Below are positions 1 to 64,000 of a stretch of DNA of 64,000 nucleotides, piece by piece (positions within the stretch are counted from its first letter, which is position 1; every line of letters starts with the position of its first letter). The notes under the pieces were generated by a model. It made no database searches. It was given only the letters and a program-made list of their open reading frames with translations, and had not been told where the DNA came from. The DNA comes from Candidatus Marinacidobacterales bacterium. GTDB lineage: Bacteria > Acidobacteriota > Vicinamibacteria > Marinacidobacterales > SMYC01. Both the position numbers and the translations under genes were made by a program. The stretch covers positions 7,072,001 through 7,136,000 of the forward strand of contig OZ250169.1 in the NCBI GenBank assembly GCA_965237955.1, in the 5' to 3' direction.

Positions 1-2329
1 GATCGCGTCGTCGAAGAGCTCGCTAACTCGGCCCTGTTCGCGAGCAACTTCCGCGAGAACGCCGCCCGGGCCCTGTTGCTTCCGAGGCGTAGTCCCGACC
101 GGCGCACGCCGCTGTGGCAGCAACGCCTGCGCGCAAAGAATCTCCTCGCGAACGTCACCAAGTACCCATCGTTCCCCATCGTGCTCGAGACCTATCGGCA
201 GTGTCTGAAGGACGTGTTCGACGTTCCCGCGCTAAAAGATGTGTTGCGGTCGGTAGCGAGCCGCGCAGTTCGAGTCAGTGACGTCGAGACCGCGACGGCC
301 TCTCCGTTCGCTCGCTCGCTGACGTTCGCGTACGTCGCGAACTACCTCTACGAGCAGGACGCACCACTCGCCGAGCGCAAAGCACAAGCGCTCACGCTCG
401 ATCGAAATCTCCTGCGGGAGCTTCTCGGCCAAGCCGAGCTCCGCGAGCTCATCGACGCCGAAGTGCTCGACGACGTCGAAGCGGAGCTCGCGGGACTCGC
501 CGACGGCTGGAAAGCACGAAGCGCCGACGAGCTCGAGGATCTGTTGCGGCGAATAGGTGAGCTGAGCCGAGCGGAAATAGACGCGCGCACCACCGAGGAT
601 CCGAGAGCTTGGATAGACAAGCTAGAGAACGAGCGCCGTTGTGTGCGCGTGCGCGTCGCCCACGAGAACCGCTACATGGCGGTGACCGATGCCGCCCGCT
701 ATCGTGACGCTCTCGGCGTCGTGCCGCCGGCGGGTCTTCCTTCAAACCTGCTCGAGCCGACGGAGTCATCGCTAGAGGGCATCGTGCGCCGGTTCGCGCG
801 TACTCACGGACCGTTTTTGACGGAGGCGCTCGCCGAGCGCTGGGCTCTGCTTCCGTCTCAACTCGAGGCGGTACTGGAGCTTCTCGAGGGCGAAGGCCAT
901 CTCGTGCGCGGAGAGATTCGGCCTCTCGGAGTCCGTCCGGAGTGGTGCGACCCCGAAGTGCTTCGCCGTTTGAAACGCCGGACGCTCGCGAAGTTGCGAA
1001 AAGAAGTTGCTCCTGTCGAAGCGAGTGTTCTCGGTCGTTTTCTGCCCGAGTGGCACGGTGTGCGAAAACAAATGAGCGGCAGGTTGCGGCTCGAAGAGAC
1101 GCTCTCGCAGCTCGAAGGACTTCCTCTGCCGTGGTCGTCTCTGCTCGATGTGATCCTGCCTCAGCGCGTCAAAGACTTTCGACCCGAGATGCTGGACATG
1201 CTCTCCGCCTCGGGGACGATCGTTTGGGTCGGCGTCGGAGCCCTCGGTACTCTCGGTAATCGCGACGGCCGCGTGGCTCTCTATCGCCGCGATCGAGCTC
1301 CGATATTGTTGCCACCCCGGCACGCCTACGAGCCGCAGTCCGAACTCGAGGCGAAGATCCTCACCCACCTCGCCGAGCGAGGCGCCTCTTTCACGCTCGA
1401 GTTCGCGCGCAAGACGGAAGAGTTTTCCGTCTCCGAGCTGGAAGGATCGTTGTTGAACTTAGTGTGGGCGGGACAGATCACCAACGACACCTTCTCCCCG
1501 CTCCGCGGTCTAAAAAAGCGCACGCGCCGGGGTGAGCACGGGTCGTACGCGGACGGTCGGTGGTCTCTCGTGGCCGGGCTCATCGACGAGGGCGTGATCG
1601 ACACCGAACGCGCTCACGCGCGGGTCACCATGCTTCTCGAGCGCTACGGGCTCGTCAGTCGAACCGTCGCGCTGTTCGAAGATTTGCCCGGCGGCTACAA
1701 GGTGCTCTATCCGTTGTTACGCGAAATGGAAGAGCGCGGGCGTCTACGTCGCGGCCACTTCGTCGAAGGACTGTCCGGCTCGCAGTTCGCCCTCCCGGCG
1801 GCGATCGAGCGGCTCCGTGCGGTTCGAGACCAGCTTACCAACGCAAAGAGTCCAGACGAGGAAGTAGAGGCTTATCTCGCCGTGGATCCGGCGAACCCGT
1901 ACGGCTCGATTCTTCCCTGGCCTCAGCCCGCGACCGAGCGGCGGGCACGCCCGCGCCGCGTTCCAGGCGCATGGGTGGTCCTATATAAAGGGGATTATAT
2001 ACAATAGTCACGACCGCTCCGTGACTATTGTATATAATTCCCTATATAAAGGTAGGCTCGTGCTCTACATGGAAAAAGGCGGCCGGACTCTGCTGACGTT
2101 CGGCGAGCTCACCGAGCCGGGCGTGGCGAGGGCAGCGTTCCGAAAGCTCACGACACTCCCTAGACGCCGGCCGAACCGACTCCGCATCGAGGCGATCGAC
2201 AACGATGTGCCGACGAAGAGCCCCCACGAGACGCTTCTGAGCGAGCTCGGTTTCTTCCCGGACGTCACTTCGATGGTTTATGCTGAGACGCCCACCGCTG
2301 ACAGTCAGGCCGCCGATCGGATACATTAG
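1..2329 (+). pseudogene. lhr: Lhr-family ATP-dependent helicase, C-terminal part (starts before the window), interrupted near its 3' end by a 61-bp insertion
   Basis: ORF 76..2007 has Lhr motifs (PLWQQRLRA, ETYRQCLKDVFDVPAL, SPFARSL, RGHFVEGLSGSQFA, DPANPYG). ORF 2021..2329 continues it. Removing 61 bp rejoins ...VVLYKG-RLVLYMEKGGRTLL in frame. Confidence 0.85.
1990..2042. mobile_element. 53-bp hairpin mini-element (MITE or IS footprint) with 23-bp terminal inverted repeats and an 8-bp target duplication
   Basis: GGGGATTATATACAATAGTCACG (1990-2012) pairs with CGTGACTATTGTATATAATTCCC (2020-2042), with 1 mismatch and a 7-nt spacer. TATATAAA is duplicated at 1982-1989 and 2043-2050. Confidence 0.8.
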
Positions 2330-2361
2330 GTGCAGCCAAGGAGCCAAGGAGAAAAGACCCG

Positions 2362-2685
2362 ATGGAACATACGTATGACTCACTGAAACAGAAGACCGTC
2401 GCGGAGCTCCGGGAAATCGCGGACGCCATGGACCACGAGAAAGTCCACGGTTACAAGTCGCTCCACAAAGAGGATCTCGTCAAGCTCCTGTGCGGGGCTT
2501 TGGGGATCGAGGCTCAAGAGCACCACGCGGTGGTCGGCATCGACAAGGCCAAGATCAAGGCGCAGATCCACGTTCTCAAGCAAAAACGGGCAGCCGCGAT
2601 CGAAGCACACGACGCGAAACAGCTCAAGTGGACACGCCTCAACATCAAACGCCTCAAGCACAAGATCAGACGGGCGACCGTCTGA
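2362..2685 (+). CDS. Small basic protein with a Rho termination factor N-terminal-like domain
   Basis: LKQKTVAELREIA...GYKSLHKEDLV matches the Rho-N pattern; AGGAG RBS upstream; Lys-rich helical C-terminus. Confidence 0.65.
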   Translation: MEHTYDSLKQKTVAELREIADAMDHEKVHGYKSLHKEDLVKLLCGALGIEAQEHHAVVGIDKAKIKAQIHVLKQKRAAAIEAHDAKQLKWTRLNIKRLKHKIRRATV

Positions 2686-2995
2686 GCCATCGCCCGTCTA
2701 ATCTTGTCCGCGCACCTCGAGAGGGGGTGCGGTTCTGGCAGTTCATGACTTACCCTCCATTTCTTTCGAATGACACGTCAGTGCAACACGCGTTCCGGAT
2801 CCGACAAATCCACATAACTCTTTATTATCACGTGTTTGTACGGACGAACCTCGACCGTCGCGCGGCGGAGTACGTTATTTCACCCAGTGAGAGTTGGGGG
2901 TTCTGACACACATTCGGCGCCCGACACGACGCGAAGTAAAGCTGGTACTCGTACTCCGGTACGCTTAAACTTCCGTGCCAAAGGATGCCTTCACG

Positions 2996-4585
2996 ATGAT
3001 ACGACCCCGTTTTGTGGTTCACACTCTCGCCACGGTTTTCACGATCACCACCCTCGCCCGAGCCGAAACGTTCGAGCTGACGACGGCTACCATCGCTGAA
3101 ATCAACGCTGCCTTCGACGCCGGTGCTCTGACATCGGAGCGGCTCGTCGAGCTCTGCCTCGCTCGCATCAAGACCTACGACAAGTCCGGTCCCAAGCTCA
3201 ACGCCGTCATTACCGTCAATCCGAACGCGCTCGAGCGCGCCCGTGAGCTCGACGCCGAGCGCAAACGCCAAGGCCCGCGATCCGCCATGCACGGCATCCC
3301 TGTCGTGGTGAAGGACAACTACGACACCGCCGAGCTCCCCACGACCGCCGGCTCGTTCATGCTCCAAGGCTCGCTCCCACCCGATGACGCGTTCGTGGTG
3401 AACAAACTCCGTCAGGCCGGCGCCATCATTCTCGCGAAGCTCAACATGAGCGAGTTCGCATCGGGTGGCCCGCTAAGCTCTATCGGTGGGCCCACCCGTA
3501 ACCCCCATAACCCGGCGCGATCGCCTTCCGGCTCTTCCGGCGGAACCGGCGTGGCCGTCGCCGCCGCGTACGCCCCTCTCGGGTTGGGAACCGACACCGG
3601 CGGATCGGTGCGCGGCCCCTCCGCCGCGAACGGGATCGTCGGACTCAAGACGACGCACGGCCTTCTCAGCCGGAATGGCATCGTACCGCTCGGTCTGTCG
3701 TTCGACACCGCCGGTCCGATGGCACGGAACGTTTCCGACGTCGCCACAGCACTCGGCGTCATGACCGGCATCGATCCAGCCGATGCATCGACATTCAAGA
3801 GCGCCGGCAAGTTCGATACCGATTACACCCAGTTTCTCGATAAGAACGCGCTCCGGGGCGCACGCATCGGCATCGCCCGCGACTTCCTCGAACACGATCC
3901 CGACGTCGACTGGGTCGTGGAAGCGTCCCTCGAGGCGATGCGCGCCGCGGGCGCGACCATTGTCGACGTGAGCTTTCCCGAATGGCTCCTCGAGTCCGAA
4001 AGAAAGTTCTACACCGCCATCCGCCATCGCGAGTTCCGCGCCCAGATCGAAGAATACCTGGCGACCCTCGACGAGGGTTACCCGAAAACGCTCGCCGAGC
4101 TCGTCGAGCGCTCGAACACCTTGACCTCTCCAAGCGAGCAGGGGTTCGTCCCTAACCCTTCGCGATGGAGCTTGATGAAGCGCGAAGAGGAGAGCGGCTC
4201 GCTCGAAGACTATGAATACCTCGCGATACGCGAGCACGGCCTGGCGCTCGTCCGCGCGATCGTCGACGGCATTATGAACGCCGAGAAGCTCGATGCGATC
4301 GTGTACCCAACCGCGACCCGCCGCCCGAGCCGCCGGGACGCTGATCCAGGAACGACGACGCGCGGAGCGTCCGCCGTACGGATCGCCAACATGACCGGAT
4401 ATCCCGATCTCATCGTACCCGCCGGGTTCACCGGTACGGGTCTTCCCGTGTGCCTGTCGTTTCTGGGACCAGCGTTTTCCGAGCCACACCTGCTCGCGCT
4501 CGGATACGCGTTTGAGCAAGCGACGAAAGCGCGCCGTATCCCGGTATACACTCCTCCATTGCCGGGAGAAACATTCGATTACTGA
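2996..4585 (+). CDS. Secreted amidase-signature family protein
   Basis: Motifs HGIPVVVKDN, GSSGGTG and LGTDTGGSVRGPS; N-terminal signal-like segment ending TLARA. Confidence 0.9.
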   Translation: MIRPRFVVHTLATVFTITTLARAETFELTTATIAEINAAFDAGALTSERLVELCLARIKTYDKSGPKLNAVITVNPNALERARELDAERKRQGPRSAMHGIPVVVKDNYDTAELPTTAGSFMLQGSLPPDDAFVVNKLRQAGAIILAKLNMSEFASGGPLSSIGGPTRNPHNPARSPSGSSGGTGVAVAAAYAPLGLGTDTGGSVRGPSAANGIVGLKTTHGLLSRNGIVPLGLSFDTAGPMARNVSDVATALGVMTGIDPADASTFKSAGKFDTDYTQFLDKNALRGARIGIARDFLEHDPDVDWVVEASLEAMRAAGATIVDVSFPEWLLESERKFYTAIRHREFRAQIEEYLATLDEGYPKTLAELVERSNTLTSPSEQGFVPNPSRWSLMKREEESGSLEDYEYLAIREHGLALVRAIVDGIMNAEKLDAIVYPTATRRPSRRDADPGTTTRGASAVRIANMTGYPDLIVPAGFTGTGLPVCLSFLGPAFSEPHLLALGYAFEQATKARRIPVYTPPLPGETFDY

Positions 4586-5175
4586 TTGACGTTAGCGGCG
4601 CGCGCGCATGTTTTATAGCGGAAACAGCTCACCACGTGGTCGTTCACCATGCCTATTGCCTGCATGTGGGCGTAGATGATGGTGCTGCCGACGAAATTGA
4701 ACCCGCGCTGTTTGAGATCTTTGCTGAGAGCGTCGGAGTGTTGGGTCTTCGCTGGAATATCTGACATTCCCCGGCGGCGGTTCACTTTGGGCTTCCCGCC
4801 GACGAACGGCCACACGTAGGCGTCGAAGCTTCCGAACTCTTTTTGGACTTCGAGGAACGCGCGCGCGTTTCTCACCGCGCTTTGGACTTTGAGCCGGTTG
4901 CGAACAATGCCGGGGTTCTCCAGAAGCTTGGTGATCTTCTTGTCGGTGAAGCGAGCCACCTTCTTGGGGTCGAAGCCGGCGAACGCCTTCCGGTACGCCT
5001 CGCGTTTGTTGAGGATCGTCGACCACGATAGCCCTGCCTGAGCGCCCTCGAGAATCAGGAACTCGAAGTGAGTGCGGTCGTCGTGAACGGGAACGCCCCA
5101 CTCTTTGTCGTGGTAGTCGATGTAGAGCTCGGAGCTACCCTTCTCCGACCACGCGCAGCGTTTGCGCGCAGGCAT
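4579..5175 (-). CDS. tag: DNA-3-methyladenine glycosylase I
   Basis: RCAW, YHDKEWG, LEGAQAGLSW, IVRNRLK and MQAIGMVNDH motifs. Confidence 0.95.
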   Translation of the reverse strand: MPARKRCAWSEKGSSELYIDYHDKEWGVPVHDDRTHFEFLILEGAQAGLSWSTILNKREAYRKAFAGFDPKKVARFTDKKITKLLENPGIVRNRLKVQSAVRNARAFLEVQKEFGSFDAYVWPFVGGKPKVNRRRGMSDIPAKTQHSDALSKDLKQRGFNFVGSTIIYAHMQAIGMVNDHVVSCFRYKTCARAANVNQ

Positions 5176-5328
5176 CAGCTCACGTCCCGGGCGACGCGAA
5201 TCCCCATGAACTGCCAGCGCGCATCCGGGTAGTAGAAGTTCCGGTAGCTCGCGCGGATGTGATCACGCGGCGTCACGAACGAGCCACCACGCAGCACCAT
5301 CTGGTTGCACATGAACTTCCCGTTGTAC
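5175..5328 (-). pseudogene. egtB: 3' fragment of an EgtB-like FGE-sulfatase protein
   Basis: [44 protein letters not shown] is the typical EgtB C-terminus. Nothing upstream continues it. Confidence 0.75.
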
Positions 5329-5447
5329 TGAAGTAGAGATCCCCGCAGCGGCGCTGCAACCGATTGCTCGGACAATAGAAGCCTCCCCCGACTTTTATTT
5401 AATTTCCGCCTAAGGGCGCAGACGATAACGGGGTTTGCGGCGAGGTG

Positions 5448-6005
5448 TCAAGTCGACGCAGATTCGAAGCGCGCGATGGCGTCTTGTTGCTGCAACAGGA
5501 AGTCGATCTGATCGATTCCGTTCAAAAGACAGTGCCTCGCGAAACCATCCATGGGAAAGCCCGCGCTCGACCCATCCGGCAACGTAATCGCGAGCGCTTC
5601 GAGATCGACGGTCACGGAAGCGCCCGGATTGTCGAGAAGCACACGATGAGATGCTTCGTCGATCTCGACCGGCACGAGTCCGTTCTTGACGGCGTTTCCC
5701 TTGAAGATGTCAGCAATCGAGGTGCTGACGACGGCGCGGAATCCGTAATCCGTCAGCGCCCATGGTGCGTGCTCGCGCGACGATCCGGAGCCGAAATTTT
5801 CTCCGGCGACGAGGATCCGCGCACCTTCGGCTTCGGGCTGGTTGAGCACGAAATTCGGATCGTTGCGCCAATCGGCGAACAGGTTCTCACCCAGCCCTTC
5901 CTTGGTCGTGATCGTCAAGAAACGGGCGGGGATGATCTGATCGGTGTCGACGTTGTCGACGGGAAGGACGACGGTCTTCGACGTGAGCTGGCGAATAGGT
6001 TTCAT
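5448..6005 (-). CDS. leuD: 3-isopropylmalate dehydratase small subunit
   Basis: [13 protein letters not shown] and [15 protein letters not shown]; directly follows leuC. Confidence 0.95.
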
Positions 6006-6009
6006 GGCG

Positions 6010-7404
6010 TTAGCCCAAAAGCTCTCGCACGTCGGCGATCGTTCCACAGATGGCCGCCGCTGCCGCCGTCAAAGGACTAGCGAGAATGGTGCGCGCGCCT
6101 TTCCCCTGCCGTCCTTCGAAATTTCGATTGCTGGTGCTGACGGCGAGCTCGCCGGGGGCGACCAAGTCGCCGTTCATCGCGATGCACATCGAACAGCCCG
6201 GCTCGCGCCATTCGGCTCCGGCGTCTTTGAAGACGCGATCGAGCCCCTCGTCGATCGCCAGTTGTTTCACCTCTTCGGAGCCGGGTACGACGAGCACGCG
6301 GACGCCAGGAGCTACTTTACGCCCTTTCATGACCGAGGCGGCGAGCCGAAGGTCGTCGAGGCGCGCGTTCGTGCAGCTTCCGATGAACACGACATCGATG
6401 GACTTGCCTATTAGGCTCTCGCCACGTTCCATCTTCATGTAGCCGAGCGCGTGGTCGGTCGCCGCATCCGGAATCGCTTCATCGATCGAGACGGACATCC
6501 CCGGGTTCGTCCCGTAGGTCACCATGGGCTTGATAATAGAAGCATCGATGCTGACGCTCTTGTCGTACACCGCGCCCGCGTCCGTCGGGAGCGTCCGCCA
6601 ATCGGCAAGCGCCCGGTCCCACGCTTCGTCTTTCGGTGCGTACTCACGTCCCTCGACGTAGTCGAGGGTCGTGTCGTCGGGCGCAATCAGTCCCGCGCGC
6701 GCTCCCGCTTCGATGGACATGTTGCAGATGGTCATCCGCTCGTCCATCGACAGCGACCGAATGCACGAGCCGGTGTATTCGATCACGTGACCGATCCCAC
6801 CACCGACACCGATCTCGCGAATGACGGCGAGAATCACATCCTTCGCGGTCACCCCGGGAGCGAGCTTGCCGTCGAGCCGTACTTCGAATGTCTTCGGCTG
6901 CCGCTGCAACAAACTCTGCGTCGCCATGACATGCCCGACTTCCGTGGTCCCGATCCCGAACGCCCACGCGCCAAAAGCGCCATGGGTACTCGTATGACTG
7001 TCCCCGCACACGATAGTGCGGCCGGGCTGCGTCAGGCCGAGCTCGGGCCCGATCACATGAACGATGCCCTGCCCCTTTTCGCCCATGGCGTAGAGACGAA
7101 CACCGTACTCGTCGCAGTTCTTCCGAAGCGTATCCACTTGCGTACGTGTTTTGTCGTCGGAGTAGAGCGGTACGTTACCGTCGAACAACGTGGGTATCGA
7201 ATGGTCCATCGTTGCGATGGTGCGATCGGGCCGTCGAAGCGGGATCTTACGGCGCCTCAGCTCGTCGAAAGCCTGGGGCGAGGTGACCTCGTGGATCAAA
7301 TGAAGATCGATGTAGACGACCGCGGGATGTTCCTCGGTCGCCGGCTGAACGAGATGTCGCTGCCAGAGTTTTTCGAAGAGCGTGCGAGGTTTCTGCTCGC
7401 TCAT
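6010..7404 (-). CDS. leuC: 3-isopropylmalate dehydratase large subunit
   Basis: [39 protein letters not shown] and [12 protein letters not shown]. Confidence 0.97.
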
Positions 7405-8960
7405 TGACCGTAGACGTCGACGAGCTCTTTCTGCCCCTCGCGCTCGGCGACCACGCGGTTGATCACGCGCAAGAACGCTTCGGCGCTCGCCCGCATAATG
7501 TCGCCGCCCACGGCTCGCCCACGGTGGCGATTTCCCAACTCTTCGATCTCAACGCTGACTTCGCCTCGGCCGTCGAGCCCACCACTGAGCCCGCGGACCT
7601 GGTAGTCGGTGAGCGAAAGCTCGGTGCCGCTCGCCCGACCCATGGCGCGGAAAATCGCTTCCACCGGACCGTCGCCGCACGCCGCTTCTTTGACGGTGCG
7701 GCGCGCGCGATCGCGCAAGCACACGGTCGCCGTCGAACCGGACTCCGATCCCGAGCTTAGGTGCAGATCGACGAGCTCCCAGATGTCAATCTCAGCGACT
7801 TTCGCCTGCGCGCCGCTCATGAGAGCGTGGAGGTCGTCATCGAGAACTTCTTTCTTGGTATCAGCGAGGGCTTTGAACTCGACGAACATCTCGCGGAGCT
7901 GGTCATCACTGAGATCATAGCCGAGCTCTTCGAGACGTTTTCTCAGCGCGTGCCGGCCGCTGTGCTTTCCGAGAACGAGCGCGTTGGAACCGAGACCGAT
8001 GTCTTCGGGCTTCATGATCTCGTACGTCGCCCGGTGTTGGATGACACCGTGTTGGTGGATGCCGGCTTCGTGAGCGAAAGCGTTCTTACCGACGATGGCT
8101 TTGTTGCGCTGCACGGCGAGCCCGCTCACCTGGCACAAGAGCTGACTCGTCGGATAGATCCGCGTGGTGTCGATTCCGGTCGAAACACAGTGGAAGTCGG
8201 CGCGCGTCTTCATCGACATCACTACTTCCTCGAGCGAGGCATTGCCCGCGCGCTCGCCGATGCCGTTGATGGTGCATTCGATCTGTCGCGCCCCGGCGCC
8301 GACCGCGGCGAGAGAGTTCGCGACCGCGAGACCGAGATCGTTGTGGCAGTGCACGCTGATCACCGAGTCGTCGATATTGCTCACGTGCTTTTTGAGGTAG
8401 GCGATGAGCTCGGCGAACTCGGTGGGCATCGCGTAGCCCACGGTGTCCGGAATATTGACCGTTCCCGCACCGGCTTCGATCGCTTTCTCGACGACCTCGG
8501 CGAGAAAGTCGGGCTCGGTGCGCGCAGCATCCTCGGGCGAGAACTCGACGTCGTCACAAAGCTCCCGCGCCATCGATACGCTCTCGACCGCGCGCCGCAC
8601 GATCTCCTCTTTCGCCATCGCGAGCTTGAACTCACGGTGGATCGCGCTCGTCGCCAGGAACACATGAAGCCTCGCCTTGGGCGCATCCTTCAACGCATCC
8701 CAGGCGCGGTTGATGTCGAGCTCGTGGCAGCGCGCGAGCCCTGCGATGACGGGACCTTCGATTTGTCGGCCGACTTCCTGAACGGCTTCGAAGTCTCCGT
8801 TGGAGGCGATCGGGAACCCAGCCTCGAGAATATCCACACCGAGCTCGGCAAGCGCCCGCGCCATCTTGAGCTTGCCCTCCAAATCCATACTCGCGCCGGG
8901 AGATTGTTCGCCGTCGCGCAGCGTGGTATCGAATATGAAGACTCGTTGCGGTTGTGTCAT
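7401..8960 (-). CDS. leuA: 2-isopropylmalate synthase
   Basis: [39 protein letters not shown] and a C-terminal regulatory domain (GDGPVEA). Confidence 0.97.
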
Positions 8961-9052
8961 CGCTTGCTCTCCTCTGCAATGAGGCCGGGGTTGGGCCGGG
9001 AGGATAACTGATTCAGAATCAGCCCCTTAGTCGAACTTACCGACCGATAAGT

Positions 9053-9081
9053 AAATTAACCCAACCACCGGGCATTGTCAA
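9053..9081 (-). promoter_or_regulatory. Sigma70-like promoter for leuACD
   Basis: Minus strand TTGACA (9081-9076), 17-nt spacer, TAATTT (9058-9053), about 90 nt upstream of leuA. Confidence 0.6.
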
Positions 9082-9124
9082 GAGCGGAAGACGCACCCCC
9101 GAAAAAGCTTCTTTTTTGGAAAAG

Positions 9125-9300
9125 AAAAACTCACCGCAGAAGCGCAAAGGACGCAGAGTTTCGCAGAGAAAAACAACGCTAGGGCCAAGCTCAAAAAAAT
9201 CGGTACGAAGTGCTCTTCCGCGACGCGGCTCTCCACGTTTACCTTTTTTTCCCTCTGCGTGCCTTTGCGTCCTCTGCGCCTCTGCGATGATCTTTTCTTT
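9125..9300. repeat. REP/REPIN-like intergenic element (CACCGCAGA/GCGCAAAG/ACGCAGAG units in inverted arrangement)
   Basis: The left arm TCACCGCAGAAGCGCAAAGGACGCAGAG is mirrored by CTCTGCGTGCCTTTGCGTCCTCTGCGCCTCTGCGATGA. About 55 bp recurs as a reverse complement at about 25335-25395. Confidence 0.75.
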
Positions 9301-9344
9301 TCCACTGATTTGACAACAATTGCCACCCTCGATAGCTTTATCAG

Positions 9345-10252
9345 ATGCGGGTGTTGGGTATCGATGCGGGAGCGACGAAGACGGAATGCCTCCTCGCGGA
9401 CGGCAAGGGAGTCGTTCTCGGGAAGGCCCGCGGCCCGGGCGGGAACTTCCAGCTGTATGACGAAGACGAGGTGGAGTTCGTGCTCGAGGACCTCACCACC
9501 CAAGTTCTTGCCGGCTATCGCGGTCCCGTGGACACGCTTTGTGTCGGGATGGCAGGCGCGGGGCGAGAACGCGACTTCCGCGCGATGCAACGCATTCTTC
9601 GCCGGATCGGGCGTGCGCGCGAAAACCTCGTCACCCATGACGCTCTCATCGCTCTCGTGGCGGGCGCCGGCGAGCAATACGGCGTCGTGCTCATCGTCGG
9701 CACCGGTGCAACTGCGTACGGTGTCAATCGCAAGGGCGTCACCGCGCGCGCGGGAGGCTGGGGCCCGCTTCTCGGGGACGAAGGCAGCGGCTACTGGATG
9801 GGGCTCCGTGCGCTTCGCGCCATCGTGCGGGCGCATGATGGCCGAGCCAAGCCGACGCTACTGAAAGAGTCCGTCCTCGGTCGCCTCGGCATCGACGACA
9901 CCGAGTCGCTCGTCCACCGCATCTATCGCGAGTTTGCCCGCGGAGAAATCGCCGCGCTCGCGCCCCTCGTCCAGCAGGCGGCTGACGTTGGTGACGAAGC
10001 AGCGCAAGCCATCGTCGATGATGCCATCCGGGAGTTCATGCGCTCGGTCGAGTCGGTCATCGGACAGCTCGAGATCGCGGGCGAGAACTTCCGCCTCGTT
10101 CTCTCCGGAGGCCTTTGGAAAGGAGTACCGGTGCTGCGCCAGGATTTCGAGCGAGTCGCGAAAAAATCGCTCCCTGGGTCACGGTGCATCTGCTCGACGT
10201 CGAGCCCGCCAGGGGCGCCGTCCAACTCGCGCTCGAGCACGGGCGGGCCTGA
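9345..10252 (+). CDS. BadF/BadG-type ATPase, N-acetylglucosamine/MurNAc kinase-like, with an apparent frameshift near 10177
   Basis: LGIDAGATKT, GTGATAYG and RAGGWGPLLGDEGSGYW. The expected C-terminus VTVHLLDVEPARGAVQLALE lies in another frame after a G run and stops at 10250-10252. Confidence 0.8.
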
Positions 10253-10287
10253 CGCCCCCCACGGGGGATGCCTCAGCGCAACAACTT

Positions 10288-10772
10288 CTAGTGGCCGTCT
10301 TCCAGAACCCGCCGGAGATCTCTATCGGCGGTGTCGAGGCGACGCTTCGCCTCGGCTAGCGAAACATCGAGACGGCCCATGACCACGGCAGTCTTCACGT
10401 CGTCCCTTGCAATCGAGAGCAGTTTCTCGGCGGCGTTACGATCGACGTGCGCAAGCGATTGGACCATACGCACGCCGCGATCCCGAAGCTTCGCGGACGT
10501 CGCCTTCAAGTCCACCATGTAGGGCCCGAACACTTTCTTGAGACGGATCATCGCGAGAAGCGTCATCTGGTTGAGAACGAGCTTGGTTGCCGTTCCCGCC
10601 TTCATGCGCGTGGATCCCGCGAGCACTTCGGGTCCGACTTCCGGCGCGATGACGACGTCAGCGACGCCGCGCACACGCGGACCGCAGGTGATGAGGACCG
10701 TCGCCGCGCGGTGCTCGCGCGCCACCGTGAGCGCACCGCGAACGAACGGTGTCACGCTACTCGCCGAGATCC
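10288..10772 (-). pseudogene. murQ: C-terminal fragment of N-acetylmuramic acid 6-phosphate etherase
   Basis: ISASSVTPFVRGAL, GPEVLAGSTRMKAGTATKLVLN and MVDLKATSAKL; the N-terminal half is absent. Confidence 0.85.
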
Positions 10773-10773
10773 G

Positions 10774-11088
10774 AGCGGACTTTTTGGATGGACGAGCGAG
10801 GAGTCCGACATAGGCCACATGGGGACCTATACGAGGTACAAAAACGGCGCTCGTCTTGCGGCCGGAATGTTCAAGATCTCCGAACAGATGGGTGACGTGC
10901 CCCCGAACTGGATGGTTTACTTCGCCGTCGATGATTGCGACGGCGCCGTCGAAAAAGCCCAACGAGCCGGAGCCAACGTCGTCGTGCCGCCTTCCGACAT
11001 CCCTGACGTGGGACGGTTCACGGTGCTCACGGATCCCCAGGGTGCGGCCTTCGCGATGATCCAGCTCAACGCGGCGGAGGAGAACTAG
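10774..11088 (+). pseudogene. C-terminal fragment of a VOC/glyoxalase family protein
   Basis: GLFGW...PPNWMVYFAVDDCD...DIPDVGRFTVLTDPQGAAF; the 5' part is missing at the junction with murQ. Confidence 0.75.
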
Positions 11089-11094
11089 CAACGC

Positions 11095-11616
11095 ATGCGG
11101 GCGGTCGTGCTCAGCCTCGCGCTTGTGCACGGCTGCTCACCAGGACCGCCGCCAGCCGATCTCGTCTTCGTCGGCGGCCCCGTCTACACCCAGGACGAAT
11201 CGTTACCCTGGGCCGAGGCTCTAGCGGTTCGAGGGGAGACCATCGTCTCGGTGGGAGCCCGCGTCGACGTCGAGGTGTTTATCGGTGAGTCCACCCAGGT
11301 CATCGATCTCGACGGCCGGCTCCTTATTCCGAGGCTCGAAGACGATGCACTCGTCGCGATCCACAAGGCCGTGACCGGTCGAACGCTTCGGGGGACCACG
11401 ATCGCAAGGAAGCTCGAGCGCATCGAAGACGCCATCGTCGAACACACTTCGAGCCCGCTCGTCGTGGGATCGCCCGCCGATCTCACCGTCCTCCAGGAGA
11501 ACATTCTGAAAATCGCCCCCGAGCGCATTGCAGAGGCCAAAGTGGAGATGTCCGTGGTTGGTGGCAACGTCACCTACGTTGCAACGACCTTCGACCACGC
11601 TTCTCGACGACGTTAG
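11095..11616 (+). CDS. Miniature YtcJ-like amidohydrolase homologue lacking the catalytic barrel; putative lipoprotein
   Basis: The N-terminal ADLVFVGGPVYT...AEALAVRGE...IDLDGRLLIP is joined almost directly to the C-terminal AIHKAVTGR...ADLTVL...VEMSVVGG. No HxH metal motif; signal ends LVHGC. Confidence 0.6.
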   Translation: MRAVVLSLALVHGCSPGPPPADLVFVGGPVYTQDESLPWAEALAVRGETIVSVGARVDVEVFIGESTQVIDLDGRLLIPRLEDDALVAIHKAVTGRTLRGTTIARKLERIEDAIVEHTSSPLVVGSPADLTVLQENILKIAPERIAEAKVEMSVVGGNVTYVATTFDHASRRR

Positions 11617-11831
11617 AGTAGGCACTCCCACGAGAGGTATGACATGAAAACGTTGCACGGGGCCGGACAGGGGCAGGGGCAGGGGTCATTTGATCGGCTG
11701 CACCCAAGTTGCGGCGGCTGGTATAGTCCATTAGAGTACGGCTCCAAAGTCTAGAGCGCCGGACCACCGATAGCGGAGATATCTGGTATCTCCAGCTGTT
11801 TGAGTGACTTAACTTCAACAGGAGGTGCGCT

Positions 11832-13175
11832 ATCCCTGAGCCCGAGCGTTTCTGGGAACAGGTCCTTCAACTCATCGAAGACGAGACCGTCATTCCCATT
11901 GTGGGACAAGACCTTCTCGAGGTGGACCATGACGGCCAGCAAACGCTCCTCTACCCGTTGCTCGCGGCCGAGTTCGCGCAACGCTTTGCGATCTCGTACT
12001 CCGATTTACCGCGTGGCGACGAGCTTCAGGAAGTCGCGCGGCGGTACCTGGCGACGTCGCACGACGTCCAAGATATCTATCGCGAGCTCAGGGTCATCTT
12101 GCGGGAGCTCGAGCCGATCGCCATTCCGAAGCCACTGGCTCAACTGGCCAACATTCCGAAGCTCAAGCTCTACGTCACAACCACGTTCGACTTCATGATG
12201 GAGCGCGCGATCAACGCCGCACGGTTCGAGGGGCAGCGACAGACGCTCGCGTTCTCCTATGCTCCCAATGACAAACAGGATCTTCCCCGAGAGTTCGACC
12301 GGCTGAATCGGCCGACGGTGTACCAGCTCATGGGGCGCTTTTCGGGCACGCCGCATAGCTACGCCGTCACCCACGAGGACACGCTCCGGTTCGTTCAATC
12401 CCTGCAGGCAAAGACGGAAGACTCGCCGAATATATTGTTCGACAAGCTCAAGAGCGGAAACCTTCTCATCCTCGGTAGCCACTTCGCTGACTGGATCGCG
12501 AGCTTCTTCATTCGTGGCGCGAGCGGAGGCCGGCAGATCGAGATCCCGATCGACTTCGCCGTCGAAAGCGATGCTCGCGGTCGAGTGCTCTTCCTTCAGC
12601 GTTTCAGCGGAGGCACCCGAGTCTTCCGCGGCGAAGGCGCGACCGGGTTCGTGGACGAGCTATCCCGCCGGTGGACCGAGTTGCAGCCGGAGGACGAGCC
12701 GGAGTCCCCGCCGTCGATAGGCGAATTGCAGTCCGGCGCGGTGTTTTTGAGCTACGCGCGCGGGGACCTGAGCGTGGCCGAGTCGATTCGGGACGCTCTC
12801 GATCGCGGCGGCGTCGATGTCGTCTTCGCGAGCGATGATTCAGCTGTCGGGGACAAGCGGGAGAAGAAGCTGAGAAGCTTCCTCGGCGAGTGTTCGCTGT
12901 TCATGCCCGTGGTCTCGAAACGTTCGATGACTGCCGAAAGGCGCTTTTTTCGCGCCGAGTGGGTAGAGGCTATATTAGAGGCGAGAAAAGCCATTCCATC
13001 GGGGCGGTTTGTCCTCCCGGTGGTCGTCGACGATACGTCACCGGCGGAGTCCGCAATTCCGGAGGAATTCGGTAAGCTAGATTGGAAGAGATGGACGAGC
13101 GGCAAACCCAACTCCAAGTTCGTGGAGACAGTCGTGCAGCTTCAGCGAAGCTACCGGAGCGCGAGTTTCGCATGA
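11832..13175 (+). CDS. SIR2-like domain + C-terminal TIR domain protein
   Basis: SIR2-like segments FWEQVLQLI..VIPIVGQDLL, YVTTTFD and LLILGSHFADW; TIR segments VFLSYARGD, CSLFMPVVS, FFRAEW and FVLPVVVDD. The frame is open upstream of the called GTG (11901) back to an ATC at 11832 after AGGAGG. Confidence 0.8.
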   Translation: MPEPERFWEQVLQLIEDETVIPIVGQDLLEVDHDGQQTLLYPLLAAEFAQRFAISYSDLPRGDELQEVARRYLATSHDVQDIYRELRVILRELEPIAIPKPLAQLANIPKLKLYVTTTFDFMMERAINAARFEGQRQTLAFSYAPNDKQDLPREFDRLNRPTVYQLMGRFSGTPHSYAVTHEDTLRFVQSLQAKTEDSPNILFDKLKSGNLLILGSHFADWIASFFIRGASGGRQIEIPIDFAVESDARGRVLFLQRFSGGTRVFRGEGATGFVDELSRRWTELQPEDEPESPPSIGELQSGAVFLSYARGDLSVAESIRDALDRGGVDVVFASDDSAVGDKREKKLRSFLGECSLFMPVVSKRSMTAERRFFRAEWVEAILEARKAIPSGRFVLPVVVDDTSPAESAIPEEFGKLDWKRWTSGKPNSKFVETVVQLQRSYRSASFA

Positions 13176-15898
13176 ACACCGAGGTCTCCTCGTTCCCGTC
13201 CAGTGTCGGTGTCGGTGTCGGACTCAATGACGATAATCCGTGGCCTGGGCTCCTGCCCTTCGAAGAAGCGGATTGGAAGTACTTCCACGGGCGGGAATTC
13301 GAGTCGGAAATGTTGTACCGCCGTGTCGAGCGCGAGCGGCTGACCATCCTGTTCGCGCCTTCCGGCCTGGGAAAATCTTCGATCTTGCAAGCGGGTCTGT
13401 TCCCGCTCTCGCGTCGGGAGAACGTCTTACCCGTCTACATCCGCCTCGACTTCTCGCAAGACAAGCCCGAGCTGTGCGGCCAAGTGAAGACTGCGATCGT
13501 CCGCGAGGCAGAGCGCGCTAACGTCGAAGCTCCCAAGCCCGAGCCCAAGGAAACATTGTGGGAGTTCCTGCATCGCAAAGATGCCGGATTCTGGAGCGTC
13601 CGCCATCAAGTTTTGAAACCGCTTCTGATCTTCGATCAGTTCGAGGAAGTGTTCACCTTGGGACAGCGCGACCGATCGCGCGCGCACGCGACCAACCTGT
13701 TCCTCACCGAGCTTTCCGATCTCGTCGAAGCGCGACCGCCAGTCCAGCTGAAGTCCAGACTGGAAATGGAGCCGCCCAACAAAAAGGAAAGTGAAGCCGA
13801 ACGTTTCGCCTTCGATCGTCACCGTTACAAGATTCTCATGAGCCTCAGGGAAGATTTCCTTCCCGACCTCGAAGGGCTTGGAGAGCGTATGGGCTCGGTC
13901 GCGCACAACCGCTTCCGCCTCGGACGCATGAACGGCGTCGCCGCGCTTCAAGTGGTCACCCAGGCGCCTCACATCATCGCCCCCGACGTGGCCGAAAAAG
14001 TGGTGCGCTTCGTCGCTGCCTCGGAGAAAGATGAATCGCTCGTCGATCTGGAAGTAGAACCGGCCCTTCTCAGCGTCGTATGCCAGGAGCTCAACAGCCA
14101 ACGCCAGGAGCGCCGCGAGGCACGCATCACCGAACAGACTCTCGAGGGATCTCAGAAACAAGTTCTCGCCGACTTCTACGAACGCAGCATTGCCGATCTC
14201 AGCGAACCGGTGTGTACCTTCGTAGAAGAGAAGCTCTTGACGCGCAGTGGTTTCCGCAATCTCGTCGTCTACGAGGAAGCCATCAGCGCGCCCGGCGTGA
14301 CCGAGGACGACATCGAAGAGCTCGTCAAACGCCGCTTGGTACGGATCGAGGAGCGCGGTCACCTGCGTCTTCTCGAGCTGACCCACGATCTCCTCACCGG
14401 AGTGGTGACCGCAAGTCGTGACGAGCGGCGCCGGCGCATCCGCGAAGCGGAAGCGGTGCGTAAAGTGGAGGAACAGCACCGGAAGAGCCTGAAAAGGGCA
14501 GCCATCTTGCTCGCCGGATTCCTGCTCGCCGTAGGCGCGCTCGGAGGTTTGGCGTGGGCTTACTTCGCGCAACGCCAAGCGACGGAGCTGGCACAGGCGA
14601 AAGAAGCAGCGGAGATGGCCGCGGACGAAGCGTCCCAACAGCGAGCGATCGCCGAATCGCAACGACAACAAGCGGAACGACTGCAGCGCGACGCCGAAAG
14701 AGCGCGTGAGCTCGCCGAGTCGGCCGCGGCTGAAGCATCGCTCCAGCATTCGATCGCGGACACACAGCGCGAAGAGGCAGTGCGACAAGAACAAGAGGCT
14801 TCGAACGCGCGCGCGGAGGCGGAGATGGCCGCCGACGACGCGTTGCTCCAAAAAAACTTGGCGGACCGACAGCGAAGCATAGCGGAACAGCGACAACAAG
14901 AGATCGAAGACAGTCAGAAACAGGCTCAGGAGACGAACGACGCCTTGGTCGAAGCGCTCAGGGAACGACTTTCCAGTCCGGACCCTGGTGAGGTCGTCGG
15001 CGCGCTCGATATGCTCGTTCGCGGTAGTCAAGACACGGAAGTCATCCTCGCCCGAGTGGACGACGAGTGGTTCGCATCCACTCGTGAGTTCGTCCCTCTC
15101 CTCGTGGCCTTGGACGCGCTGGCACCCAACCGGCCGAGCGAGAGGTCGAGCGCGCTCCGGGCCATGCTCGTGACCCGTTTCAGTCAACAACCAGGCTACA
15201 ATCCGCCGCCACCGACGCTGTACGGAGTGCAGCGCATCAAGCTCGCCGGCGGGGAGTTCCAAATGGGAACCGCTGAGCCATCGGGCAATCGCGACAATGG
15301 CGACGACCACGGTGGGCACCGGGTGCGCGTCTCACCGTTTTATATTCAGCAGCACGAAGTGACCAGCGCTGAGTACCGCCGGTTCGATCTAAACCACAAC
15401 CCCGGCGCGCCGGACGGCCATCCGGTGACGAACGTCAGCTGGTACGACGCGATGGCCTACGCCGCGTGGCTCGGTGGAAGCCTTCCCACAGAGGCACAAT
15501 GGGAGCTTGCGGCACGTGGTCAGGCGGGACGATCCTACCCCTGGGGGGATGAAGCACCTACGCCGACTCACGCAAACTACAATCGAGTCGGCACGACGCC
15601 GACAGGAGAGTTTCCCGATGGAGCAACGCCCGAGGGCGTGCACGATCTGGCGGGGAACGTTTGGGAGTGGTGTCGCGACGGCTCGTCGCCATCAACAGCA
15701 CGAGCACTCCAGCCGAACGTGATCCTCGTCGATCCTGTTGGCTCGCAGAGGACCAACACTCGAGTGTTGAAGGGCGGTTCTTATTTCAACGACGAACGGT
15801 TTCTCGTCGCCGCACAGCGCAATGTCCTTCATCCGGACGCGAGCGAAAGCGTCGTGGGTTTTCGCGTGGCGTGGCCGGCATCGCGTCCGACGCCGTGA
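13172..15898 (+). CDS. nSTAND1-type P-loop NTPase + transmembrane helix + coiled coil + FGE-sulfatase (C-lectin fold) domain
   Basis: NPWPGLLPF, Walker A APSGLGKSS, Walker B LLIFDQFEEVF, SLREDFL and ELTHDLL; TM AAILLAGFLLAVGALGGLAWAYFA; A/E/Q/R-rich coil; FGE motifs HPVTNVSWYDA, LPTEAQWE, DLAGNVWEW, KGGSY and GFRV. ATGA overlap with the upstream gene. Confidence 0.88.
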   Translation: MNTEVSSFPSSVGVGVGLNDDNPWPGLLPFEEADWKYFHGREFESEMLYRRVERERLTILFAPSGLGKSSILQAGLFPLSRRENVLPVYIRLDFSQDKPELCGQVKTAIVREAERANVEAPKPEPKETLWEFLHRKDAGFWSVRHQVLKPLLIFDQFEEVFTLGQRDRSRAHATNLFLTELSDLVEARPPVQLKSRLEMEPPNKKESEAERFAFDRHRYKILMSLREDFLPDLEGLGERMGSVAHNRFRLGRMNGVAALQVVTQAPHIIAPDVAEKVVRFVAASEKDESLVDLEVEPALLSVVCQELNSQRQERREARITEQTLEGSQKQVLADFYERSIADLSEPVCTFVEEKLLTRSGFRNLVVYEEAISAPGVTEDDIEELVKRRLVRIEERGHLRLLELTHDLLTGVVTASRDERRRRIREAEAVRKVEEQHRKSLKRAAILLAGFLLAVGALGGLAWAYFAQRQATELAQAKEAAEMAADEASQQRAIAESQRQQAERLQRDAERARELAESAAAEASLQHSIADTQREEAVRQEQEASNARAEAEMAADDALLQKNLADRQRSIAEQRQQEIEDSQKQAQETNDALVEALRERLSSPDPGEVVGALDMLVRGSQDTEVILARVDDEWFASTREFVPLLVALDALAPNRPSERSSALRAMLVTRFSQQPGYNPPPPTLYGVQRIKLAGGEFQMGTAEPSGNRDNGDDHGGHRVRVSPFYIQQHEVTSAEYRRFDLNHNPGAPDGHPVTNVSWYDAMAYAAWLGGSLPTEAQWELAARGQAGRSYPWGDEAPTPTHANYNRVGTTPTGEFPDGATPEGVHDLAGNVWEWCRDGSSPSTARALQPNVILVDPVGSQRTNTRVLKGGSYFNDERFLVAAQRNVLHPDASESVVGFRVAWPASRPTP

Positions 15899-15929
15899 GT
15901 GCATATCCGCATACACCTCGGGAGCAAAC

Positions 15930-17480
15930 ATGATCCGCGGCGTGGCGCTCGGCTTTGCCTTCACATTTGTTGGTACTTGTCTAGGTTCTGGCTCAATCGG
16001 TCTCTCGCAAGAGACGACGTCGACGGCACGGGAGCTCGGCGAGATCGAGCATACGCCCGCACCGTGTATGGACACCGAAGCGTTCCCGCTGATCGAAGCT
16101 CACGCTTCGAGCACGGCGGTCGCACGACGTTTGACGAGGCTGACCATTCGCTTCAAAGCCGAAGATGACGCCGCCGGTTGGTACGAGACGTCGTTTCGCT
16201 CGACGGCAGGCACCACGTTTCAGGGAGCACTTCCCAAACCGCTTCCCGATGCCGGCCGGGTTACGTATTACTTCACGTCCGCCGGGCGCCGGACCCCCGA
16301 CTACCTGGTGCCGGTTTTGATGGGCGGTTGCCCGGGAGCACGCACCGCATCATCCGACCTCGCCGATAACATTCGCGTGCGCCGGACGTCGGACGATCAA
16401 AGCCCAATCCCGACGGGGTTCAGCGCCGATGGAATCCGTACCGGTGGTTCGATATCTGGAATGACCCTCGGGATCGTGGCCGCCGCAGCCGGCGGAGCCG
16501 GTGTCGCGGCTCTGGTGATCTCCGGCGACGAGACTCCCCCCGAAAACGGAGGCGGCGGTCCCCCCAACCCGGAAGCGGTCCGTGCCTGTTTCACCCCGGA
16601 TCCGATCCCGAACATCAATTCGGGAGAAACGATCCTGTTCGACGCGTCGTGCACCACTCCGGCGACGGTGACGACGTATCAATGGGACTTCGGTGACGGG
16701 ATGACCGCGCAGGGCTCGAGCGTAGAGCATTTGTTCACGCCGGGAGCCATCTACTCGGTGACTCTCACCGCTACCGACGGGCCGCGCTCCGACAGCACGT
16801 CCCGGCTCGTCCGCGTGATCGCCACACCCAGTGCGTGCTTCATCACCAACCCCGACCCTCCCCGCATCGCCGCCAACGATACGGCCAATTTCAATGCCGA
16901 ATGCTCGGTCGGCGACCGCGATGGTGGTGCCGCCGAGATTACGAGATACGAGTGGGACTTCGGCGATGGCCGCCCTGGAGCGGAAGGTGTCTTCGTGTCG
17001 CGCCGGTTCCCGAATCCGGACGTGTTCGGTGTTCGACTGACGGTCACGAACGGGGACGAAATTCAGGACACGAACACGCAATTCGTCGTTGTCGAGAGCG
17101 AAGCGACAGCGAGTCGTGAGCCCACGCTTCGAGCGACGGACGTCACCTTCACCAGCGAGCTCGAGCTCCCTGAAGGAGACGAAGGCGTGCGCGCTCGAGT
17201 CTCCATCAACAACACGGGTCTCGTCACCACGACGGCCCCCTCCCGCCAGCAACATCGACTGCGAGGTCGACCGGGCGAAAACGTGATCGAAGCCCGGCTT
17301 TTAACAGAGGCGAGCGGTCCCGGCCGATGGCGATTCGATTTCAGCGGTGCCGCGAACTTCGTAGCCGGAAGCCTCCGCGTCGACTCCGGCCAGGCACTCG
17401 CGGTGGACAGTCACAGCGTCGTGTTCCGCCTGACGGGAAAACCGGGCCCGTTCGTTCGCTTCCGCTTCCGCCTCGAGTAG
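15930..17480 (+). CDS. Secreted/membrane protein with two PKD domains
   Basis: Signal-like N-terminus; hydrophobic GIVAAAAGGAGVAALV segment; two PKD cores (YQWDFGDG, YEWDFGDG) followed by VTLTATD and VRLTVTN; GGAG RBS. Confidence 0.8.
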   Translation: MIRGVALGFAFTFVGTCLGSGSIGLSQETTSTARELGEIEHTPAPCMDTEAFPLIEAHASSTAVARRLTRLTIRFKAEDDAAGWYETSFRSTAGTTFQGALPKPLPDAGRVTYYFTSAGRRTPDYLVPVLMGGCPGARTASSDLADNIRVRRTSDDQSPIPTGFSADGIRTGGSISGMTLGIVAAAAGGAGVAALVISGDETPPENGGGGPPNPEAVRACFTPDPIPNINSGETILFDASCTTPATVTTYQWDFGDGMTAQGSSVEHLFTPGAIYSVTLTATDGPRSDSTSRLVRVIATPSACFITNPDPPRIAANDTANFNAECSVGDRDGGAAEITRYEWDFGDGRPGAEGVFVSRRFPNPDVFGVRLTVTNGDEIQDTNTQFVVVESEATASREPTLRATDVTFTSELELPEGDEGVRARVSINNTGLVTTTAPSRQQHRLRGRPGENVIEARLLTEASGPGRWRFDFSGAANFVAGSLRVDSGQALAVDSHSVVFRLTGKPGPFVRFRFRLE

Positions 17481-17519
17481 TGCTCGAACCCGCCGCCTTA
17501 GAAGGGCGTTGCAGGCTCG

Positions 17520-17625
17520 AGCCTTTCTTAGCAAGTCCCTCTCTATCTGCTTCGGCGGGTCCGCCGTAGCCTTTGGCGGAGGCGGAGGGGGAGAGGACAG
17601 GTGAGGGGGATCTCCCGGCCCCCCC
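17520..17625. repeat. REP-like GC-rich palindromic repeat
   Basis: CCCTCTC...GGGAGAGG arms flank CCGCCGTAGCCTTTGGCGGAGGCGG; a related GCCGTAGCCTTGCGCGAAG occurs at about 35370. Confidence 0.5.
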
Positions 17626-17803
17626 GTGACGACGAACGCGTAACGCGTTACCGTCCGTAACAGTGTCCTGTGGAAATCTTGGACCACGTGAGTCAACACG
17701 TCGACGGCCCCACGTATTTAACATAATCGGCGCACACGTGTCCGCGCGAGGCAAGCAAGAGCGACGATGCTAGACCCCACCGAACCAAGCGTGCCATCAC
17801 TTA

Positions 17804-19729
17804 GGGCCGCCGACAAAATAACTGTCTAGTTTTGAGCACACTCTTCCTGTTTCAGGTCGTGATCGCGATGTCGCCTGGCATCACGAGAGCCTGGCAAGCT
17901 CCCTAGAAACGGAACATTTGTAGATCTTCAGCAACCAGCGCGTGTTTGACAAACGGTCCTCATTTTAGGTAGGATTACACCTATCAAGGAGCACTTCTCC
18001 TATTATAAGACCTACGAGCTATCAGTCTGAAGATCTCGACCGCCTGTTGAGGAAGCACAAAATAGCTACCCTCGATGATTTGAAGGCAGTGTTGGGTACC
18101 GATGTGGACTCGACCGTCTTCCGAAAGCTCAATGAGTTGGCGTATCGGACAAGCTACTCCCACCGTGGTAGCTACTACACGTTGGACGAGATCGCCCAGT
18201 TCGATCGAAAAGGTCTTTGGTCGTTGCGCTCAGTGTGGTTCTCGAAGTACGGGACGTTGCTTGCGACGGTAAAAGCGTTGGTCGCGGCCTGTGAGGCAGG
18301 CTACTACGTCGACGAGCTCGAGGACGAGGTGCAGGTTGACGTCAAGGCTCCTCTGTTGAAACTGGTCCGAGAGAAAAGATTGGCGCGCGAGCAGGTGTTC
18401 GGCCGATATCTGTATCTGGCCACCGATGTGAGCACGCGCAAGCAACAGCTCTCGGCCCGCCAGGTACATGAGGCGTCACCTTCCACGTTGGGCTGGGTCG
18501 GGGGAGTCCGCGTGCTCCCCGTGGAGTTGAAGGCTGCGATCGTTCTTTTCTACAGCCTGCTCGATGAAAAGCAGCGCCGTCTCTACGCGGGAGTCGAGGC
18601 CATGAAGCTCGGTCACGGTGGCGACCAACAGATTGCCGAACTGCTCGGGATGGATCCGAGCACGGTAGCCAGAGGTCGTAGGGAATTACTAATGAGAGAT
18701 GTTGCGCTCGACGGAGTTCGGCGAAAGGGTGGCGGACGGCGCGCCGTGCAAAAAAAACGCCAGAAGTCATCGCCAAGATCGAAGAACTCATGAAGCACGA
18801 CACCGCGGGCGATCCGATGACGGGAGTGAAATGGACGCGGCGGACCACCGACAAGATTGCTTGCGAGCTAAGAAGCCTCGGTGTGAACGTCAGCAGCAAA
18901 ACCGTCGGTCGACTGCTCAAACAGCTCGGCTTCTCGTTGCGGGTGAACCACAAGAAGCTGTGCGGTGCCACGTCCGAAGATCGCGATACCCAATTCGCGT
19001 GTATTGCCGAACTGCGCGAGCGTTTTGCCGCAGCTGGTCATCCCATCATCAGCGTAGACACGAAGAAACGGGAGCTGGTGGGATTATTCAAAAACGGCGG
19101 GTAGGCCTGGAACCGCGAGCCGACTCTCGTCAAAGACCATGACTTCCGTTCCGAATCGAACGGCATCGCAATCCCCTACGGCGTCTACGATCTGCTCGCG
19201 AACCGCGGGACAGTGTTCATTGGTACCTCGTACAACACCCCGGACTTCGCCGTGAATGCCATCGAGAAGTGGTGGCGAACGGAAGGACGGCGACGCTATC
19301 CTGCAGCCCGTGACCTCGCGATATTGGCAGACGCCGGGGGCAGCAATGGCTATCGGTGTCGGGGTTGGAAGCACGGGCTTCAAACGCGGATTTGCAATCG
19401 CCACGACATCGCTATCACCATAGCCCACTATCCGTCCGGTACATCCAAGTGGAATCCAGTGGAGCACCGTCTGTTCAGCGAGATCAGCAAGAACTGGGCG
19501 GGCAGGCCTCTCGACAGCTACGAAACCATCCTCAAATACATCCGCACGACCACCACCTCTTCCGGTTTGCGAGTACGCGCACACCTTATCCGGCGTCGTT
19601 ATCCGAAGGGCGTCAAAATCACTGACGAGCGGATGCAGGCGCTTTCCGTTACAAAGGACCAGACTCTACCCAAATGGAACTACACCATCCGACCGTCTTG
19701 AAAACGGGAACTTATTTTGTCGCCGGCCC
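17804..19729 (+). mobile_element. ISAzo13-family insertion sequence
   Basis: Terminal inverted repeats GGGCCG(C/G)CGACAAAATAA; TTA duplicated at 17801-17803 and 19730-19732; lower GC than the flanks. Confidence 0.88.
18047..19701 (+). pseudogene. ISAzo13-family transposase (A8 slippery site at about 18750; in-frame TAG at 19102-19104)
   Basis: LDEKQRRLYAG, AGDPMTGVKWT, ISVDTKKRELVG, ADAGGSNG, HYPSGTSKWNPVEHRLFS and WNYTI. Confidence 0.85.
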
Positions 19730-20800
19730 TTAGTGGACGCGCCACTCCACGATGGCGACGTCGCTCAGAGAAAGCGAGCCGCCGGGCTCGAGGCGGGTCA
19801 CCCGTTCGCCGGCCTCGTCGTCGAAGACGCCGTTCGAGCTCGCGGTGTCGATGGCGTACAGGACGCCCGCGATCTCGATGATGAGGAGGTGCACGCGCGA
19901 CACCGCCCGGTCGGAGAGAACTTTTCCGACATCGCAGCGGCGAGAGCGGCCGAGTAGAATTCCCGCTTGTACGGCGCGCCGACCCAGGATGACCGTCGAT
20001 GAACCACGCGATGAAGTGATGAGCAACTCTCCAAACGGCGTCTCGTTCTCGTCGACGAGCTCGTGGACCGCCATCTCGGGACCGGCGATATTGTGAACGA
20101 GGGTTGGAGACGAGGAGAGGTCGGGCAGATCATCGACCTCCCATGCTTTGTCGCTGTTGGCTTCCCACTCCCGCGATTTCTCTTCCGTCTCGACCTCGTC
20201 GAGGTAGAGGCGGGCCGGAATCCGAGCCCAGCCCGCTTCGGGATCTTCCGGCCACGGCTCGTCCGCGCCGCCCGTGGCCCCCATGGAGAAGACCAGCAGG
20301 TCATAGTGGCCCACGCGAATAAACGCAGGTCCGTCCGCTTCGAGGGCTCGGAGCCTCTTTCTTCGCTCGTCGAGAAACGCGCTCGCGGAGCGCAAGTCCA
20401 GCAGCCGATAGCGGCACGCGCGGCCTGCCGCCTGGCTCGGATACAAAAGCACCGCCACGTGGCGCAGCGACAGGCTTCGGTCGTCTTTGAGGCGGAGGTC
20501 CGCCTTGGAATGTCGACCGATGATGGCGGTGCTCACCAGATCCGGCTTCGCTGCTAGAAACGCCGCTCCATGCACGGCGTCCGGGCTCATCGCGAGCAGG
20601 GTAACACCAGCGCGATCCGCGTGGGCCATCAGCCACTCGCGGATCTGCGGGTAGTGCTTGGTGAACTGCTCCTCGAGCGGCATGCGAGTCGTCGACGGCA
20701 AGTCGTCGACGGACAGCCCAAGGATGGTTTTTTCGTCTTTAGACGCAGGGCCGGGGTCAGAGTCGTTGTTGACCCAAAAAATGCGTGACTCGTCGCTCAC
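19730..20800 (-). CDS. Tandem FHA domain protein
   Basis: Two FHA-like segments: IIGRHSKADL...SLSLRH and LLGRSRRCD...VSRVH...DTASSNG. Confidence 0.75.
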   Translation of the reverse strand: MSDESRIFWVNNDSDPGPASKDEKTILGLSVDDLPSTTRMPLEEQFTKHYPQIREWLMAHADRAGVTLLAMSPDAVHGAAFLAAKPDLVSTAIIGRHSKADLRLKDDRSLSLRHVAVLLYPSQAAGRACRYRLLDLRSASAFLDERRKRLRALEADGPAFIRVGHYDLLVFSMGATGGADEPWPEDPEAGWARIPARLYLDEVETEEKSREWEANSDKAWEVDDLPDLSSSPTLVHNIAGPEMAVHELVDENETPFGELLITSSRGSSTVILGRRAVQAGILLGRSRRCDVGKVLSDRAVSRVHLLIIEIAGVLYAIDTASSNGVFDDEAGERVTRLEPGGSLSLSDVAIVEWRVH

Positions 20801-20953
20801 AGGGACCCCGGCGCCTATTATGTGCGACGAGGCACCCCGCGCTCAACAGACGCCGGGTCACGGCTTGGAGCAGAGAGGCGGCTTACTGTCTGGTTCAGCG
20901 ATAAACGCCGCGCATACCCCCGCCTTCCAAAACGAGAGAACGTTGGCCGCCGG

Positions 20954-21199
20954 TCAGCTCGGATCGCTTTCCAAATCGTCCTCGGTGGCGGTCGATTCGT
21001 CGTCGTCGTCGTCGTCGTCATCGTCGCCCTCGTCTTCGAGGAACTCTTCGCCGATGGTGCGATCCTCGTCGAACTCGTTCTCGTCTTCGTCGTCGGCATC
21101 TTCTTCAATGTCTTCGGTGGAATCGGAGTGTTCAGAGGAATCGGACGACTGGTCGTCGTCTCGAGGCTCGGGCGATGCCAGCCAACTGCGGTGGGCCAT
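20954..21199 (-). CDS. Small, extremely acidic (D/E-rich) hypothetical protein
   Basis: 81-aa ORF in an intergenic gap with a poly-Asp tract; an extended -10 TGGTATAAT lies 8 nt upstream of the ATG. Confidence 0.55.
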   Translation of the reverse strand: MAHRSWLASPEPRDDDQSSDSSEHSDSTEDIEEDADDEDENEFDEDRTIGEEFLEDEGDDDDDDDDDESTATEDDLESDPS

Positions 21200-21222
21200 G
21201 GCGAGGGATTATACCAACAGTG

Positions 21223-22452
21223 TTAGTAGAGAAGATGCTCGGCGCGAACCCTCAAGAACCGCTCGAGCGCCGGCCGCTCACTCTCGAGGATGTCCTCGAC
21301 CGACATGCCTTCCTCGATCGCGCGGCGAGGACGGTCTGTACCGAGCAAGCGATCGATCCAGTAGCGCCCGTCATTGTGGATCCATTCAAAATCGTCCGGA
21401 TGAAGTGTCCGGATCGCAACGATCACTTCGAGCCCGGTTCGCACGGCGTCGAGCTCGTGAGGCGAGGTCATCGTCAGCTCGACGCCTGAACAACGCTCGT
21501 TCTCGTACTTGGGCCGCGGCGCAGCGTCGGTCTTTCGGGGGACGAAGCTGGTCGGACGAAACGACGCGCCCGCTAGATCGAGCCTGTTGAGGACCGAGCT
21601 CAACCGCCCGCCGTCGATCCACGGCGCGCCGATCCTCTCGAACGTCTCGTCGATACCTCGCCCTTCGGACACGTTGATTCCCTCGAGTAACCCGAGGGCC
21701 GGATAAGCGAGCGCCGCACGCGGCGAACGAATATTCGGCGAGGGCGCGATCCACGGGAGTCCGGTCTCTTCCCAGATCAGATCGCGTGTCCACCCGCGAG
21801 CGAGCACAACGTCGAGCTCGAGATCGTCGTCTTTGAACAACTGCGCGAACTCCCCAACCGTCATACCGTGCACGAGCGGGATGGGCGCAACACCAACGAA
21901 CGAGGTGAACTCCGAGTCGAGCACGGGACCTTCGACGCGGGTACCGCCGTTCGGATTGGGCCGGTCGAGCACGACGAACGCGACACCGGCTTCGGCCGCC
22001 GCGTCCATCGCAAGCTTCATCGTGCTGATGTAAGTGTAAAAGCGGACCCCGATGTCTTGAATGTCGAACACGAGAGCGTCGATGCGTGCGAGCATCTCAC
22101 GAGTCGGAGCACGAATGTCTCCGTAGAGACTGAAGACAGGAATCACACCCGACTCGTCCGACGACACCTCATCCCCCGCCACCGCATCACCGGCAAACCC
22201 ATGCTCCGGCGAAAAAAGCGCTACGACATCGAGCCCCAACTCCCCCCGAAACACCTGGAGCGTCGGCGTCCCATCGATCGCCCGCCCCGTGTGATTGGTA
22301 ATGAGCCCAAGACGCTTCCCCCGAAGATGCGAAAGTCGCTCGCCCTCGAGGCGAACAACATCAACACCAGGCCTAACGACCGTTGCCGACGTCTGGAGAA
22401 GAGAAAGGTGTAAAGCGCTAGCAAAGACGACGCTAAGAAGCTTCACCGCCAA
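21223..22452 (-). CDS. namZ: DUF1343 / NamZ-like exo-beta-N-acetylmuramidase
   Basis: GLITNHTG, LFSPEHGF, FDIQDIGVRFYTY, LDRPNP, HGMTVGE, PSPNI and SEGRG; signal peptide. Confidence 0.88.
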   Translation of the reverse strand: MAVKLLSVVFASALHLSLLQTSATVVRPGVDVVRLEGERLSHLRGKRLGLITNHTGRAIDGTPTLQVFRGELGLDVVALFSPEHGFAGDAVAGDEVSSDESGVIPVFSLYGDIRAPTREMLARIDALVFDIQDIGVRFYTYISTMKLAMDAAAEAGVAFVVLDRPNPNGGTRVEGPVLDSEFTSFVGVAPIPLVHGMTVGEFAQLFKDDDLELDVVLARGWTRDLIWEETGLPWIAPSPNIRSPRAALAYPALGLLEGINVSEGRGIDETFERIGAPWIDGGRLSSVLNRLDLAGASFRPTSFVPRKTDAAPRPKYENERCSGVELTMTSPHELDAVRTGLEVIVAIRTLHPDDFEWIHNDGRYWIDRLLGTDRPRRAIEEGMSVEDILESERPALERFLRVRAEHLLY

Positions 22453-22488
22453 GGTGAACCGTATGCCGTATGCCGTATACCGACAACC

Positions 22489-23553
22489 CTACACAGCCTC
22501 GACCCAACCGTGCGTATCTTCCGCAAGCCCCCGCCGAATGTCGGTGAGCTTCTTCAACAGCTGAGGTCCGACCTTCCTCTGATCATCGGGTGGGAGGTGC
22601 ATGACGCTCTCTTGGCCGCCGATCTCGATCACCGGTGAGACGGTGGCGGCTGTTCCCGCTCCTAACGCCTCGTCCAACTTCCCGGCGTCGTGCGCCTCGT
22701 GGATCTCCTCGATCGACACCCGACGCTCCTGAACTTCGACGTTCATGTCGCCGAGCAACGTGATCACACTGTCGCGCGTCACACCGCGAAGAATCGTGCC
22801 CGAGAGCTCAGGCGTCACCGCCACACCATCGATGACGAAGAAAATATTCATGGTGCCGCATTCTTCGATGTAGCGATGTTCTTTGCCGTCGAGCCAAAGG
22901 ACGTTGTGGTAGCCGTTGTCCTGCGCCTGTTTCGCGGCGTAGTAGCTCGCAGCGTAGTTGCCGGCCGTCTTCGCTTCTCCGGTGCCACCGGGTGCGGCGC
23001 GAATGAACTCGCGTGTCACCCAGAGCTTGACCGGCTCCGAGTAGTACTTTCCAACCGGGCACGTGAAGATGACGAACTTGTACGCATCGGACGGTTTCAC
23101 ACCGATGAAGTCGTCGTTCGCGAACATCAACGGCCGAATGTACAGGGAGCTGTCGTCTTGGGTCGGAATCCAGTCACTGTCGACCTTTACCAGCTCTTTC
23201 AGGCCGTCGAGGAACAGTGCCTCGGGAATCGGCGGCATGACCATGCGCGCGGCCGAACGGTTCATGCGCTCGAAGTTGGCGCGTGGGCGGAACAAAACGG
23301 GCTTACCCTCCGCGTTTCGATACGCTTTCATGCCTTCGAAAATGGACTGACCATAGTGCAGCGCGGTCGTCGCCGGCGCGAGACGGAACGTTCCGTACGG
23401 CACGATCTCGGGCGATTGCCATTCGCCGTCCCGGTAGTCCGCGACGAGCATGTGGTCGCTGAACACTTTACCGAACGCGATGTTGTCGAAGTCCACCTCG
23501 GACAGGCGAGATGCCGCCGCCCGAGTCACTTTGATGTCGCCAACCGTGGTCAT
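22489..23553 (-). CDS. ilvE: Branched-chain amino acid aminotransferase
   Basis: FSDHM, LHYGQSIFEGMKA, LYIRP, GTGEAKTAGNY, EECGTMN and ILRGVTR. Confidence 0.95.
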   Translation of the reverse strand: MTTVGDIKVTRAAASRLSEVDFDNIAFGKVFSDHMLVADYRDGEWQSPEIVPYGTFRLAPATTALHYGQSIFEGMKAYRNAEGKPVLFRPRANFERMNRSAARMVMPPIPEALFLDGLKELVKVDSDWIPTQDDSSLYIRPLMFANDDFIGVKPSDAYKFVIFTCPVGKYYSEPVKLWVTREFIRAAPGGTGEAKTAGNYAASYYAAKQAQDNGYHNVLWLDGKEHRYIEECGTMNIFFVIDGVAVTPELSGTILRGVTRDSVITLLGDMNVEVQERRVSIEEIHEAHDAGKLDEALGAGTAATVSPVIEIGGQESVMHLPPDDQRKVGPQLLKKLTDIRRGLAEDTHGWVEAV

Positions 23554-23783
23554 GATCCCTCGTCTTTTCCTAGTTTGGTCTAAATTTTTTGCTTACAATG
23601 TCTTCGGTCCGTTGTCACACCTCGAGTTATTGTACTCCGATTCCGCTCCCATGGCATCGGGCATCGGGCATCGCTCGATGATTTGCGGAGCGTTCGGTAA
23701 GTCTCGCGTTGAATCACCTCACGATTCCGTATATAAATGTGCGATTTTTCGAGCTTTACCTGAACTTACCCAATGAGGACCCG

Positions 23784-25262
23784 ATGGCAGACAAAGACGA
23801 CGTTCTAGAGACACTGCGGCTCCCGGAGATGAGCCCACTCGGTCTCGCACGGCAGTTCGGCCCTGGTCTCATCCTGATGATGACCGGCATCGGCACGAGC
23901 CACCTGGTCACGGCGCCGGTCGCGGGCGGACGCTTCGAGTTCGCGCTCTTGTGGGCGATCCCCGTCGCTTACATCTTCAAGTACTACGGTTTCGAGATGG
24001 CGTTCCGATTCACGAACGCGACCGGCCGCAGCATGCTCGACGCCTACTCCACCGCGGCGTGGAAGTGGCCACTCTGGTACGTGCTGGTAACGACCATCTT
24101 GCAAGCCGCGATCGGGCAGGCTGGACGGCTCACCGCGGCTGCCGCCGTCCTTTACTACTTCGCTCTGCACTACTTTGGCGTCGACGTCCCCGCCTACTGG
24201 TTCGCGATGTTCATAGGCGTTTTCTCCGTCGTCATCATCCTTAGCGGCCGATACCACATGGTGGAGCTCGTCACGAAGATCTGCGCCGGGATTCTTCTCG
24301 TTTCCACCGTCGGCGTGTACTTGCGCGAGCCCGCACCGCTGTCCGGCATGGCGCACTTTTTCATATTCGAGGTTCCTCAGGGCTCGTGGCTCATCCTCGC
24401 CGCCTTCCTTGGACTTCTGCCGACCGGGATCGACGTTTCGCTTCAAGCCTCTGAGTGGGGCAAAGCGAAGAAGGCGGGGATGGGAAGAATCCGCGACCAC
24501 CTCGAATCGGTTGGGCTGGCACCGAAGTTCAGCGCATGGGGCTCCACCAAGGAAGACCTCTCGGTGGACACGTCGAAGCTTTCCCCGCACGCGCTCGAGT
24601 ACTGCCGCCGTTGGTTTCGCATCGGACTCTGGGATTTTCGCTTCGGCCACGTCATCTCGTTCGTCATCGCCGTCATCTTTCTGCTGCTCGCGGCCGTATG
24701 GATCTATCCGAGCGAAGTCGAGGGACGAGCCGTCATCGGCCAGATCGCCGAGATCTTTACCGGGAGCGTCGGACCGGGGATGATGAGTGTTTTTCTCCTG
24801 GGTGCCCTCGCCGCAACGTTCTCGACGGCGTTCAACTACTTCGACGGCTGGCCGCGAGTCGTCGCCGCGTGCTGCCGGAACCTGTTCCACGGCACGGCGA
24901 AATTGAGCGGTACGGCGCGCGAAGACCTCACCGATGAGCATCGCAAGACATGGTTCTCCGAGTACAACATCTACCGCATCACGATGTTCTATTCGCTGAT
25001 CGCTTCGGTCGCGATCATCGCGGGCGTCCCGCGCCCGGTATGGCTCGTGCTGGTCGCATCGGCGCTCGCCTTTTTCGTGGCGCCCGTGATTTACGCGCTC
25101 AATCTCTATTACTGCTTCACCGTGATCCCAAAAGAAGACACCCATTTCTACCCGAAGCCGTTCGACGCCTGGTTCGGGTGGGCAAGCCTCGTGGTCTTCA
25201 CGGGCCTGACGGCGATCCTGATCGCGGCGAGGGTGTTTGGAATCCAACTCTTCGGCGGCTGA
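23784..25262 (+). CDS. NRAMP-like / APC-fold membrane transporter
   Basis: FGPGLILMMTGIGTSHLV N-terminal motif and about 11 hydrophobic segments. Confidence 0.75.
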   Translation: MADKDDVLETLRLPEMSPLGLARQFGPGLILMMTGIGTSHLVTAPVAGGRFEFALLWAIPVAYIFKYYGFEMAFRFTNATGRSMLDAYSTAAWKWPLWYVLVTTILQAAIGQAGRLTAAAAVLYYFALHYFGVDVPAYWFAMFIGVFSVVIILSGRYHMVELVTKICAGILLVSTVGVYLREPAPLSGMAHFFIFEVPQGSWLILAAFLGLLPTGIDVSLQASEWGKAKKAGMGRIRDHLESVGLAPKFSAWGSTKEDLSVDTSKLSPHALEYCRRWFRIGLWDFRFGHVISFVIAVIFLLLAAVWIYPSEVEGRAVIGQIAEIFTGSVGPGMMSVFLLGALAATFSTAFNYFDGWPRVVAACCRNLFHGTAKLSGTAREDLTDEHRKTWFSEYNIYRITMFYSLIASVAIIAGVPRPVWLVLVASALAFFVAPVIYALNLYYCFTVIPKEDTHFYPKPFDAWFGWASLVVFTGLTAILIAARVFGIQLFGG

Positions 25263-25267
25263 TCTTT

Positions 25268-25396
25268 TCCGCCACCGAGGCACAGCGCAGCAAAGCCGTA
25301 ACCAAGAATCACCGGTAGAGTTTCTTCGAGATTGGCCCCTAGCGTTGTTTTTCTCCGCGAAACCTCTGCGTCCTTTGCGCCTCTGCGGTGAAAAAA
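25268..25396. repeat. Composite REP-like element between convergent genes
   Basis: CAGCGCAGCAAAGCCGTAACCAAGAA (also at about 35118-35143 in reverse and about 45538-45563), followed by the reverse complement of the 9130-9185 repeat. Confidence 0.7.
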
Positions 25397-26584
25397 CTAT
25401 CCAACGCCGAGAGGCTCTTTTTCCAGGCTCCCCATTGCCGCGGCGAGGCCTGCTTTCAAGTCAGTGGAGTGACCCTCGGTCGCGAGGGCGTCGCTCAGAC
25501 ACGACATGAAGAACAGAATTTTCTCCGGTGACGACGAGTAGCCCATCAGCCCGACGCGCCACACCTTGCCCGCGATGGCGCCGAGCCCGCCGCCGATCTC
25601 GAGATTGAACGTCTCGAGAAGGTAGCCGCGCACTTTGGCGTCGTCGATGCCGTCGGGAATGCGCACCGTGTTGAGCGACGGCAGACGGTACTCGGGCGCG
25701 ACGAACATCTCGAGCCCCATCGCTTCGACGCCGGCCACGAGCGCTTTGTGGTTTCGCAAGTGACGCGCGAGACGATTGCCAAGGCCCTCTTCTTCGATCA
25801 GCATCAACGCCTCGAGAATCCCGTAGTTCAGCGGACTCGAGCTCGTATGGTGGTATTTCCGCCCAGTCCAATAGCCGTCGAGAAGCTGCGCGTCGAGATA
25901 CCAACTGCGAACCGGATGCGTGCGTTGCTTCATCGCCTCGACCGCGCGTGGGCTGAAGGTCACCGGCGCCAGTCCTGGTGGTGATCCGATGCATTTCTGC
26001 GAGCAACTGTACGCGGCGTCGACTCCCCACTCGTCGATCCTGACGTCCACGCCACCCAACGAGGTGACGGTGTCGAGAAGAAGCATGACTCCGTGCGATT
26101 TGGCCAGGCGAACCACGTCGTCCATCGGCTGAAGCACGCCCGTCGACGTTTCGGCATGAACGAGGGTCAGTACTTTGTAATCACCGCTCTCGAGCTCGGC
26201 CTCGATCCGTTCTGGATCGTCGGGTTGTCCCCACGCGCCTTCGATCACCGTGACTTCGGCACCCTGCCGCTCCGCCATTTGTCGAATGCGGTCACCGAAG
26301 TAGCCGTGCACGCAGCACAGCACCTTGTCGCCCGGCTCAGTCAGATTCGCCACCGAGCACTCCATGCCGGACGTGCCCGTGCCTGGAGTTACTTGCGTCA
26401 GTGCGTTCTCGGCCTGGAAGACCATCTGGAGACGCTCGTGAATTTGATCGAGGACTTCGACGTATGCGGGGTCGAGGTGTCCGATAACCGGCGAGGCAAG
26501 AGCGCGATAGACTTGCGGGTGAATGTCGAAAGGGCCTGGTCCCATCAGCGTTCTCATGGGAGCCTCGGGCCGTTTCGCTGTCAT
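25397..26584 (-). CDS. Class V PLP aminotransferase (alanine-glyoxylate / serine-pyruvate type)
   Basis: LMGPGP, VHAETSTGV, DTVTSLGG, YSCSQKC and GKVWRVGLMG. Confidence 0.9.
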   Translation of the reverse strand: MTAKRPEAPMRTLMGPGPFDIHPQVYRALASPVIGHLDPAYVEVLDQIHERLQMVFQAENALTQVTPGTGTSGMECSVANLTEPGDKVLCCVHGYFGDRIRQMAERQGAEVTVIEGAWGQPDDPERIEAELESGDYKVLTLVHAETSTGVLQPMDDVVRLAKSHGVMLLLDTVTSLGGVDVRIDEWGVDAAYSCSQKCIGSPPGLAPVTFSPRAVEAMKQRTHPVRSWYLDAQLLDGYWTGRKYHHTSSSPLNYGILEALMLIEEEGLGNRLARHLRNHKALVAGVEAMGLEMFVAPEYRLPSLNTVRIPDGIDDAKVRGYLLETFNLEIGGGLGAIAGKVWRVGLMGYSSSPEKILFFMSCLSDALATEGHSTDLKAGLAAAMGSLEKEPLGVG

Positions 26585-26759
26585 CGAATGTGCTCCGTCC
26601 GCGCGCCTTATCTTCACAGCGCTTGCATTTGAACAGACTTTACACTAAATTACACATGCCTAACACGGTTGCCGTTCCGTCTCACACTAAAACTTAATAT
26701 TTTCGATAGACGTAACCAAGCGGTTCGTCGTTCGTCCGGTGCCGGGGCGAGGGTCCCCG

Positions 26760-26892
26760 CTAGTCCCCTGTATCAGAACAAACTAGATAAAGCAGAGCTT
26801 GCCGAAACCCTTCTAAGTGCATGAATCTTATGAATCTTATGGGCTGGCGAAAAGCCCAACTTTGTATAGTAATCAAAGATCCAGGGGACTAG
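26760..26892. mobile_element. MITE-like element of about 125 bp with CTAG flanks
   Basis: CTAG-TCCCCTGTATC (26760-26774) ... GATCCAGGGGA-CTAG (26878-26892). The end AGTAATCAA(A/G)GATCCAGGGGACT recurs at about 50911-50933. Confidence 0.6.
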
Positions 26893-26904
26893 AGGCATTG
26901 CAAC

Positions 26905-27276
26905 GTGGACCGCGATTACGCGCCCAGGCGCATCGGACGCGCTGTTCCCAGCACATCAGTCACCATAGCCCTTCTCTAAGACAACGTTCCCGTTGCCTAC
27001 GGAGTCGTGCGCGACCTTTCCGAAATTGGCGCGTGCATCATGACCGACGCCGTGCTCAAACCGGGCACGAGCTTTCAGTTTCGTATGAGTTTCTTCGGCG
27101 GCGAAGTTCTCGAAGCCACGGCGCGTATCGTCTGGAGCGAGACTCCCCGACCCGGCGCCGCTCCCGAGACGGAGATCCCGCACGGCCTCGAGTTCACCGA
27201 AATGGGCGAGACGCATCTCACCAACCTCAGGCACATCCTCGACACAGGAGCCTTCGGCGTCAAGAACTCCTACTAG
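26905..27276 (+). pseudogene. PilZ-domain protein with an in-frame TAA at 26977-26979
   Basis: The frame from GTG 26905 gives RRIGR (RxxxR), then VRDLSEIGACI, ARIVW and HGLEF, with one internal stop. Confidence 0.65.
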
Positions 27277-28577
27277 GGGTTCACAGCTCGCACGTGGTTC
27301 ACCCACCAACGCCACACGATCGCGCTGACAACCGTGGCCAACACCAGCCACGGCAGAAGCGCCCGGGCTCCAACGAGGGCCGCTTCGGGAAAACCCGTCT
27401 GCACGAGAACGCTCCCGCGCCCGACCAGCCAATGCCATGCGGTGTGACCGATCAACATCGATAAGATGATGCGCCCGGGACGTTCGCGCACGCCTTCCAA
27501 CAGCCAGGCGATCGCGGGAAGTGCGAGAGCGAGGACGAGAAGCTGGCCGAGCTCGACCCCGACGTTGAACGACGCGAGCGCGAGCGGCACGTGCGCGCCC
27601 GCGAACGGCAGCAACTCGGAGAGCGCGAACGAAAACCCGAACCCGTGAATGAGCCCGAAGCCGAAGGTCAACGCTGCCCGGCGCTTCGGACTCACGTTGA
27701 CGGCATTCTCGATCGCCATGACGAGAATCGAGAGCGCAATCAGCGTTTCGACGAGAGGGGGAAACCAGGTTGCACTCGGAGACATCCCCAACGCCGCCGC
27801 CGCAAGCGTTACCGAGTGCGCGAGGGTAAACGCGGTGATCACGAGAACGAGGTGGCGTAGACGCCGAGCTGGAATCATCAAACACATCAGAAACAGCAAG
27901 TGATCCAGTCCACCGAGGATGTGAAAGAACCCGGATTCCAAAAAAACGAGCCCGGCTCGATACCACCGCGGATCGAACCACACCCGACCACAGCGGTCTC
28001 CCAAAACGAACGTCCGAGCGCCACCGCCTGGAATCTCGAAGCTGGTCGTGACCGTCAATCGATCGGCGAGGCCCGCACCGATGAAGCTCTCCATCGAGAA
28101 GCCCGACTGCTCCGATCGGATGGCGTATTCGAGATGGGCGTCGAAGAAACCCTGATTCCAGAAAAGATCTGTCGACGTGTCGAGTGGTTCAACCCGAATG
28201 TGCGCGGCCGCCTCTTCGAAACTGGCGAACGATCGATCGGATGGCAACGAGATGCGAGCGGCGCCAGCGACCAGTCGAAGGCGCTCGTCCTCTTCATAGA
28301 AGAAAAGCTCCTCGGTGATCGCTTCGATCGCGTCTCTCAGCCGCGCTTCACCCCCAAGGGCATCGAGATCAAGATAACCCGGGCCCCGTTTCGGGAGATC
28401 GAGATTGAGCAACAGGGTGAGGGGCACGCGGGTGAGCACGTGAAGCCGTTCACCCGACGGCTTGACGTACATCTGAACCGGTATCGATTCGGGGATATCG
28501 TGGCCGAACGCGCAGAGCGCGACCGCCAGGACGACACCTGCTCCTGATACGATCCGAGAACGCCTCGACGTGCTCAC
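27273..28577 (-). CDS. HupE/UreJ-family membrane protein with an N-terminal extracytoplasmic domain
   Basis: GFFHILGGLDHLLFL, TAFTLAHSVTL, FGLIHGFGF and FNVGVELGQ. Confidence 0.85.
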   Translation of the reverse strand: MSTSRRSRIVSGAGVVLAVALCAFGHDIPESIPVQMYVKPSGERLHVLTRVPLTLLLNLDLPKRGPGYLDLDALGGEARLRDAIEAITEELFFYEEDERLRLVAGAARISLPSDRSFASFEEAAAHIRVEPLDTSTDLFWNQGFFDAHLEYAIRSEQSGFSMESFIGAGLADRLTVTTSFEIPGGGARTFVLGDRCGRVWFDPRWYRAGLVFLESGFFHILGGLDHLLFLMCLMIPARRLRHLVLVITAFTLAHSVTLAAAALGMSPSATWFPPLVETLIALSILVMAIENAVNVSPKRRAALTFGFGLIHGFGFSFALSELLPFAGAHVPLALASFNVGVELGQLLVLALALPAIAWLLEGVRERPGRIILSMLIGHTAWHWLVGRGSVLVQTGFPEAALVGARALLPWLVLATVVSAIVWRWWVNHVRAVNP

Positions 28578-28583
28578 ACCGCC

Positions 28584-29708
28584 CTACTGAAGGACGAACT
28601 TCTGGGTCCTGCGTCCCTGATTCACTTCCGCGGTGTAGAGATTGCCGTTCCAATCGGCAGCGACGTTGTGCACCCAGTGGAACTGTCTGGCGTAGCGTCC
28701 GCGGCGACCGACGGAGCCCAGAATCGATAGCTGGTTGCGCGACAGGAACCAAATCTTCTGGTTGACGCCATCCGGCGAATAGAGAATCGATTGCGCGCGG
28801 TCCCGAGAAAGCTCGACGTCCCAGACCGAACCGGCCCCGAGCGTATTCTTCGCGATGAACACTTCCCTGACGAACTTTCCGCTCTTCAGGAAAACCTGGA
28901 TCCGATTGTTCAAGCGGTCGGCGACGTAGACGTTGTCGTCGTTCGCGATGCGCACCGCGTGAACCGGGTTACGAAACTGCCTCGCCACCGGTGCTTTAGG
29001 ATCGTACGCACCGAGGTCTTCGTCCGACGGCTTCTCCCCGTACGCACCCCAATGACGCTTGTACTCTCCCGAGTCGGCGTCGAACACGATCACGCGCTTG
29101 TTGCGATACCCGTCCGCGATATAAACTTCGTCGGTCTCGGGGTCCACTTCCATGTCGGCGGGACGGCCGAGGTGAGAGGTGTGATTGCTGCCGCTGGTCT
29201 TGCCTGCTTCCCCGATTTGCAAGAGTAATTTACCATCGCGGGTGAACTTCAGCACTTGATGATCGTCTGGACCGTTACCAGCGATCCACACGTTGTCTTT
29301 GTAGTCTACGAAGATGCCGTGCTCGTTCTGGGGCCAGTCGCAGTCGGGACTCCCCCCGCCCCAGTGCTTGACGATATTCCCCTCGGTGTCGAACGCGATC
29401 ACCGGTGGCGCAGGGCGACAACACTCCGAGATCGGCGGATTTTGTATGAGACCGGTCTCGTCTTCGTTCAACGAGCGCGGCCGGTTGATGATCCAGATCG
29501 CATCGTGAGAGTCGACGGCGATACCCGAGACCTCCCCCATTAGCCAATCATTCGGGAGGGGCTTCGGCCAAAACGGATCGACTTTGAACTGGGGGGCGTC
29601 GACCGCCACCGCCGGGGTGAGCGACTCCGAGGGCGAGTTGGCGTAAGCGAACGCAACCGCGAGTCCGACGAAAACTGCAACGGAATAGAGGCCTTTCACG
29701 AAGTTCAT
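28584..29708 (-). CDS. Secreted NHL-repeat beta-propeller protein (PAL-like)
   Basis: VDPFWPKPLP, EHGIFVD, VYIADGYRNKRV, VYVADRLNNRIQVF and FHWVHNVA. Confidence 0.85.
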   Translation of the reverse strand: MNFVKGLYSVAVFVGLAVAFAYANSPSESLTPAVAVDAPQFKVDPFWPKPLPNDWLMGEVSGIAVDSHDAIWIINRPRSLNEDETGLIQNPPISECCRPAPPVIAFDTEGNIVKHWGGGSPDCDWPQNEHGIFVDYKDNVWIAGNGPDDHQVLKFTRDGKLLLQIGEAGKTSGSNHTSHLGRPADMEVDPETDEVYIADGYRNKRVIVFDADSGEYKRHWGAYGEKPSDEDLGAYDPKAPVARQFRNPVHAVRIANDDNVYVADRLNNRIQVFLKSGKFVREVFIAKNTLGAGSVWDVELSRDRAQSILYSPDGVNQKIWFLSRNQLSILGSVGRRGRYARQFHWVHNVAADWNGNLYTAEVNQGRRTQKFVLQ

Positions 29709-29851
29709 GGCGGGCTCCTATATGAAGGGAAACTCGTTTGCGGCTGCACCCTAATGGAGAAGCCGCTCCTTCGGCAAGTGGTGACCAGCTAACGCGGTGG
29801 CGTCTTTCGAGACCGCGGTAGCTGCCATCGGCCATCGGCCATCAGCCGGCG

Positions 29852-32695
29852 TCAATCCTGTCTTTGTGCGGCGGAATACCACTCCCAGAAACCGGGAAGC
29901 CCGCTCCCTGCCGGTGCTCGAATGCGGAGTGCGTCGGCGCCTTCCGCTGCACGCTCCTCGTCGCGATCCATCATCAAAGCAAGAATGCGGTACTGCGCGA
30001 GCTCGATCGCGCCGGGATCGAGGCTGAGCGCTCGCTCGAGATCGACTACGGCTTCTCGGTATCGGCGGTGCGAAAAACCGCGCGCCGCTCGGAAGTAGTG
30101 GATGCCCGGGTCTTGCACGCCCGCCGCCGCGGCCCGTTCCGCAATCGCGAGGTCATGGTCGTTCAGGTTGAGCAATATCAGCGGTAGCGCGCGAAGCCTG
30201 GAAGTCGTGAGCGCGTCGTCGAGCTCGGCAAGTGTCGTCGCCTCGCCTTCGAAGTGCCGGTTGAGTACACCCTGAAAGCGGAAGTACTCGCGGCGCGCGG
30301 CGCGAGCGCCTTCCGGCCAGTAGCGCTCGATCCATTCGCTTTCGTAAAAGCGCGTCTCGGCACCGTCGATCGCCATCACCCGCTGGTACTCCTCCATCGC
30401 GGGGTAGAAATCGGTGCCGTGATATTGGATGCGCGACGAGATGCGGTGCGGGTAGTTGTCTTCCAGAACCGCGACGTCGCCGATCCAATCCTCGAGAAAC
30501 GCGGCGTCGCCTAGAAAGAGCGTGCCGAGCTGCCCGGGATGCTCGACACCGATGACCGCGAGTCCCCCGCTGATTCCGGGACGAGACCAGATACTGTCGA
30601 ACTGACCATCGCTCACCGGCTTGGGCTCGTCGCGGCTTCCGACGAGCATCCATTCGGTCCCTGCCCCGCTCCACAGCGAGCAGTCGGCAAAGGCAGCGCA
30701 AAAAGCTTTGCTGATCGCCTTCGCCTCGTCCAGTCCCAATTGATAGACGGGAAACCAGTAGGTCGCGAGCCCGCCGGGTGCCAAACGGTCATGGAGCAGC
30801 TGAAAGTATTCCCTCGTGTAGAGATTGACGATACCGGCGTTTTTTGGCGGAGGCGGCTCCGCAGTAATAATGTCGTAGCGGGTCCCGCTCGTCTGCAGGA
30901 AGAAGCGACCGTCTTCGATATGCACCTTGACGCGCGGATTATCGAGCGGGTGCGCTTCAGGAAACATTCCGACTTCTTTGTTCAGCTCGAGAACGCTCTC
31001 CGATATGTCAACGACGTCGATGGTCTCGAGGGCATCGATGTGAGTAAGCGCTTTCGCGGTGATGCCGACACCGTAGCTGATGAGGAGCGCTTTTTTCGGC
31101 TCCGGATGCATCGCGGCGGGCCAGTACGCGAACAGACTCATGTAGCGCTCGGAGCGCAGGATGCTGGCCGACATCGCAAAGCCGTTCGTGATCAACCTGA
31201 AATGGCGCGGCACGTCCCACAGATCGCTCCTCAAATAGATCGCTGTCTCGGTGCGGCCTTCGCGCATAGCCACGCGATGGGAGCCATCCATCATGTGAAG
31301 TCTCGTGCTCATGGGGATGTAGTGGTTCTGCATCAAGCCGAACGGGAATAAGAGGAAGAGGATGAACGTGCCCACCCCGACGAGCCTCGAGACAATCGTC
31401 TCTTCGCGGGAGCGCGCTTTCGCCCCGCTTACGGATGTCACAGATGTTCCAGCCCCGAAGCTCGCGACCGCCACGCCACAATAGGCGAAGCCCAGTAGAA
31501 AAATCGTCCACTCGACGCCCACAATAGGTATGAGCAAGAAGCCGGCGAGGAGTGACCCGAGCATCGCTCCCATCGTGTTGGCGAACGTGATCTCGGCGGT
31601 CGCCTTCGTCGCATCACCGAGCTCGTCTCCGAGAGCGCGACCGAAGAACGTGAACAGGATTCCCGAGAGAAAGCTCACGGGACCGCAGAGGCCGAGGGTG
31701 ATGAAAAATGCCGTGCGCGGGTCGGGCACGGGCTTGATCGGAAACGGCCCGTACAGACCGAAACCATCATCGAAGAGGATGTAGGTGAACGCGGTGTAGA
31801 TCGCCGAACCCAGCGCGACGATTGGGGCATGTCGGTAGTCGCCGGGGCGCGTCCCGAGCCAGAGAGACGCCACGATCCCGCCCGCGGCAATCCCGAGCAG
31901 AACCACCGAGAGCATCACGGCAAAAATGAGGCTGCTCCCGAGGACGAACAGCTGGAGGAATCGGAACCACACGACTTCGAGGCCGAGAAGGAGCGCGCCG
32001 GAGACAAACGCGGCGGCAAGGAGTCGAAACGCACCGGACGTCAGAGGGACGCTCGTTCCGGTTTCAGTCGTCACCTCACCTTGCGCGAGCTCCTTTGCGA
32101 CGAGAACGCTCGCAATCGCAGCCACGAAGTTCAACGACGCGGCGACGAGACCCGTGCCGCGCAGGCCCAAGAGTCCGATGACGTAGAGCTCGCCCGCGAG
32201 CGCGCCGACGACGGCGCCGAGCGTGTTGAAGCCGTACAGGCGTCCGAGCACGCGACCAAAGTTCGAGTCCGACCCCGAGAGCGTCTTGACGAGGAGCGGC
32301 AACGTCGCACCCATGGCCGTCGCGGGAACCAGTAGAAGAGCAAAGGCGAAGAGCAAACGTAGCGGCTGAAGCACCCACGGTACGTCCAGAAAAGGCCGGA
32401 AGATCGGCGCGAGCACCGGTGTGAGCAAAGGAAAAACGAGCACGAGCAGGAACCCCACGACGCCGATCACGACTTCGACGGCCGCGTAGACCATGAGCGG
32501 TCGTTTCAGCTTGGGCCCATAGCGCGCCGCGAGCAAATTGCCCAGACCGAGTCCTCCCATGAACGCCGCGAGGACGACACTCGAAGCCCAGAGGCTATTG
32601 CCAAAGGTGAAACCGGCGAGGCGGAACCACAACGTTTCGAACAAAAGAGCCGAGGCACCCGAAAGAAAAAAGATCACGCACAGAGCGAGCGTCAA
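29852..32695 (-). CDS. Membrane-fused spermidine-synthase-like protein with a TPR-like tail
   Basis: FFLSGASALLFE, MGATLP, LYGFNTLG, EDGRFFL, YDIITAEPPPP and NLYTREYF. Confidence 0.85.
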   Translation of the reverse strand: MTLALCVIFFLSGASALLFETLWFRLAGFTFGNSLWASSVVLAAFMGGLGLGNLLAARYGPKLKRPLMVYAAVEVVIGVVGFLLVLVFPLLTPVLAPIFRPFLDVPWVLQPLRLLFAFALLLVPATAMGATLPLLVKTLSGSDSNFGRVLGRLYGFNTLGAVVGALAGELYVIGLLGLRGTGLVAASLNFVAAIASVLVAKELAQGEVTTETGTSVPLTSGAFRLLAAAFVSGALLLGLEVVWFRFLQLFVLGSSLIFAVMLSVVLLGIAAGGIVASLWLGTRPGDYRHAPIVALGSAIYTAFTYILFDDGFGLYGPFPIKPVPDPRTAFFITLGLCGPVSFLSGILFTFFGRALGDELGDATKATAEITFANTMGAMLGSLLAGFLLIPIVGVEWTIFLLGFAYCGVAVASFGAGTSVTSVSGAKARSREETIVSRLVGVGTFILFLLFPFGLMQNHYIPMSTRLHMMDGSHRVAMREGRTETAIYLRSDLWDVPRHFRLITNGFAMSASILRSERYMSLFAYWPAAMHPEPKKALLISYGVGITAKALTHIDALETIDVVDISESVLELNKEVGMFPEAHPLDNPRVKVHIEDGRFFLQTSGTRYDIITAEPPPPKNAGIVNLYTREYFQLLHDRLAPGGLATYWFPVYQLGLDEAKAISKAFCAAFADCSLWSGAGTEWMLVGSRDEPKPVSDGQFDSIWSRPGISGGLAVIGVEHPGQLGTLFLGDAAFLEDWIGDVAVLEDNYPHRISSRIQYHGTDFYPAMEEYQRVMAIDGAETRFYESEWIERYWPEGARAARREYFRFQGVLNRHFEGEATTLAELDDALTTSRLRALPLILLNLNDHDLAIAERAAAAGVQDPGIHYFRAARGFSHRRYREAVVDLERALSLDPGAIELAQYRILALMMDRDEERAAEGADALRIRAPAGSGLPGFWEWYSAAQRQD

Positions 32696-32782
32696 GAGGC
32701 CTCCAAAGCGAGCGGGAATACGATTGTCGACGAAGTTTAGCTATTTGAAGTGTACCGAAACACTGTGGGTGCTGCCACAGTT

Positions 32783-32845
32783 CAGTCGCCAGTCCCCAGT
32801 CTCCAGCTGCTGTCAGCTGAAAGCAGCTCCTGACTGACAGCTTAA
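32783..32845. repeat. Short CCAGTC(G/C/T) tandem repeat and hairpin cluster
   Basis: CAGTCGCCAGTCCCCAGTCTCCAG; its reverse-complement units occur at 35315-35341. Confidence 0.55.
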
Positions 32846-33769
32846 CCGGGGAATGGAACAGGGATGAAACCCCTCTTTCGTGCGCGTCGGTTGAGATTGT
32901 GCCGCCGCGTTGTGCCATCCGCCACCGCACGTCACTGGAAAGGCAAGAACTCACCGCAGAGCACGCGGGGCACGCCGAGACTCGCAGAGAAAACGGCACG
33001 GCGCACTCGCAACGAAAACAACCGCACCGACCCACAAATTGAGGGGGACGCGTCGTTATCGGAACGTCGAAGTAATCTCCTGACAGATTCCTGTCGGAAG
33101 TATGCCAACGATGTGCCGTTGCGGAGCGACTCTGTCCGGACGCAGTTGAAGCGTGGGTGACGGCTCACGCACACGGTCCGCTGAACGCCGGTACTGGTCC
33201 ATCTTCTCTTGGCCGTAGTCCAGCTCCGCCATGTAGGCGTTGTGTGCAGGACATAAGAGTCGTATATTTTTGGCGTCGCGGCCGCCGCCGAGGCCATAGG
33301 CTTCGTCGTGATGGAACTGCAGTCCCTCGCGCTCCGGACAACGTCTGCCGTCCGCGCTGACAAACGTGCATTGGTCACAGTCGCGCTCGCACACGAAGCG
33401 CTTGACCGGTGCGGAGATACCACGCACGCCCGGCGACGTGTCGGCTTGTTCGAGGCTTTTTCTCGGCTTTTTCGTCTTGCCGAAGCGTTTCGCTTCGACC
33501 CGTTCCAGTTTCTCGCTCACCGCTGCTTCGACAATCGATGCGAGGTCGTTGCCGGGCATGAGCGCCGCGAGTCGTTTGAGCTTGTCGCGGAGCTCGGCGC
33601 TCGCGGTGAACTGCACTTTGTAGCGTTCCGGCGCCAACGCCTCGACCACCGCCGGCTTTTCAGGTGGGGTGGGATCGGCAGTGGGCGGAGAGCTCTGAGC
33701 CGCTCCGGACGTGAGAAAAAATCGCGTTTCCCAAGGGAGATGGGGATGGTTGGTCCACACTTCTGTCAA

Positions 33770-34528
33770 CTAGGGGGTTATGCGGCTTTTCGCGGCTTTC
33801 AGCTTGTCATACTCCTTCAACGCTGATTCTAGACGATCCTGTCTCTCTCGCCTGGCGCGTTGCTGCGCTGCCTGCATCTGCAGGCTCGATTCCTCCTCCG
33901 TCTGGGCGTTGAGAGTCTCTACCGCCTCACGCGCCTGCTCCAGGCACTCTTCGACCGTCGGCTTGCGGCGAAATCCACTCGACGAAGCGTTCGCGCGCAC
34001 CTTCGTCCCATCCAGCATGACTCGCTCGAGCGTGATCAATCCGTCCGAACTCAGAACTCCCAGAGCTTGCACAAACAACTCGTCCAGGATCTCCCTATGA
34101 ATCATCCGAAAGTCCGACAGCGTGTGCGCACTGATGCTCTGCATTCCGCTGAGCCATTGATACGCCGGATGATGTTCGCACAGCCGCTCAACCGCGCGGG
34201 CCGAACTCACGGCTTGGCTGTAGCTGTAGACCCACAGGCTCACCAGTAGCTGAGGATCAAACGCAGGCCGGCCTGCGCCACCCGCGACCGAGCGGACTTG
34301 ATCCGTGTACCCGCTGAGATCCAGCCGACCCACGAACTCCCAGATCGCACGCGCTGGGTGATCCTCTGGGATCAAACGCTCCACGTCGACCGTCCGCAGC
34401 AGCAGCTGCGCCCTATCGACCACCTTCAACCGAGCTTGTGTCACGCGCGCTCCCTCATCGCCGTCATCACCATCGCTGCGTTTTCGCGGACTCGGAAAGC
34501 CTGGAAGTGACGTTTGCTTATCACCCAC
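33770..34528 (-). pseudogene. IS1182-family transposase, truncated
   Basis: LIPEDHPARAI, GRPAFDP, SSARAVE, HTLSDFR and LDGTKVRANAS. Confidence 0.85.
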
Positions 34529-34727
34529 GTTTACCCCGCTTCCTCCCACGCTTTGCCTTAGGCGTCCGACGCACAATCAGTGTGTTTCGATCCTCCACCA
34601 CCCACTCCAGCTCCTCGCCCGGCTCCATCTCTAGCGCCTGGGCTAAAGGTGACGGGCAAATCACATAGAACTGACGGGTGTCGTTGGCTCGCTTGATCAC
34701 CTGCAGCTTTGTCACGTATCCCATGCT
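34521..34727 (-). CDS. AbrB/MazE-like small DNA-binding protein carried inside the IS
   Basis: MGYVTKLQVIKR...FYVICPSPLAQALEMEPGEELEW; its stop overlaps the likely transposase GTG. Confidence 0.7.
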   Translation of the reverse strand, partial: SMGYVTKLQVIKRANDTRQFYVICPSPLAQALEMEPGEELEWVVEDRNTLIVRRTPKAKRGRKRGKRG

Positions 34728-35412
34728 GGTCACTCTATAACATAGCTGCACCGCTAGTCAAGCTTAATTTTTTCTCACGTCCTCCGTCTGGACGGAGCTC
34801 GTTTTTCGGTTGCTGCGCTCGGTTGGCTCGCCGCTTGGGGAGCTTGCGGACGACGCCGGGAACATCCGGCTTCGGCGCAATCTCGGCCACCAGTTGGCTA
34901 AGCGCTTCTTTGGTCTTGTGAGTTGCTCGAGCCAAGAGCTCGTCGCAGTTGGCGTCCGTCAGATGAGGTGCCAGCACGGCAATGCCGCTCAAGTGAAACC
35001 GTCCATCCTCGAGCATCGTCAACAGCTCGGGATGTCGGCGTGACGCACGTGCAGCGGCGATCCGTAGATAGGCTTCTGTCTCTCCTAGCGTTTCCGCGCG
35101 GGCCACCGCGGTGTCATTTCTTGGTTGCGGCTTCGCTGCGCTGCGTTTCTCTGCGTGCTCTGCGGTGAGAAAAACTACCCGAGACTCTGCCGCACCAGTT
35201 CCAGGCGACTGCAGCTGGACGGCCTTAGCTCCATGGTGCGCTGAACGGAGCTTACTCCCTCACCCTAACGACCTGTCAGTGCCTCATATCGCCGCGCGAG
35301 AGCGCGGTCGAGTTACTGGGGACTCCCCTGGAGACTGGTGACCCGCCTTCGCCGTTGGCTTCGGCGGGCCAGCCGTAGCCTTGCGCGAAGACTGGCTGGA
35401 GGCTGGCTGCCC

Positions 35413-38293
35413 TCATTCCTCGGTGCGGGGGCCTATCTCCACGTCGGTGATCGCTTGCATCACCGCGTCGTGGAACAGCGGACGCACTTCGTAGAGTTTT
35501 CGGTTCTCACGGGTGGGGTGCACCCGGTTGGTGAGGAGGATGGCGAAAAGCTCCCGCTTCGGGTCGATCCAGATCGAAGTCCCGGTGAACCCCGTGTGCC
35601 CGAAGGACTCACCCGAGAAATACTTCCCCGACGAGCTCCGCCCCGACGGGGTATCCCAGCCGAGCGCCCGGCTGGAGTCGGGGACGAGCTCGGCGCGGGT
35701 GGTGAAGAGCTCGATCGTAGCGCCGTTCACAAGCCGGTGCCCGTTGTACGCCCCGCCATTGAGAATCATCTGTACGAACGGCGCGAGGCTGCGTGCCGTG
35801 GAAAAAAGCCCGGCGTGCGGCGCAAGCCCTCCGAGACCGTATGCGTTCTCGTCGTGCACTTCCCCGTGAACGACCCGGCCGCGCCACTCGTCTCGTTCGG
35901 TCGGCGCGATCCGTGAACTGAGCGACGCGGGCGGCTGGAAGAGAGTCTCGTCCATACCGAGTGGCTCGAAGAGCTCTTCTTGCGCAAGAACGTCGAGAGG
36001 TTTCCCGGTGATGCGCTCGAGGATCTCCCCAAGAAGGAGAACCCCGAGATCGGAATAGGAAGTCTTGGACCTTGGCGTGTAGTCGAGCGGCATCTCGCAG
36101 ATCGTTTCGATGTACCCGGCCCGGGATTCTTCCGGCGTCTTTCCCTCGAACTTCTTGTAGAGCTCGGTCCACCACAAGAGCCCGCCGGAATGAGCGAGCA
36201 GATCCTTGACGAGAACGGTGTCTTTCTCGCCGCCGGTGAACTCCGGTATATACGCGGTCACAGGGCTTTCGAGATCCAACTGCTCCCGCTCGTAGAGGAT
36301 CATCGAAAGCGTGGTGGTGACGATCACCTTCGTGAGCGACGCCAGGTCGTACATCGTGTCGCGGCGGACGCGCTCGGCGTCTTCGTCGTAGCTCAAACGG
36401 CCGAGCGCCTCCTCGACCACGATTTCACCTCGTCTCGCCACGAGCACGACGGCACCCGGTGTTGCCCCGTCCTCGATCGCTTTGCGCACCCGATCGACCG
36501 CATCGTTCAGACCGCGCTTCGACATCCCCACTTCCTCGGGGTTTTCCTGTTGCTCGAGTTTCATAGCGTGCGCATCGGCGCGAAGGCCGTGCCCTTGAGG
36601 ATACCCCTCGGACAGACGAACCGGAAGCCTACCGTTGATTGGGACTTCCCCGAAGAGCGCCCGCGCGAGTGCGCGCTGCGACGCCGGCGCAAAATCATAG
36701 GTCGCGATGAGCGCGGCTGCCCCCGAAAGCTCGCTCAACGCATACGGTGTTCCAAGGCTCACGAAAATCACCCGCGTCCCGCGACGCGCGAGCTCGGCGA
36801 GAGCCTCGGTCAGGGCCCCGGCTCGCTCGCCGGGCCCGAGCAGCGATCGTTTCTGTGCATAGCTGGCGACGACGACGACTTCACCTTGTTCCGGGACGAT
36901 CCGCTCTGCCATGGTGTCGACGGTACGCGGCGTGAGACGAACACGGCGCACCCGGCGAGCTCGCTTTTGGAGCTCCTCAGCAAGGACGTCCGGATCCGAC
37001 GCGCGATCGCGGGCGAACAGGTAGTCGACGAGAAGCACGTCAGGTGGCTCCGCACTACTCAACGGAACGATCTCGTTGTCGTTGCGCACCAGGGTGAGCG
37101 TCTTGGAAGCAATGGCGTCGATACGTTCGCGAGCGCTCGGTGGGTTCACCGTGCGTTGCACGGCCATGAGGTCGACAGTGCGCTTGCGATGCAAGTCGAG
37201 CCGAGCCTTGGCTTGCAAAATACGCCGCACCGCATCACCGATGCGAGCCTCGGAGAGTTCGCCGCGTCGAACGCCTCGCAAAACAGACTCATACGTCACG
37301 AGTGGATCGGGGGGCACGAGCAGCATGTCGACACCGGCCTCGACCGCGGCCACCGCCACTTCTCCGTCCCATGCGCCGGCACGCGCGCCGCCCATGTCGA
37401 GCGCGTCGCTCACGATGAGGCCTTTGAAACCGAGCTCCCCGCGGAGAGCTCCCTGGAGGACTTCTTTCGAGATCGTTACCGGTTTGTCGGCGGGCCCACC
37501 CAACGCCGGTACCGCAATGTGCGCCGTCATGACTGCGGCGACACCGGCATCCACGGCTGCCGCGAACGGAACGAGCTCGACGTTTCGCAGTCGTTCGCGA
37601 TCGGACCGCACCACCGGCATGCTCAGATGCGAATCGACAGCGGTAGCTCCATGCCCGGGGAAGTGCTTTGCGGTCGTGAGAACACCGAGCTCTTGCGCCC
37701 GTTGGATGTACGCGGCGCCCAGGCGTGCCGCTTGTTCGGGATCTTCCCCGAACGAGCGCGTGTTGATCACCGTGTTCGCCGGGTTCGTGTTCAGATCCAA
37801 GACCGGGTTCAACAGCAAATGGATTCCGAGCGCACGCGCCTCACGGGCGGTGACCTCGGCTTGAAACTCGATGTCGTCCTCCGACGCGCCGGCGCCCATG
37901 GCCATCGCCACGGGAAAACGGCTCGCGCCCTCGACCCGCATGGCCGGGCCCCACTCGTAGTCGGACGCCATGAGGAGAGGGAGCCTCGCCGCCTCTTGAA
38001 GCCGGTTGGCAAGCGCCGCCGTCTCCTAAGGGTTCTCCTTTGAAGAATACGAAACCGCCGATCCGACCCGCGCGGGCTGCCGCAAGAAGCTCCTGAACTT
38101 CCGCATCCGATTCATTCGCAAAAAGGCTATTGCTTCGCGGATAGATCATCTGGCCCACTTTTTGTTCGAGGGTGAGCGTGGCGAGCGTTTCCTCGACCCA
38201 CAACGCGTTTCTGGCATCGGGTGCTTCGCCACGCCTCGAGCCCGCGCAGCCGACGCCAAACGCGAGGAGGATCGTCAGAGCAATTCGTTTCAT
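35413..38293 (-). CDS. Lipoprotein: GH3 beta-N-acetylglucosaminidase fused to a beta-lactamase-like serine hydrolase (frameshift about 38028)
   Basis: Signal LAFGVGC; LTLEQKVGQM, INTRSFGED, KHFPGHG and SDALDM; then YDLASLTK, YSDLG, HAGLFST and GHTGFTGT. The N-terminus is in a different frame. Confidence 0.88.
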
Positions 38294-38326
38294 ATACGGC
38301 CAATCCTACTTACAATAGAGACGCAT

Positions 38327-39082
38327 ATGAAACAGCTCATCGTGACCGCCGACGACTTCGGCCTCACTCCCGGTGTCGTCACTGGCATCGTCGAGGCGCA
38401 CGAGCGGGGGATCGTCACCGCAACATCGCTCATGGTCAACGCGCCGGCGGCGGACGCGGCGTTCAAGTGGGCGCGCGAGCATGATTCTCTCGCCGTCGGG
38501 CTCCACTTCGTTCTCACCTTCGGCCGGCCGGTCGGCCCCGCGTGGCCGCTCGGCGATCTCCTCGATGGCGACGGCTCGTTCCGGAAGCTCGATGCGGGCG
38601 TCCATGACGAGGCCACCCCGGGACAGGTCGGCGCTGAGCTCAGGGCGCAGCTCGAGCGCTTCAAAGCCAATGTCGGCCGTCCGCCCACGCACATCGATGG
38701 CCACCATCACGTGCATGCGGTTCCGGGTATCCTGAGCGCGGTTCTCGAAGCGGCACGCCGCTATCAGATCCCGGTGCGCTCGCCGGACGACCGCACGCAC
38801 GCTCGCTTGCGAGCCATTGGAGTTCCGACATCAGATACGTTCGTCGACACTTTCTACGGCGAGGACAACGTCGACGAAGACGAGCTCGTCGCGATTATCA
38901 ACGAGCTTCCCGAGGGTACCACCGAGCTCATCTGCCATCCGGCCCACGAAGATACTCTCCTTCCCACACTCAGCAGCTACACCGACGCGCGATACCTCGA
39001 GTGTCGGACGCTCACATCGGACGATGCCCAGCAGGCATTGATCGAGTGCGACGTCGAGCTCGTACCGAGCCCCGTGTCCTAG
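38327..39082 (+). CDS. ChbG/HpnK/YdjC-family carbohydrate deacetylase
   Basis: [24 protein letters not shown] and TELICHP. Confidence 0.9.
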
Positions 39083-39125
39083 TGCCCAGACGGCACGCTT
39101 GATAATGTCGAAGAAGAGGAGAACT

Positions 39126-40373
39126 ATGGGAAAAGCTCTCGAAGGTACTCGCATCCTGGATATGACCCACGTTCAGTCAGGACCAACGTGCACCCAGATC
39201 CTGGCGTGGTTCGGCGCTGACGTCATCAAGGTCGAGCGCCCCGGATCCGGTGACGCCACGCGCGGCCAGCTGCGCGACATACCGGACGTGGACAGCCTGT
39301 ATTTCACGATGCTGAACGCCAACAAGCGCAGCATCACCTTGAATCCCAAGACCGAAGCGGGCAACAAAATCTTCGCCAAATTGATCGAAGAGTGTGACGT
39401 GATGGTCGAGAACTTCGCTCCCGGCGCGATCGATCGTATGGGATTTCCATGGGAGAAAATTCAGGAGCTGAACCCACGCATGATCTACGCCTCGATAAAG
39501 GGGTTCGGCCCAGGTCCGCTCCAGGATTGCAAGGTTTACGAGAACGTCGCCCAATGCACCGGCGGAGCAGCGTCGACCACGGGCGAGATCGATCGTGTTC
39601 CCATGGTGACCGGCGCCCAGATTGGCGATTCCGGCACCGGCATCCACCTCGTGGCGGGCATCCTCGCCGCACTATTGCACCGTGAGAAAAGCGGCAAGGG
39701 TCAGCGCGTGGAATGTGCCATGCAAGATGCCGTGCTCAATCTTTGCCGGGTGAAACTCCGCGACCAGCAACGCCTCGCCCACGGCCCACTCACAGAGTAT
39801 CCGCAGTATCCCAACGGCGAGTTCGGCGATGCGGTGCCGCGCGCCGGTAACGCCTCCGGCGGCGGCCAGCCGGGCTGGATCGTCAAATGCAAAGGATGGG
39901 AGACCGATCCGGACGCCTATATTTACATCATCACCCAGGTGGCCGCGTTCGCCGCACTGGCCACGGCCATCGGTCATGAAGATTGGCTCGAGGATCCGGA
40001 ATGGAACACGCCCAGGGCACGCCTTCCCAAGCTGGACAAGATGTTTAATGAGATCGAGAAGTGGACCATGACCAAAGACAAGATGGAGGTCATGGACATC
40101 CTCAACCCGTTGAACGTTCCGTGCGGTCCAATTCTGTCCATGAAAGAGATCGCCGAACAAGAATCTCTTCGGAAGACCGGTACCGTGGTCGAGGTCGATC
40201 ACCCTGAACGCGGCAAGTATCTGACGGTCGGGAACCCGATCAAGCTCTCCGACTCGCCCGCCGACGTCCAGCGCGCGCCGCTTCTCGGCGAGCATACCGA
40301 AGAGATCCTCAAGACCGTCGTCGGTCTCGATAACAAAGAAATCGAGGCAGCACGCGAGCACGGAGCGATCTGA
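39126..40373 (+). CDS. frc: Formyl-CoA:oxalate CoA-transferase
   Basis: [39 protein letters not shown] and [12 protein letters not shown]. Confidence 0.93.
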
Positions 40374-40377
40374 CACG

Positions 40378-41439
40378 GTGAAATACAACGTACTGATTCT
40401 CGGTGCCTCGTACGGTTCGTTGTTCGGCACGAAGTTGTTGCTCGCCGGGCACTCGGCAACGTTGATCTGTACGAAGCCCACCGCCGAGCTCATCAACCGC
40501 GACGGAACCGTGGTGCGCTTCCCGATCCGCGGCCGAGAGACGCCGGTCGAGATCTCATCGAAGGCGCTCGACGGTCATCTTTCCGCAAGCACACCAGACG
40601 ATGTCGAGCCCGGTGATTTCGACTTGGTCGTGCTCGGCATGCAGGAAGCTCAGTACGGCTCCGACGGCGTACGCGAGCTGATGGGACGCATCGCGACGGC
40701 ACGCGTGCCGTGTCTCGCGATCATGAACATGCCGCCGCTTCCCTACCTCGAGCGCATTCCCGGACTTTCGACGGAGCCGTTGAAGCAGTGTTTTGCCGAC
40801 CCCGGTGTTTGGGAAGGCTTCGATCCCGGGCTCGTCACGCTCGCGAGCCCCGACCCCCAAGCATTTCGCCCGCCCGACGAGCCGAAGAACGTTCTCCAAG
40901 TCGGTTTGCCGACGAACTTCAAAGCGGCGCGCTTCGAATCCGAACAGCACACGAACATGCTTCGCGAGCTGGAGTCCGACATCGACGCCATCCGGTTCGA
41001 TCCCGGCGACGGCGCCCTCGAGATCCCGGTCAAGCTCAAGGTGCACGATTCCGTCTTCGTGCCGCTCGCCAAGTGGCCGATGCTCATCACCGGCAACTAC
41101 CGCTGCATCCGGCGTGACGACATGATCCCGATCAAGGACGCCGTACACGCCGATATCGAGATGTCTCGGGACATCTACGCGTGGGCCGCGAAACTGTGTA
41201 CGAAGCTCGGAGCCGCTGATGCCGACCTGGTTCCCTTCGAGAAATACGCGAAAGCGGCAGAAGGGCTAGCGAAACCGTCGTCCGCGGCGCGTGCTCTTTT
41301 CGGCGGCGCCAAGGACATCGAGCGCGTCGACTGCCTGGTGCGGCAGATCGCAAAACAACAGGGCCTGCAGTCGGAGACGGTGGACGAGATCGTTACACTC
41401 GTGGACGAACGTCTAGAGAAAAACCGCGCGGGCGACTGA
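40378..41439 (+). CDS. Ketopantoate-reductase-like Rossmann protein
   Basis: ILGASYGSL N-terminal motif; IMNMPPLPY and PTNFKAA; starts 4 bp after frc. Confidence 0.65.
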   Translation: MKYNVLILGASYGSLFGTKLLLAGHSATLICTKPTAELINRDGTVVRFPIRGRETPVEISSKALDGHLSASTPDDVEPGDFDLVVLGMQEAQYGSDGVRELMGRIATARVPCLAIMNMPPLPYLERIPGLSTEPLKQCFADPGVWEGFDPGLVTLASPDPQAFRPPDEPKNVLQVGLPTNFKAARFESEQHTNMLRELESDIDAIRFDPGDGALEIPVKLKVHDSVFVPLAKWPMLITGNYRCIRRDDMIPIKDAVHADIEMSRDIYAWAAKLCTKLGAADADLVPFEKYAKAAEGLAKPSSAARALFGGAKDIERVDCLVRQIAKQQGLQSETVDEIVTLVDERLEKNRAGD

Positions 41440-41573
41440 ACGAGGAAAACTCGTCTCTTCATTCGCCTGTTTTTGGACGTTTGGAGACGGGGGACAAGTC
41501 CCGCCATCCGCTGATTGAAGCTCACCCTGGTCCCAGCTAGAATTGCCATCCAGAAGACCGACGAGTCACAAAA

Positions 41574-44114
41574 GTGATCGGCCAAACCCTCGCCCACTAC
41601 AAGATCCTGGAGAAGATTGGCTCAGGAGGCATGGGCGAGGTCTATCTGGCCGAGGACACCAAGCTCGACCGGAAGGTCGCACTGAAAGTTCTTCCGCCCG
41701 AGATGGCCGAGAGCGAAGAGCGCCGGGCCCGGTTCAAGCGTGAAGCCAAAGCCATCGCTGCACTCAATCATCCCAACATCGTCACCGTCCACTCGGTCGA
41801 AGAAGCTGACGGTGTCCACTTCATCACGATGGAGCTGGTCCAGGGGAAGACGCTTACGGAGCTGATCCCGAAGAAGGGCCTGCCGCTGAACCAGTACTTC
41901 GAATTAGCGATTCCCCTGGCCGATGCGGTGAGTGTTGCCCACCAGAAGGGCATCATCCACCTGGATCTGAAACCCGACAACTTGATGCAGGACGAGGAGC
42001 GGCGGCTCAAGATTCTCGATTTCGGCCTCGCGAAATGGAGGCAAGAGATCCGGGAGGCAGGTCTGAGCGAGCTACCCACGCAGGCGGCTACCGGAGAAGG
42101 ACGCATTGTGGGGACGGTGGCCTACATATCTCCCGAGCAGGCGGAAGGCAAGACGGTTGATCATCGCTCCGATATCTTCTCGATTGGAATCATCCTTTAT
42201 GAGATGGCGACGGGACAACGCCCTTTCACAGGAGAAACGACCGCTTCGGTTCTTTCGTCCATCATCAAAGAGACGCCTCTTTCGGTCACCGAAGTCAATC
42301 CCGCTCTACCAAAGTCCCTGTGGAGAATCACCAGACGGTGTTTGGCCAAAGATACGGAACGTCGGTATCAGTCTGCCAAAGAGATCCGAAATGAACTGGA
42401 GGAATTGAAGGGGGAGCTGGCCTCGGGAGAGCTCGTGGAGGGAGCGGTCGTTACGAAGCGCTCTCCGGTCGTGAAATGACCTACTTCCTTCGAGAGCTAC
42501 CGAGCGACCGTCTTCGCTTCACCAACCCGATTCAGATCACCTCGGCAGCGGGCGTGGAAGACTTTCCCACGTGGTCTCCCGATGGCGAGCGCCTGGCATT
42601 TCAGTCGGAGGAGAGCGGCAATCCTGACATCTGGGTGACCCAGCTCGGAGGCGGGGGAGCGGTGAACCGAACGGTGGCTCGCGTCGAGGAAGACCAAAGT
42701 CCGAGGTGGTCTCCCGACGGGAGCCAGATTGCGTTCCTCTCGGGGACGGACGTCTTCGTCATGCCAGCGGTGGGTGGCCGGCCTCGCAAGGTGTACGCTC
42801 CGGAAAGTGCGCGTTTCATAGGTTCAATTGACTGGTCGGCGGACGGCGCCGAGCTCGCGGTCGCTTTCAGTGCACCGGAAGGGCACTTCATCGACATCTT
42901 CTCCCTCCCGTCCCAGGAGACGCGGCGAATAGCCTCTCCGAGAAGATGCTGGGACCAGAGCTGGTCTCCTGATGGGCGCTACTTCGCTTGCGTCGCCGCG
43001 GGGAATGATCGTGCGCAAAGGACAAGCCTCTACCTTTTGCCTTCCACCGGAGGTGAGCCCATCGCCGTCACCGACAGGAGCTCGGGCGAGTGGAGCCCGA
43101 GCTGGTCCTCGGATGGACGCCGGCTCTTTTTCGTCTCGAACCGCGGCGGGAGTATGGATCTCTGGCAGCAACGCATCGGGGAGGAAGGGCCGGTGGGTGC
43201 TCCGGAGCCCTTGACGGTTGGTGTCGGCATGCGAAGGGCGGCCTTTTCTCCCGACGGGACGAAGCTCGCTTACTCCAGGGGCCGGATGGTGTCGAACGTG
43301 TGGCGCGCGCCCATTCTCCGCGAACGTCCAGCGACCCGGGCCGATGCCGAGCAGATCACCATAGGCCAGGCATACACCGGCCTCGGCGACATCTCTCCTG
43401 ATGGCCGGAGACTCCTGGTGGGCCGGAATAGGGGTATCTGGGTGCTCCCCGCCGAGGGGGGGCGAGATGGCCCTATTAACGACGGATGCCCGGGAGGGAA
43501 GATGGTCGCCGGACGGACGGGAGATTGTGTTCGGGTCACGCCGCGGGGGAAACCCGGATCTCTGGGTGATGCCCGCGGAGGGGGGTCCTGCCCGGCAGCT
43601 TACTTCAGACCCAGAAGGGGATCACGATCCGACGTGGTCTCCTGACGGAACGGAGATCGCCTTTCGCTCGCTCCGGAGCGGCAACTCCGACATTTGGGTG
43701 GTCTCGGCGGATGGGGGTGAACCGCGCCAGGTGACGGATCATCCCGGAAGCGATCAAAGCCCCGCCTGGTCGCCCGACGGCAAGTGGTTGGTGTTCCAGT
43801 CCCTCGGTCGCGGGGCCGGTCTCTGGCGCATTCCCGCTAGTGGAGGGGAAGCCGAGCCTGTCGCCGAGGGCAGGGCATACCGACCTAGCTGGTCGCCCGA
43901 CGGCAAGGAGATCTACTTCGTGCGACCGACCGACATCAGCACCAACATCTGGGCGGTGTCGTTAGAGGATGGGCGCGAGTACCCGGTGACCGATTTCTCG
44001 GGACGGCACGGGAGCCTCTACGAGTTCCCCCTCGCCACGGACGGAGACTACCTGTACTTTACCTGGGGAGAAGACCTCGGCGACATCTGGGTCATGGACG
44101 TCGTGGCAGAATGA
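41574..44114 (+). pseudogene. Ser/Thr protein kinase + TolB/PD40 beta-propeller protein, split into three ORFs
   Basis: Kinase motifs GSGGMGEVY, LNHPNIV, IHLDLKPDN and DFGLAK in 41574..42479; many WSPDG repeats in 42476..43645 and 43401..44114. The expected TM linker is missing near 42480. Confidence 0.8.
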
Positions 44115-45444
44115 TCTTTACTGTCGTACCCGCTCCCTCCACGCTTTCGAGCTGAATCTCGCCTCCCAAGCTGTGGATGATGCTCCGGCAGTTGAACAGC
44201 CCCCAGTTGCCTGTAGAGACCCTGCCCTCAGCCACCGTAAACGAAGGCTCGAATATCTGGTCCAGTCGCTCCGCCGGAATCCCGTGTCCGTCGTCCTCGA
44301 CCTCGACGACGACACCGTTTTTGTTGGCGCAGGAGCGAACGTGAATCGTGCCGTTGTCGCCGATCGCGTGCCTCGCGTTCAGCAGAAGATTCGTGAACAC
44401 GGCACTCAACTGTTGTGGACGGCACCGGAAAGTTGGAAGCGGCTCGAGCTCCAGGGTGATGTCCGCGGTCTTCTCGAGCTCGGCTCTTAGAGTCTCAACG
44501 GTATCCTCGAGTAGAACACGCACGTCGACCGCCGCTTCCTCCGCCCGATCAAGATGAGTGAACCGCTGCATCCGTCCGACAACCTCGCTCAGGCGTTCGC
44601 AGGAGCGTCTGGCCGTCGTCTCGATGTCGCCCAGCACTTTCATCAGCCGGTCTGAGGGTTGCTCTCCAGCTTGCGACTTCTCGAGGGCGACAGCCAGGGT
44701 GCTCAAGTTACTTTTGATAACCCCGATGGGCGAATTGAGCTCGTGACTCAAAGCTGCCGCGAGCCGTCCTTGCGCCGCCGCACTCTTGGCGAGAGTCACC
44801 TGCGCCTGAGCTCGTAGCACTTGCTGGCGGGCCTGAAAGGCGGAGGCTCGCTGGTGGTAGACCACAGCCGTCAATCCCACAAAGATGAGCGTCACCACAA
44901 CGAGGGAGGCCAAATTCAACGGCGAAACGTCCGGAACGAATAACTTCTCTGGATAAATCGCCATCGCGCCAACGTAGGTTACGAACATCGATGACCCGAG
45001 AGCTAGAGTGTGAAGCGGCCGTAAAGGCATCGCGCCGATACTCACCAGCATCACCAGATTGATGTTCGGCGGAACGGCGTGCTCGACTCCAGGATAAGAG
45101 GCTGTCACCGCCGTTACGATGAAGATCAACGCCACGCCATAGCCGATGACACATCCGGCTAGCCGCGCGTGTTTACGTAGCCTGGGCAGGACCCAGAACG
45201 GGACCCCCACCAGGCCCGTCCCCATCAGAGCGAGATCGGGCCAAACCCAGATGTGAGACAAATATCCCAGCTTGCTCAATATCGTAGTGACCGTCAGCAT
45301 GAACCCAACCCCTACCACGGTGATGAAGACGATTGCTCTCAGGCCGACGACGGCGACCCTCGTCAACTCTTCGCGCAAGGCGGGATCCCGCTGCTCTTCT
45401 TCAGGCAGCAGATATCGTTTCCAATCGCTCCACCGGATACCCAT
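44092..45444 (-). CDS. Membrane sensor histidine kinase
   Basis: About 6 TM segments, H-box LSHELNSP, N-box NLLLNARHA, G1 VEDDGHGI and ESVEGAGT. Confidence 0.9.
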   Translation of the reverse strand: MGIRWSDWKRYLLPEEEQRDPALREELTRVAVVGLRAIVFITVVGVGFMLTVTTILSKLGYLSHIWVWPDLALMGTGLVGVPFWVLPRLRKHARLAGCVIGYGVALIFIVTAVTASYPGVEHAVPPNINLVMLVSIGAMPLRPLHTLALGSSMFVTYVGAMAIYPEKLFVPDVSPLNLASLVVVTLIFVGLTAVVYHQRASAFQARQQVLRAQAQVTLAKSAAAQGRLAAALSHELNSPIGVIKSNLSTLAVALEKSQAGEQPSDRLMKVLGDIETTARRSCERLSEVVGRMQRFTHLDRAEEAAVDVRVLLEDTVETLRAELEKTADITLELEPLPTFRCRPQQLSAVFTNLLLNARHAIGDNGTIHVRSCANKNGVVVEVEDDGHGIPAERLDQIFEPSFTVAEGRVSTGNWGLFNCRSIIHSLGGEIQLESVEGAGTTVKIILPRRP

Positions 45445-45899
45445 CGTATGCCTCCCCGGGAGTTGACCCCACGGCCAGGACATTCTAGTCCATGTATCAG
45501 AAATTGTTTTGCAATACGCATCGCCACATGGTCGAGCACAGCGCGGCGGAGCCGCAACGAAACTCATGACTTTGGAGTGGGAGCAGTCCGTCTGGCCATC
45601 GCCCGGTCAGTGAACCAGGAAGCTCGGCCGAGTCAAGGTTAGCCTCGTTTCGCTCGGCGGCTTCGCCGACCCTCGACATATTGACTCGACCTGCGCAACG
45701 GGTAGCGGTTCTGTCTCACTCAACTCCGGACGTGAGAAAAAATCGCGTTTCCCAAGGGAGATGGGGATGGTTGGTCCACACTTCTGTCAACTAGGGGGTC
45801 GGGTCCGCGCGGTACGGATTCACCCGATATCGTATCGGCGTTTCGTTGGTGCTCTATGACTAGCGCTTTAACAAGTCGGGCTGCGTGTGCTCAACGCGC

Positions 45900-47466
45900 T
45901 CACGTCGGCACGAGTGTCGATACCATCTTCGGCCTCCAGCGGAGGCGAATCCACTGCAAGATATCGTAGGTGAGGGCGACCCACAGAGATTCAGTGCGCA
46001 CTTTGGCGACTCCGCGCACGCTAAACTGCCGCAGGCCGAACTTGGTTTTGATCCAGAGATTCGGAAACTCGGCCACCTGCGAGCGTGTCTTATAGATGGC
46101 CTTGGCTTCGTCGGTCTGCATCTTCTTCCGGAACGCGGCTATGTCGGGCAAGAGTTCGCGCCGCTCGATCGAGCGGCCGTGCTGCGTACGAGGACAACAC
46201 TGCTCTTTGGCCGGACACGTCTGGCAGTCTTGCTTAGACGCCTTATATCGATAGCGCATCGTGCCATGGCTTTCCTGCTTGGCGTCGTAGCGTAAGTGCT
46301 TGCCCTGCGGGCACACATACGTGTTGGTCTGCGTATCGAAGACAAACTTCGACGCCTCGTATTCCGCTTTCACGCCGTGGTGCTTATACGACTTGCGCCG
46401 ATTGGCCTCTGCTGCCTTGTTCTCGTGGTCGGGGCCGACGAGATCGATGCCGCGCTTCGCCATCTCCGCGATGTTGTTGCTACTTAATGTAGCCTCCATC
46501 TACGACCATCTGCTCGGGCGCACGCTGCATGCTCTGCTCAATCCGTTCTATGGCCGGCGTCAGCTGCTGATAATCGCTACCGGCCTGCGTGGCATCGATG
46601 TCGACAATCAGGCCGTGTGCGGCATCCGTTGAGACTTGGACGTTGTAGTTAGGTGCGGAGCCGCCCTCGGCTTGCTTCATCACCCGCGCGTCGGGATCGG
46701 TCGTGCTCACGCAGTCTATGCGGCTTTTCGCGGCTTTCAGCTTGTCATACTCCTTCAACGCTGATTCTAGACGATCCTGTCTCTCTCGCCTGGCGCGTTG
46801 CTGCGCTGCCTGCATCTGCCGGCTCGATTCCTCCTCCGTCTGGGCGTTGAGAGTCTCTACCGCCTCACGCGCCTGCTCCAGGCACTCTTCGACCGTCGGC
46901 TTGCGGCGAAATCCACTCGACGAAGCGTTCGCGCGCACCTTCGTCCCATCCAGCATGACTCGCTCGAGCGTGATCAATCCGTCCGAACTCAGAACTCCCA
47001 GAGCTTGCACAAACAACTCGTCCAGGATCTCCCTATGAATCATCCGAAAGTCCGACAGCGTGTGCGCACTGATGCTCTGCATTCCGCTGAGCCATTGATA
47101 CGCCGGATGATGTTCGCACAGCCGCTCAACCGCGCGGGCCGAACTCACGGCTTGGCTGTAGCTGTAGACCCACAGGCTCACCAGTAGCTGAGGATCAAAC
47201 GCAGGCCGGCCTGCGCCACCCGCGACCGAGCGGACTTGATCCGTGTACCCGCTGAGATCCAGCCGACCCACGAACTCCCAGATCGCACGCGCTGGGTGAT
47301 CCTCTGGGATCAAACGCTCCACGTCGACCGTCCGCAGCAGCAGCTGCGCCCTATCGACCACCTTCAACCGAGCTTGTGTCACGCGCGCTCCCTCATCGCC
47401 GTCATCACCATCGCTGCGTTTTCGCGGACTCGGAAAGCCTGGAAGTGACGTTTGCTTATCACCCAC
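45900..47466 (-). pseudogene. IS1182-family transposase, frameshift at about 46485
   Basis: STTDPDARVMK, YNVQVSTD and VDGGY continue in ORF 45900..46499 (YVCPQG, YKTRSQVAEF, FGLRQFSVRG). Confidence 0.85.
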
Positions 47467-47772
47467 GTTTACCCCGCTTCCTCCCACGCTTTGCCTTAGG
47501 CGTCCGACGCACAATCAGTGTGTTTCGATCCTCCACCACCCACTCCAGCTCCTCGCCCGGCTCCATCTCTAGCGCCTGGGCTAAAGGTGACGGGCAAATC
47601 ACATAGAACTGACGGGTGTCGTTGGTGTTCCGCTTCAGCGGAAATGAGACTTTCTGCAAGTGACGGGTTCTCTCCCCTGCCTGGGTGAACTGCCATGGTA
47701 TCGCCACCGGGAGGATAGGGCACTGCTGGGAAGCAACCCGAGCGCCCGGTGGCCGGAATACGGTTGGCATTA

Positions 47773-48819
47773 TTACGCACTGTGTTCATGCTCCCGGGCT
47801 CCGGTATGAGCCAAACCGGATCCGCTCAAAGCGGAAAATCCCGGGGGTTCGGGGGCAGAGCCCCCGTTCGCTATGTGACAACTGGATTCTCCGAGCCGTT
47901 TGAGGTTTTCTTCGCGGCGATGCTTGCGTGCGTTCTCGAGTTTGTCGAGACGTACCTGCTTGCGCTCTTCGTGACGGAGGAGAAACCGGTCTTCGGGCGT
48001 GAGGTATTCGATTCCTGCGTGGAGCCTCTTTGCGTTGTAAATCTCTATCCATTCTCCGATGATGTCTTTCGCGTGAAGCTGATTGCGAAGCTCCTTGTCG
48101 GAGAGGCCCTCCTCGCGCAACGTGCGATGAAATCGCTCGATTGCACCGTTGGACTGCGGATGATGAATGCGAATACGAATCTGCTTCAATGAGAAGTGCT
48201 TGATGAGTTTGCGGAAGTCCTTGCTGGTAAATTGGCTGCCGTTGTCGTTGACAATCTGGGGCCGTTCTCCAGGGTAGCGCTCCAGTGCTGCATGGACCAC
48301 ATCCGTCACTTCGGCGGCGGTCATGCGCGACAGCAGTTCCCAGTACACGATGTAGCGCGAGAAGCCGTCCAGCACTCCGATGAAGAAATACCACCGTCCC
48401 GCGATCCACAGGTACATCAAGTCCGTATGCCAGCGTTCGTGGGGGCGTTTCGGAAGTTCGGGCTTGCGGCCTACGGACGGTGTGGCATTCCACCTTGCGA
48501 GCAAATCGTTCCGGTCCAGAATGCGGTACACGCTGCTCGGGCTCAGGCAAACGACATCCTCGTCCACCATCATCCAGCACAGCCGCCGGTAGCCGTCCCG
48601 TGGGTGTGCTAAAGCATAGACCGTCACCGCCTCCTCCTCTTCGGCAAGCACCTGGTCCAAGTCTGGTGCCTTGGGCTTGATGTCCTCCAGCGCTCCCTCC
48701 TTGCGCCTCTTTTGCCAGCGGTAGTACAGCGAGCGAGAGAGCCCGAGCTTCGAGACAACCCATTCCAGCTTCACCCGGCTTCTCTCCATCGTCTGCTCGA
48801 TACAATCCAAAATCCTCAA
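47773..48819 (-). CDS. IS3-family transposase OrfB (DDE integrase core)
   Basis: WHTDLMY, LDGFSRYIV, NDNGSQFTS and PQSNGAIERFHRT. Confidence 0.9.
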   Translation of the reverse strand: MRILDCIEQTMERSRVKLEWVVSKLGLSRSLYYRWQKRRKEGALEDIKPKAPDLDQVLAEEEEAVTVYALAHPRDGYRRLCWMMVDEDVVCLSPSSVYRILDRNDLLARWNATPSVGRKPELPKRPHERWHTDLMYLWIAGRWYFFIGVLDGFSRYIVYWELLSRMTAAEVTDVVHAALERYPGERPQIVNDNGSQFTSKDFRKLIKHFSLKQIRIRIHHPQSNGAIERFHRTLREEGLSDKELRNQLHAKDIIGEWIEIYNAKRLHAGIEYLTPEDRFLLRHEERKQVRLDKLENARKHRREENLKRLGESSCHIANGGSAPEPPGFSALSGSGLAHTGAREHEHSA

Positions 48820-48851
48820 CTTCTCGTGCGGCTCGAAACGACACCGGTCGA

Positions 48852-49145
48852 CTAGCTTCCAAGCGTTTTTTTTAGGTCCAGATTCTCCATGGTGATCTCT
48901 ACCACCACCGATTTCATCCTCTCAAGCTCTTGACGCAGCTTCTCCTCGCGGCGAGACGCCTTCTCCTTCTTGCCATTCTGAAATGATTCCAGTGTCGCCT
49001 CCTCCGATTGTTTCAGCCACTGATAGTACTGCCCTGTATTCAATGCGTGGCGCCGACACACCTCGGACACCGTCGCACCACTCTCCTGGCACTCCTTGAG
49101 TATCTGCAGCTTCTCCTTCGCTGACCAACGTTTCCTGCCGTCCAT
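48852..49145 (-). CDS. IS3-family OrfA (HTH), with an A8 slippery site linking it to OrfB
   Basis: KRWSAKEKLQIL...VSEVCRRH...YYQW; ends LKKTLGS over an AAAAAAAAC tract. Confidence 0.88.
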   Translation of the reverse strand: MDGRKRWSAKEKLQILKECQESGATVSEVCRRHALNTGQYYQWLKQSEEATLESFQNGKKEKASRREEKLRQELERMKSVVVEITMENLDLKKTLGS

Positions 49146-49574
49146 CTCTGCCTTCTCCCTTCGTTGAGTATAAGACAGAGGCGAAAACCGTCACTTACTA
49201 CGACCCCCAAAAGTCTCATTTTGGCTGAACCAATACAGTTGGCTCGCTTGATCACCTGCAGCTTTGTCACGTATCCCATGCTGGTCACTCTATAACATAG
49301 CTGTACAGCTAGTTAAGCTTAATTTTTTATCACGTCCTCTGCCCGGGCAGAGTTGAGCGTGAGCTCGCGAAGAAAAAGATCACTTTGTGCTTGACAGCTT
49401 TTTGAAGGCGTGTTGGAAAAAAGTGTGCGCGCGATCTCTAGTGCGTCTGTGCGCGGCGTAAAGCAACGATAGTCGCCTTGTTTTCGCTGTCGAGACTTCG
49501 CAAGACCGTTGACGTCTTTGCGTTTGACAGGCGCGAACTGAGTGTGACGAAAAACTCCATGCTATAAGAAACAC

Positions 49575-50660
49575 ATGAACAACATAGACGAATTGAGATC
49601 GCTTTCCGACGACGAGTTGCTTCATCGTGTGTCGGATTTGTTAGCGCAGTCGCGACGTGTCGAGTGGGTTCTTGTCGCACACATCGCGGAAGTCGATGCA
49701 CGTCGACTCTATGCTCGCGAAGCTTCGCCGTCGATGATTCACCACTGCATGGATGTGTTGCATTTGTCGGAAGGGGAAGCTTATCGGCGCATCGCCGCAG
49801 CTCGGCTGTCACGCAAGTATCCGGTGATCCTTACGATGCTCAAGGACGGACGCCTTCACTTGTGCGGTATCGGAGTGCTGTCCAAGCACCTGAGTGACGC
49901 CAACTACGAAGACGTCTTGGCCAAAGCCACGCACAAGAGCAAACGTGAGCTCGAAAAGCTCGTGGCCGAGTTGGCTCCGAAACCGGATGTTGCGCCGACG
50001 ATTCGTAAGCGGCCGCAACGCAAAGCGAAGGCGGCGCCTCCCGAATCGTCGAACGAGCTCTGCCCGGACAGAGGTGAGCAAAATGCTCCCCCAGTCGAGC
50101 CCGCCCCTCCACAAGCCCCTGAAAAACCGGCAACGGTCGAGCCTCTGGCGAAAGCGCGCTACAAAGTCGAGTTCACGGCGAGCGAGGAGCTCCGCGACAA
50201 GCTCAAACGGCTCGAGGCGCTCATGCCGGGAAGCGACCTCGCGTCCATCATAGACGCGGCCGTGTCCGAAAAACTCGAGCGCGTCGAGGCCAAACGCTTC
50301 GGTAAGACCAACAAGCCGAGAAAAAGCCTTGAAGCAGCTGATACCTCGTCGGGTGTGCGCGGCATCTCGGCCCCAGTCCGGCGTTTCGTCTGCGAACGTG
50401 ACGGGGACCAATGCACGTTCGAAAGCCCTGACGGCAAACGATGCCCCGAGCGTGACAGGCTGGAGTTCCATCACGACGAACCCTGCGGACTAGGCGGAGA
50501 CCGAAGCGCGAAGAACGTCCGGCTCCTCTGTAAATTACACAACGCCTATATGGCTGAGCTCGACTACGGCAAAGAAAAGATGGACCAGTACCGGCGCTCC
50601 GCCGACCGCGTCTCGGAACCTCAACCCACACTCGAACTCTGCCCGGGCAGAGTTGCGTAA
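49575..50660 (+). CDS. DUF222-like/HNH endonuclease, intact
   Basis: N-terminal LVAHIAEVDARRLY...LSEGEAYRRIAAAR; C-terminal RDGDQC...C...FHHDE...NVRLLCKLHN. Confidence 0.85.
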   Translation: MNNIDELRSLSDDELLHRVSDLLAQSRRVEWVLVAHIAEVDARRLYAREASPSMIHHCMDVLHLSEGEAYRRIAAARLSRKYPVILTMLKDGRLHLCGIGVLSKHLSDANYEDVLAKATHKSKRELEKLVAELAPKPDVAPTIRKRPQRKAKAAPPESSNELCPDRGEQNAPPVEPAPPQAPEKPATVEPLAKARYKVEFTASEELRDKLKRLEALMPGSDLASIIDAAVSEKLERVEAKRFGKTNKPRKSLEAADTSSGVRGISAPVRRFVCERDGDQCTFESPDGKRCPERDRLEFHHDEPCGLGGDRSAKNVRLLCKLHNAYMAELDYGKEKMDQYRRSADRVSEPQPTLELCPGRVA

Positions 50661-50958
50661 ACTCCACCGCCACCCAGGCACCGCGCGGTCTCCAACCCCA
50701 GAGCCCCGACCACAGGGATCGCCACGGCGTGGAGTTTACGACTTGGTTGCTGCTAGCTGTGTTGCACACGGAGGAAAAACGAGAGCGCCGGGCGAGCATC
50801 GCATGCTTCACTGCTTCACTGCGGCACTCGGGAGTCAAACGAGCTCGGTGAGCTCTTCTCCCTCTGTTTTCAGCGAACCTTGACCGCGCACGCTCGTTTA
50901 GACTTTCGTCAGTAATCAAGGATCCAGGGGACTGGATTCCTTGTTAATAAGGTTGCGA

Positions 50959-51580
50959 ATGACCCTCAACTCCGGAACCCGCCTCGGCCCGTATGAAATC
51001 CTGTCGCCGATTGGCAAGCGTACAGGGCGAGGTCTACAAGGCCCGCGATCTCAAGCTGGGACGCCAGGAAGCCCGCGCCGCGTCAGCCTTGAATCATCCC
51101 AACATCGTCACGATCTACGAGATCGGCGAGCACGACGGCATGCCGTACATCGCGGTGGAGTACGTGGACGGCAAGACGTTGAGGGAGGTGCTCGCGGGTG
51201 GTCCGCTTCCTAACGACAAGCTCATCCGCTACGCGGCTCAGATGGCCGAGGGTCTTGCGAAAGCGCATCAGGCGGGGATAGTTCACCGTGACTTGAAGCC
51301 CGCGAACACCATTATTAGTGACGACGAGGTATATCAAGATCCTAGACTTTGGTCTCGCCAAGTTGATGCCGCAGAGCTCCGGCGTCGATCCCGAGATGGC
51401 GACGATGACGAAAGCGACGCGGGCGGGCACTCTTCTGGGCACGGTGCAGTACATGTCGCCGAGCAGGCCTCCGGCCGTCGCGTCGATTATCGTTCGGACC
51501 AGTTCTCGTTCGCGTCGATCCTCTACGAGATGATGACGGGAAGGCTCGCCTTTCAAAAGGGCGTTTCGAATGTCATGAAC
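50959..51580 (+). pseudogene. Degraded Ser/Thr protein kinase
   Basis: GTRLGPYEILSPIG, ALNHPNIV, HRDLKPAN, KILDFGLAK and GTVQYMSP are spread over several frames; 3'-truncated. Confidence 0.85.
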
Positions 51581-51601
51581 TCCAGCCCCCTTCCTCCCTG
51601 G

Positions 51602-54250
51602 CTACGACCGAAGGCGGATCACGCCCTCCGTCCCGTCTACCTCGACCGTCTGGCCGTCGCGTAGCTTCGATACGACCCTGTCAACCCCTACGACGCACGG
51701 CTTTCCGTACTCGCGCGCGATCACCGCGCCGTGCTGGAGAACCCCACCGACTTCGAGCACGACCGCTGCAGCGTTCACGAAAAGCGGCGTCCAGCCGGGG
51801 TCCGTCGTGTAGGCGACCAGCACGTCCCCCTTCTCGACCGGCTTGTCGCGCGGGTTGCGGAGCACCTTCACCGGCCCCGTCACCGACCCGGGTGACACGG
51901 CCATGCCCACGAGCTCGCCGGGCTTCCCCTCGCGCGGAGGCGGGCGAAGGATTCGGCCGCGCGAGTCGATCACTTGCGGGAACTCCGTCACGTGGGCGGC
52001 GAGCTGCTTCGCGAAGCGCGTCCGCTCCGCGCGGAGCCCGCCGAGGTCCAACGCGGGATCGCGGGCGGCCGCCTCGAGGTCGCGAAACGTCAGGTCGAAG
52101 ACGTCCTCGGCCGCGTCGAGACGCCCCTCGTTCACCAGGCGCTTCCCCTCGATCAGGGCGCGCTTGCGAATCGCGTAGGTGAGCAAGACCGCGTGGTACT
52201 TGGGCGTGTCGCGGGTTCCGCCGAACAGCTCGATGAGTCGGTGGACGCGTCGCAGCAACGCTCGCCGCAGCCAACCCGAGCGGCGCAGCAGCTCTTCGTA
52301 GGCGCGCCGCCGCTCCTCGACGTTGCGCTGGTGCGCGACCTCCGGGTCGAAGCCCGCCTCGTCGACGGCCATGAAGGACATCTGCTGCAGCGCGAGGGTG
52401 GGGTCGTCGGCGTAGCGCGGGCTCGCCACGTCCATCTCGTGCGGGCCGCGACAGCCGAACCGCCGCAGGAAGGCGTCCCACTCGCTCGAGAACTCAGCCG
52501 GCATCTCGCGCTTCTCGATCCGCTCGGCCAGCCCGGTGATGTCATCGAAGTCGGGGCGGTCCAACAGCTTGGCCAGTCGGAACAGCGCGATCCCCTGCTC
52601 GACGACGAGGTTGCCGGTGAAACCCCGCCTTAGCTTCTCGGCCAGGGCCCTCGCCTCCTCCGACTTTCTCGGGATCAAGAAGTCGGGCGAGACCAGCCCG
52701 GCGACTAGCGCCGGCATCGTCACGTTGAACATCTCCCGCCATATGCTTTGCGTGTACGTCCGTGCGAACTCGTCGAGTGGCAGGTCGTAGTCGAGGTTCC
52801 CGGTGAACTCCGCCTCAAAGGCGTCGACCTCCCGCTGGTACGCGCGCCGCGCGCGCGCCGGCGTGAGGAAGGCTCCGAGCGCGCTCCAGAAGAACCCGCG
52901 CAGCAACCAGAGGAGTTCGGGAATGAGCAGCAAGAGTCGGAGTCGCAACCACGGAGGCCGCGCCGCCGCGCGGTGCTGCTTCGGATCGATGTTGGCCAGG
53001 ATCTCTGCCAGCAGCGCGTCGGTGAGGGCGGTGTTCTTCGCCATCGCCCTGGGACTCATCCCTAGCCACATGAAATTGGAGAGGTTCATGTAGAATCGGC
53101 AGCCCGCCGTGAACACCAGACCCCCTGCGGGCGTGAAGTCCTCGACTCCGAGGAGTCTCTTCATCACTCTCGAGTACAACATGTCTTCTATCCAGGCGAG
53201 GCCGAGCGCCGAGATCGGCTCGTTGGTGGTCAGGCCCTTCGAGAGCGCGGCGTCCGCGTACAGCCGCCTGCGTTCGCCTGGGTTCGTCACCATCTCGGGC
53301 GGGAGCGGCACGTAGGTGGTGATGGGGCACGCCTGCAGGACGTGGAGGTGACCATCGGCGTAGGCCCACTCGATGTCCGTCGGGTGCCCGTAGAGCTCCT
53401 CGATGCGACACAGCACGTCGAGGAGCTCGCCGAGCTGGGCCTCACTCAAGGTCAGGTCCGCCCCGCGGTATCCTTCGCGTTCCACCGTGCCCCCGTCGCG
53501 ACCGAGCCAGATCGAGACTTGCTTGGCGCCGAGCTTCTTCTCGACGAGTTTGGCACTCACCTTGTCCACGACGAAGTGGTCGGGCGACGCAAGCCCTGCG
53601 ACGACCGACTCGCCGAGCCCCCAGTTCGCGTCGATGACGGCCTCGTCGTAGTCGTTCGTGAGCGGGTTGAGCGAGAAGCCCACGCCGGACACCTCGCTGT
53701 CGATTTGCTGCTGCACGACCACGGCGATATGCGGAGAGAGCACGTCGAAGTCCTGCTCAGCCTTGTACACGAGTACGCGCTCATCGAGGCTAGAGGCAAA
53801 GCAGAGTCGGACGGCGTCCTCCAGACTCTTAAGGTGCACCCCCAGGCGGGTCTCGTAGCCGCCCGCAAACGACGCCGACGCCAGGTCTTCCTCGGGCGAG
53901 GACGAGCGCACCGCGAACAGCGCGTCGTCGCCCAGCGCACGGAGGTTCTTGCGCAGGTCCGCCAGAGCTTGCCGCTGAGTCGCCGTCAGCGGGAGGGTCG
54001 GGCAGAGCCCCTTCAGCTCGTTGCAGAGGATCGCCCACTTGTCGGGCGTCGCCTCCGACAGCGCCGTCCACGTCGAGGACGCCCGAATCTCGTCGAACCA
54101 GGGCGCGAAGAACTCCGTGGTGAGTACGGCGCCGGGCGGAACGGGCAAGCCCGCCTCGAGCATCCGGATCAGCGAATAAGCCTTGCCGCCGACCTCCGCG
54201 ACGGTCGTCTGCTCGGTGCCGGGAAACGAAACGACCAGGGTCACGTCCAT
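51602..54250 (-). CDS. PEP-synthase-like / rifamycin-phosphotransferase-like enzyme (ATP-grasp, central domain, His swivel domain)
   Basis: VGGKAYSL, AVRSSSPEED, WGLGESVV, DIEWA, TTDPGWTPLF and LQHGAVIAREYG. Confidence 0.85.
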   Translation of the reverse strand: MDVTLVVSFPGTEQTTVAEVGGKAYSLIRMLEAGLPVPPGAVLTTEFFAPWFDEIRASSTWTALSEATPDKWAILCNELKGLCPTLPLTATQRQALADLRKNLRALGDDALFAVRSSSPEEDLASASFAGGYETRLGVHLKSLEDAVRLCFASSLDERVLVYKAEQDFDVLSPHIAVVVQQQIDSEVSGVGFSLNPLTNDYDEAVIDANWGLGESVVAGLASPDHFVVDKVSAKLVEKKLGAKQVSIWLGRDGGTVEREGYRGADLTLSEAQLGELLDVLCRIEELYGHPTDIEWAYADGHLHVLQACPITTYVPLPPEMVTNPGERRRLYADAALSKGLTTNEPISALGLAWIEDMLYSRVMKRLLGVEDFTPAGGLVFTAGCRFYMNLSNFMWLGMSPRAMAKNTALTDALLAEILANIDPKQHRAAARPPWLRLRLLLLIPELLWLLRGFFWSALGAFLTPARARRAYQREVDAFEAEFTGNLDYDLPLDEFARTYTQSIWREMFNVTMPALVAGLVSPDFLIPRKSEEARALAEKLRRGFTGNLVVEQGIALFRLAKLLDRPDFDDITGLAERIEKREMPAEFSSEWDAFLRRFGCRGPHEMDVASPRYADDPTLALQQMSFMAVDEAGFDPEVAHQRNVEERRRAYEELLRRSGWLRRALLRRVHRLIELFGGTRDTPKYHAVLLTYAIRKRALIEGKRLVNEGRLDAAEDVFDLTFRDLEAAARDPALDLGGLRAERTRFAKQLAAHVTEFPQVIDSRGRILRPPPREGKPGELVGMAVSPGSVTGPVKVLRNPRDKPVEKGDVLVAYTTDPGWTPLFVNAAAVVLEVGGVLQHGAVIAREYGKPCVVGVDRVVSKLRDGQTVEVDGTEGVIRLRS

Positions 54251-54458
54251 ACCTTCGCGCTCGGTTCCAGGAACGCCCGGGCCTTCTCGACTATACGGAT
54301 ACCGTTCCTGACATCGTCGTCACCGCGGAAACGGTTCTGACCGTATCAAAGTCTCATCCTTTATTTGCCGCAAAGCGGCGCCGAGGATCGCGACTCCGTA
54401 AAGGCTAACGAGGAGCCGGCGTCTTGTCTAAGTTTATCGAGGTCGCGAAATCGCGTGA

Positions 54459-55508
54459 TCACTTTTTCTGGTCGCGCCGAAGCTGGGCCTCCAACACGAG
54501 CTGCGTGGTCGTTCGGACTCTCCGAGCGCTCGCGGGAATTCTGCAGGGAATGAAGTGGAACCGACCGCGACGAGCGACGACGAGGCGGAACGCCGCCTCC
54601 TCCTCGGTGAGGCCTTCTGAAAAGCACCGGCAAATCCGCCCCTCCAGCAGTTGAATCTCCCCGGTGTACGGTCCTTTGACATAGAGAACGCCGGTGGCTC
54701 GCGCGGCTTCCAGTATCTGCAGCACGTCGGCGTTGTCGAAGTACCCGAGGTTTCCCGATAGCTCGACATTCCCGCTCAGATAACGCTCGGAATCGATAGC
54801 AGCGAGCTTCGGAGCGAGAGCCGTCTCGGACGCATCGCTCCATTCGATCGGCTCGACGCGATCCAAACTCGGAATGTCGAGCCATGCGTCGAAATCGTGG
54901 CCCGGTACATCGAGCTCATGGGCTTGTCGAAGCGGCACCGATTCCCGGGCTAGCTCCGGGACTCTGGCAGACTCGATTGGCTCCGCGAGCAAAGGCGCTT
55001 CGAGCACAGGATCCGTAAGCAAATCCACACGATCATCATCGACTTCCGCGGGCGAGCGTTCGGCGCGGAACATGATCTGTAAGTCCGGATCGGAGTCGGA
55101 GTCCCAGATTAGTCCTTCGATAGGAGCGCCTGCGGGAGGAATGACCGCGCGGCCCTCGGTGCCGCCGAGACGACGAATCAACTTCCTAGTGAACGGTGAT
55201 AGCTGGGTGAAAAGGATGCCGTGGGTGCAATCGAAGGACTCGCGCGGGCGTCGGGTGTTCTCGCGCCAGACGATGCGCGCTTCGGCCCGGAACAGAAAGG
55301 AATACCCGTTGCGAACGTTGATGGTCACGACTCCGCCACTATCGAGCGCAGTGTCGGTGCGGACGCACGCGCCCAGCTCCGAGAGGTCTTTGATGTCTCC
55401 ATGGACCAAAGGAGCGGCCCTGCCGGCGAGAAACATCGACAGGTGGTTTTTGGGGACGAAGCGCGGTGAGGTTCTCGACTCGTCTCGAAAGGAATCCCCA
55501 TGGGCCAT
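54459..55508 (-). CDS. PilZ + DUF4388-like domain protein
   Basis: RTSPRF...IKDLSELGACV...ARIVW...HGILF; C-terminal LSGNLGYFDNADVLQIL...TGVL...GEIQLLEGRI. Confidence 0.75.
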   Translation of the reverse strand: MAHGDSFRDESRTSPRFVPKNHLSMFLAGRAAPLVHGDIKDLSELGACVRTDTALDSGGVVTINVRNGYSFLFRAEARIVWRENTRRPRESFDCTHGILFTQLSPFTRKLIRRLGGTEGRAVIPPAGAPIEGLIWDSDSDPDLQIMFRAERSPAEVDDDRVDLLTDPVLEAPLLAEPIESARVPELARESVPLRQAHELDVPGHDFDAWLDIPSLDRVEPIEWSDASETALAPKLAAIDSERYLSGNVELSGNLGYFDNADVLQILEAARATGVLYVKGPYTGEIQLLEGRICRCFSEGLTEEEAAFRLVVARRGRFHFIPCRIPASARRVRTTTQLVLEAQLRRDQKK

Positions 55509-55737
55509 AACAGTTTCCAGGTTTTGAATAGCCAGAACGAGGGCCACAGCCGCTCTGGACGAGCCGCCGCCTCGTGCGCCAATAACAGAAACGCAGTGCT
55601 GGGGAGATGCAACCTACTCGTTTTGGCGCCCCATTGTCAAATCGAAGTTTGGAACCGGTGCAATGCTCGTGCCTCGACCTCACCCTCATACGCCAGTTTG
55701 ATAGGATTCCGCCACTCAACCGCAGGAGGTGTTCACA

Positions 55738-56007
55738 ATGAAGATGTTCGCATTTCTGTTTGTGAGTTTCGCGATATACCCAGGCCATCCGAACGGGAGC
55801 GCCCGGATCAGACTGGACGCATATGCGTATTTTCCGGCTCGAGAGCTTCGCGAGCTGGGATGCTTTTTCCGCCGGCCTCGATGCCGCCACGAAACGTGTT
55901 TACCCGGCGAGGCCGAGCGACGTGAGCTCATGGCGCCCGGGCCCGGCCTGCGTGATCTGGTGCGCCAGGAAATCTGGCGTGAGCAAACCCTTTCGGGCTC
56001 GAGCTGA
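55738..56007 (+). pseudogene. Probable frameshifted small secreted protein
   Basis: Strong AGGAGG RBS and hydrophobic start MKMFAFLFVSFAI; protein-like sequence switches between frames (WTHMRIFRLESFASWD...; EAERRELMAP...RQEIWRE). Confidence 0.35.
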
Positions 56008-56102
56008 GTCCGAGAGGCTCGAAGCAAGGAGCGAGCCGTTCGCGCAAGTTAGCAGGCGCGATACGGTGGGTCGTTCTTGGGGCATGGGACACTTCGGAGA
56101 CT

Positions 56103-57293
56103 TCAGCTTTCGCGAAGTGCGGACGCGATCGGCAAACGCGCCGCACGGATGGCCGGGAAGAGCCCACCGACGAGGCCGATGAGAGCGGCGTAGGTGATCG
56201 CCATCACCAGAAGCGCAGGCGTCACGTCGAACGCGAAGGCCACCTGCGAGAAACTCTGAAAGTTCATCGTCGCGGTGCGGAAGCCGTCGAAGGCGAAATA
56301 CGCCACCGCCGCCCCGAAGACGCCACCTATTAGTGCGAGAACGAGCGCTTCGACCAGCACCGAGATCACCACGGGACCATTTGCGAAACCCAGGGCGCGC
56401 AGTGTCGCGATCTCCCGCGTGCGTGCCGAGACCGCGCTGTACATCGTGTTGATCGCCCCGAGAACAGCGCCGAGGCCCATCATGCCCGCAATGATCGCAC
56501 CCAGCACCGAGACGAGCGTCGTGATGGCTTCGGACTGCGCTTCATAATATTCATCCTGGCGTACGACTTTCACGTTCAGCCGGGGGTCCGCGGTGAGACG
56601 GTCCTTGAACCCTTGAAATGCGTCTGGACTCTCGAGCTTGGCATAGACCGCCTGAAACGAGCTGCCGCGACGATACGCAGGCTGTAGGACACCCGCATCC
56701 GTCCAGATCTCCGATTCGGAAATGCTACCGTTCGCCGCAAAGACACCGACGATCTCCCAGTTCTCCCGCCCAACCGGTATCGTACCGCCCAGATCGAGCC
56801 CAGCGAACTCTCTGACGGCACCCACGCCGACGATGACTTCGTTCTTCCCCCACTCGAAAGCGCGGCCATCGATGATCTCGACGTCAGTGCGCACACCGAA
56901 CGCCATGGGCTCGACGCCTCTGAGCGGCACGTTAGCGTCCGTGCCAGTGGAGCGCTTGGGAACGTTGATGATCACGAACAGCTCCGCCGATGCCACCGCT
57001 CCGTCGCTGCTGCGCGCGATGCCTTCGGTGTCGGCGATGATTCGAGTTTGATCGCGAGAAAGACCACTCATCATTTCCGAGTCCGCGCCACTCCGCAGAA
57101 CCAGCGCGGTATCCGCACTTCCTGACGCCTCCATCACCTGACGATATCCCTGGCCGATCGAGAGCACGCCGACGAGGACCGCAACGACGCCGGCAATCCC
57201 GAAAATGGCGGACGCCGAGGAGCCCTTGCGCTCTCCGATCGATTGAGCGTTGAACTGAATCAGGGCGAAGAGCTGTGCGAACCAACTGATCAT
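56103..57293 (-). CDS. MacB/FtsX-type ABC transporter permease
   Basis: NTMYSAVSARTREIATLRALGF and GGLFPAIRAARLPI. Confidence 0.9.
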   Translation of the reverse strand: MISWFAQLFALIQFNAQSIGERKGSSASAIFGIAGVVAVLVGVLSIGQGYRQVMEASGSADTALVLRSGADSEMMSGLSRDQTRIIADTEGIARSSDGAVASAELFVIINVPKRSTGTDANVPLRGVEPMAFGVRTDVEIIDGRAFEWGKNEVIVGVGAVREFAGLDLGGTIPVGRENWEIVGVFAANGSISESEIWTDAGVLQPAYRRGSSFQAVYAKLESPDAFQGFKDRLTADPRLNVKVVRQDEYYEAQSEAITTLVSVLGAIIAGMMGLGAVLGAINTMYSAVSARTREIATLRALGFANGPVVISVLVEALVLALIGGVFGAAVAYFAFDGFRTATMNFQSFSQVAFAFDVTPALLVMAITYAALIGLVGGLFPAIRAARLPIASALRES

Positions 57294-57303
57294 GACGAGA
57301 GCC

Positions 57304-58458
57304 TCAAAGCCGCCTGAGCGCATCCGCGATGCGTAGCCGACGGGCCTGGAGCGCGGGAAGCAATCCCGTGACGAGCCCGAGTGCCAAGACGAGTCCCACG
57401 CCGAGGACAACGTCTCGACGGGGGAAATAAAAGAGCGGGAGCCAGCCGCCGGTCGGATCGCCGGCGGAAACGAGAAGGCCCGCGATACCTAGCCCGGTGA
57501 GTCCGCCGAGCACCGCGATCGTCACCGACTCCCCGAGGACCAAGCCCAAAACCTGAGTGTCGGTGAATCCCACCGCCTTGAGGACGGCGAGCTCGCCGGT
57601 GCGCTCTCGTACCGACTGCGCCATCGTGTTCCCCGCTACCAGCAGAATCGTGAAGAACACGGCGCTGATGATCGCCGTGATCATCGCGCCGATGTTCCCG
57701 ATCTGCTCCGCGAAACCGGTGAGAAAAGCACCCTCGGTCTCCGCTTTCGTCTCGGCGGGCGAGTTCGCAAACATATCGTCGATCTCGCGCGCAACGCGAG
57801 CGGAGTCGTCGGGATCCTCGACCCGCACGACGTACCAGCTCACTTGGCCACGGAGGAATTGACGCGCTTCATCGAAGTAGTCGTAGTGGAAGAACAGCTG
57901 AGCGGTGTCGGTCCCCTGTTCGGCGCCGTCGTAGATGCCGACGATATCGAACTCCCACGTCAATTCGTTGCCGCTCTTGGGCCAGATCGTCGCCTGGATT
58001 GGAATCTTGTCTCCGATCTCGAAGCCGAAGCGCTCCGCAGTGGTGCGGCCTATTATCGCGCCGGTGCGAGTCCGGAACCACGCCTCCTTCTGCTCCTCCG
58101 GGAGGAGAAACTCGGGATACATCGCGAGGTACTCCTCGGGTTTGACGGGAAGCTGCGCAAAGAAGTTTCTCGGTTCTTGGTAGATGCCGCCGAACCACGT
58201 CGCGTGGGTCGCGTCGGCCACACCCTCGATCTGCTCCATGTCCGCCTCGTAGCTCACGGGAAGAAACTGGATGATCGAGACCTTGTGGCGCACCACGAGT
58301 CGATCCGCGCCGGCGACGTCGACGCCCTGGCTGAACGCCTGCTTGATCGCGGCCAAGTACCCGAACAAAGTAAAGGCGACGACGATCGACGCCAGGGTCA
58401 GGATCGTGCGGACCTTCTTCCTCTTGAAACTACTCCACACCAGACTCAGAAACTTCAT
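57304..58458 (-). CDS. MacB/FtsX-type ABC transporter permease
   Basis: NTMAQSVRERTGELAVLKAVGF and GLLPALQARRL. Confidence 0.9.
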   Translation of the reverse strand: MKFLSLVWSSFKRKKVRTILTLASIVVAFTLFGYLAAIKQAFSQGVDVAGADRLVVRHKVSIIQFLPVSYEADMEQIEGVADATHATWFGGIYQEPRNFFAQLPVKPEEYLAMYPEFLLPEEQKEAWFRTRTGAIIGRTTAERFGFEIGDKIPIQATIWPKSGNELTWEFDIVGIYDGAEQGTDTAQLFFHYDYFDEARQFLRGQVSWYVVRVEDPDDSARVAREIDDMFANSPAETKAETEGAFLTGFAEQIGNIGAMITAIISAVFFTILLVAGNTMAQSVRERTGELAVLKAVGFTDTQVLGLVLGESVTIAVLGGLTGLGIAGLLVSAGDPTGGWLPLFYFPRRDVVLGVGLVLALGLVTGLLPALQARRLRIADALRRL

Positions 58459-59192
58459 GCAACCGCCTCCTCGCTGAGCCTGCCTTCGTTCAGATAGAGC
58501 GTACGCGTCGCACGAACGGCAGCGTGGGGATCGTGCGTGACCAAGATGATGGTCTTCCCGTGGTCCTTGTTGAGAGCCTGCAACAGATCGAGGATCTCGT
58601 CGCCGTTTTTTCGATCCAGATCGCCCGTGGGCTCATCAGCCAGAAGCAGCGTCGGATCGGAGACGATCCCTCTCGCGATGCCGACTCTCTGCTGCTCACC
58701 ACCCGAGAGCGCCCGAGGGAGGTGTTTTTTCCGATGAGAGAGTCCGACGATATCGAGCACGGTATCCACGTGCTTCTTACGCTCGGCGCGAATAAGATGC
58801 GTGAGCAACAGCGGAAGCTCCACGTTTCGCTCGGTGGTCAGCACCGGGAGCAAGTTGTAAAACTGGAACACGAACCCGATGTGTCGTGCGCGCCACGCCG
58901 CGAGTTTCGACCGCGACAGCTGATCGATGCGGTCTCCGGCCACCGTGACCGATCCCGCGGAGGGGCGGTCGATGCCCCCGATCAAGTTGAGAAGGGTGCT
59001 TTTTCCCGAGCCGGATGGACCCATCAGCGCGAGAAACTCACCTTGGGGTACTTCGAGATCGAGCTTCTCGAGCACGTGGATCTCTTCCGAGCCACGCCGA
59101 AAGTACTTGGTCGCACCCTCGACCCGTACCAGGGTCTCGAAAACCTCGGGGGCTGTCTCTTCGCTCTGCGCGAGTGCGCTGTCACTGCTCAT
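58455..59192 (-). CDS. ABC transporter ATP-binding protein (LolD/MacB type)
   Basis: [25 protein letters not shown] and VTHD. Confidence 0.95.
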
Positions 59193-60406
59193 GGACTCGT
59201 TACCTCCACTTCGTCCCCGTCGGCGAGATCCGACGGTCCCTGCACGACGACACGCTCGCCGCCTTCGATTCCCGCCATCACCAAAGCTTCTTCGCCCTCG
59301 CCCGGGTTCAGCCGCACGGCACGCCGCTCGACGCGATCGCGGTTGACCACGAACACCACATCGGTGCCGTCATCGCGACGCACTGCCTCTCTTGGTATAG
59401 CTACGGCTCGCTGGCCAACCTGTTCCGTTTGATCTTCCCGAAACGCGACTTTGACGCCCATATCGGGAAGAACGCGGGGATCGAGCTCCTCGAAGCCGAT
59501 GCGAACACGCACCGTGGCCCGATCCCGATCCGCCGTGGGGACGATGGCGATGACGTGACACGGGATTTTCCAATCCGGGTACGCGTCCAGAGCCGCCTCG
59601 ACTTCTTGTCCCGCGCGAACTCTATTAATGTAGCTCTCGTTGACGTCGACTTCGATTTCGAGCGATTCCATATCGACGACGGTACCAATTCCGGTGCGCG
59701 TGAACCCGCCCCCGGCGCTCACGGGTGAGATCATCTCGCCCGGCTGGGCGTCTTTCGTCGTGACGACGCCGGAAAACGGGGCACGGATGATGGTGTCTTC
59801 GAGCTGCTGTTTCCACACCGCGACCCGGCTCTCGGCGACGGATTCCTCTTCGCGTTGGCGGCCGAGACGCGCTTCGAGCGAATCGGCCTCGGCCTGGACG
59901 GCGTCGAGCGCCGCCTGGCTCAAGACTTCATCGTCGACCAGAGCCGTCGTCCGGTCGAGCCGCAACTTCACTTCGACCAGTAGGGCCTGGGTTTCGTTAC
60001 GCGCCGTTTTCGCGGCCCGTAACTCCGCCTCGGCGAGATGCAAGCCCGTCTGGACATTCGAAGCATCGAGTCGCGCGACGACCTGACCCTTCTCCACGCG
60101 CATGCCCTCCTCGATGAGGACTTCGAGCACCCTCGCCGTCACTTTGGACGACACGGTGGCCTTGGTGCGCGCCGTGACATACCCCGACGCGTTCAACACA
60201 GTTTGTGCCCCGTCGAGCGACGTTTCGCGAGCGACGCTCACCACGACGACTTTGCCGGGCGGTTTCATCAACCACCACGCCAAACCGCCGATCGCGGCAA
60301 CAGGAATGAGGATGAAGAGAAGGATCCACATCCACGAACGGGAGCGCGAGTCGTCTACGCCACTGCGATCGATCTTCAGGCCGTCAAGGCTGGTCTTTTC
60401 GGTCAT
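59189..60406 (-). CDS. Periplasmic adaptor (membrane fusion protein, MacA-like)
   Basis: N-terminal TM, ASGYV, coiled-coil hairpin, IRAPFSG and EVDVNE. Confidence 0.9.
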
Positions 60407-60477
60407 ATCCCCCGCTAACCCTCACCTTATAGACATGGGAGTGCAGGGATCAAGCTCTCCGCTTCAAAAAGTTAAGC

Positions 60478-61698
60478 TCAAACGACGCCGTCCCGCCGTA
60501 ACTCGTCGAGCTCCTCGGAGCTCATGCCCAACATCCCTTGGTAAACCTCTTCATTGTGGGCTCCGAGCTCTGGGCCTACCCAGCTCGTTCCGCCCGGGGA
60601 CTCGGTGAGCTTCGGGACCATATTGGGAAGCTTGACCTCGGTGCCGTCCGCCAGACTCGCTGTTTCGAACATCTCTCTCGCCTTGAAGTGTTCGTCCTCG
60701 ACGATGTCTTCCATGCTGTAGATGGGGCCGGCGGGCACTCGAGCCTTTTCGAGCGATGCGAGCGCCTCCGAAAACGTGTGCCGTGACGCCCATGCGGCGA
60801 TGGCGCGGTCGATCTCCTTTTCGTGCTGGACGCGGCCGTCGTTTTGCTCCAGCCGCGGATCGGAAGCTAGGTCTTCGCGTCCGGCCGCCCGCATGAGGCG
60901 TTTGAAGATGCTGTCTCCATTGCCACCGATAATGATGTACTTGCCGTCGCGACACTCGTAAGTGTTCGACGGAACGATGCCGGAGAGCTTAGAGCCCTGT
61001 CGCTCGCGCACCTCCCCGAGGAGGTCGAACTCCGGGAGCGCGCTCTCCATCATGTTGAACACTGCTTCGTAGATGGCGACGTCGACGACTTGACCTTTGC
61101 CGTCGCCACCATGCTCCCGATGATAAAGCGCGGTGAGTAGGCCGAGGGCAGCGTGCAGCCCGGCGATGGTGTCACCAAGGCTCAAGTTGGAGCGCACCGG
61201 CGGTCTATCGGGATAGCCGGTGACATACCTCAGACCGCCAACGCCCTCGGCGACGGACGCGTAGCCAGGCTCGGCACTCCGCGGTCCCGTCTGCCCCCAC
61301 CCCGACACCCGCACCATGATGAGACCCGGATTCTCAGCCTTCAGCTCATCGTGGCCGAGCCCCCATTTCTCGAGCGTCCCGGGCTTGAAGTTCTCCAATA
61401 GCCCATCCACTTTGGTGGCAAGCGATCTCGCGATCTCCTGCCCTCGTGGATCGCGGAGGTTGAGGGTAATGCTCATTTTGTTGCGCCCCATGATCGCCCA
61501 CCACAGGGACGTACCGCCGTGCATGCCGCGCCACGCTCGGAGCGCATCGCCTTTACCGGGGGGTTCGATTTTGATGACTTCGGCTCCGAACCACGCCAGG
61601 AGAGTCGCCGCGAACGGGCCGGCGAGAAGCTGCCCCATCTCGAGAATCTTGAGTCCTGACAACGGGGACGGGTGAGACTTCGCTTCCGTCATGGGCAT
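60478..61698 (-). CDS. CaiB/BaiF family III CoA-transferase
   Basis: GQLLAGPF, FGAEVIKIE, RNKMSITLNL, ENFKPG and SLGDTIAG; GGAG RBS before MPMTEA. Confidence 0.92.
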   Translation of the reverse strand: MPMTEAKSHPSPLSGLKILEMGQLLAGPFAATLLAWFGAEVIKIEPPGKGDALRAWRGMHGGTSLWWAIMGRNKMSITLNLRDPRGQEIARSLATKVDGLLENFKPGTLEKWGLGHDELKAENPGLIMVRVSGWGQTGPRSAEPGYASVAEGVGGLRYVTGYPDRPPVRSNLSLGDTIAGLHAALGLLTALYHREHGGDGKGQVVDVAIYEAVFNMMESALPEFDLLGEVRERQGSKLSGIVPSNTYECRDGKYIIIGGNGDSIFKRLMRAAGREDLASDPRLEQNDGRVQHEKEIDRAIAAWASRHTFSEALASLEKARVPAGPIYSMEDIVEDEHFKAREMFETASLADGTEVKLPNMVPKLTESPGGTSWVGPELGAHNEEVYQGMLGMSSEELDELRRDGVV

Positions 61699-61742
61699 CG
61701 ACTCCTTCGGCATGTCGTCCGAGGGTATTATAGTGACCGCCG

Positions 61743-62675
61743 ATGAAGCTGCCGAAGAAAGTCAACATCGTGGACGTCGGACCTCGCGACGGTTTTCAAA
61801 CGGAGCAGGCGTTCATCCCGACGGATTTGAAGATCCGCGTCATCGATGCGATCTCCCGGTCGGGAGTCCGCAAAATCGAGACGACCTCGTTCGTCAGTCC
61901 CAAAGCCGTCCCCCAGATGGCCGACGCGCGCGAAGTATTGCACCAGATTCAACGAGCGAAAGGTGTACGCTACACGGTCCTCGTTCCCAACACCCGGGGC
62001 GCGGAGCTCGCCGGCGAAGAAGACATCGACGGGATCCGGCTCGTCGTCTGCGCCAGCGAGACCTTCAACCAGAGAAACGTGCGCATGTCCGTCGACGATT
62101 CGGTACGAGAGTGCGAAGCGATCGTCGAGATCGCGTCGAGACGAAACGTTCCGGCAGAAGTTGCCATCGGCGTCGCGTTTGCCTGCCCTTTTGAGGGCCC
62201 CACTCCCGAAGATCGCGTCTTGGACCTCGCGCGGACGTTCGCGCGTATGGGAATTCGGGAGCTCTCGATCGCCGACACCGTGGGGATGGCGAACCCGAAA
62301 CAGATAACCCGGCTCATGACACGGTTGCAAGAAGAGCTCGGAGGCGACGTCGAGCTTTCGCTCCACATTCACAACACGCGTGGGCTTGGATTCGCCAACG
62401 TCCTCGCTGGACTTCAAGTGGGGATCGATACCTACGACGCCTCGATCGGCGGCTTGGGCGGATGTCCGGTGACTCCCGCCGCGACCGGCAACATCCCGAC
62501 CGAAGACCTCGTCAACATGTGCGAGGAGATGAACCTCGAGACCGGGATCGACATCGACCGAGTGATGGAGGCCTCACACATCATGGAAGACTTTCTCGGA
62601 CGGCGCCTACCGAGTCACGTCCTCCTTTCGGGGACGAACCAGCAAAGCTTCGAGCGCCATTCGCGCTCGCGATGA
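61743..62675 (+). CDS. Hydroxymethylglutaryl-CoA lyase family protein
   Basis: VGPRDGFQ, SFVSPKAVPQMAD, ADTVG, LHIHNTRG, GGLGGCP and GNIPTEDLV. Confidence 0.92.
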   Translation: MKLPKKVNIVDVGPRDGFQTEQAFIPTDLKIRVIDAISRSGVRKIETTSFVSPKAVPQMADAREVLHQIQRAKGVRYTVLVPNTRGAELAGEEDIDGIRLVVCASETFNQRNVRMSVDDSVRECEAIVEIASRRNVPAEVAIGVAFACPFEGPTPEDRVLDLARTFARMGIRELSIADTVGMANPKQITRLMTRLQEELGGDVELSLHIHNTRGLGFANVLAGLQVGIDTYDASIGGLGGCPVTPAATGNIPTEDLVNMCEEMNLETGIDIDRVMEASHIMEDFLGRRLPSHVLLSGTNQQSFERHSRSR

Positions 62676-62908
62676 AGCTCCTCGGTTGTTAGTGAAAAAA
62701 AATCCGACCCGTCCAGGGTACGCAGCGTGGCAGGGTGGCACATGTGTGCCGGTTTGACGGCGGGGCGGTCTCGATGGCGTCGGAGAGGGATGGAGCTGTC
62801 AAGAAACGGATTTGGCGCCAGATCCACGTGGGGAACGCGGAAAACGCTCCGAGAGGCAGACCGGTATCGTCGAGCGAGCCCATCGAGTCTTGCGTCGCCG
62901 GCGGGAAT

Positions 62909-64000
62909 CTAGGTAGCGGCCGGCGTTGGGGCCGCGCGGCTTTCGAGCGACCACTCCCGTACGTCCAGCTCACCGAGCCAAATGCTCGGACCTTTGCGAC
63001 GGCGGTCCAAAACGGCCCGCATTAATTTCGGTGGAGTCCACTCGAGCGCATGCGGTGCGCGTCCCTTCACGCCGATGTGTTTCTTGTGGATCAGATCATG
63101 GTGAAAATTGCAGACGACGGTGAGGTTCCAAGGCGCAGACGCCATGGCTACGGTACTGAACGTGATGAACGTGTAATTGCGCACGGGCGCCACAAAAGGG
63201 ATAGGTACATTTCCACCCATCCCTTTCCAGGACGAGCTGGCGCATTTGTTTGTAGTCTGGGTTTTTCGCGAGCTCCGCCTCGGCTGCACGCTCGCTTTCG
63301 AACAGGCTCGGTTGCACGATTTGGCCAATTGGGCCAGTATCGATTGCTTCGACCCAGGGAAAACGGGACCCGCTTCGGTTTCGTTGTCGCGCGGCGAGTT
63401 GGTTGCGGGCGCGTCGGCTTCGTCGGCAGGCATCGCGGCTTCGCTCTCAGGCTCGTCGGGCTCCTCGGAGGTTTCTGTGTCGGTAGGAACATGGCCCCAT
63501 TCCGCAATAACCTCCGCGACGCCTGTCCTCGGTCAACGGGAGGTGAAGCACCGACGCGAGCGTGTCGGTGCCGTCCCTTGATGTTGACGCGGTGCTCGAG
63601 TTGCCGCACCGTCAGGGACAACGCGGATTCGAGCCACATCACCTCGTTCTCAGGAGCGGCGACGGAGGCCAGTCGACTCGCCTTACACCAGCCGAGCTTC
63701 CCGCTCGCCAGCGCGGCTCGGATTTTCGGAAGATGTTCGATCTTGCGCCCGAGTGAGACCAGATAGCCGGTCTTACGCGCCCCGAATCCGAAGCGTGCCT
63801 GCGCGTAGTCGGTGATGCTCGTGTAGCCAAAGTCTCGGTAGGCCCGCCTCTTGCCCACCGCGGACAGATAGCAGCACACGAGCGTCTCGGCCTTCTCGCT
63901 CTCGACAGCGGCTGTCTCGAGCTGTTGGTCGAGCTCCAGGTTCGAGTGAGCGTCTCACGAGCGAAGTCCCAGATCCAGATGTCGTCTTCTTGATCACGAA
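62909..64000 (-). pseudogene. DUF222-like/HNH endonuclease gene of a second subtype, multiply frameshifted; may start beyond the window
   Basis: AYRDFGYTSITDYAQARFG...LPKIRAALASGKLGW, then VLERDGWKCTYPFC...HVHHVQYRSHG, then NLTVVCNFHHDLIH in successive frames. Confidence 0.75.

Follow-up and report, generated by a model that had tools for sequence, protein, structure and literature searches.

Can a bacterial STAND NTPase sense a ligand outside the inner membrane and pass the signal to an effector encoded by a separate gene? To our knowledge, the bacterial NLR-like proteins tested so far sense in the cytoplasm, and STAND signalling across a membrane is so far a proposal in print; a compact operon makes it testable. 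The window, a stretch of 64,000 nucleotides of an acidobacterial genome, contains three genes on the forward strand that raise this question. Gene 1 (11832..13175, 447 aa) encodes a predicted cytoplasmic protein with a SIR2-like and a TIR_2 domain; gene 2 (13172..15898, 908 aa), an effectorless nSTAND1 protein with one predicted transmembrane (TM) helix, a coiled coil and an FGS domain of the C-type lectin fold; and gene 3 (15930..17480, 516 aa), an Ig/PKD protein. An ORF and coordinate check of the window bears out the trio described in an earlier note: the three ORFs have the same orientation, genes 1 and 2 share an ATGA overlap at 13172-13175, and 31 bases separate the stop of gene 2 from gene 3. 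We consider the locus a candidate receptor of immune type, with its sensor outside the cytoplasm and a TIR output that is damped in the host's family, a reading for which, in our judgment, the balance is even.

In 142 of 160 loci of gene 1 relatives, the next gene encodes the NTPase, and at all 18 others the end of the locus is reached within 531 bases; the identical 4-base overlap couples the two genes in 91 of the 142 coupled loci. The conserved core is genes 1 and 2, and the proposed division of sensor and effector between separate genes holds. The conservation suggested for the whole trio stands for this pair and fails for gene 3, which occurs only at loci of the host's Acidobacteriota family. 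A promoter scan of the locus gave chance level only, and the hairpin 3' of gene 3 is weak (z -1.9).

The proposed mechanism is as follows. Gene 2 would span the inner membrane, with the lectin-fold domain outside and the STAND ATP switch inside. The FGS domain would bind a conserved envelope-side ligand, either a glycan or a part of a phage or predator surface; the coil and the TM helix would relay the signal, and the STAND module would swap its nucleotide and oligomerise. The dead SIR2 domain would dock gene 1 on the oligomer, comparable to the fused SIR2 domain on the STAND module in Avs5, and the clustered TIR domains would act on NAD+, either as a weak NADase or by generating a signal. An AUC start might hold gene 1 scarce, and gene 3 would have joined the locus in the host's family as a periplasmic accessory.

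The TIR domain of gene 1 (12729..13172, about residues 300-447; TIR_2 match at 304-422, E 9e-13) retains Tyr308 and Glu376 in the window and lacks Trp331 and Asp333, Val331 and Ala333 replacing the W-x-D motif. Within the host's family, Trp331 is found in 0 of 14 rows, Asp333 in 6 and Glu376 in 9, the last residue being assigned by eye from the TIR_2 pattern (a HMMER alignment to SARM1 registers that helix differently); outside the family, Tyr308, Asp333, Gly340 and Glu376 are kept in 84/84 rows. Judged from these alignments, the TIR motifs are eroding in the host's family with the genes retained, and a plainly active NADase in this lineage, as supposed earlier, is not supported. Such family-specific decay supplies naturally occurring steps between an enzymatic and a scaffold TIR, and animal Toll signalling presents the same change.

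The erosion also fits a different reading, which we hold to be possible, if doubtful, namely that the receptor has been domesticated: the family TIR would be a non-enzymatic scaffold, comparable to the animal Toll adaptors, and the trio would serve routine envelope sensing or host-contact signalling, with no suicide defence. Consistent with this, gene 1 diverges more within the family at equal NTPase identity: the NTPase identity is 78% both within and outside the family, the SIR2 identity 58% versus 79% and the TIR identity 59% versus 71% (59 and 707 pairs, respectively, which are not independent). In addition, Asp takes the place of the catalytic Glu in one genus and in G006, and Gln does so in G003; the trio remains whole between at least five groups with differing flanks; and conservation extends to the sensor end, for which no template of a diversity-generating retroelement (DGR) was found. 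However, the faster change of gene 1 fits escape from phage inhibitors equally well, Glu376 persists in most family rows including the window, no downstream partner was found for a scaffold TIR, and the non-AUG start of gene 1 predates the erosion. Slightly less probable, we believe, is that the locus is a bacterial Toll-like receptor in transition: a single-pass NLR-type receptor whose ectodomain is a lectin and whose co-receptor is the Ig/PKD protein, with a cytoplasmic adaptor in which first SIR2 and now TIR would have turned into scaffolds, devoted to family-fixed, non-lethal envelope signalling at an adaptor dose set by the AUC or AUU start.

That start was located as follows. From the in-frame stop at 11805 up to Trp8 of gene 1, an invariant residue, the frame contains no ATG, GTG or TTG; an AGGAGG Shine-Dalgarno motif is followed 6 bases later by ATC at 11832-11834 (motif and codon together, 11820..11834), which is most likely the point where translation begins. 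ATC, ATT or, once, GTT follows a Shine-Dalgarno-like motif in all 30 family rows of gene 1 (duplicates included), and G003 and G007 have the same arrangement. Relatives of gene 1 with an intact TIR domain also have a non-AUG start, so this feature is older than the TIR erosion. Contigs of four public runs span the stretch, with no difference at ATC 11832 among the rows listed. Public annotations shorten gene 1 because of the non-AUG start.

The SIR2-like domain (11832..12686, about residues 1-285; SIR2_2 match at 113-228, E 3e-7) has GQDL in place of GAGxS, TTTFD in place of TTNxD and QLMG in place of HxHG, the reference motifs (GAGxS, TTNxD, HG/NG) being those defined in PMC12931631. The Asn position is occupied by Thr118 in 165/167 rows and the His position by Leu, Phe or Met in 167/167, and neither catalytic residue is present in any of 146 representatives. 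By these residues, the domain is catalytically dead across the gene 1 relatives, and the NAD-consuming SIR2 effector that had been envisaged is not supported. The AlphaFold model (pLDDT 85) consists of two domains joined by a loose linker, with ThsA as the top match in a structure search and Avs5, DSR2 and KomC as other nearest folds, and gene 1 contains no hydrophobic segment. All of the best 150 representatives are at most 615 aa long, and a search with residues 1-285 yielded no longer fused SIR2-STAND forms, which is weak evidence. In P0147, a distant relative, a bacterial Death-like domain (bDLD3) lies between SIR2 and TIR. The dead-SIR2 family comprises 948 clusters at 50% identity (E up to 1e-30), and its swapped ectodomains make it a large set of natural chimeras.

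Gene 3 consists of an Ig-like domain, a Gly/Ala-rich hydrophobic linker, two PKD domains (Pfam matches at 228-289 and 307-386) and a C-terminal beta-sandwich, and is likely secreted, with a likely signal peptide recognized by eye; its six cysteines are conserved as described below. A fold search returned only generic Ig/PKD chains, and an Atlas search only unnamed matches below 0.8. The properties of genes 1 and 3 bear on the possibility of a fully active abortive infection system, in which NAD+ is depleted by SIR2 and TIR alike, with gene 3 as an obligate co-receptor. Gene 3 indeed comes after gene 2 wherever the stretch is assembled in a family genome, its six cysteines are invariant (13/13), and the window TIR retains Glu376. 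Nevertheless, this possibility appears improbable given the missing SIR2 residues, the eroded TIR motifs and the distribution of gene 3, whose query found no match at any locus outside the host's family and which has five paralogues elsewhere in the host genome (six in all); this distribution also speaks against gene 3 as a core co-receptor, a co-receptor role having been raised earlier as a possibility.

In gene 2, Pfam identifies nSTAND1 at residues 23-409 (E 8e-26) and FGE-sulfatase at 688-901 (E 2e-46). The nSTAND1 module (13238..14398) is intact: Lys68, DQFEE, Arg226, Pro297 and His-Asp 405-406, which we take to be the Walker A and Walker B motifs, the sensor Arg, the conserved Pro and the winged-helix His-Asp, are invariant in 14/14 family and 84/84 outside rows (98/98). 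No domain precedes the NTPase, which starts at residue 23, and Pfam detects no EAD in genes 1 or 2. The NTPase scores 92 bits compared to 283 for a typical nSTAND1 member and thus represents a divergent nSTAND1 subfamily; its profile matched no solved structure. The only hydrophobic segment of gene 2 was scored at residues 443-461. This single predicted TM helix (14498..14566, residues 443-465), with basic residues on the NTPase side, is followed by a coiled coil recognized by eye at about 466-600 and by the FGS domain (15233..15874), which is conserved in the family. The GGSYFNDERF segment aligns with GGSYLCHDSYCNRY of solved FGEs and the active-site CxxxxC cysteines are absent, in agreement with the earlier note, so the domain is by sequence non-catalytic. 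Among the relatives, the C-terminal domain is swapped between FGS, WD40, TPR, LRR and pYEATS-like forms. Two cases were set aside: a GmrSD domain in L025, which looks like a separate gene joined by read-through, and the frameshifted L064.

The topology was assessed from hydropathy and charge. Of 94 complete gene 2 partners, 93 have a single TM helix, with a mean net charge of +3.7 in the preceding and +0.8 in the following flank, the former being more basic in 89/93; these features, as the earlier note supposed, favour an outside location of the C-terminus. Alternatively, the helix might not cross the membrane, so that gene 2, soluble or tethered to the membrane, would detect phage proteins inside the cell in the manner of Avs. 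The WD40 and TPR sensors of tested STAND proteins are cytoplasmic, the helix is Ala/Gly-rich, and in L032 it precedes a ribosomal L7/L12 C-terminal domain, usually a cytoplasmic fold; furthermore, FGS is called an intracellular sensor in the abstract of PMC8195603. We consider this arrangement unlikely: the helix and its strongly basic inner flank are present whatever the C-terminal domain, and several relatives have, after the helix, paired cysteines and domains typical of exported proteins, such as Lcl_C, LytR_C (a weak match) and a Cys-rich domain.

The trio is adjacent and single-copy in 13 of 18 family genomes, and in the window it is flanked by housekeeping genes and an IS; in the rest of the class, presence is patchy (5/186 genomes). 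At 23 of 58 loci of at least 12 kb outside the family, the neighbours are of the TPR-S-cyclase, SLOG/SLATT or TIR-TPR type; TPR-S, SLOG/SLATT and pYEATS are assumed here, from their Pfam names, to be conflict domains. None of nine long loci in the host's family has conflict-type neighbours. The near-fixed, single-copy state of the locus in the family is unlike that of most defence systems. Altogether, the coupling of genes 1 and 2, the conserved TM helix with its positive-inside charge bias, the swapping sensor folds, the intact TIR outside the family, the conflict neighbours, the patchy class presence, the Death-like domain of P0147, and Glu376 and Tyr308 of the window argue for the immune-type receptor; the blank or weak PADLOC results, the family neighbourhoods, the near-fixation, the TIR erosion and the L032 domain count against it. 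In a Thoeris-like reversed flow, the gene 1 TIR would sense infection and produce a nucleotide signal, with the membrane STAND or a SLATT/cyclase neighbour acting as the effector. Outside the family, 11 loci have SLOG/SLATT-type neighbours and 25 have TPR-S-cyclase neighbours, and TIR-SLATT Thoeris types are described in 10.64898/2025.12.03.692087; these points suggest such a flow, but it is very improbable because the variability resides in the gene 2 C-terminus, as for a sensor, and SLOG/SLATT and TPR-S-cyclase queries found no match in the host genome.

As for known systems, which the earlier note left to database comparison, the trio matches none that is named: PADLOC (2023 database) has no model for genes 2 or 3 and gives a weak TIR match for gene 1 (E 0.0055), NCBIfam has no system name for the locus, and the pair of SIR2-TIR and nSTAND1-TM is unnamed in the literature searched, preprint supplements excluded. 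Thoeris type I consists of the ThsB TIR and the ThsA SIR2-SLOG proteins; the domains and the top fold match are shared with gene 1, whereas here SIR2 and TIR are fused, SIR2 is dead, gene 1 contains no SLOG, and the STAND partner is fixed. Avs5 combines a SIR2_2-type domain with a STAND NTPase, and gene 1 matches Avs5 structures in fold, but Avs5, according to PMC12931631, is soluble and made as a single polypeptide that joins an active SIR2 (TTNxD, HG or NG) to nSTAND3; here, SIR2 is separate and dead, and the NTPase is an nSTAND1 with a TM helix, in two genes.

The outline of a split across the envelope, presented in the earlier note as unlike the known soluble Avs/NACHT systems, already exists in three sources. 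Kaur 2021 (PMC8195603) describes nSTAND1-FGS counter-invader systems with TIR on a separate adjacent gene and a Death-like domain as adaptor; the available supplement tabulates nSTAND1+TM 461 times, nSTAND1+TM+FGS 4 times (two proteins), and TIR+DrHyd 103 times; in most of the 22 places listed, the TIR+DrHyd gene is followed by one for an nSTAND1(+TM)+repeat protein that lacks an effector. Gene 2 shares nSTAND1 with a C-terminal FGS domain (PF20703 and PF03781 above cut-off), but the partner here is a dead SIR2 with TIR. Those systems have an effector or EAD fused at the N-terminus, or a homotypic EAD pair that links to the effector gene, and their FGS is frequently diversified by a DGR; here there is no fused effector, EAD pair or DGR. 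'SIR2+TIR' has 0 occurrences in 12 supplement files (file 4 in part; file 13 left out), and the accessions of two members are absent from the covered part of file 1. The possibility that the TIR+DrHyd partner is gene 1 was rejected on two loci; L186, a TIR-first partner of that tabulated build, resembles gene 1 in the TIR domain only; the NTPase of L186 aligns at 26%. In bioRxiv 10.64898/2026.10.19.760177, PCTM, itself a proposal, has the same gene order and proposed logic, with an upstream effector, an NTPase-TM-variable periplasmic domain protein and sometimes a downstream extracellular protein, but with a ParA NTPase, SLATT, caspase or CPPC-4h effectors and a TAXI family third gene. In Dore et al. 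(bioRxiv 10.1101/2023.09.22.558884), the Thiohalocapsa PB-PSB1 STAND-CLec sensors, with functions only proposed, carry an FGE/CLec domain C-terminal to nSTAND1 or NACHT, and a periplasmic location is predicted for some of them; the CLec end is hypermutated by DGR, whereas the gene 2 end is conserved.

For gene 2, DGR diversification was rejected: the last 42 FGS residues show 72-83% identity over 12 family orthologues, and the last 240 bases have no template repeat in the genome, a second match never being better than E 0.12. Specific to the present case are the adjacent trio, the ATC/ATT start, the eroding TIR and the conserved sensor end with no DGR template found. Separately, the host genome contains three intact reverse transcriptases of 460-485 aa that by eye resemble those of group II introns.

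The three genes that the earlier note had read as a transmembrane NLR-like immune operon are real and conserved, and carry the domains claimed for them. Gene 1 (11832..13175) encodes SIR2-like and TIR domains; gene 2 (13172..15898) combines a complete nSTAND1 NTPase with intact motifs, a transmembrane (TM) helix, a coil and an FGE/C-type-lectin-fold (FGS) domain which, as that note held, lacks the catalytic cysteines of solved FGEs; gene 3 (15930..17480) encodes an Ig/PKD protein. Genes 1 and 2 are the core and form a recurring, unnamed, putative module. Across the best 80 of at least 590 genome matches and the best 80 of at least 572 metagenome matches, the NTPase gene accompanies gene 1 in 142 of 160 loci; the distance is at most 250 bases in 139 of them, and 91 show the identical 4-base overlap. 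In all 18 remaining loci, the sequence stops no more than 531 bases from gene 1. Among the matches listed, the hosts of the pair belong to Acidobacteriota, Verrucomicrobiota, Pseudomonadota, Nitrospirota, Bacteroidota and Planctomycetota.

A single hydrophobic helix directly follows the NTPase in 93 of the 94 complete partners longer than 550 aa, the lone exception being frameshifted, and the mean net charge around it is +3.7 before versus +0.8 after; from hydropathy and charge, the C-terminal end is predicted to lie outside. Among 39 of 90 C-terminal parts, hand-picked for variety, there are 18 with WD40, five with FGS (one with Lcl_C), three with TPR, one each with LRR, L7/L12 and a weak RHS match, five pYEATS-like (best E 3e-4; two by motif alone) and five without assignment. 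A constant cytoplasmic pair with an exchangeable distal end has the look of a receptor family. Individual relatives carry, after the TM segment, a LytR_C/SPOR-like domain (L013:10823-11620 and L018:10856-11449; E 0.05), in L013 together with a Cys-rich repeat, or, in L032, the ribosomal L7/L12 C-terminal domain.

Kaur 2021 (PMC8195603) reports TIR partners for nSTAND1-FGS systems, and its supplement includes many TIR+DrHyd genes ahead of nSTAND1+TM+repeat genes and two nSTAND1+TM+FGS proteins. Sequence comparison at two loci rejected the TIR+DrHyd partner as an equivalent of gene 1: it is a different protein. The layout is tabulated there with that other partner, in place of the apparently dead SIR2 plus TIR of the present locus. 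A search of the supplement text available yielded no SIR2+TIR entry, and the accessible portions of Kaur 2020 leave SIR2 unmentioned. Periplasmic sensing by membrane NTPases has been proposed already, judging from the available text of Kibby et al., Dore et al. (bioRxiv 10.1101/2023.09.22.558884) and, for the PCTM system, bioRxiv 10.64898/2026.10.19.760177. Our literature search found no paper naming the SIR2-like-TIR + nSTAND1-TM pair. The locus in the window adds a trio fixed in its family of Acidobacteriota, in which gene 1 has a conserved non-AUG start codon and the TIR is eroding.

Active immune sirtuins contain GAGxS, TTNxD and HG or NG (passages of PMC12931631), as does FAM118 (passages of PMC12700824). 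In gene 1, Thr takes the place of the catalytic Asn in 165 of 167 rows, and all 167 have Leu, Phe or Met for the catalytic His; 147 representatives below 50% identity keep Asn in six cases and His in none. The SIR2 half is thus predicted to be catalytically dead, contrary to the NAD+-consuming role first assigned to it. Its closest folds are still ThsA, Avs5 and DSR2. Kept though inactive, and with an effectorless STAND as the constant companion of its protein, this domain is best read as a putative docking piece. Dead SIR2-like domains also occur in other fusions (P0132, P0147, P0228, P0241), with a Ser/Thr kinase, with bDLD3 and TIR, or between two TIR domains, as expected of a modular adaptor.

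The TIR half, by its sequence, seems to be eroding in the family. Outside it, Tyr308, Asp333, Gly340 and Glu376 are each retained in 84 of 84 rows; inside, the 14 rows keep Tyr308 in 6, Asp333 in 6, Gly340 in 8, Glu376 in 9 and Trp331 in none. Genome G006 has Asp at position 376, and G003 has Gln. Where NTPase identity is matched at 78%, gene 1 sequences compared pairwise (non-independent pairs) are 58-59% identical inside the family versus 71-79% outside. The protein in the window has lost Trp331 and Asp333 though Tyr308 and Glu376 are retained; therefore, the activity of its TIR is uncertain.

Gene 1 extends beyond the standard ORF call. A Trp in its first helix is invariant (99/99 rows), and the reading frame contains no ATG, GTG or TTG from the upstream in-frame stop to this Trp; an ATC lies 6 bases downstream of AGGAGG. 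The corresponding position is ATC, ATT or, once, GTT behind an SD-like motif in 30 of 30 family rows (duplicates included), and likewise in G003 and G007, so a conserved non-AUG start is well supported. Outside loci have an ATG start in 111 of 132 cases, and 9 of the 21 without a nearby ATG show ATC or ATT there. By analogy with known AUU starts, the non-AUG start would reduce expression of gene 1.

We give roughly an even chance to a scheme in which an outside ligand would bind FGS, the STAND would oligomerise inside, the dead SIR2 would recruit gene 1 to it, and the clustered TIRs would produce an NAD-processing output, damped in the family. The main rival, full domestication to non-lethal signalling, would make the TIR a scaffold; we consider it rather unlikely. 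The fully active version of the earlier note, with both domains consuming NAD+, is improbable, given the replaced SIR2 residues. So, to the same degree, is an all-cytoplasmic sensor, given the helix and its charges. Reversed flow is the least credible reading.

The loci nearest to that of the window are titled Candidatus Marinacidobacterales, Acidobacteriota (among the matches listed), and its NTPase falls with such loci in a 13-row clade with 100% SH-aLRT (quick tree, 82 of 99 aligned rows). Gene 1 is present in 15 of 18 other family genomes, with a further weak match in G002 (E 7e-4), and in none of 42 sampled relatives beyond the family; class-wide, it occurs in 11 of 14 family genomes versus 5 of 186 others. 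Genes 1-3 stand together in 13 of the 18, counting G014, where the trio is divided over two contigs, and the frameshifted G016; the locus reaches a contig edge in G003 and G010, and the trio was unmatched with the queries used in G002, G004 and G011 (93-97% complete). It stays intact while the flanks vary among at least five groups. Its FGS end is conserved in the family (72-83%), and no DGR template for it was found in the genome of the window. Conflict-type neighbours (TPR-S-cyclase, SLOG/SLATT-type or TIR-TPR) flank 23 of 58 outside loci of at least 12 kb versus 0 of 9 inside, as raw counts with no background rate. In Betaproteobacteria, a TPR-S + adenylate/guanylate cyclase gene adjoins the pair up- or downstream (L037:5249-7135, L052:12669-14561 and 23 more loci), which may represent a three-gene subtype. 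In G016 (L195, G016:C24:143000-160000), all three genes are frameshifted, through sequencing error or decay.

Gene 3 is an addition specific to the family: in the 160 best loci, its matches are confined to family members. From its adjacency to gene 2, the co-receptor role proposed for it is possible. The predicted structure comprises four beta-sandwich domains and a loose Gly-rich hydrophobic linker; six cysteines are invariant in 13 of 13 proteins, and fold searches return generic Ig/PKD matches. Five similarly built, likely secreted paralogues lie elsewhere in the genome (G000:C1:4301360-4303039, 6599413-6600876, 7226071-7227342, 2230398-2231876 and 5536450-5538276). Proteins of this lineage-expanded family have in common an Ig-like domain at the N-terminus, an unnamed beta-sandwich of ~115 aa at the C-terminus and a Gly/Ala-rich hydrophobic segment, and their middles vary. 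A sister family has related matches in six of its seven genomes.

The flanks contain cell-wall recycling genes for a BadF-type sugar kinase, a MurQ-like fragment and a NamZ muramidase (9345-11130 and 21223-22452), not retained beside the trio in other genera. An ISAzo13-family element (PF07592; 18047-19701) occurs in the genome as ~30 further, nearly identical copies. L022, which comes from a different genus and has a copy of 98-99% identity close to its trio, suggests recent transfer. The short G+C-rich repeat 3' of gene 3 (17549-17600) is REP-like, with nine other matches in the genome, and shows very high depth and many loose ends in public runs.

Follow-up and report, generated by a model that had tools for sequence, protein, structure and literature searches.

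The window analysed here, a stretch of 64,000 nucleotides of a Candidatus Marinacidobacterales genome, contains an intact gene on the forward strand (positions 49575–50660) and a broken paralog on the reverse strand. The intact gene encodes a polypeptide of 361 amino acids, predicted to comprise a ParB/Noc-like helix-turn-helix domain (residues about 8–140) with a recognition helix at residues 66–81, a disordered linker, a small middle domain (residues 193–242) that is likely to serve in dimerisation, and an HNH domain (residues 258–336). Residues C280, C290, H299, H300, C319, H322 and N323 are nearly invariant in the protein family. The preliminary description had labelled the gene HNH (DUF222-like). 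Its HNH part holds for the family, as Pfam HNH (PF01844) was matched in 21 of 49 aligned members at E<=0.05, the window protein itself giving no Pfam HNH match. The DUF222 part does not reach threshold: PF02720 aligned weakly with the window protein (E 0.0065, 16.3 bits against a cut-off of 24.4) and over profile positions 5–111 of 306 only, with 12 of 49 aligned members matching at E<=0.05 (best 7e-7). Judged from these profile matches, the relation to DUF222 is a distant N-terminal kinship only. A wide structure search with the predicted model related the HNH region to the GVE2 HNH fold (Z 6.8), and the closest HNH folds included phage nicking enzymes (of the kind treated in PMC3592412). No HUH/Y1 transposase domain was matched in the window protein using Pfam and NCBIfam. 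In sequence searches of solved structures the family profile was unmatched, and the N-terminal domain returned 4 non-significant matches only (E 2.6 or worse).

The gene is preceded by a conserved leader (49383–49574, forward strand) that carries two motif blocks about 169 bp apart at fixed spacing, a T-tract plus TTGACA (49391–49396) and an A-tract plus TGCTATAA (49560–49567). From its sequence, this leader is likely to represent a leaderless extended -10 promoter. A pattern search for promoters in which the two blocks had collapsed to the usual -35/-10 distance gave 2 hits, both away from the known family loci. Rfam gave no match to a structured RNA in window positions 30000–54000, and no consensus fold was obtained on either strand with every second one of 139 leaders.

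A 20-bp palindrome with the consensus AACTSN-GTCC-GGAC-NSAGTT occurs upstream of the gene, in its linker and at its 3' end. The perfect copy that had been claimed at 50635–50654 was found there, in the last codons of the intact gene (peptide ELCPGRV). The linker variant placed earlier near 50058–50073 was located at 50056–50075, with 3 mismatches (peptide ELCPDRG), and represents the most constant site of the family. The upstream copy is interrupted, its right part (49338–49357, that is, palindrome positions 4–20 at 49338–49354 plus outer arm) lying ~240 bp before the ATG and its displaced left end, which includes a 3-bp target duplication, at 45719–45727. The proposed reconstruction of this site from the two segments was right. 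In a relative with 91% amino-acid identity (L199) the site is uninterrupted and the distal flank is common with window positions 45485–45531, and in the public run X4 one contig joins 45723 to 49337 with the insert missing. Doubts arising from the imperfect duplication and an inverted flank copy were dropped, because both L199 and run X4 match the reconstructed form; a flank at position 4100193 of genome G000 repeats the 3' flank of the gene in inverted orientation at 93% and likely belongs to a lost sister copy. In one subfamily the upstream palindrome forms the 5' edge of the homology among paralogs.

The paralog consists of a C-terminal part (33125–33697, reverse strand; residues 169–361, 78% identity) and a 5'-truncated N-terminal part (34783–35088, reverse strand; residues 64–165). 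Its palindromes lie at the equivalent positions, as first described, with a 3' copy at 33128–33147 (peptide QLRPDRV) and a linker copy split into 33701–33706 and 34783–34799. The interruptions are insertion sequences. An IS1182-family element (45728–49337, reverse strand), into which an IS3-family element is nested (47626–49237, reverse strand), sits in the upstream palindrome as a separate parasite of the site, and an internally deleted IS1182 copy with a 3-bp duplication (33707–34782, reverse strand) sits in the linker palindrome of the paralog. The inserts show a DDE transposase, terminal repeats and a short duplication, which agrees with IS1182, and profile NF033551 gave 263 bits for one part of the split reading frame and 126 for the other, neither of which alone attains the cut-off of 270. 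The duplication comprises palindrome positions 4–6, the duplicate at 45725–45727 having one mismatch. By the account in PMC5678879, members of this family reportedly target palindromes. Two breakpoints that might have marked a nuclease cut fall at palindrome positions 16–17; they agree with the register of IS1182, could be damage left by this element, and yielded no cut position.

Across 100 related loci the linker palindrome was found in 75, at a fixed position and in two reading frames, which bears out the earlier suggestion that the peptides are dictated by DNA symmetry. At four-fold sites, palindrome position 17 is an A in 50 of 53 cases, for a background of 12.6%. The compensatory arm changes that had been looked to as a check were also present, as symmetric covariation in the linker sites of related loci: pair 5-16 agreed in 47 of 57 cases (28.8 expected) and pair 6-15 in 47 (18.1 expected), and pairs 7-14 and 8-13 were not above expectation. 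Tandem duplications containing the palindrome were seen in linkers, expanded linkers carrying 2–3 tandem sites.

The N-terminal domain has a predicted ParB/Noc-like DNA-binding fold. With the isolated domain of the model, ParB/Spo0J/Noc chains were recovered at Z 8.0–9.7 (TM up to 0.59), and the best 10 of 138 Foldseek chains all belonged to this group (Z 8.4–9.7 over 98–121 residues, rmsd 2.4–5.1), with the reservations that Z values below 13 may reflect a common helical arrangement and that the Foldseek E-values were non-significant (1.1 or worse). The wide structure search returned KorB/ParB at Z 6.8. No Pfam ParB match was obtained in the window protein or the aligned family members. Residue 67, in the predicted recognition helix, covaries with palindrome base 6/15, H or W at this position going with G6 in the discovery set (21/22 versus 4/53). 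The association recurred in two hold-outs (7/8 versus 1/33 and 9/9 versus 4/21), although residue 67 was chosen after the fact and the hold-outs overlap the discovery set in clades and genomes. It was the best of 293 columns (phi 0.85), a value reached in 0 of 5000 tree simulations; a strict independent-pairs test was underpowered, yielding p 1 from 2 pairs and p 0.25 from 4. A contact between the protein and the linker peptide as the source of this link was rejected, because the link also holds at sites outside the linker (9/10 versus 2/45). R71 with T6 is confined to one clade and therefore provides no independent evidence. The suggestion that the protein recognises the palindromes is thus likely to be correct, as judged from the residue-67 code in the discovery set, hold-outs and tree simulations, and we consider it probable that the double-stranded palindrome is bound by a dimer.

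ParB is described in PMC7383237, as far as that account goes, as reading duplex palindromes, with few residues switching specificity through symmetric base changes. The likeness to ParB-parS and Noc-NBS (also KorB and SopB) would extend from the predicted DNA-binding fold to the spacer-less palindrome of which both halves are read. In contrast to ParB and Noc, the model of the window protein lacks the N-terminal CTPase domain, for which there is no room because the DNA-binding-like domain begins at about residue 8, and an HNH domain is fused instead; the sites lie within the gene itself, which is multicopy and patchy.

The ParB-like fold and the residue-67 covariation together therefore point to a duplex site for the gene's own protein as likely, and not to the RAYT-REP-like hairpin of the preliminary description. 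Recognition and nicking of a cruciform or single-strand hairpin made by the palindrome, as by RAYT on REP or SsnA on NTS, would suit the symmetric covariation at pairs 5-16 and 6-15, the folding of perfect copies at -8.1 and -11.8 kcal/mol and the reported palindrome targeting by IS1182-family members, but we regard it as improbable: the covariation tracks a protein residue and is not above expectation at linker pairs 7-14 and 8-13, 199 mismatches show no strand-specific wobble (G-T wobble 45 top and 57 bottom, 97 non-wobble), 2 of 4 folded copies are no stabler than shuffles, and the predicted fold is that of duplex readers. No sign was found that the protein spreads free hairpins. Solo sites are few.

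RAYT (TnpA-REP) with REP/REPIN shares the tie between a nuclease gene and palindromes, long persistence and the use of palindromes as IS targets; RAYT is an HUH enzyme and, in the account of PMC5581495, typically a single-copy gene with many dispersed repeats, whereas here it is an HNH gene that is multicopy, with few sites, most of them located at the gene. In the Ssn system (SsnA-NTS/SRM), according to what PMC11893778 relates, a nuclease gene is likewise accompanied by its own co-evolving cognate palindromes, which flank it, but the enzyme is a small single-domain GIY-YIG protein that cuts single-strand hairpins in repeats numbering up to hundreds, in contrast to the three-domain HNH protein and internal site described here.

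The alternative that the palindromes are by-products, either footprints left by IS1182 or quasi-palindromes that perfected themselves and became fixed in a linker able to tolerate them, draws on the finding that 10 of 12 IS1182 copies sit in such sites. Template switching can perfect palindromes. However, the IS duplicates 3 bp only, IS-free alleles exist, and the position of the site is fixed in the 75 loci above and follows a protein residue; this explanation is already largely refuted and retains almost no credibility.

In the genome as a whole 19 family loci, whole or broken, cover 2.1% of the sequence. Enrichment of the motif near paralogs was confirmed, with 8/8 perfect matches and 14/16 near-perfect consensus matches within 4 kb of these loci, a count that is partly circular because the consensus drew partly on the same sites; the independent test is that in related genomes (the 75/100 loci). 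Strict sites numbered 8 in the genome against 0–1 in five block shuffles. Solo palindromes away from the gene exist, but are few, and a genome-wide search for a dispersed REP population found none; multiple copies are a property of the gene and not of the palindrome. Gene and palindromes thus form one unit, as had been suspected, with the best sites clustered at its 19 loci. A clade of 28% identity with a different helix carries its own palindrome inside 3/3 of its genes in this genome. Of 41 related genomes 26 had family matches, as many as 49 in number; a phylum sample had them in 3 of 201 genomes, and a sample of the phylum of G041, for which only a few candidates were scored in each genome, had them in G041 alone of 121. 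Plasmid and phage collections gave no family match. Among paralogs of four genomes dN/dS was 0.12–0.30 outside the linker, indicating purifying selection on the nuclease. Close paralogs within a genome are mostly 85–96% identical, with no identical pair among the loci compared.

Presence/absence polymorphism, which had been proposed as a check, exists: empty alleles of L155, L166 and L152 were seen, and 4 of 10 loci tested were absent in sister-genome comparison. The 10 loci comprised one clean single unit (L155), three with cargo, three at rearranged or replaced breakpoints, one partly deleted, one present in the sister genome and one uninformative. L155 is a 1,412-bp unit in place of 12 bp, without duplication; L166 spans 2.85 kb with cargo, where the empty allele has 5 bp of other sequence; and L152, also with cargo, spans 4.5 kb and has a direct repeat of 12 bp. 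Direct repeats were found at 1 of 3 non-composite empty-site junctions, and homology among loci ends raggedly, mostly at -183 to -285 (5') and -31 to +183 (3'). About 55 loci compared showed no general pattern of inverted flanks, and long terminal inverted repeats are present in a few loci only. Terminal inverted repeats, fixed ends and a consistent target duplication, as in classical insertion sequences, are thus lacking. Three further locus pairs are orthologous; because of these pairs and of the paralog divergence given above, movement must be rare.

Homing, in which the nuclease would cut solo palindromes in gene-free DNA and repair would copy the gene alongside, accords with the occurrence of solo sites and with L166, where a solo palindrome common to both alleles lies 29 bp from the insertion point. 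Such a process is very unlikely here, as the presumed binding sites persist unbroken within the gene and the empty alleles of L155, L152 and L044 show no junction palindrome in the stretches examined. Free-standing HNH homing endonucleases do resemble the family in combining HNH with a separate DNA-binding domain in a selfish gene without a transposase, but they spread to allelic gene-free sites, whereas the present genes occupy many unrelated chromosomal places, retain presumed binding sites intact and have no phage or plasmid match.

The dimer could also nick one strand at or near the internal palindrome, which would act as an origin of strand-displacement or rolling-circle synthesis, the copy being inserted by microhomology recombination. 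One internal site would then suffice, as in a subfamily with 42 matches in which the 7 copies examined have no edge sites, and the linker tandem duplications and the structural proximity to phage nicking enzymes are in line with it. To our knowledge, however, HNH enzymes form no protein-DNA link; the protein has no helicase or covalent-transfer domain, and no head-to-tail joint of the element occurred among the joints listed from four runs. We hold this route to be improbable.

The palindromes might, lastly, be operators only, through which the protein keeps its own gene in check so that a toxic nuclease stays limited; copies would then build up through horizontal transfer, hitchhiking and either a benefit to the host or a persistence resembling addiction, and not through excision directed by the sites. 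This would cover the residue-67 code, the sites near the promoter and within the gene, the vertical inheritance of several loci and the messy junctions. It leaves unexplained the tens of diverged paralogs per genome in unrelated places under purifying selection, the fact that in one subfamily homology starts with the upstream palindrome, and the tandem sites of expanded linkers, and is in our view unlikely as a full account, even though repression of the gene is a likely additional effect of this binding.

We give an even chance to the reading that this is a multicopy selfish gene whose ParB/Noc-HNH dimer binds its own duplex palindrome and spreads slowly by cut-and-capture. The predicted ParB/Noc-like domain would dock on the 20-bp palindrome in the linker, and often at both gene edges, and the tethered HNH domains might cut in cis at variable distance from the site, so that the gene would be excised with ragged ends. 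Repair of the donor locus could use the sister chromatid as template, and host end-joining could ligate the released DNA, at times together with adjacent cargo, into a break elsewhere. Ku is present in the genome; it is also found in 14/14 genomes of the taxonomic family that lacks the gene, and is uninformative as a cause of the gene's distribution. More tentatively, the family may constitute a class of mobile DNA without a transposase that has so far gone undescribed, with a ParB-derived self-targeting nuclease that marks its own gene by the cognate 20-bp site, joint change of site and helix under a simple code, cut-and-capture of the gene itself and of adjacent cargo, and its own parasites in the form of a site-specific IS1182 and its miniatures. 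In that case bacteria would possess a transposase-free mobile element at which rearrangements can break and IS elements can land, together with a naturally diversified set of nucleases that have sites of 16–20 bp. The cognate site and the one-residue specificity rule make the family directly testable at the bench.

In the open literature, main texts only, no account of this system and no mechanism for repeated DUF222/HNH-type genes was found. Among the closest cases is mycobacterial REP13E12, a repeat family into which phages integrate and which flanks deletions; the available portions of the two reports (PMC2323391, PMC10589994) describe no cognate palindrome, ParB-like fold or mechanism for it. 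Both are multicopy chromosomal genes with a DUF222-like start (PF02720) and an HNH end (PF01844), but the window protein matches the DUF222 profile only in the partial, sub-threshold manner given above. If the proposed mechanism is right, it would explain a superfamily that numbers about 25,000 protein clusters, and likely also the DUF222-HNH repeats that have long lacked an explanation. Repeated DUF222/HNH-type genes are abundant, searches at E<=0.001 returning 24,898 clusters, a number that falls to 6,475 at 1e-30, and look-alike Atlas clusters were commonest in Myxococcota and Bdellovibrionota.

All palindromes listed in the preliminary description were found in the window sequence, and its palindrome observation is real. 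In the upstream palindrome of the intact gene (49575..50660), an IS1182-family element (45728-49337) separates the two ends and itself holds a nested IS3-family element (47626-49237), and a deleted copy of the same IS1182-family element (33707-34782) splits the linker palindrome of the truncated paralog. The proposed reconstruction of the upstream palindrome was supported by L199, a relative with 91% amino-acid identity, and by a contig from public sequencing run X4 that skips the insert. The perfect, AT-rich inverted repeat at 1994-2038, 19 bp around a loop of 7 nt, is unrelated to this gene family.

With a site called at 9 or more of 10 fixed bases, a survey of 100 distinct loci found the palindrome in the linker in 75/100, upstream in 15/98 and at the 3' end in 28/97, with sites in 1/100 and 4/99 control windows; two extra sets had at least one site in 59/65 and 45/47 further loci. 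The claim that the peptides are dictated by DNA was borne out by the linker site, which is read in one frame at 62 loci and in another at 13, and by position 17, which is A at 50/53 four-fold sites vs 662/5273 elsewhere. Compensatory change in the arms was likewise confirmed in 57 distinct linker sites: relative to a shuffle ignoring kinship, pairs 5-16 and 6-15 covaried above expectation, being complementary in 47 sites each (28.8 and 18.1 expected, respectively). Complementarity of pairs 7-14 and 8-13 in these sites did not exceed expectation, and the site-selection procedure accounts in part for the constancy of the CCGG centre. Sites of one element had a variant in common in 28 of 34 pairs (shuffled mean 16.6). 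These sequence comparisons indicate that the palindrome is a DNA-level feature, and that it arose as a by-product is hardly credible. Since the best sites of the source genome, in a genome-wide check, were located at family genes, the palindromes are not a dispersed repeat family. Nicking of a hairpin, the RAYT-REP-like idea put forward earlier, is distinctly unlikely: across 179 distinct sites, the mismatches (top-strand G-T 45, bottom-strand G-T 57, other 97) showed no sign of a one-strand hairpin. Some linkers carry two or three tandem palindromes (L288-L291, L277, L309, L318), leaders in one genome have two extra sites at -108 to -215 (L311, L317), and a short indel takes away the upstream palindrome between the orthologous L038 and L039.

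In the predicted model (pLDDT 76.5) a helical domain is followed by a disordered linker, and a small middle domain precedes the HNH domain; modelled in isolation, the N-terminal domain reached pLDDT 87.6. At Z 8.0-9.7, residues 8-140 of this isolated model matched the DNA-binding domains of ParB, Spo0J, Noc and KorB (Raf1 also at Z 8.0), with TM 0.47-0.59 and non-significant E-values. ParB dimers, according to excerpts of PMC7383237, put a recognition helix into a duplex palindrome, with specificity switched by four residues; judged from helix order, helix 66-81 of the model is the predicted recognition helix.

Base 6 shared more mutual information with residue 67 than with any other of columns 10-139. 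G6/C15 accompanied His or Trp at 67 in 21/22 cases of the discovery set and other residues in 4/53. The corresponding values were 7/8 vs 1/33 in the first hold-out (67 loci, less 13 whose linker site was asymmetric and 13 that lacked one), 9/9 vs 4/21 in the second (57 loci, less 10 that were duplicates or fragments and 17 in which no symmetric linker site was present), and 9/10 vs 2/45 in pooled non-linker sites, of which upstream non-coding sites gave 3/4 vs 1/25. On a tree of 121 rows built with residues 62-76 omitted, the residue-67 and base-6 traits changed 14 and 15 times, and 18 times when taken jointly; phi for residue 67 was 0.85, the highest among 293 columns (runner-up 0.49), and 0/5000 simulated traits reached this value. 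Weighing against this proposed recognition code, well-supported branches gave no more than 2 and 4 independent pairs (p 1 and 0.25), and many branches were unsettled. In a clade about 28% identical, whose helix differs, the genes carried a different palindrome inside them (3/3 in the source genome). The protein probably binds its own gene as a dimer, at the palindrome in duplex form; that the palindromes are an operator only is unlikely.

Residues 258-336 of the model matched HNH enzymes, the closest folds including phage nicking enzymes (sections of PMC3592412). Presumed catalytic and zinc residues were retained in 109-116 of 121 rows, the remainder being mostly gaps, and N314 was variable. 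Across paralogs within four genomes, dN/dS was 0.14-0.30 for the binding domain, 0.12-0.21 for HNH and 0.41-0.61 for the linker. We suggest that the tethered HNH domains would cut in cis, releasing a ragged piece that host end-joining would insert elsewhere while the donor is restored. Dimer binding, cis cutting and end-joining capture together form the most likely reading, with about an even chance of being right; the presence of a Ku gene is uninformative. In G013 (C1:946772-947315), a sister genome with few element copies (7-8 vs 31-34 matches), the Ku gene is in two pieces, an observation on a single genome.

Homology between paralogs of one subfamily extends from the upstream palindrome to the 3' palindrome or up to about 120 bp past it; another subfamily has the linker site only, and nicking and copying from an internal site is a rather improbable alternative. 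Inverted flanks were not general among the loci compared. Presence/absence differences, which the preliminary description had proposed looking for, were found among ten loci compared with a same-genus genome. At L155 a 1,412-bp unit stands in place of 12 bp with no duplication; L152 holds 4.5 kb with cargo flanked by 12-bp direct repeats, and L044 a 6-kb composite. At L166 the extra stretch, 2.85 kb including cargo, begins 13 bp ahead of the upstream site and stops 29 bp short of a solo site common to both alleles; homing next to solo sites is nevertheless very improbable. The sister-genome deletion at L157 stops at the linker-site edge, L161 was replaced, L153 and L154 were rearranged, L029 is present but decayed in the sister genome, and L168 gave no information. 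These differences fit gain or loss alike. Movement of the element is slow: the identity between close paralogs of a single genome is mostly 85-96%, compared with 99-100% between IS copies. Two structures in the source genome are a mini-element (6276569-6276771) of an upstream-type palindrome, the last 53 codons and a 3' palindrome, the palindromes lying 183 bp apart, and a gene fragment (residues 53-145; 6971729-6972007) that a palindrome connects to the following copy's leader.

The 8.13-Mb source genome, whose nearest relatives carry the label Acidobacteriota, Ca. Marinacidobacterales, contains 19 family loci, whole or broken. Family matches occurred in 26/41 related genomes (at most 49 per genome, counting matches rather than copies), in 0/14 genomes of one family, in 5/20 genomes of another order and in 3/201 of a phylum sample in which up to nine candidates per genome were scored. 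A profile search returned 24,898 clusters (50% identity), and plasmid and phage records gave no family match. By their defining tests, the family is neither a classical IS nor ParB proper, nor RAYT-REP or Ssn as characterized in parts of PMC5581495 and PMC11893778; the REP13E12/DUF222-HNH genes, from portions of PMC2323391 and PMC10589994, are distant relatives at most. The literature searched held no description of such a system, supplements and subscription papers, which could bear on the point, being outside its scope. The family is possibly a categorically new mobile class, an assignment we lean slightly against.

In the window, the leader (49383-49567) has two near-invariant motifs, T-tract+TTGACA and A-tract+TGCTATA, resembling sigma-70 promoter halves. 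Their spacing was 167-172 bp across diverged leaders (169 in 45/83 scored), and TTGAC(A/G) was present in 139/158. Copies are often found next to multicopy genes whose motifs suggest Ser/Thr kinases and beta-propellers, or directly downstream of a tRNA 3' end (window 41574-44114 and 50993-51664; L151, L033, L154). A mosaic flank repeat of 100-200 bp with GTCAAG...CTTGAC hairpin motifs borders several copies on the outer side, in some cases at either end in inverted orientation, and is found by itself as well (window 45478-45650; source genome 4072186-4072310, 6729199-6729316, 4521956-4522072, 4300728-4300859).

IS1182 is a parasite of the palindrome site. Ten of 12 complete copies in the source genome were inserted in a palindrome in a single register, the duplicated bases being positions 4-6 (15-17 in mirror orientation), against a background of 3 in 200,000 for such a match; IS ends in family loci, which are gene-centred, showed that register in 8/9 (2 from the source genome). 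Some IS1182 members are mentioned as palindrome-targeting in excerpts of PMC5678879. At 45728-45736 of the window the IS1182 end starts GGACGTGAG, close to the right half-site GGACGGAG of the preferred target. Two further copies, at 2448758 and 4100193 of the source genome, have flanks that do not match each other, which points to mis-assembly or to rearrangement mediated by the IS. Directly past the gene end at L196, a miniature of about 230 bp with IS1182-like ends occupies the 3' palindrome; the upstream palindrome of this locus holds an IS end. A second insertion sequence, with ends that we take to be IS481-like, is recurrently found just 5' of the conserved TTGACA, displacing the upstream palindrome by 1.6-3.7 kb (source genome 6560042, 5700227, 6231153, 5576923, 5205997 and 1522083; L043, L055 and L227).
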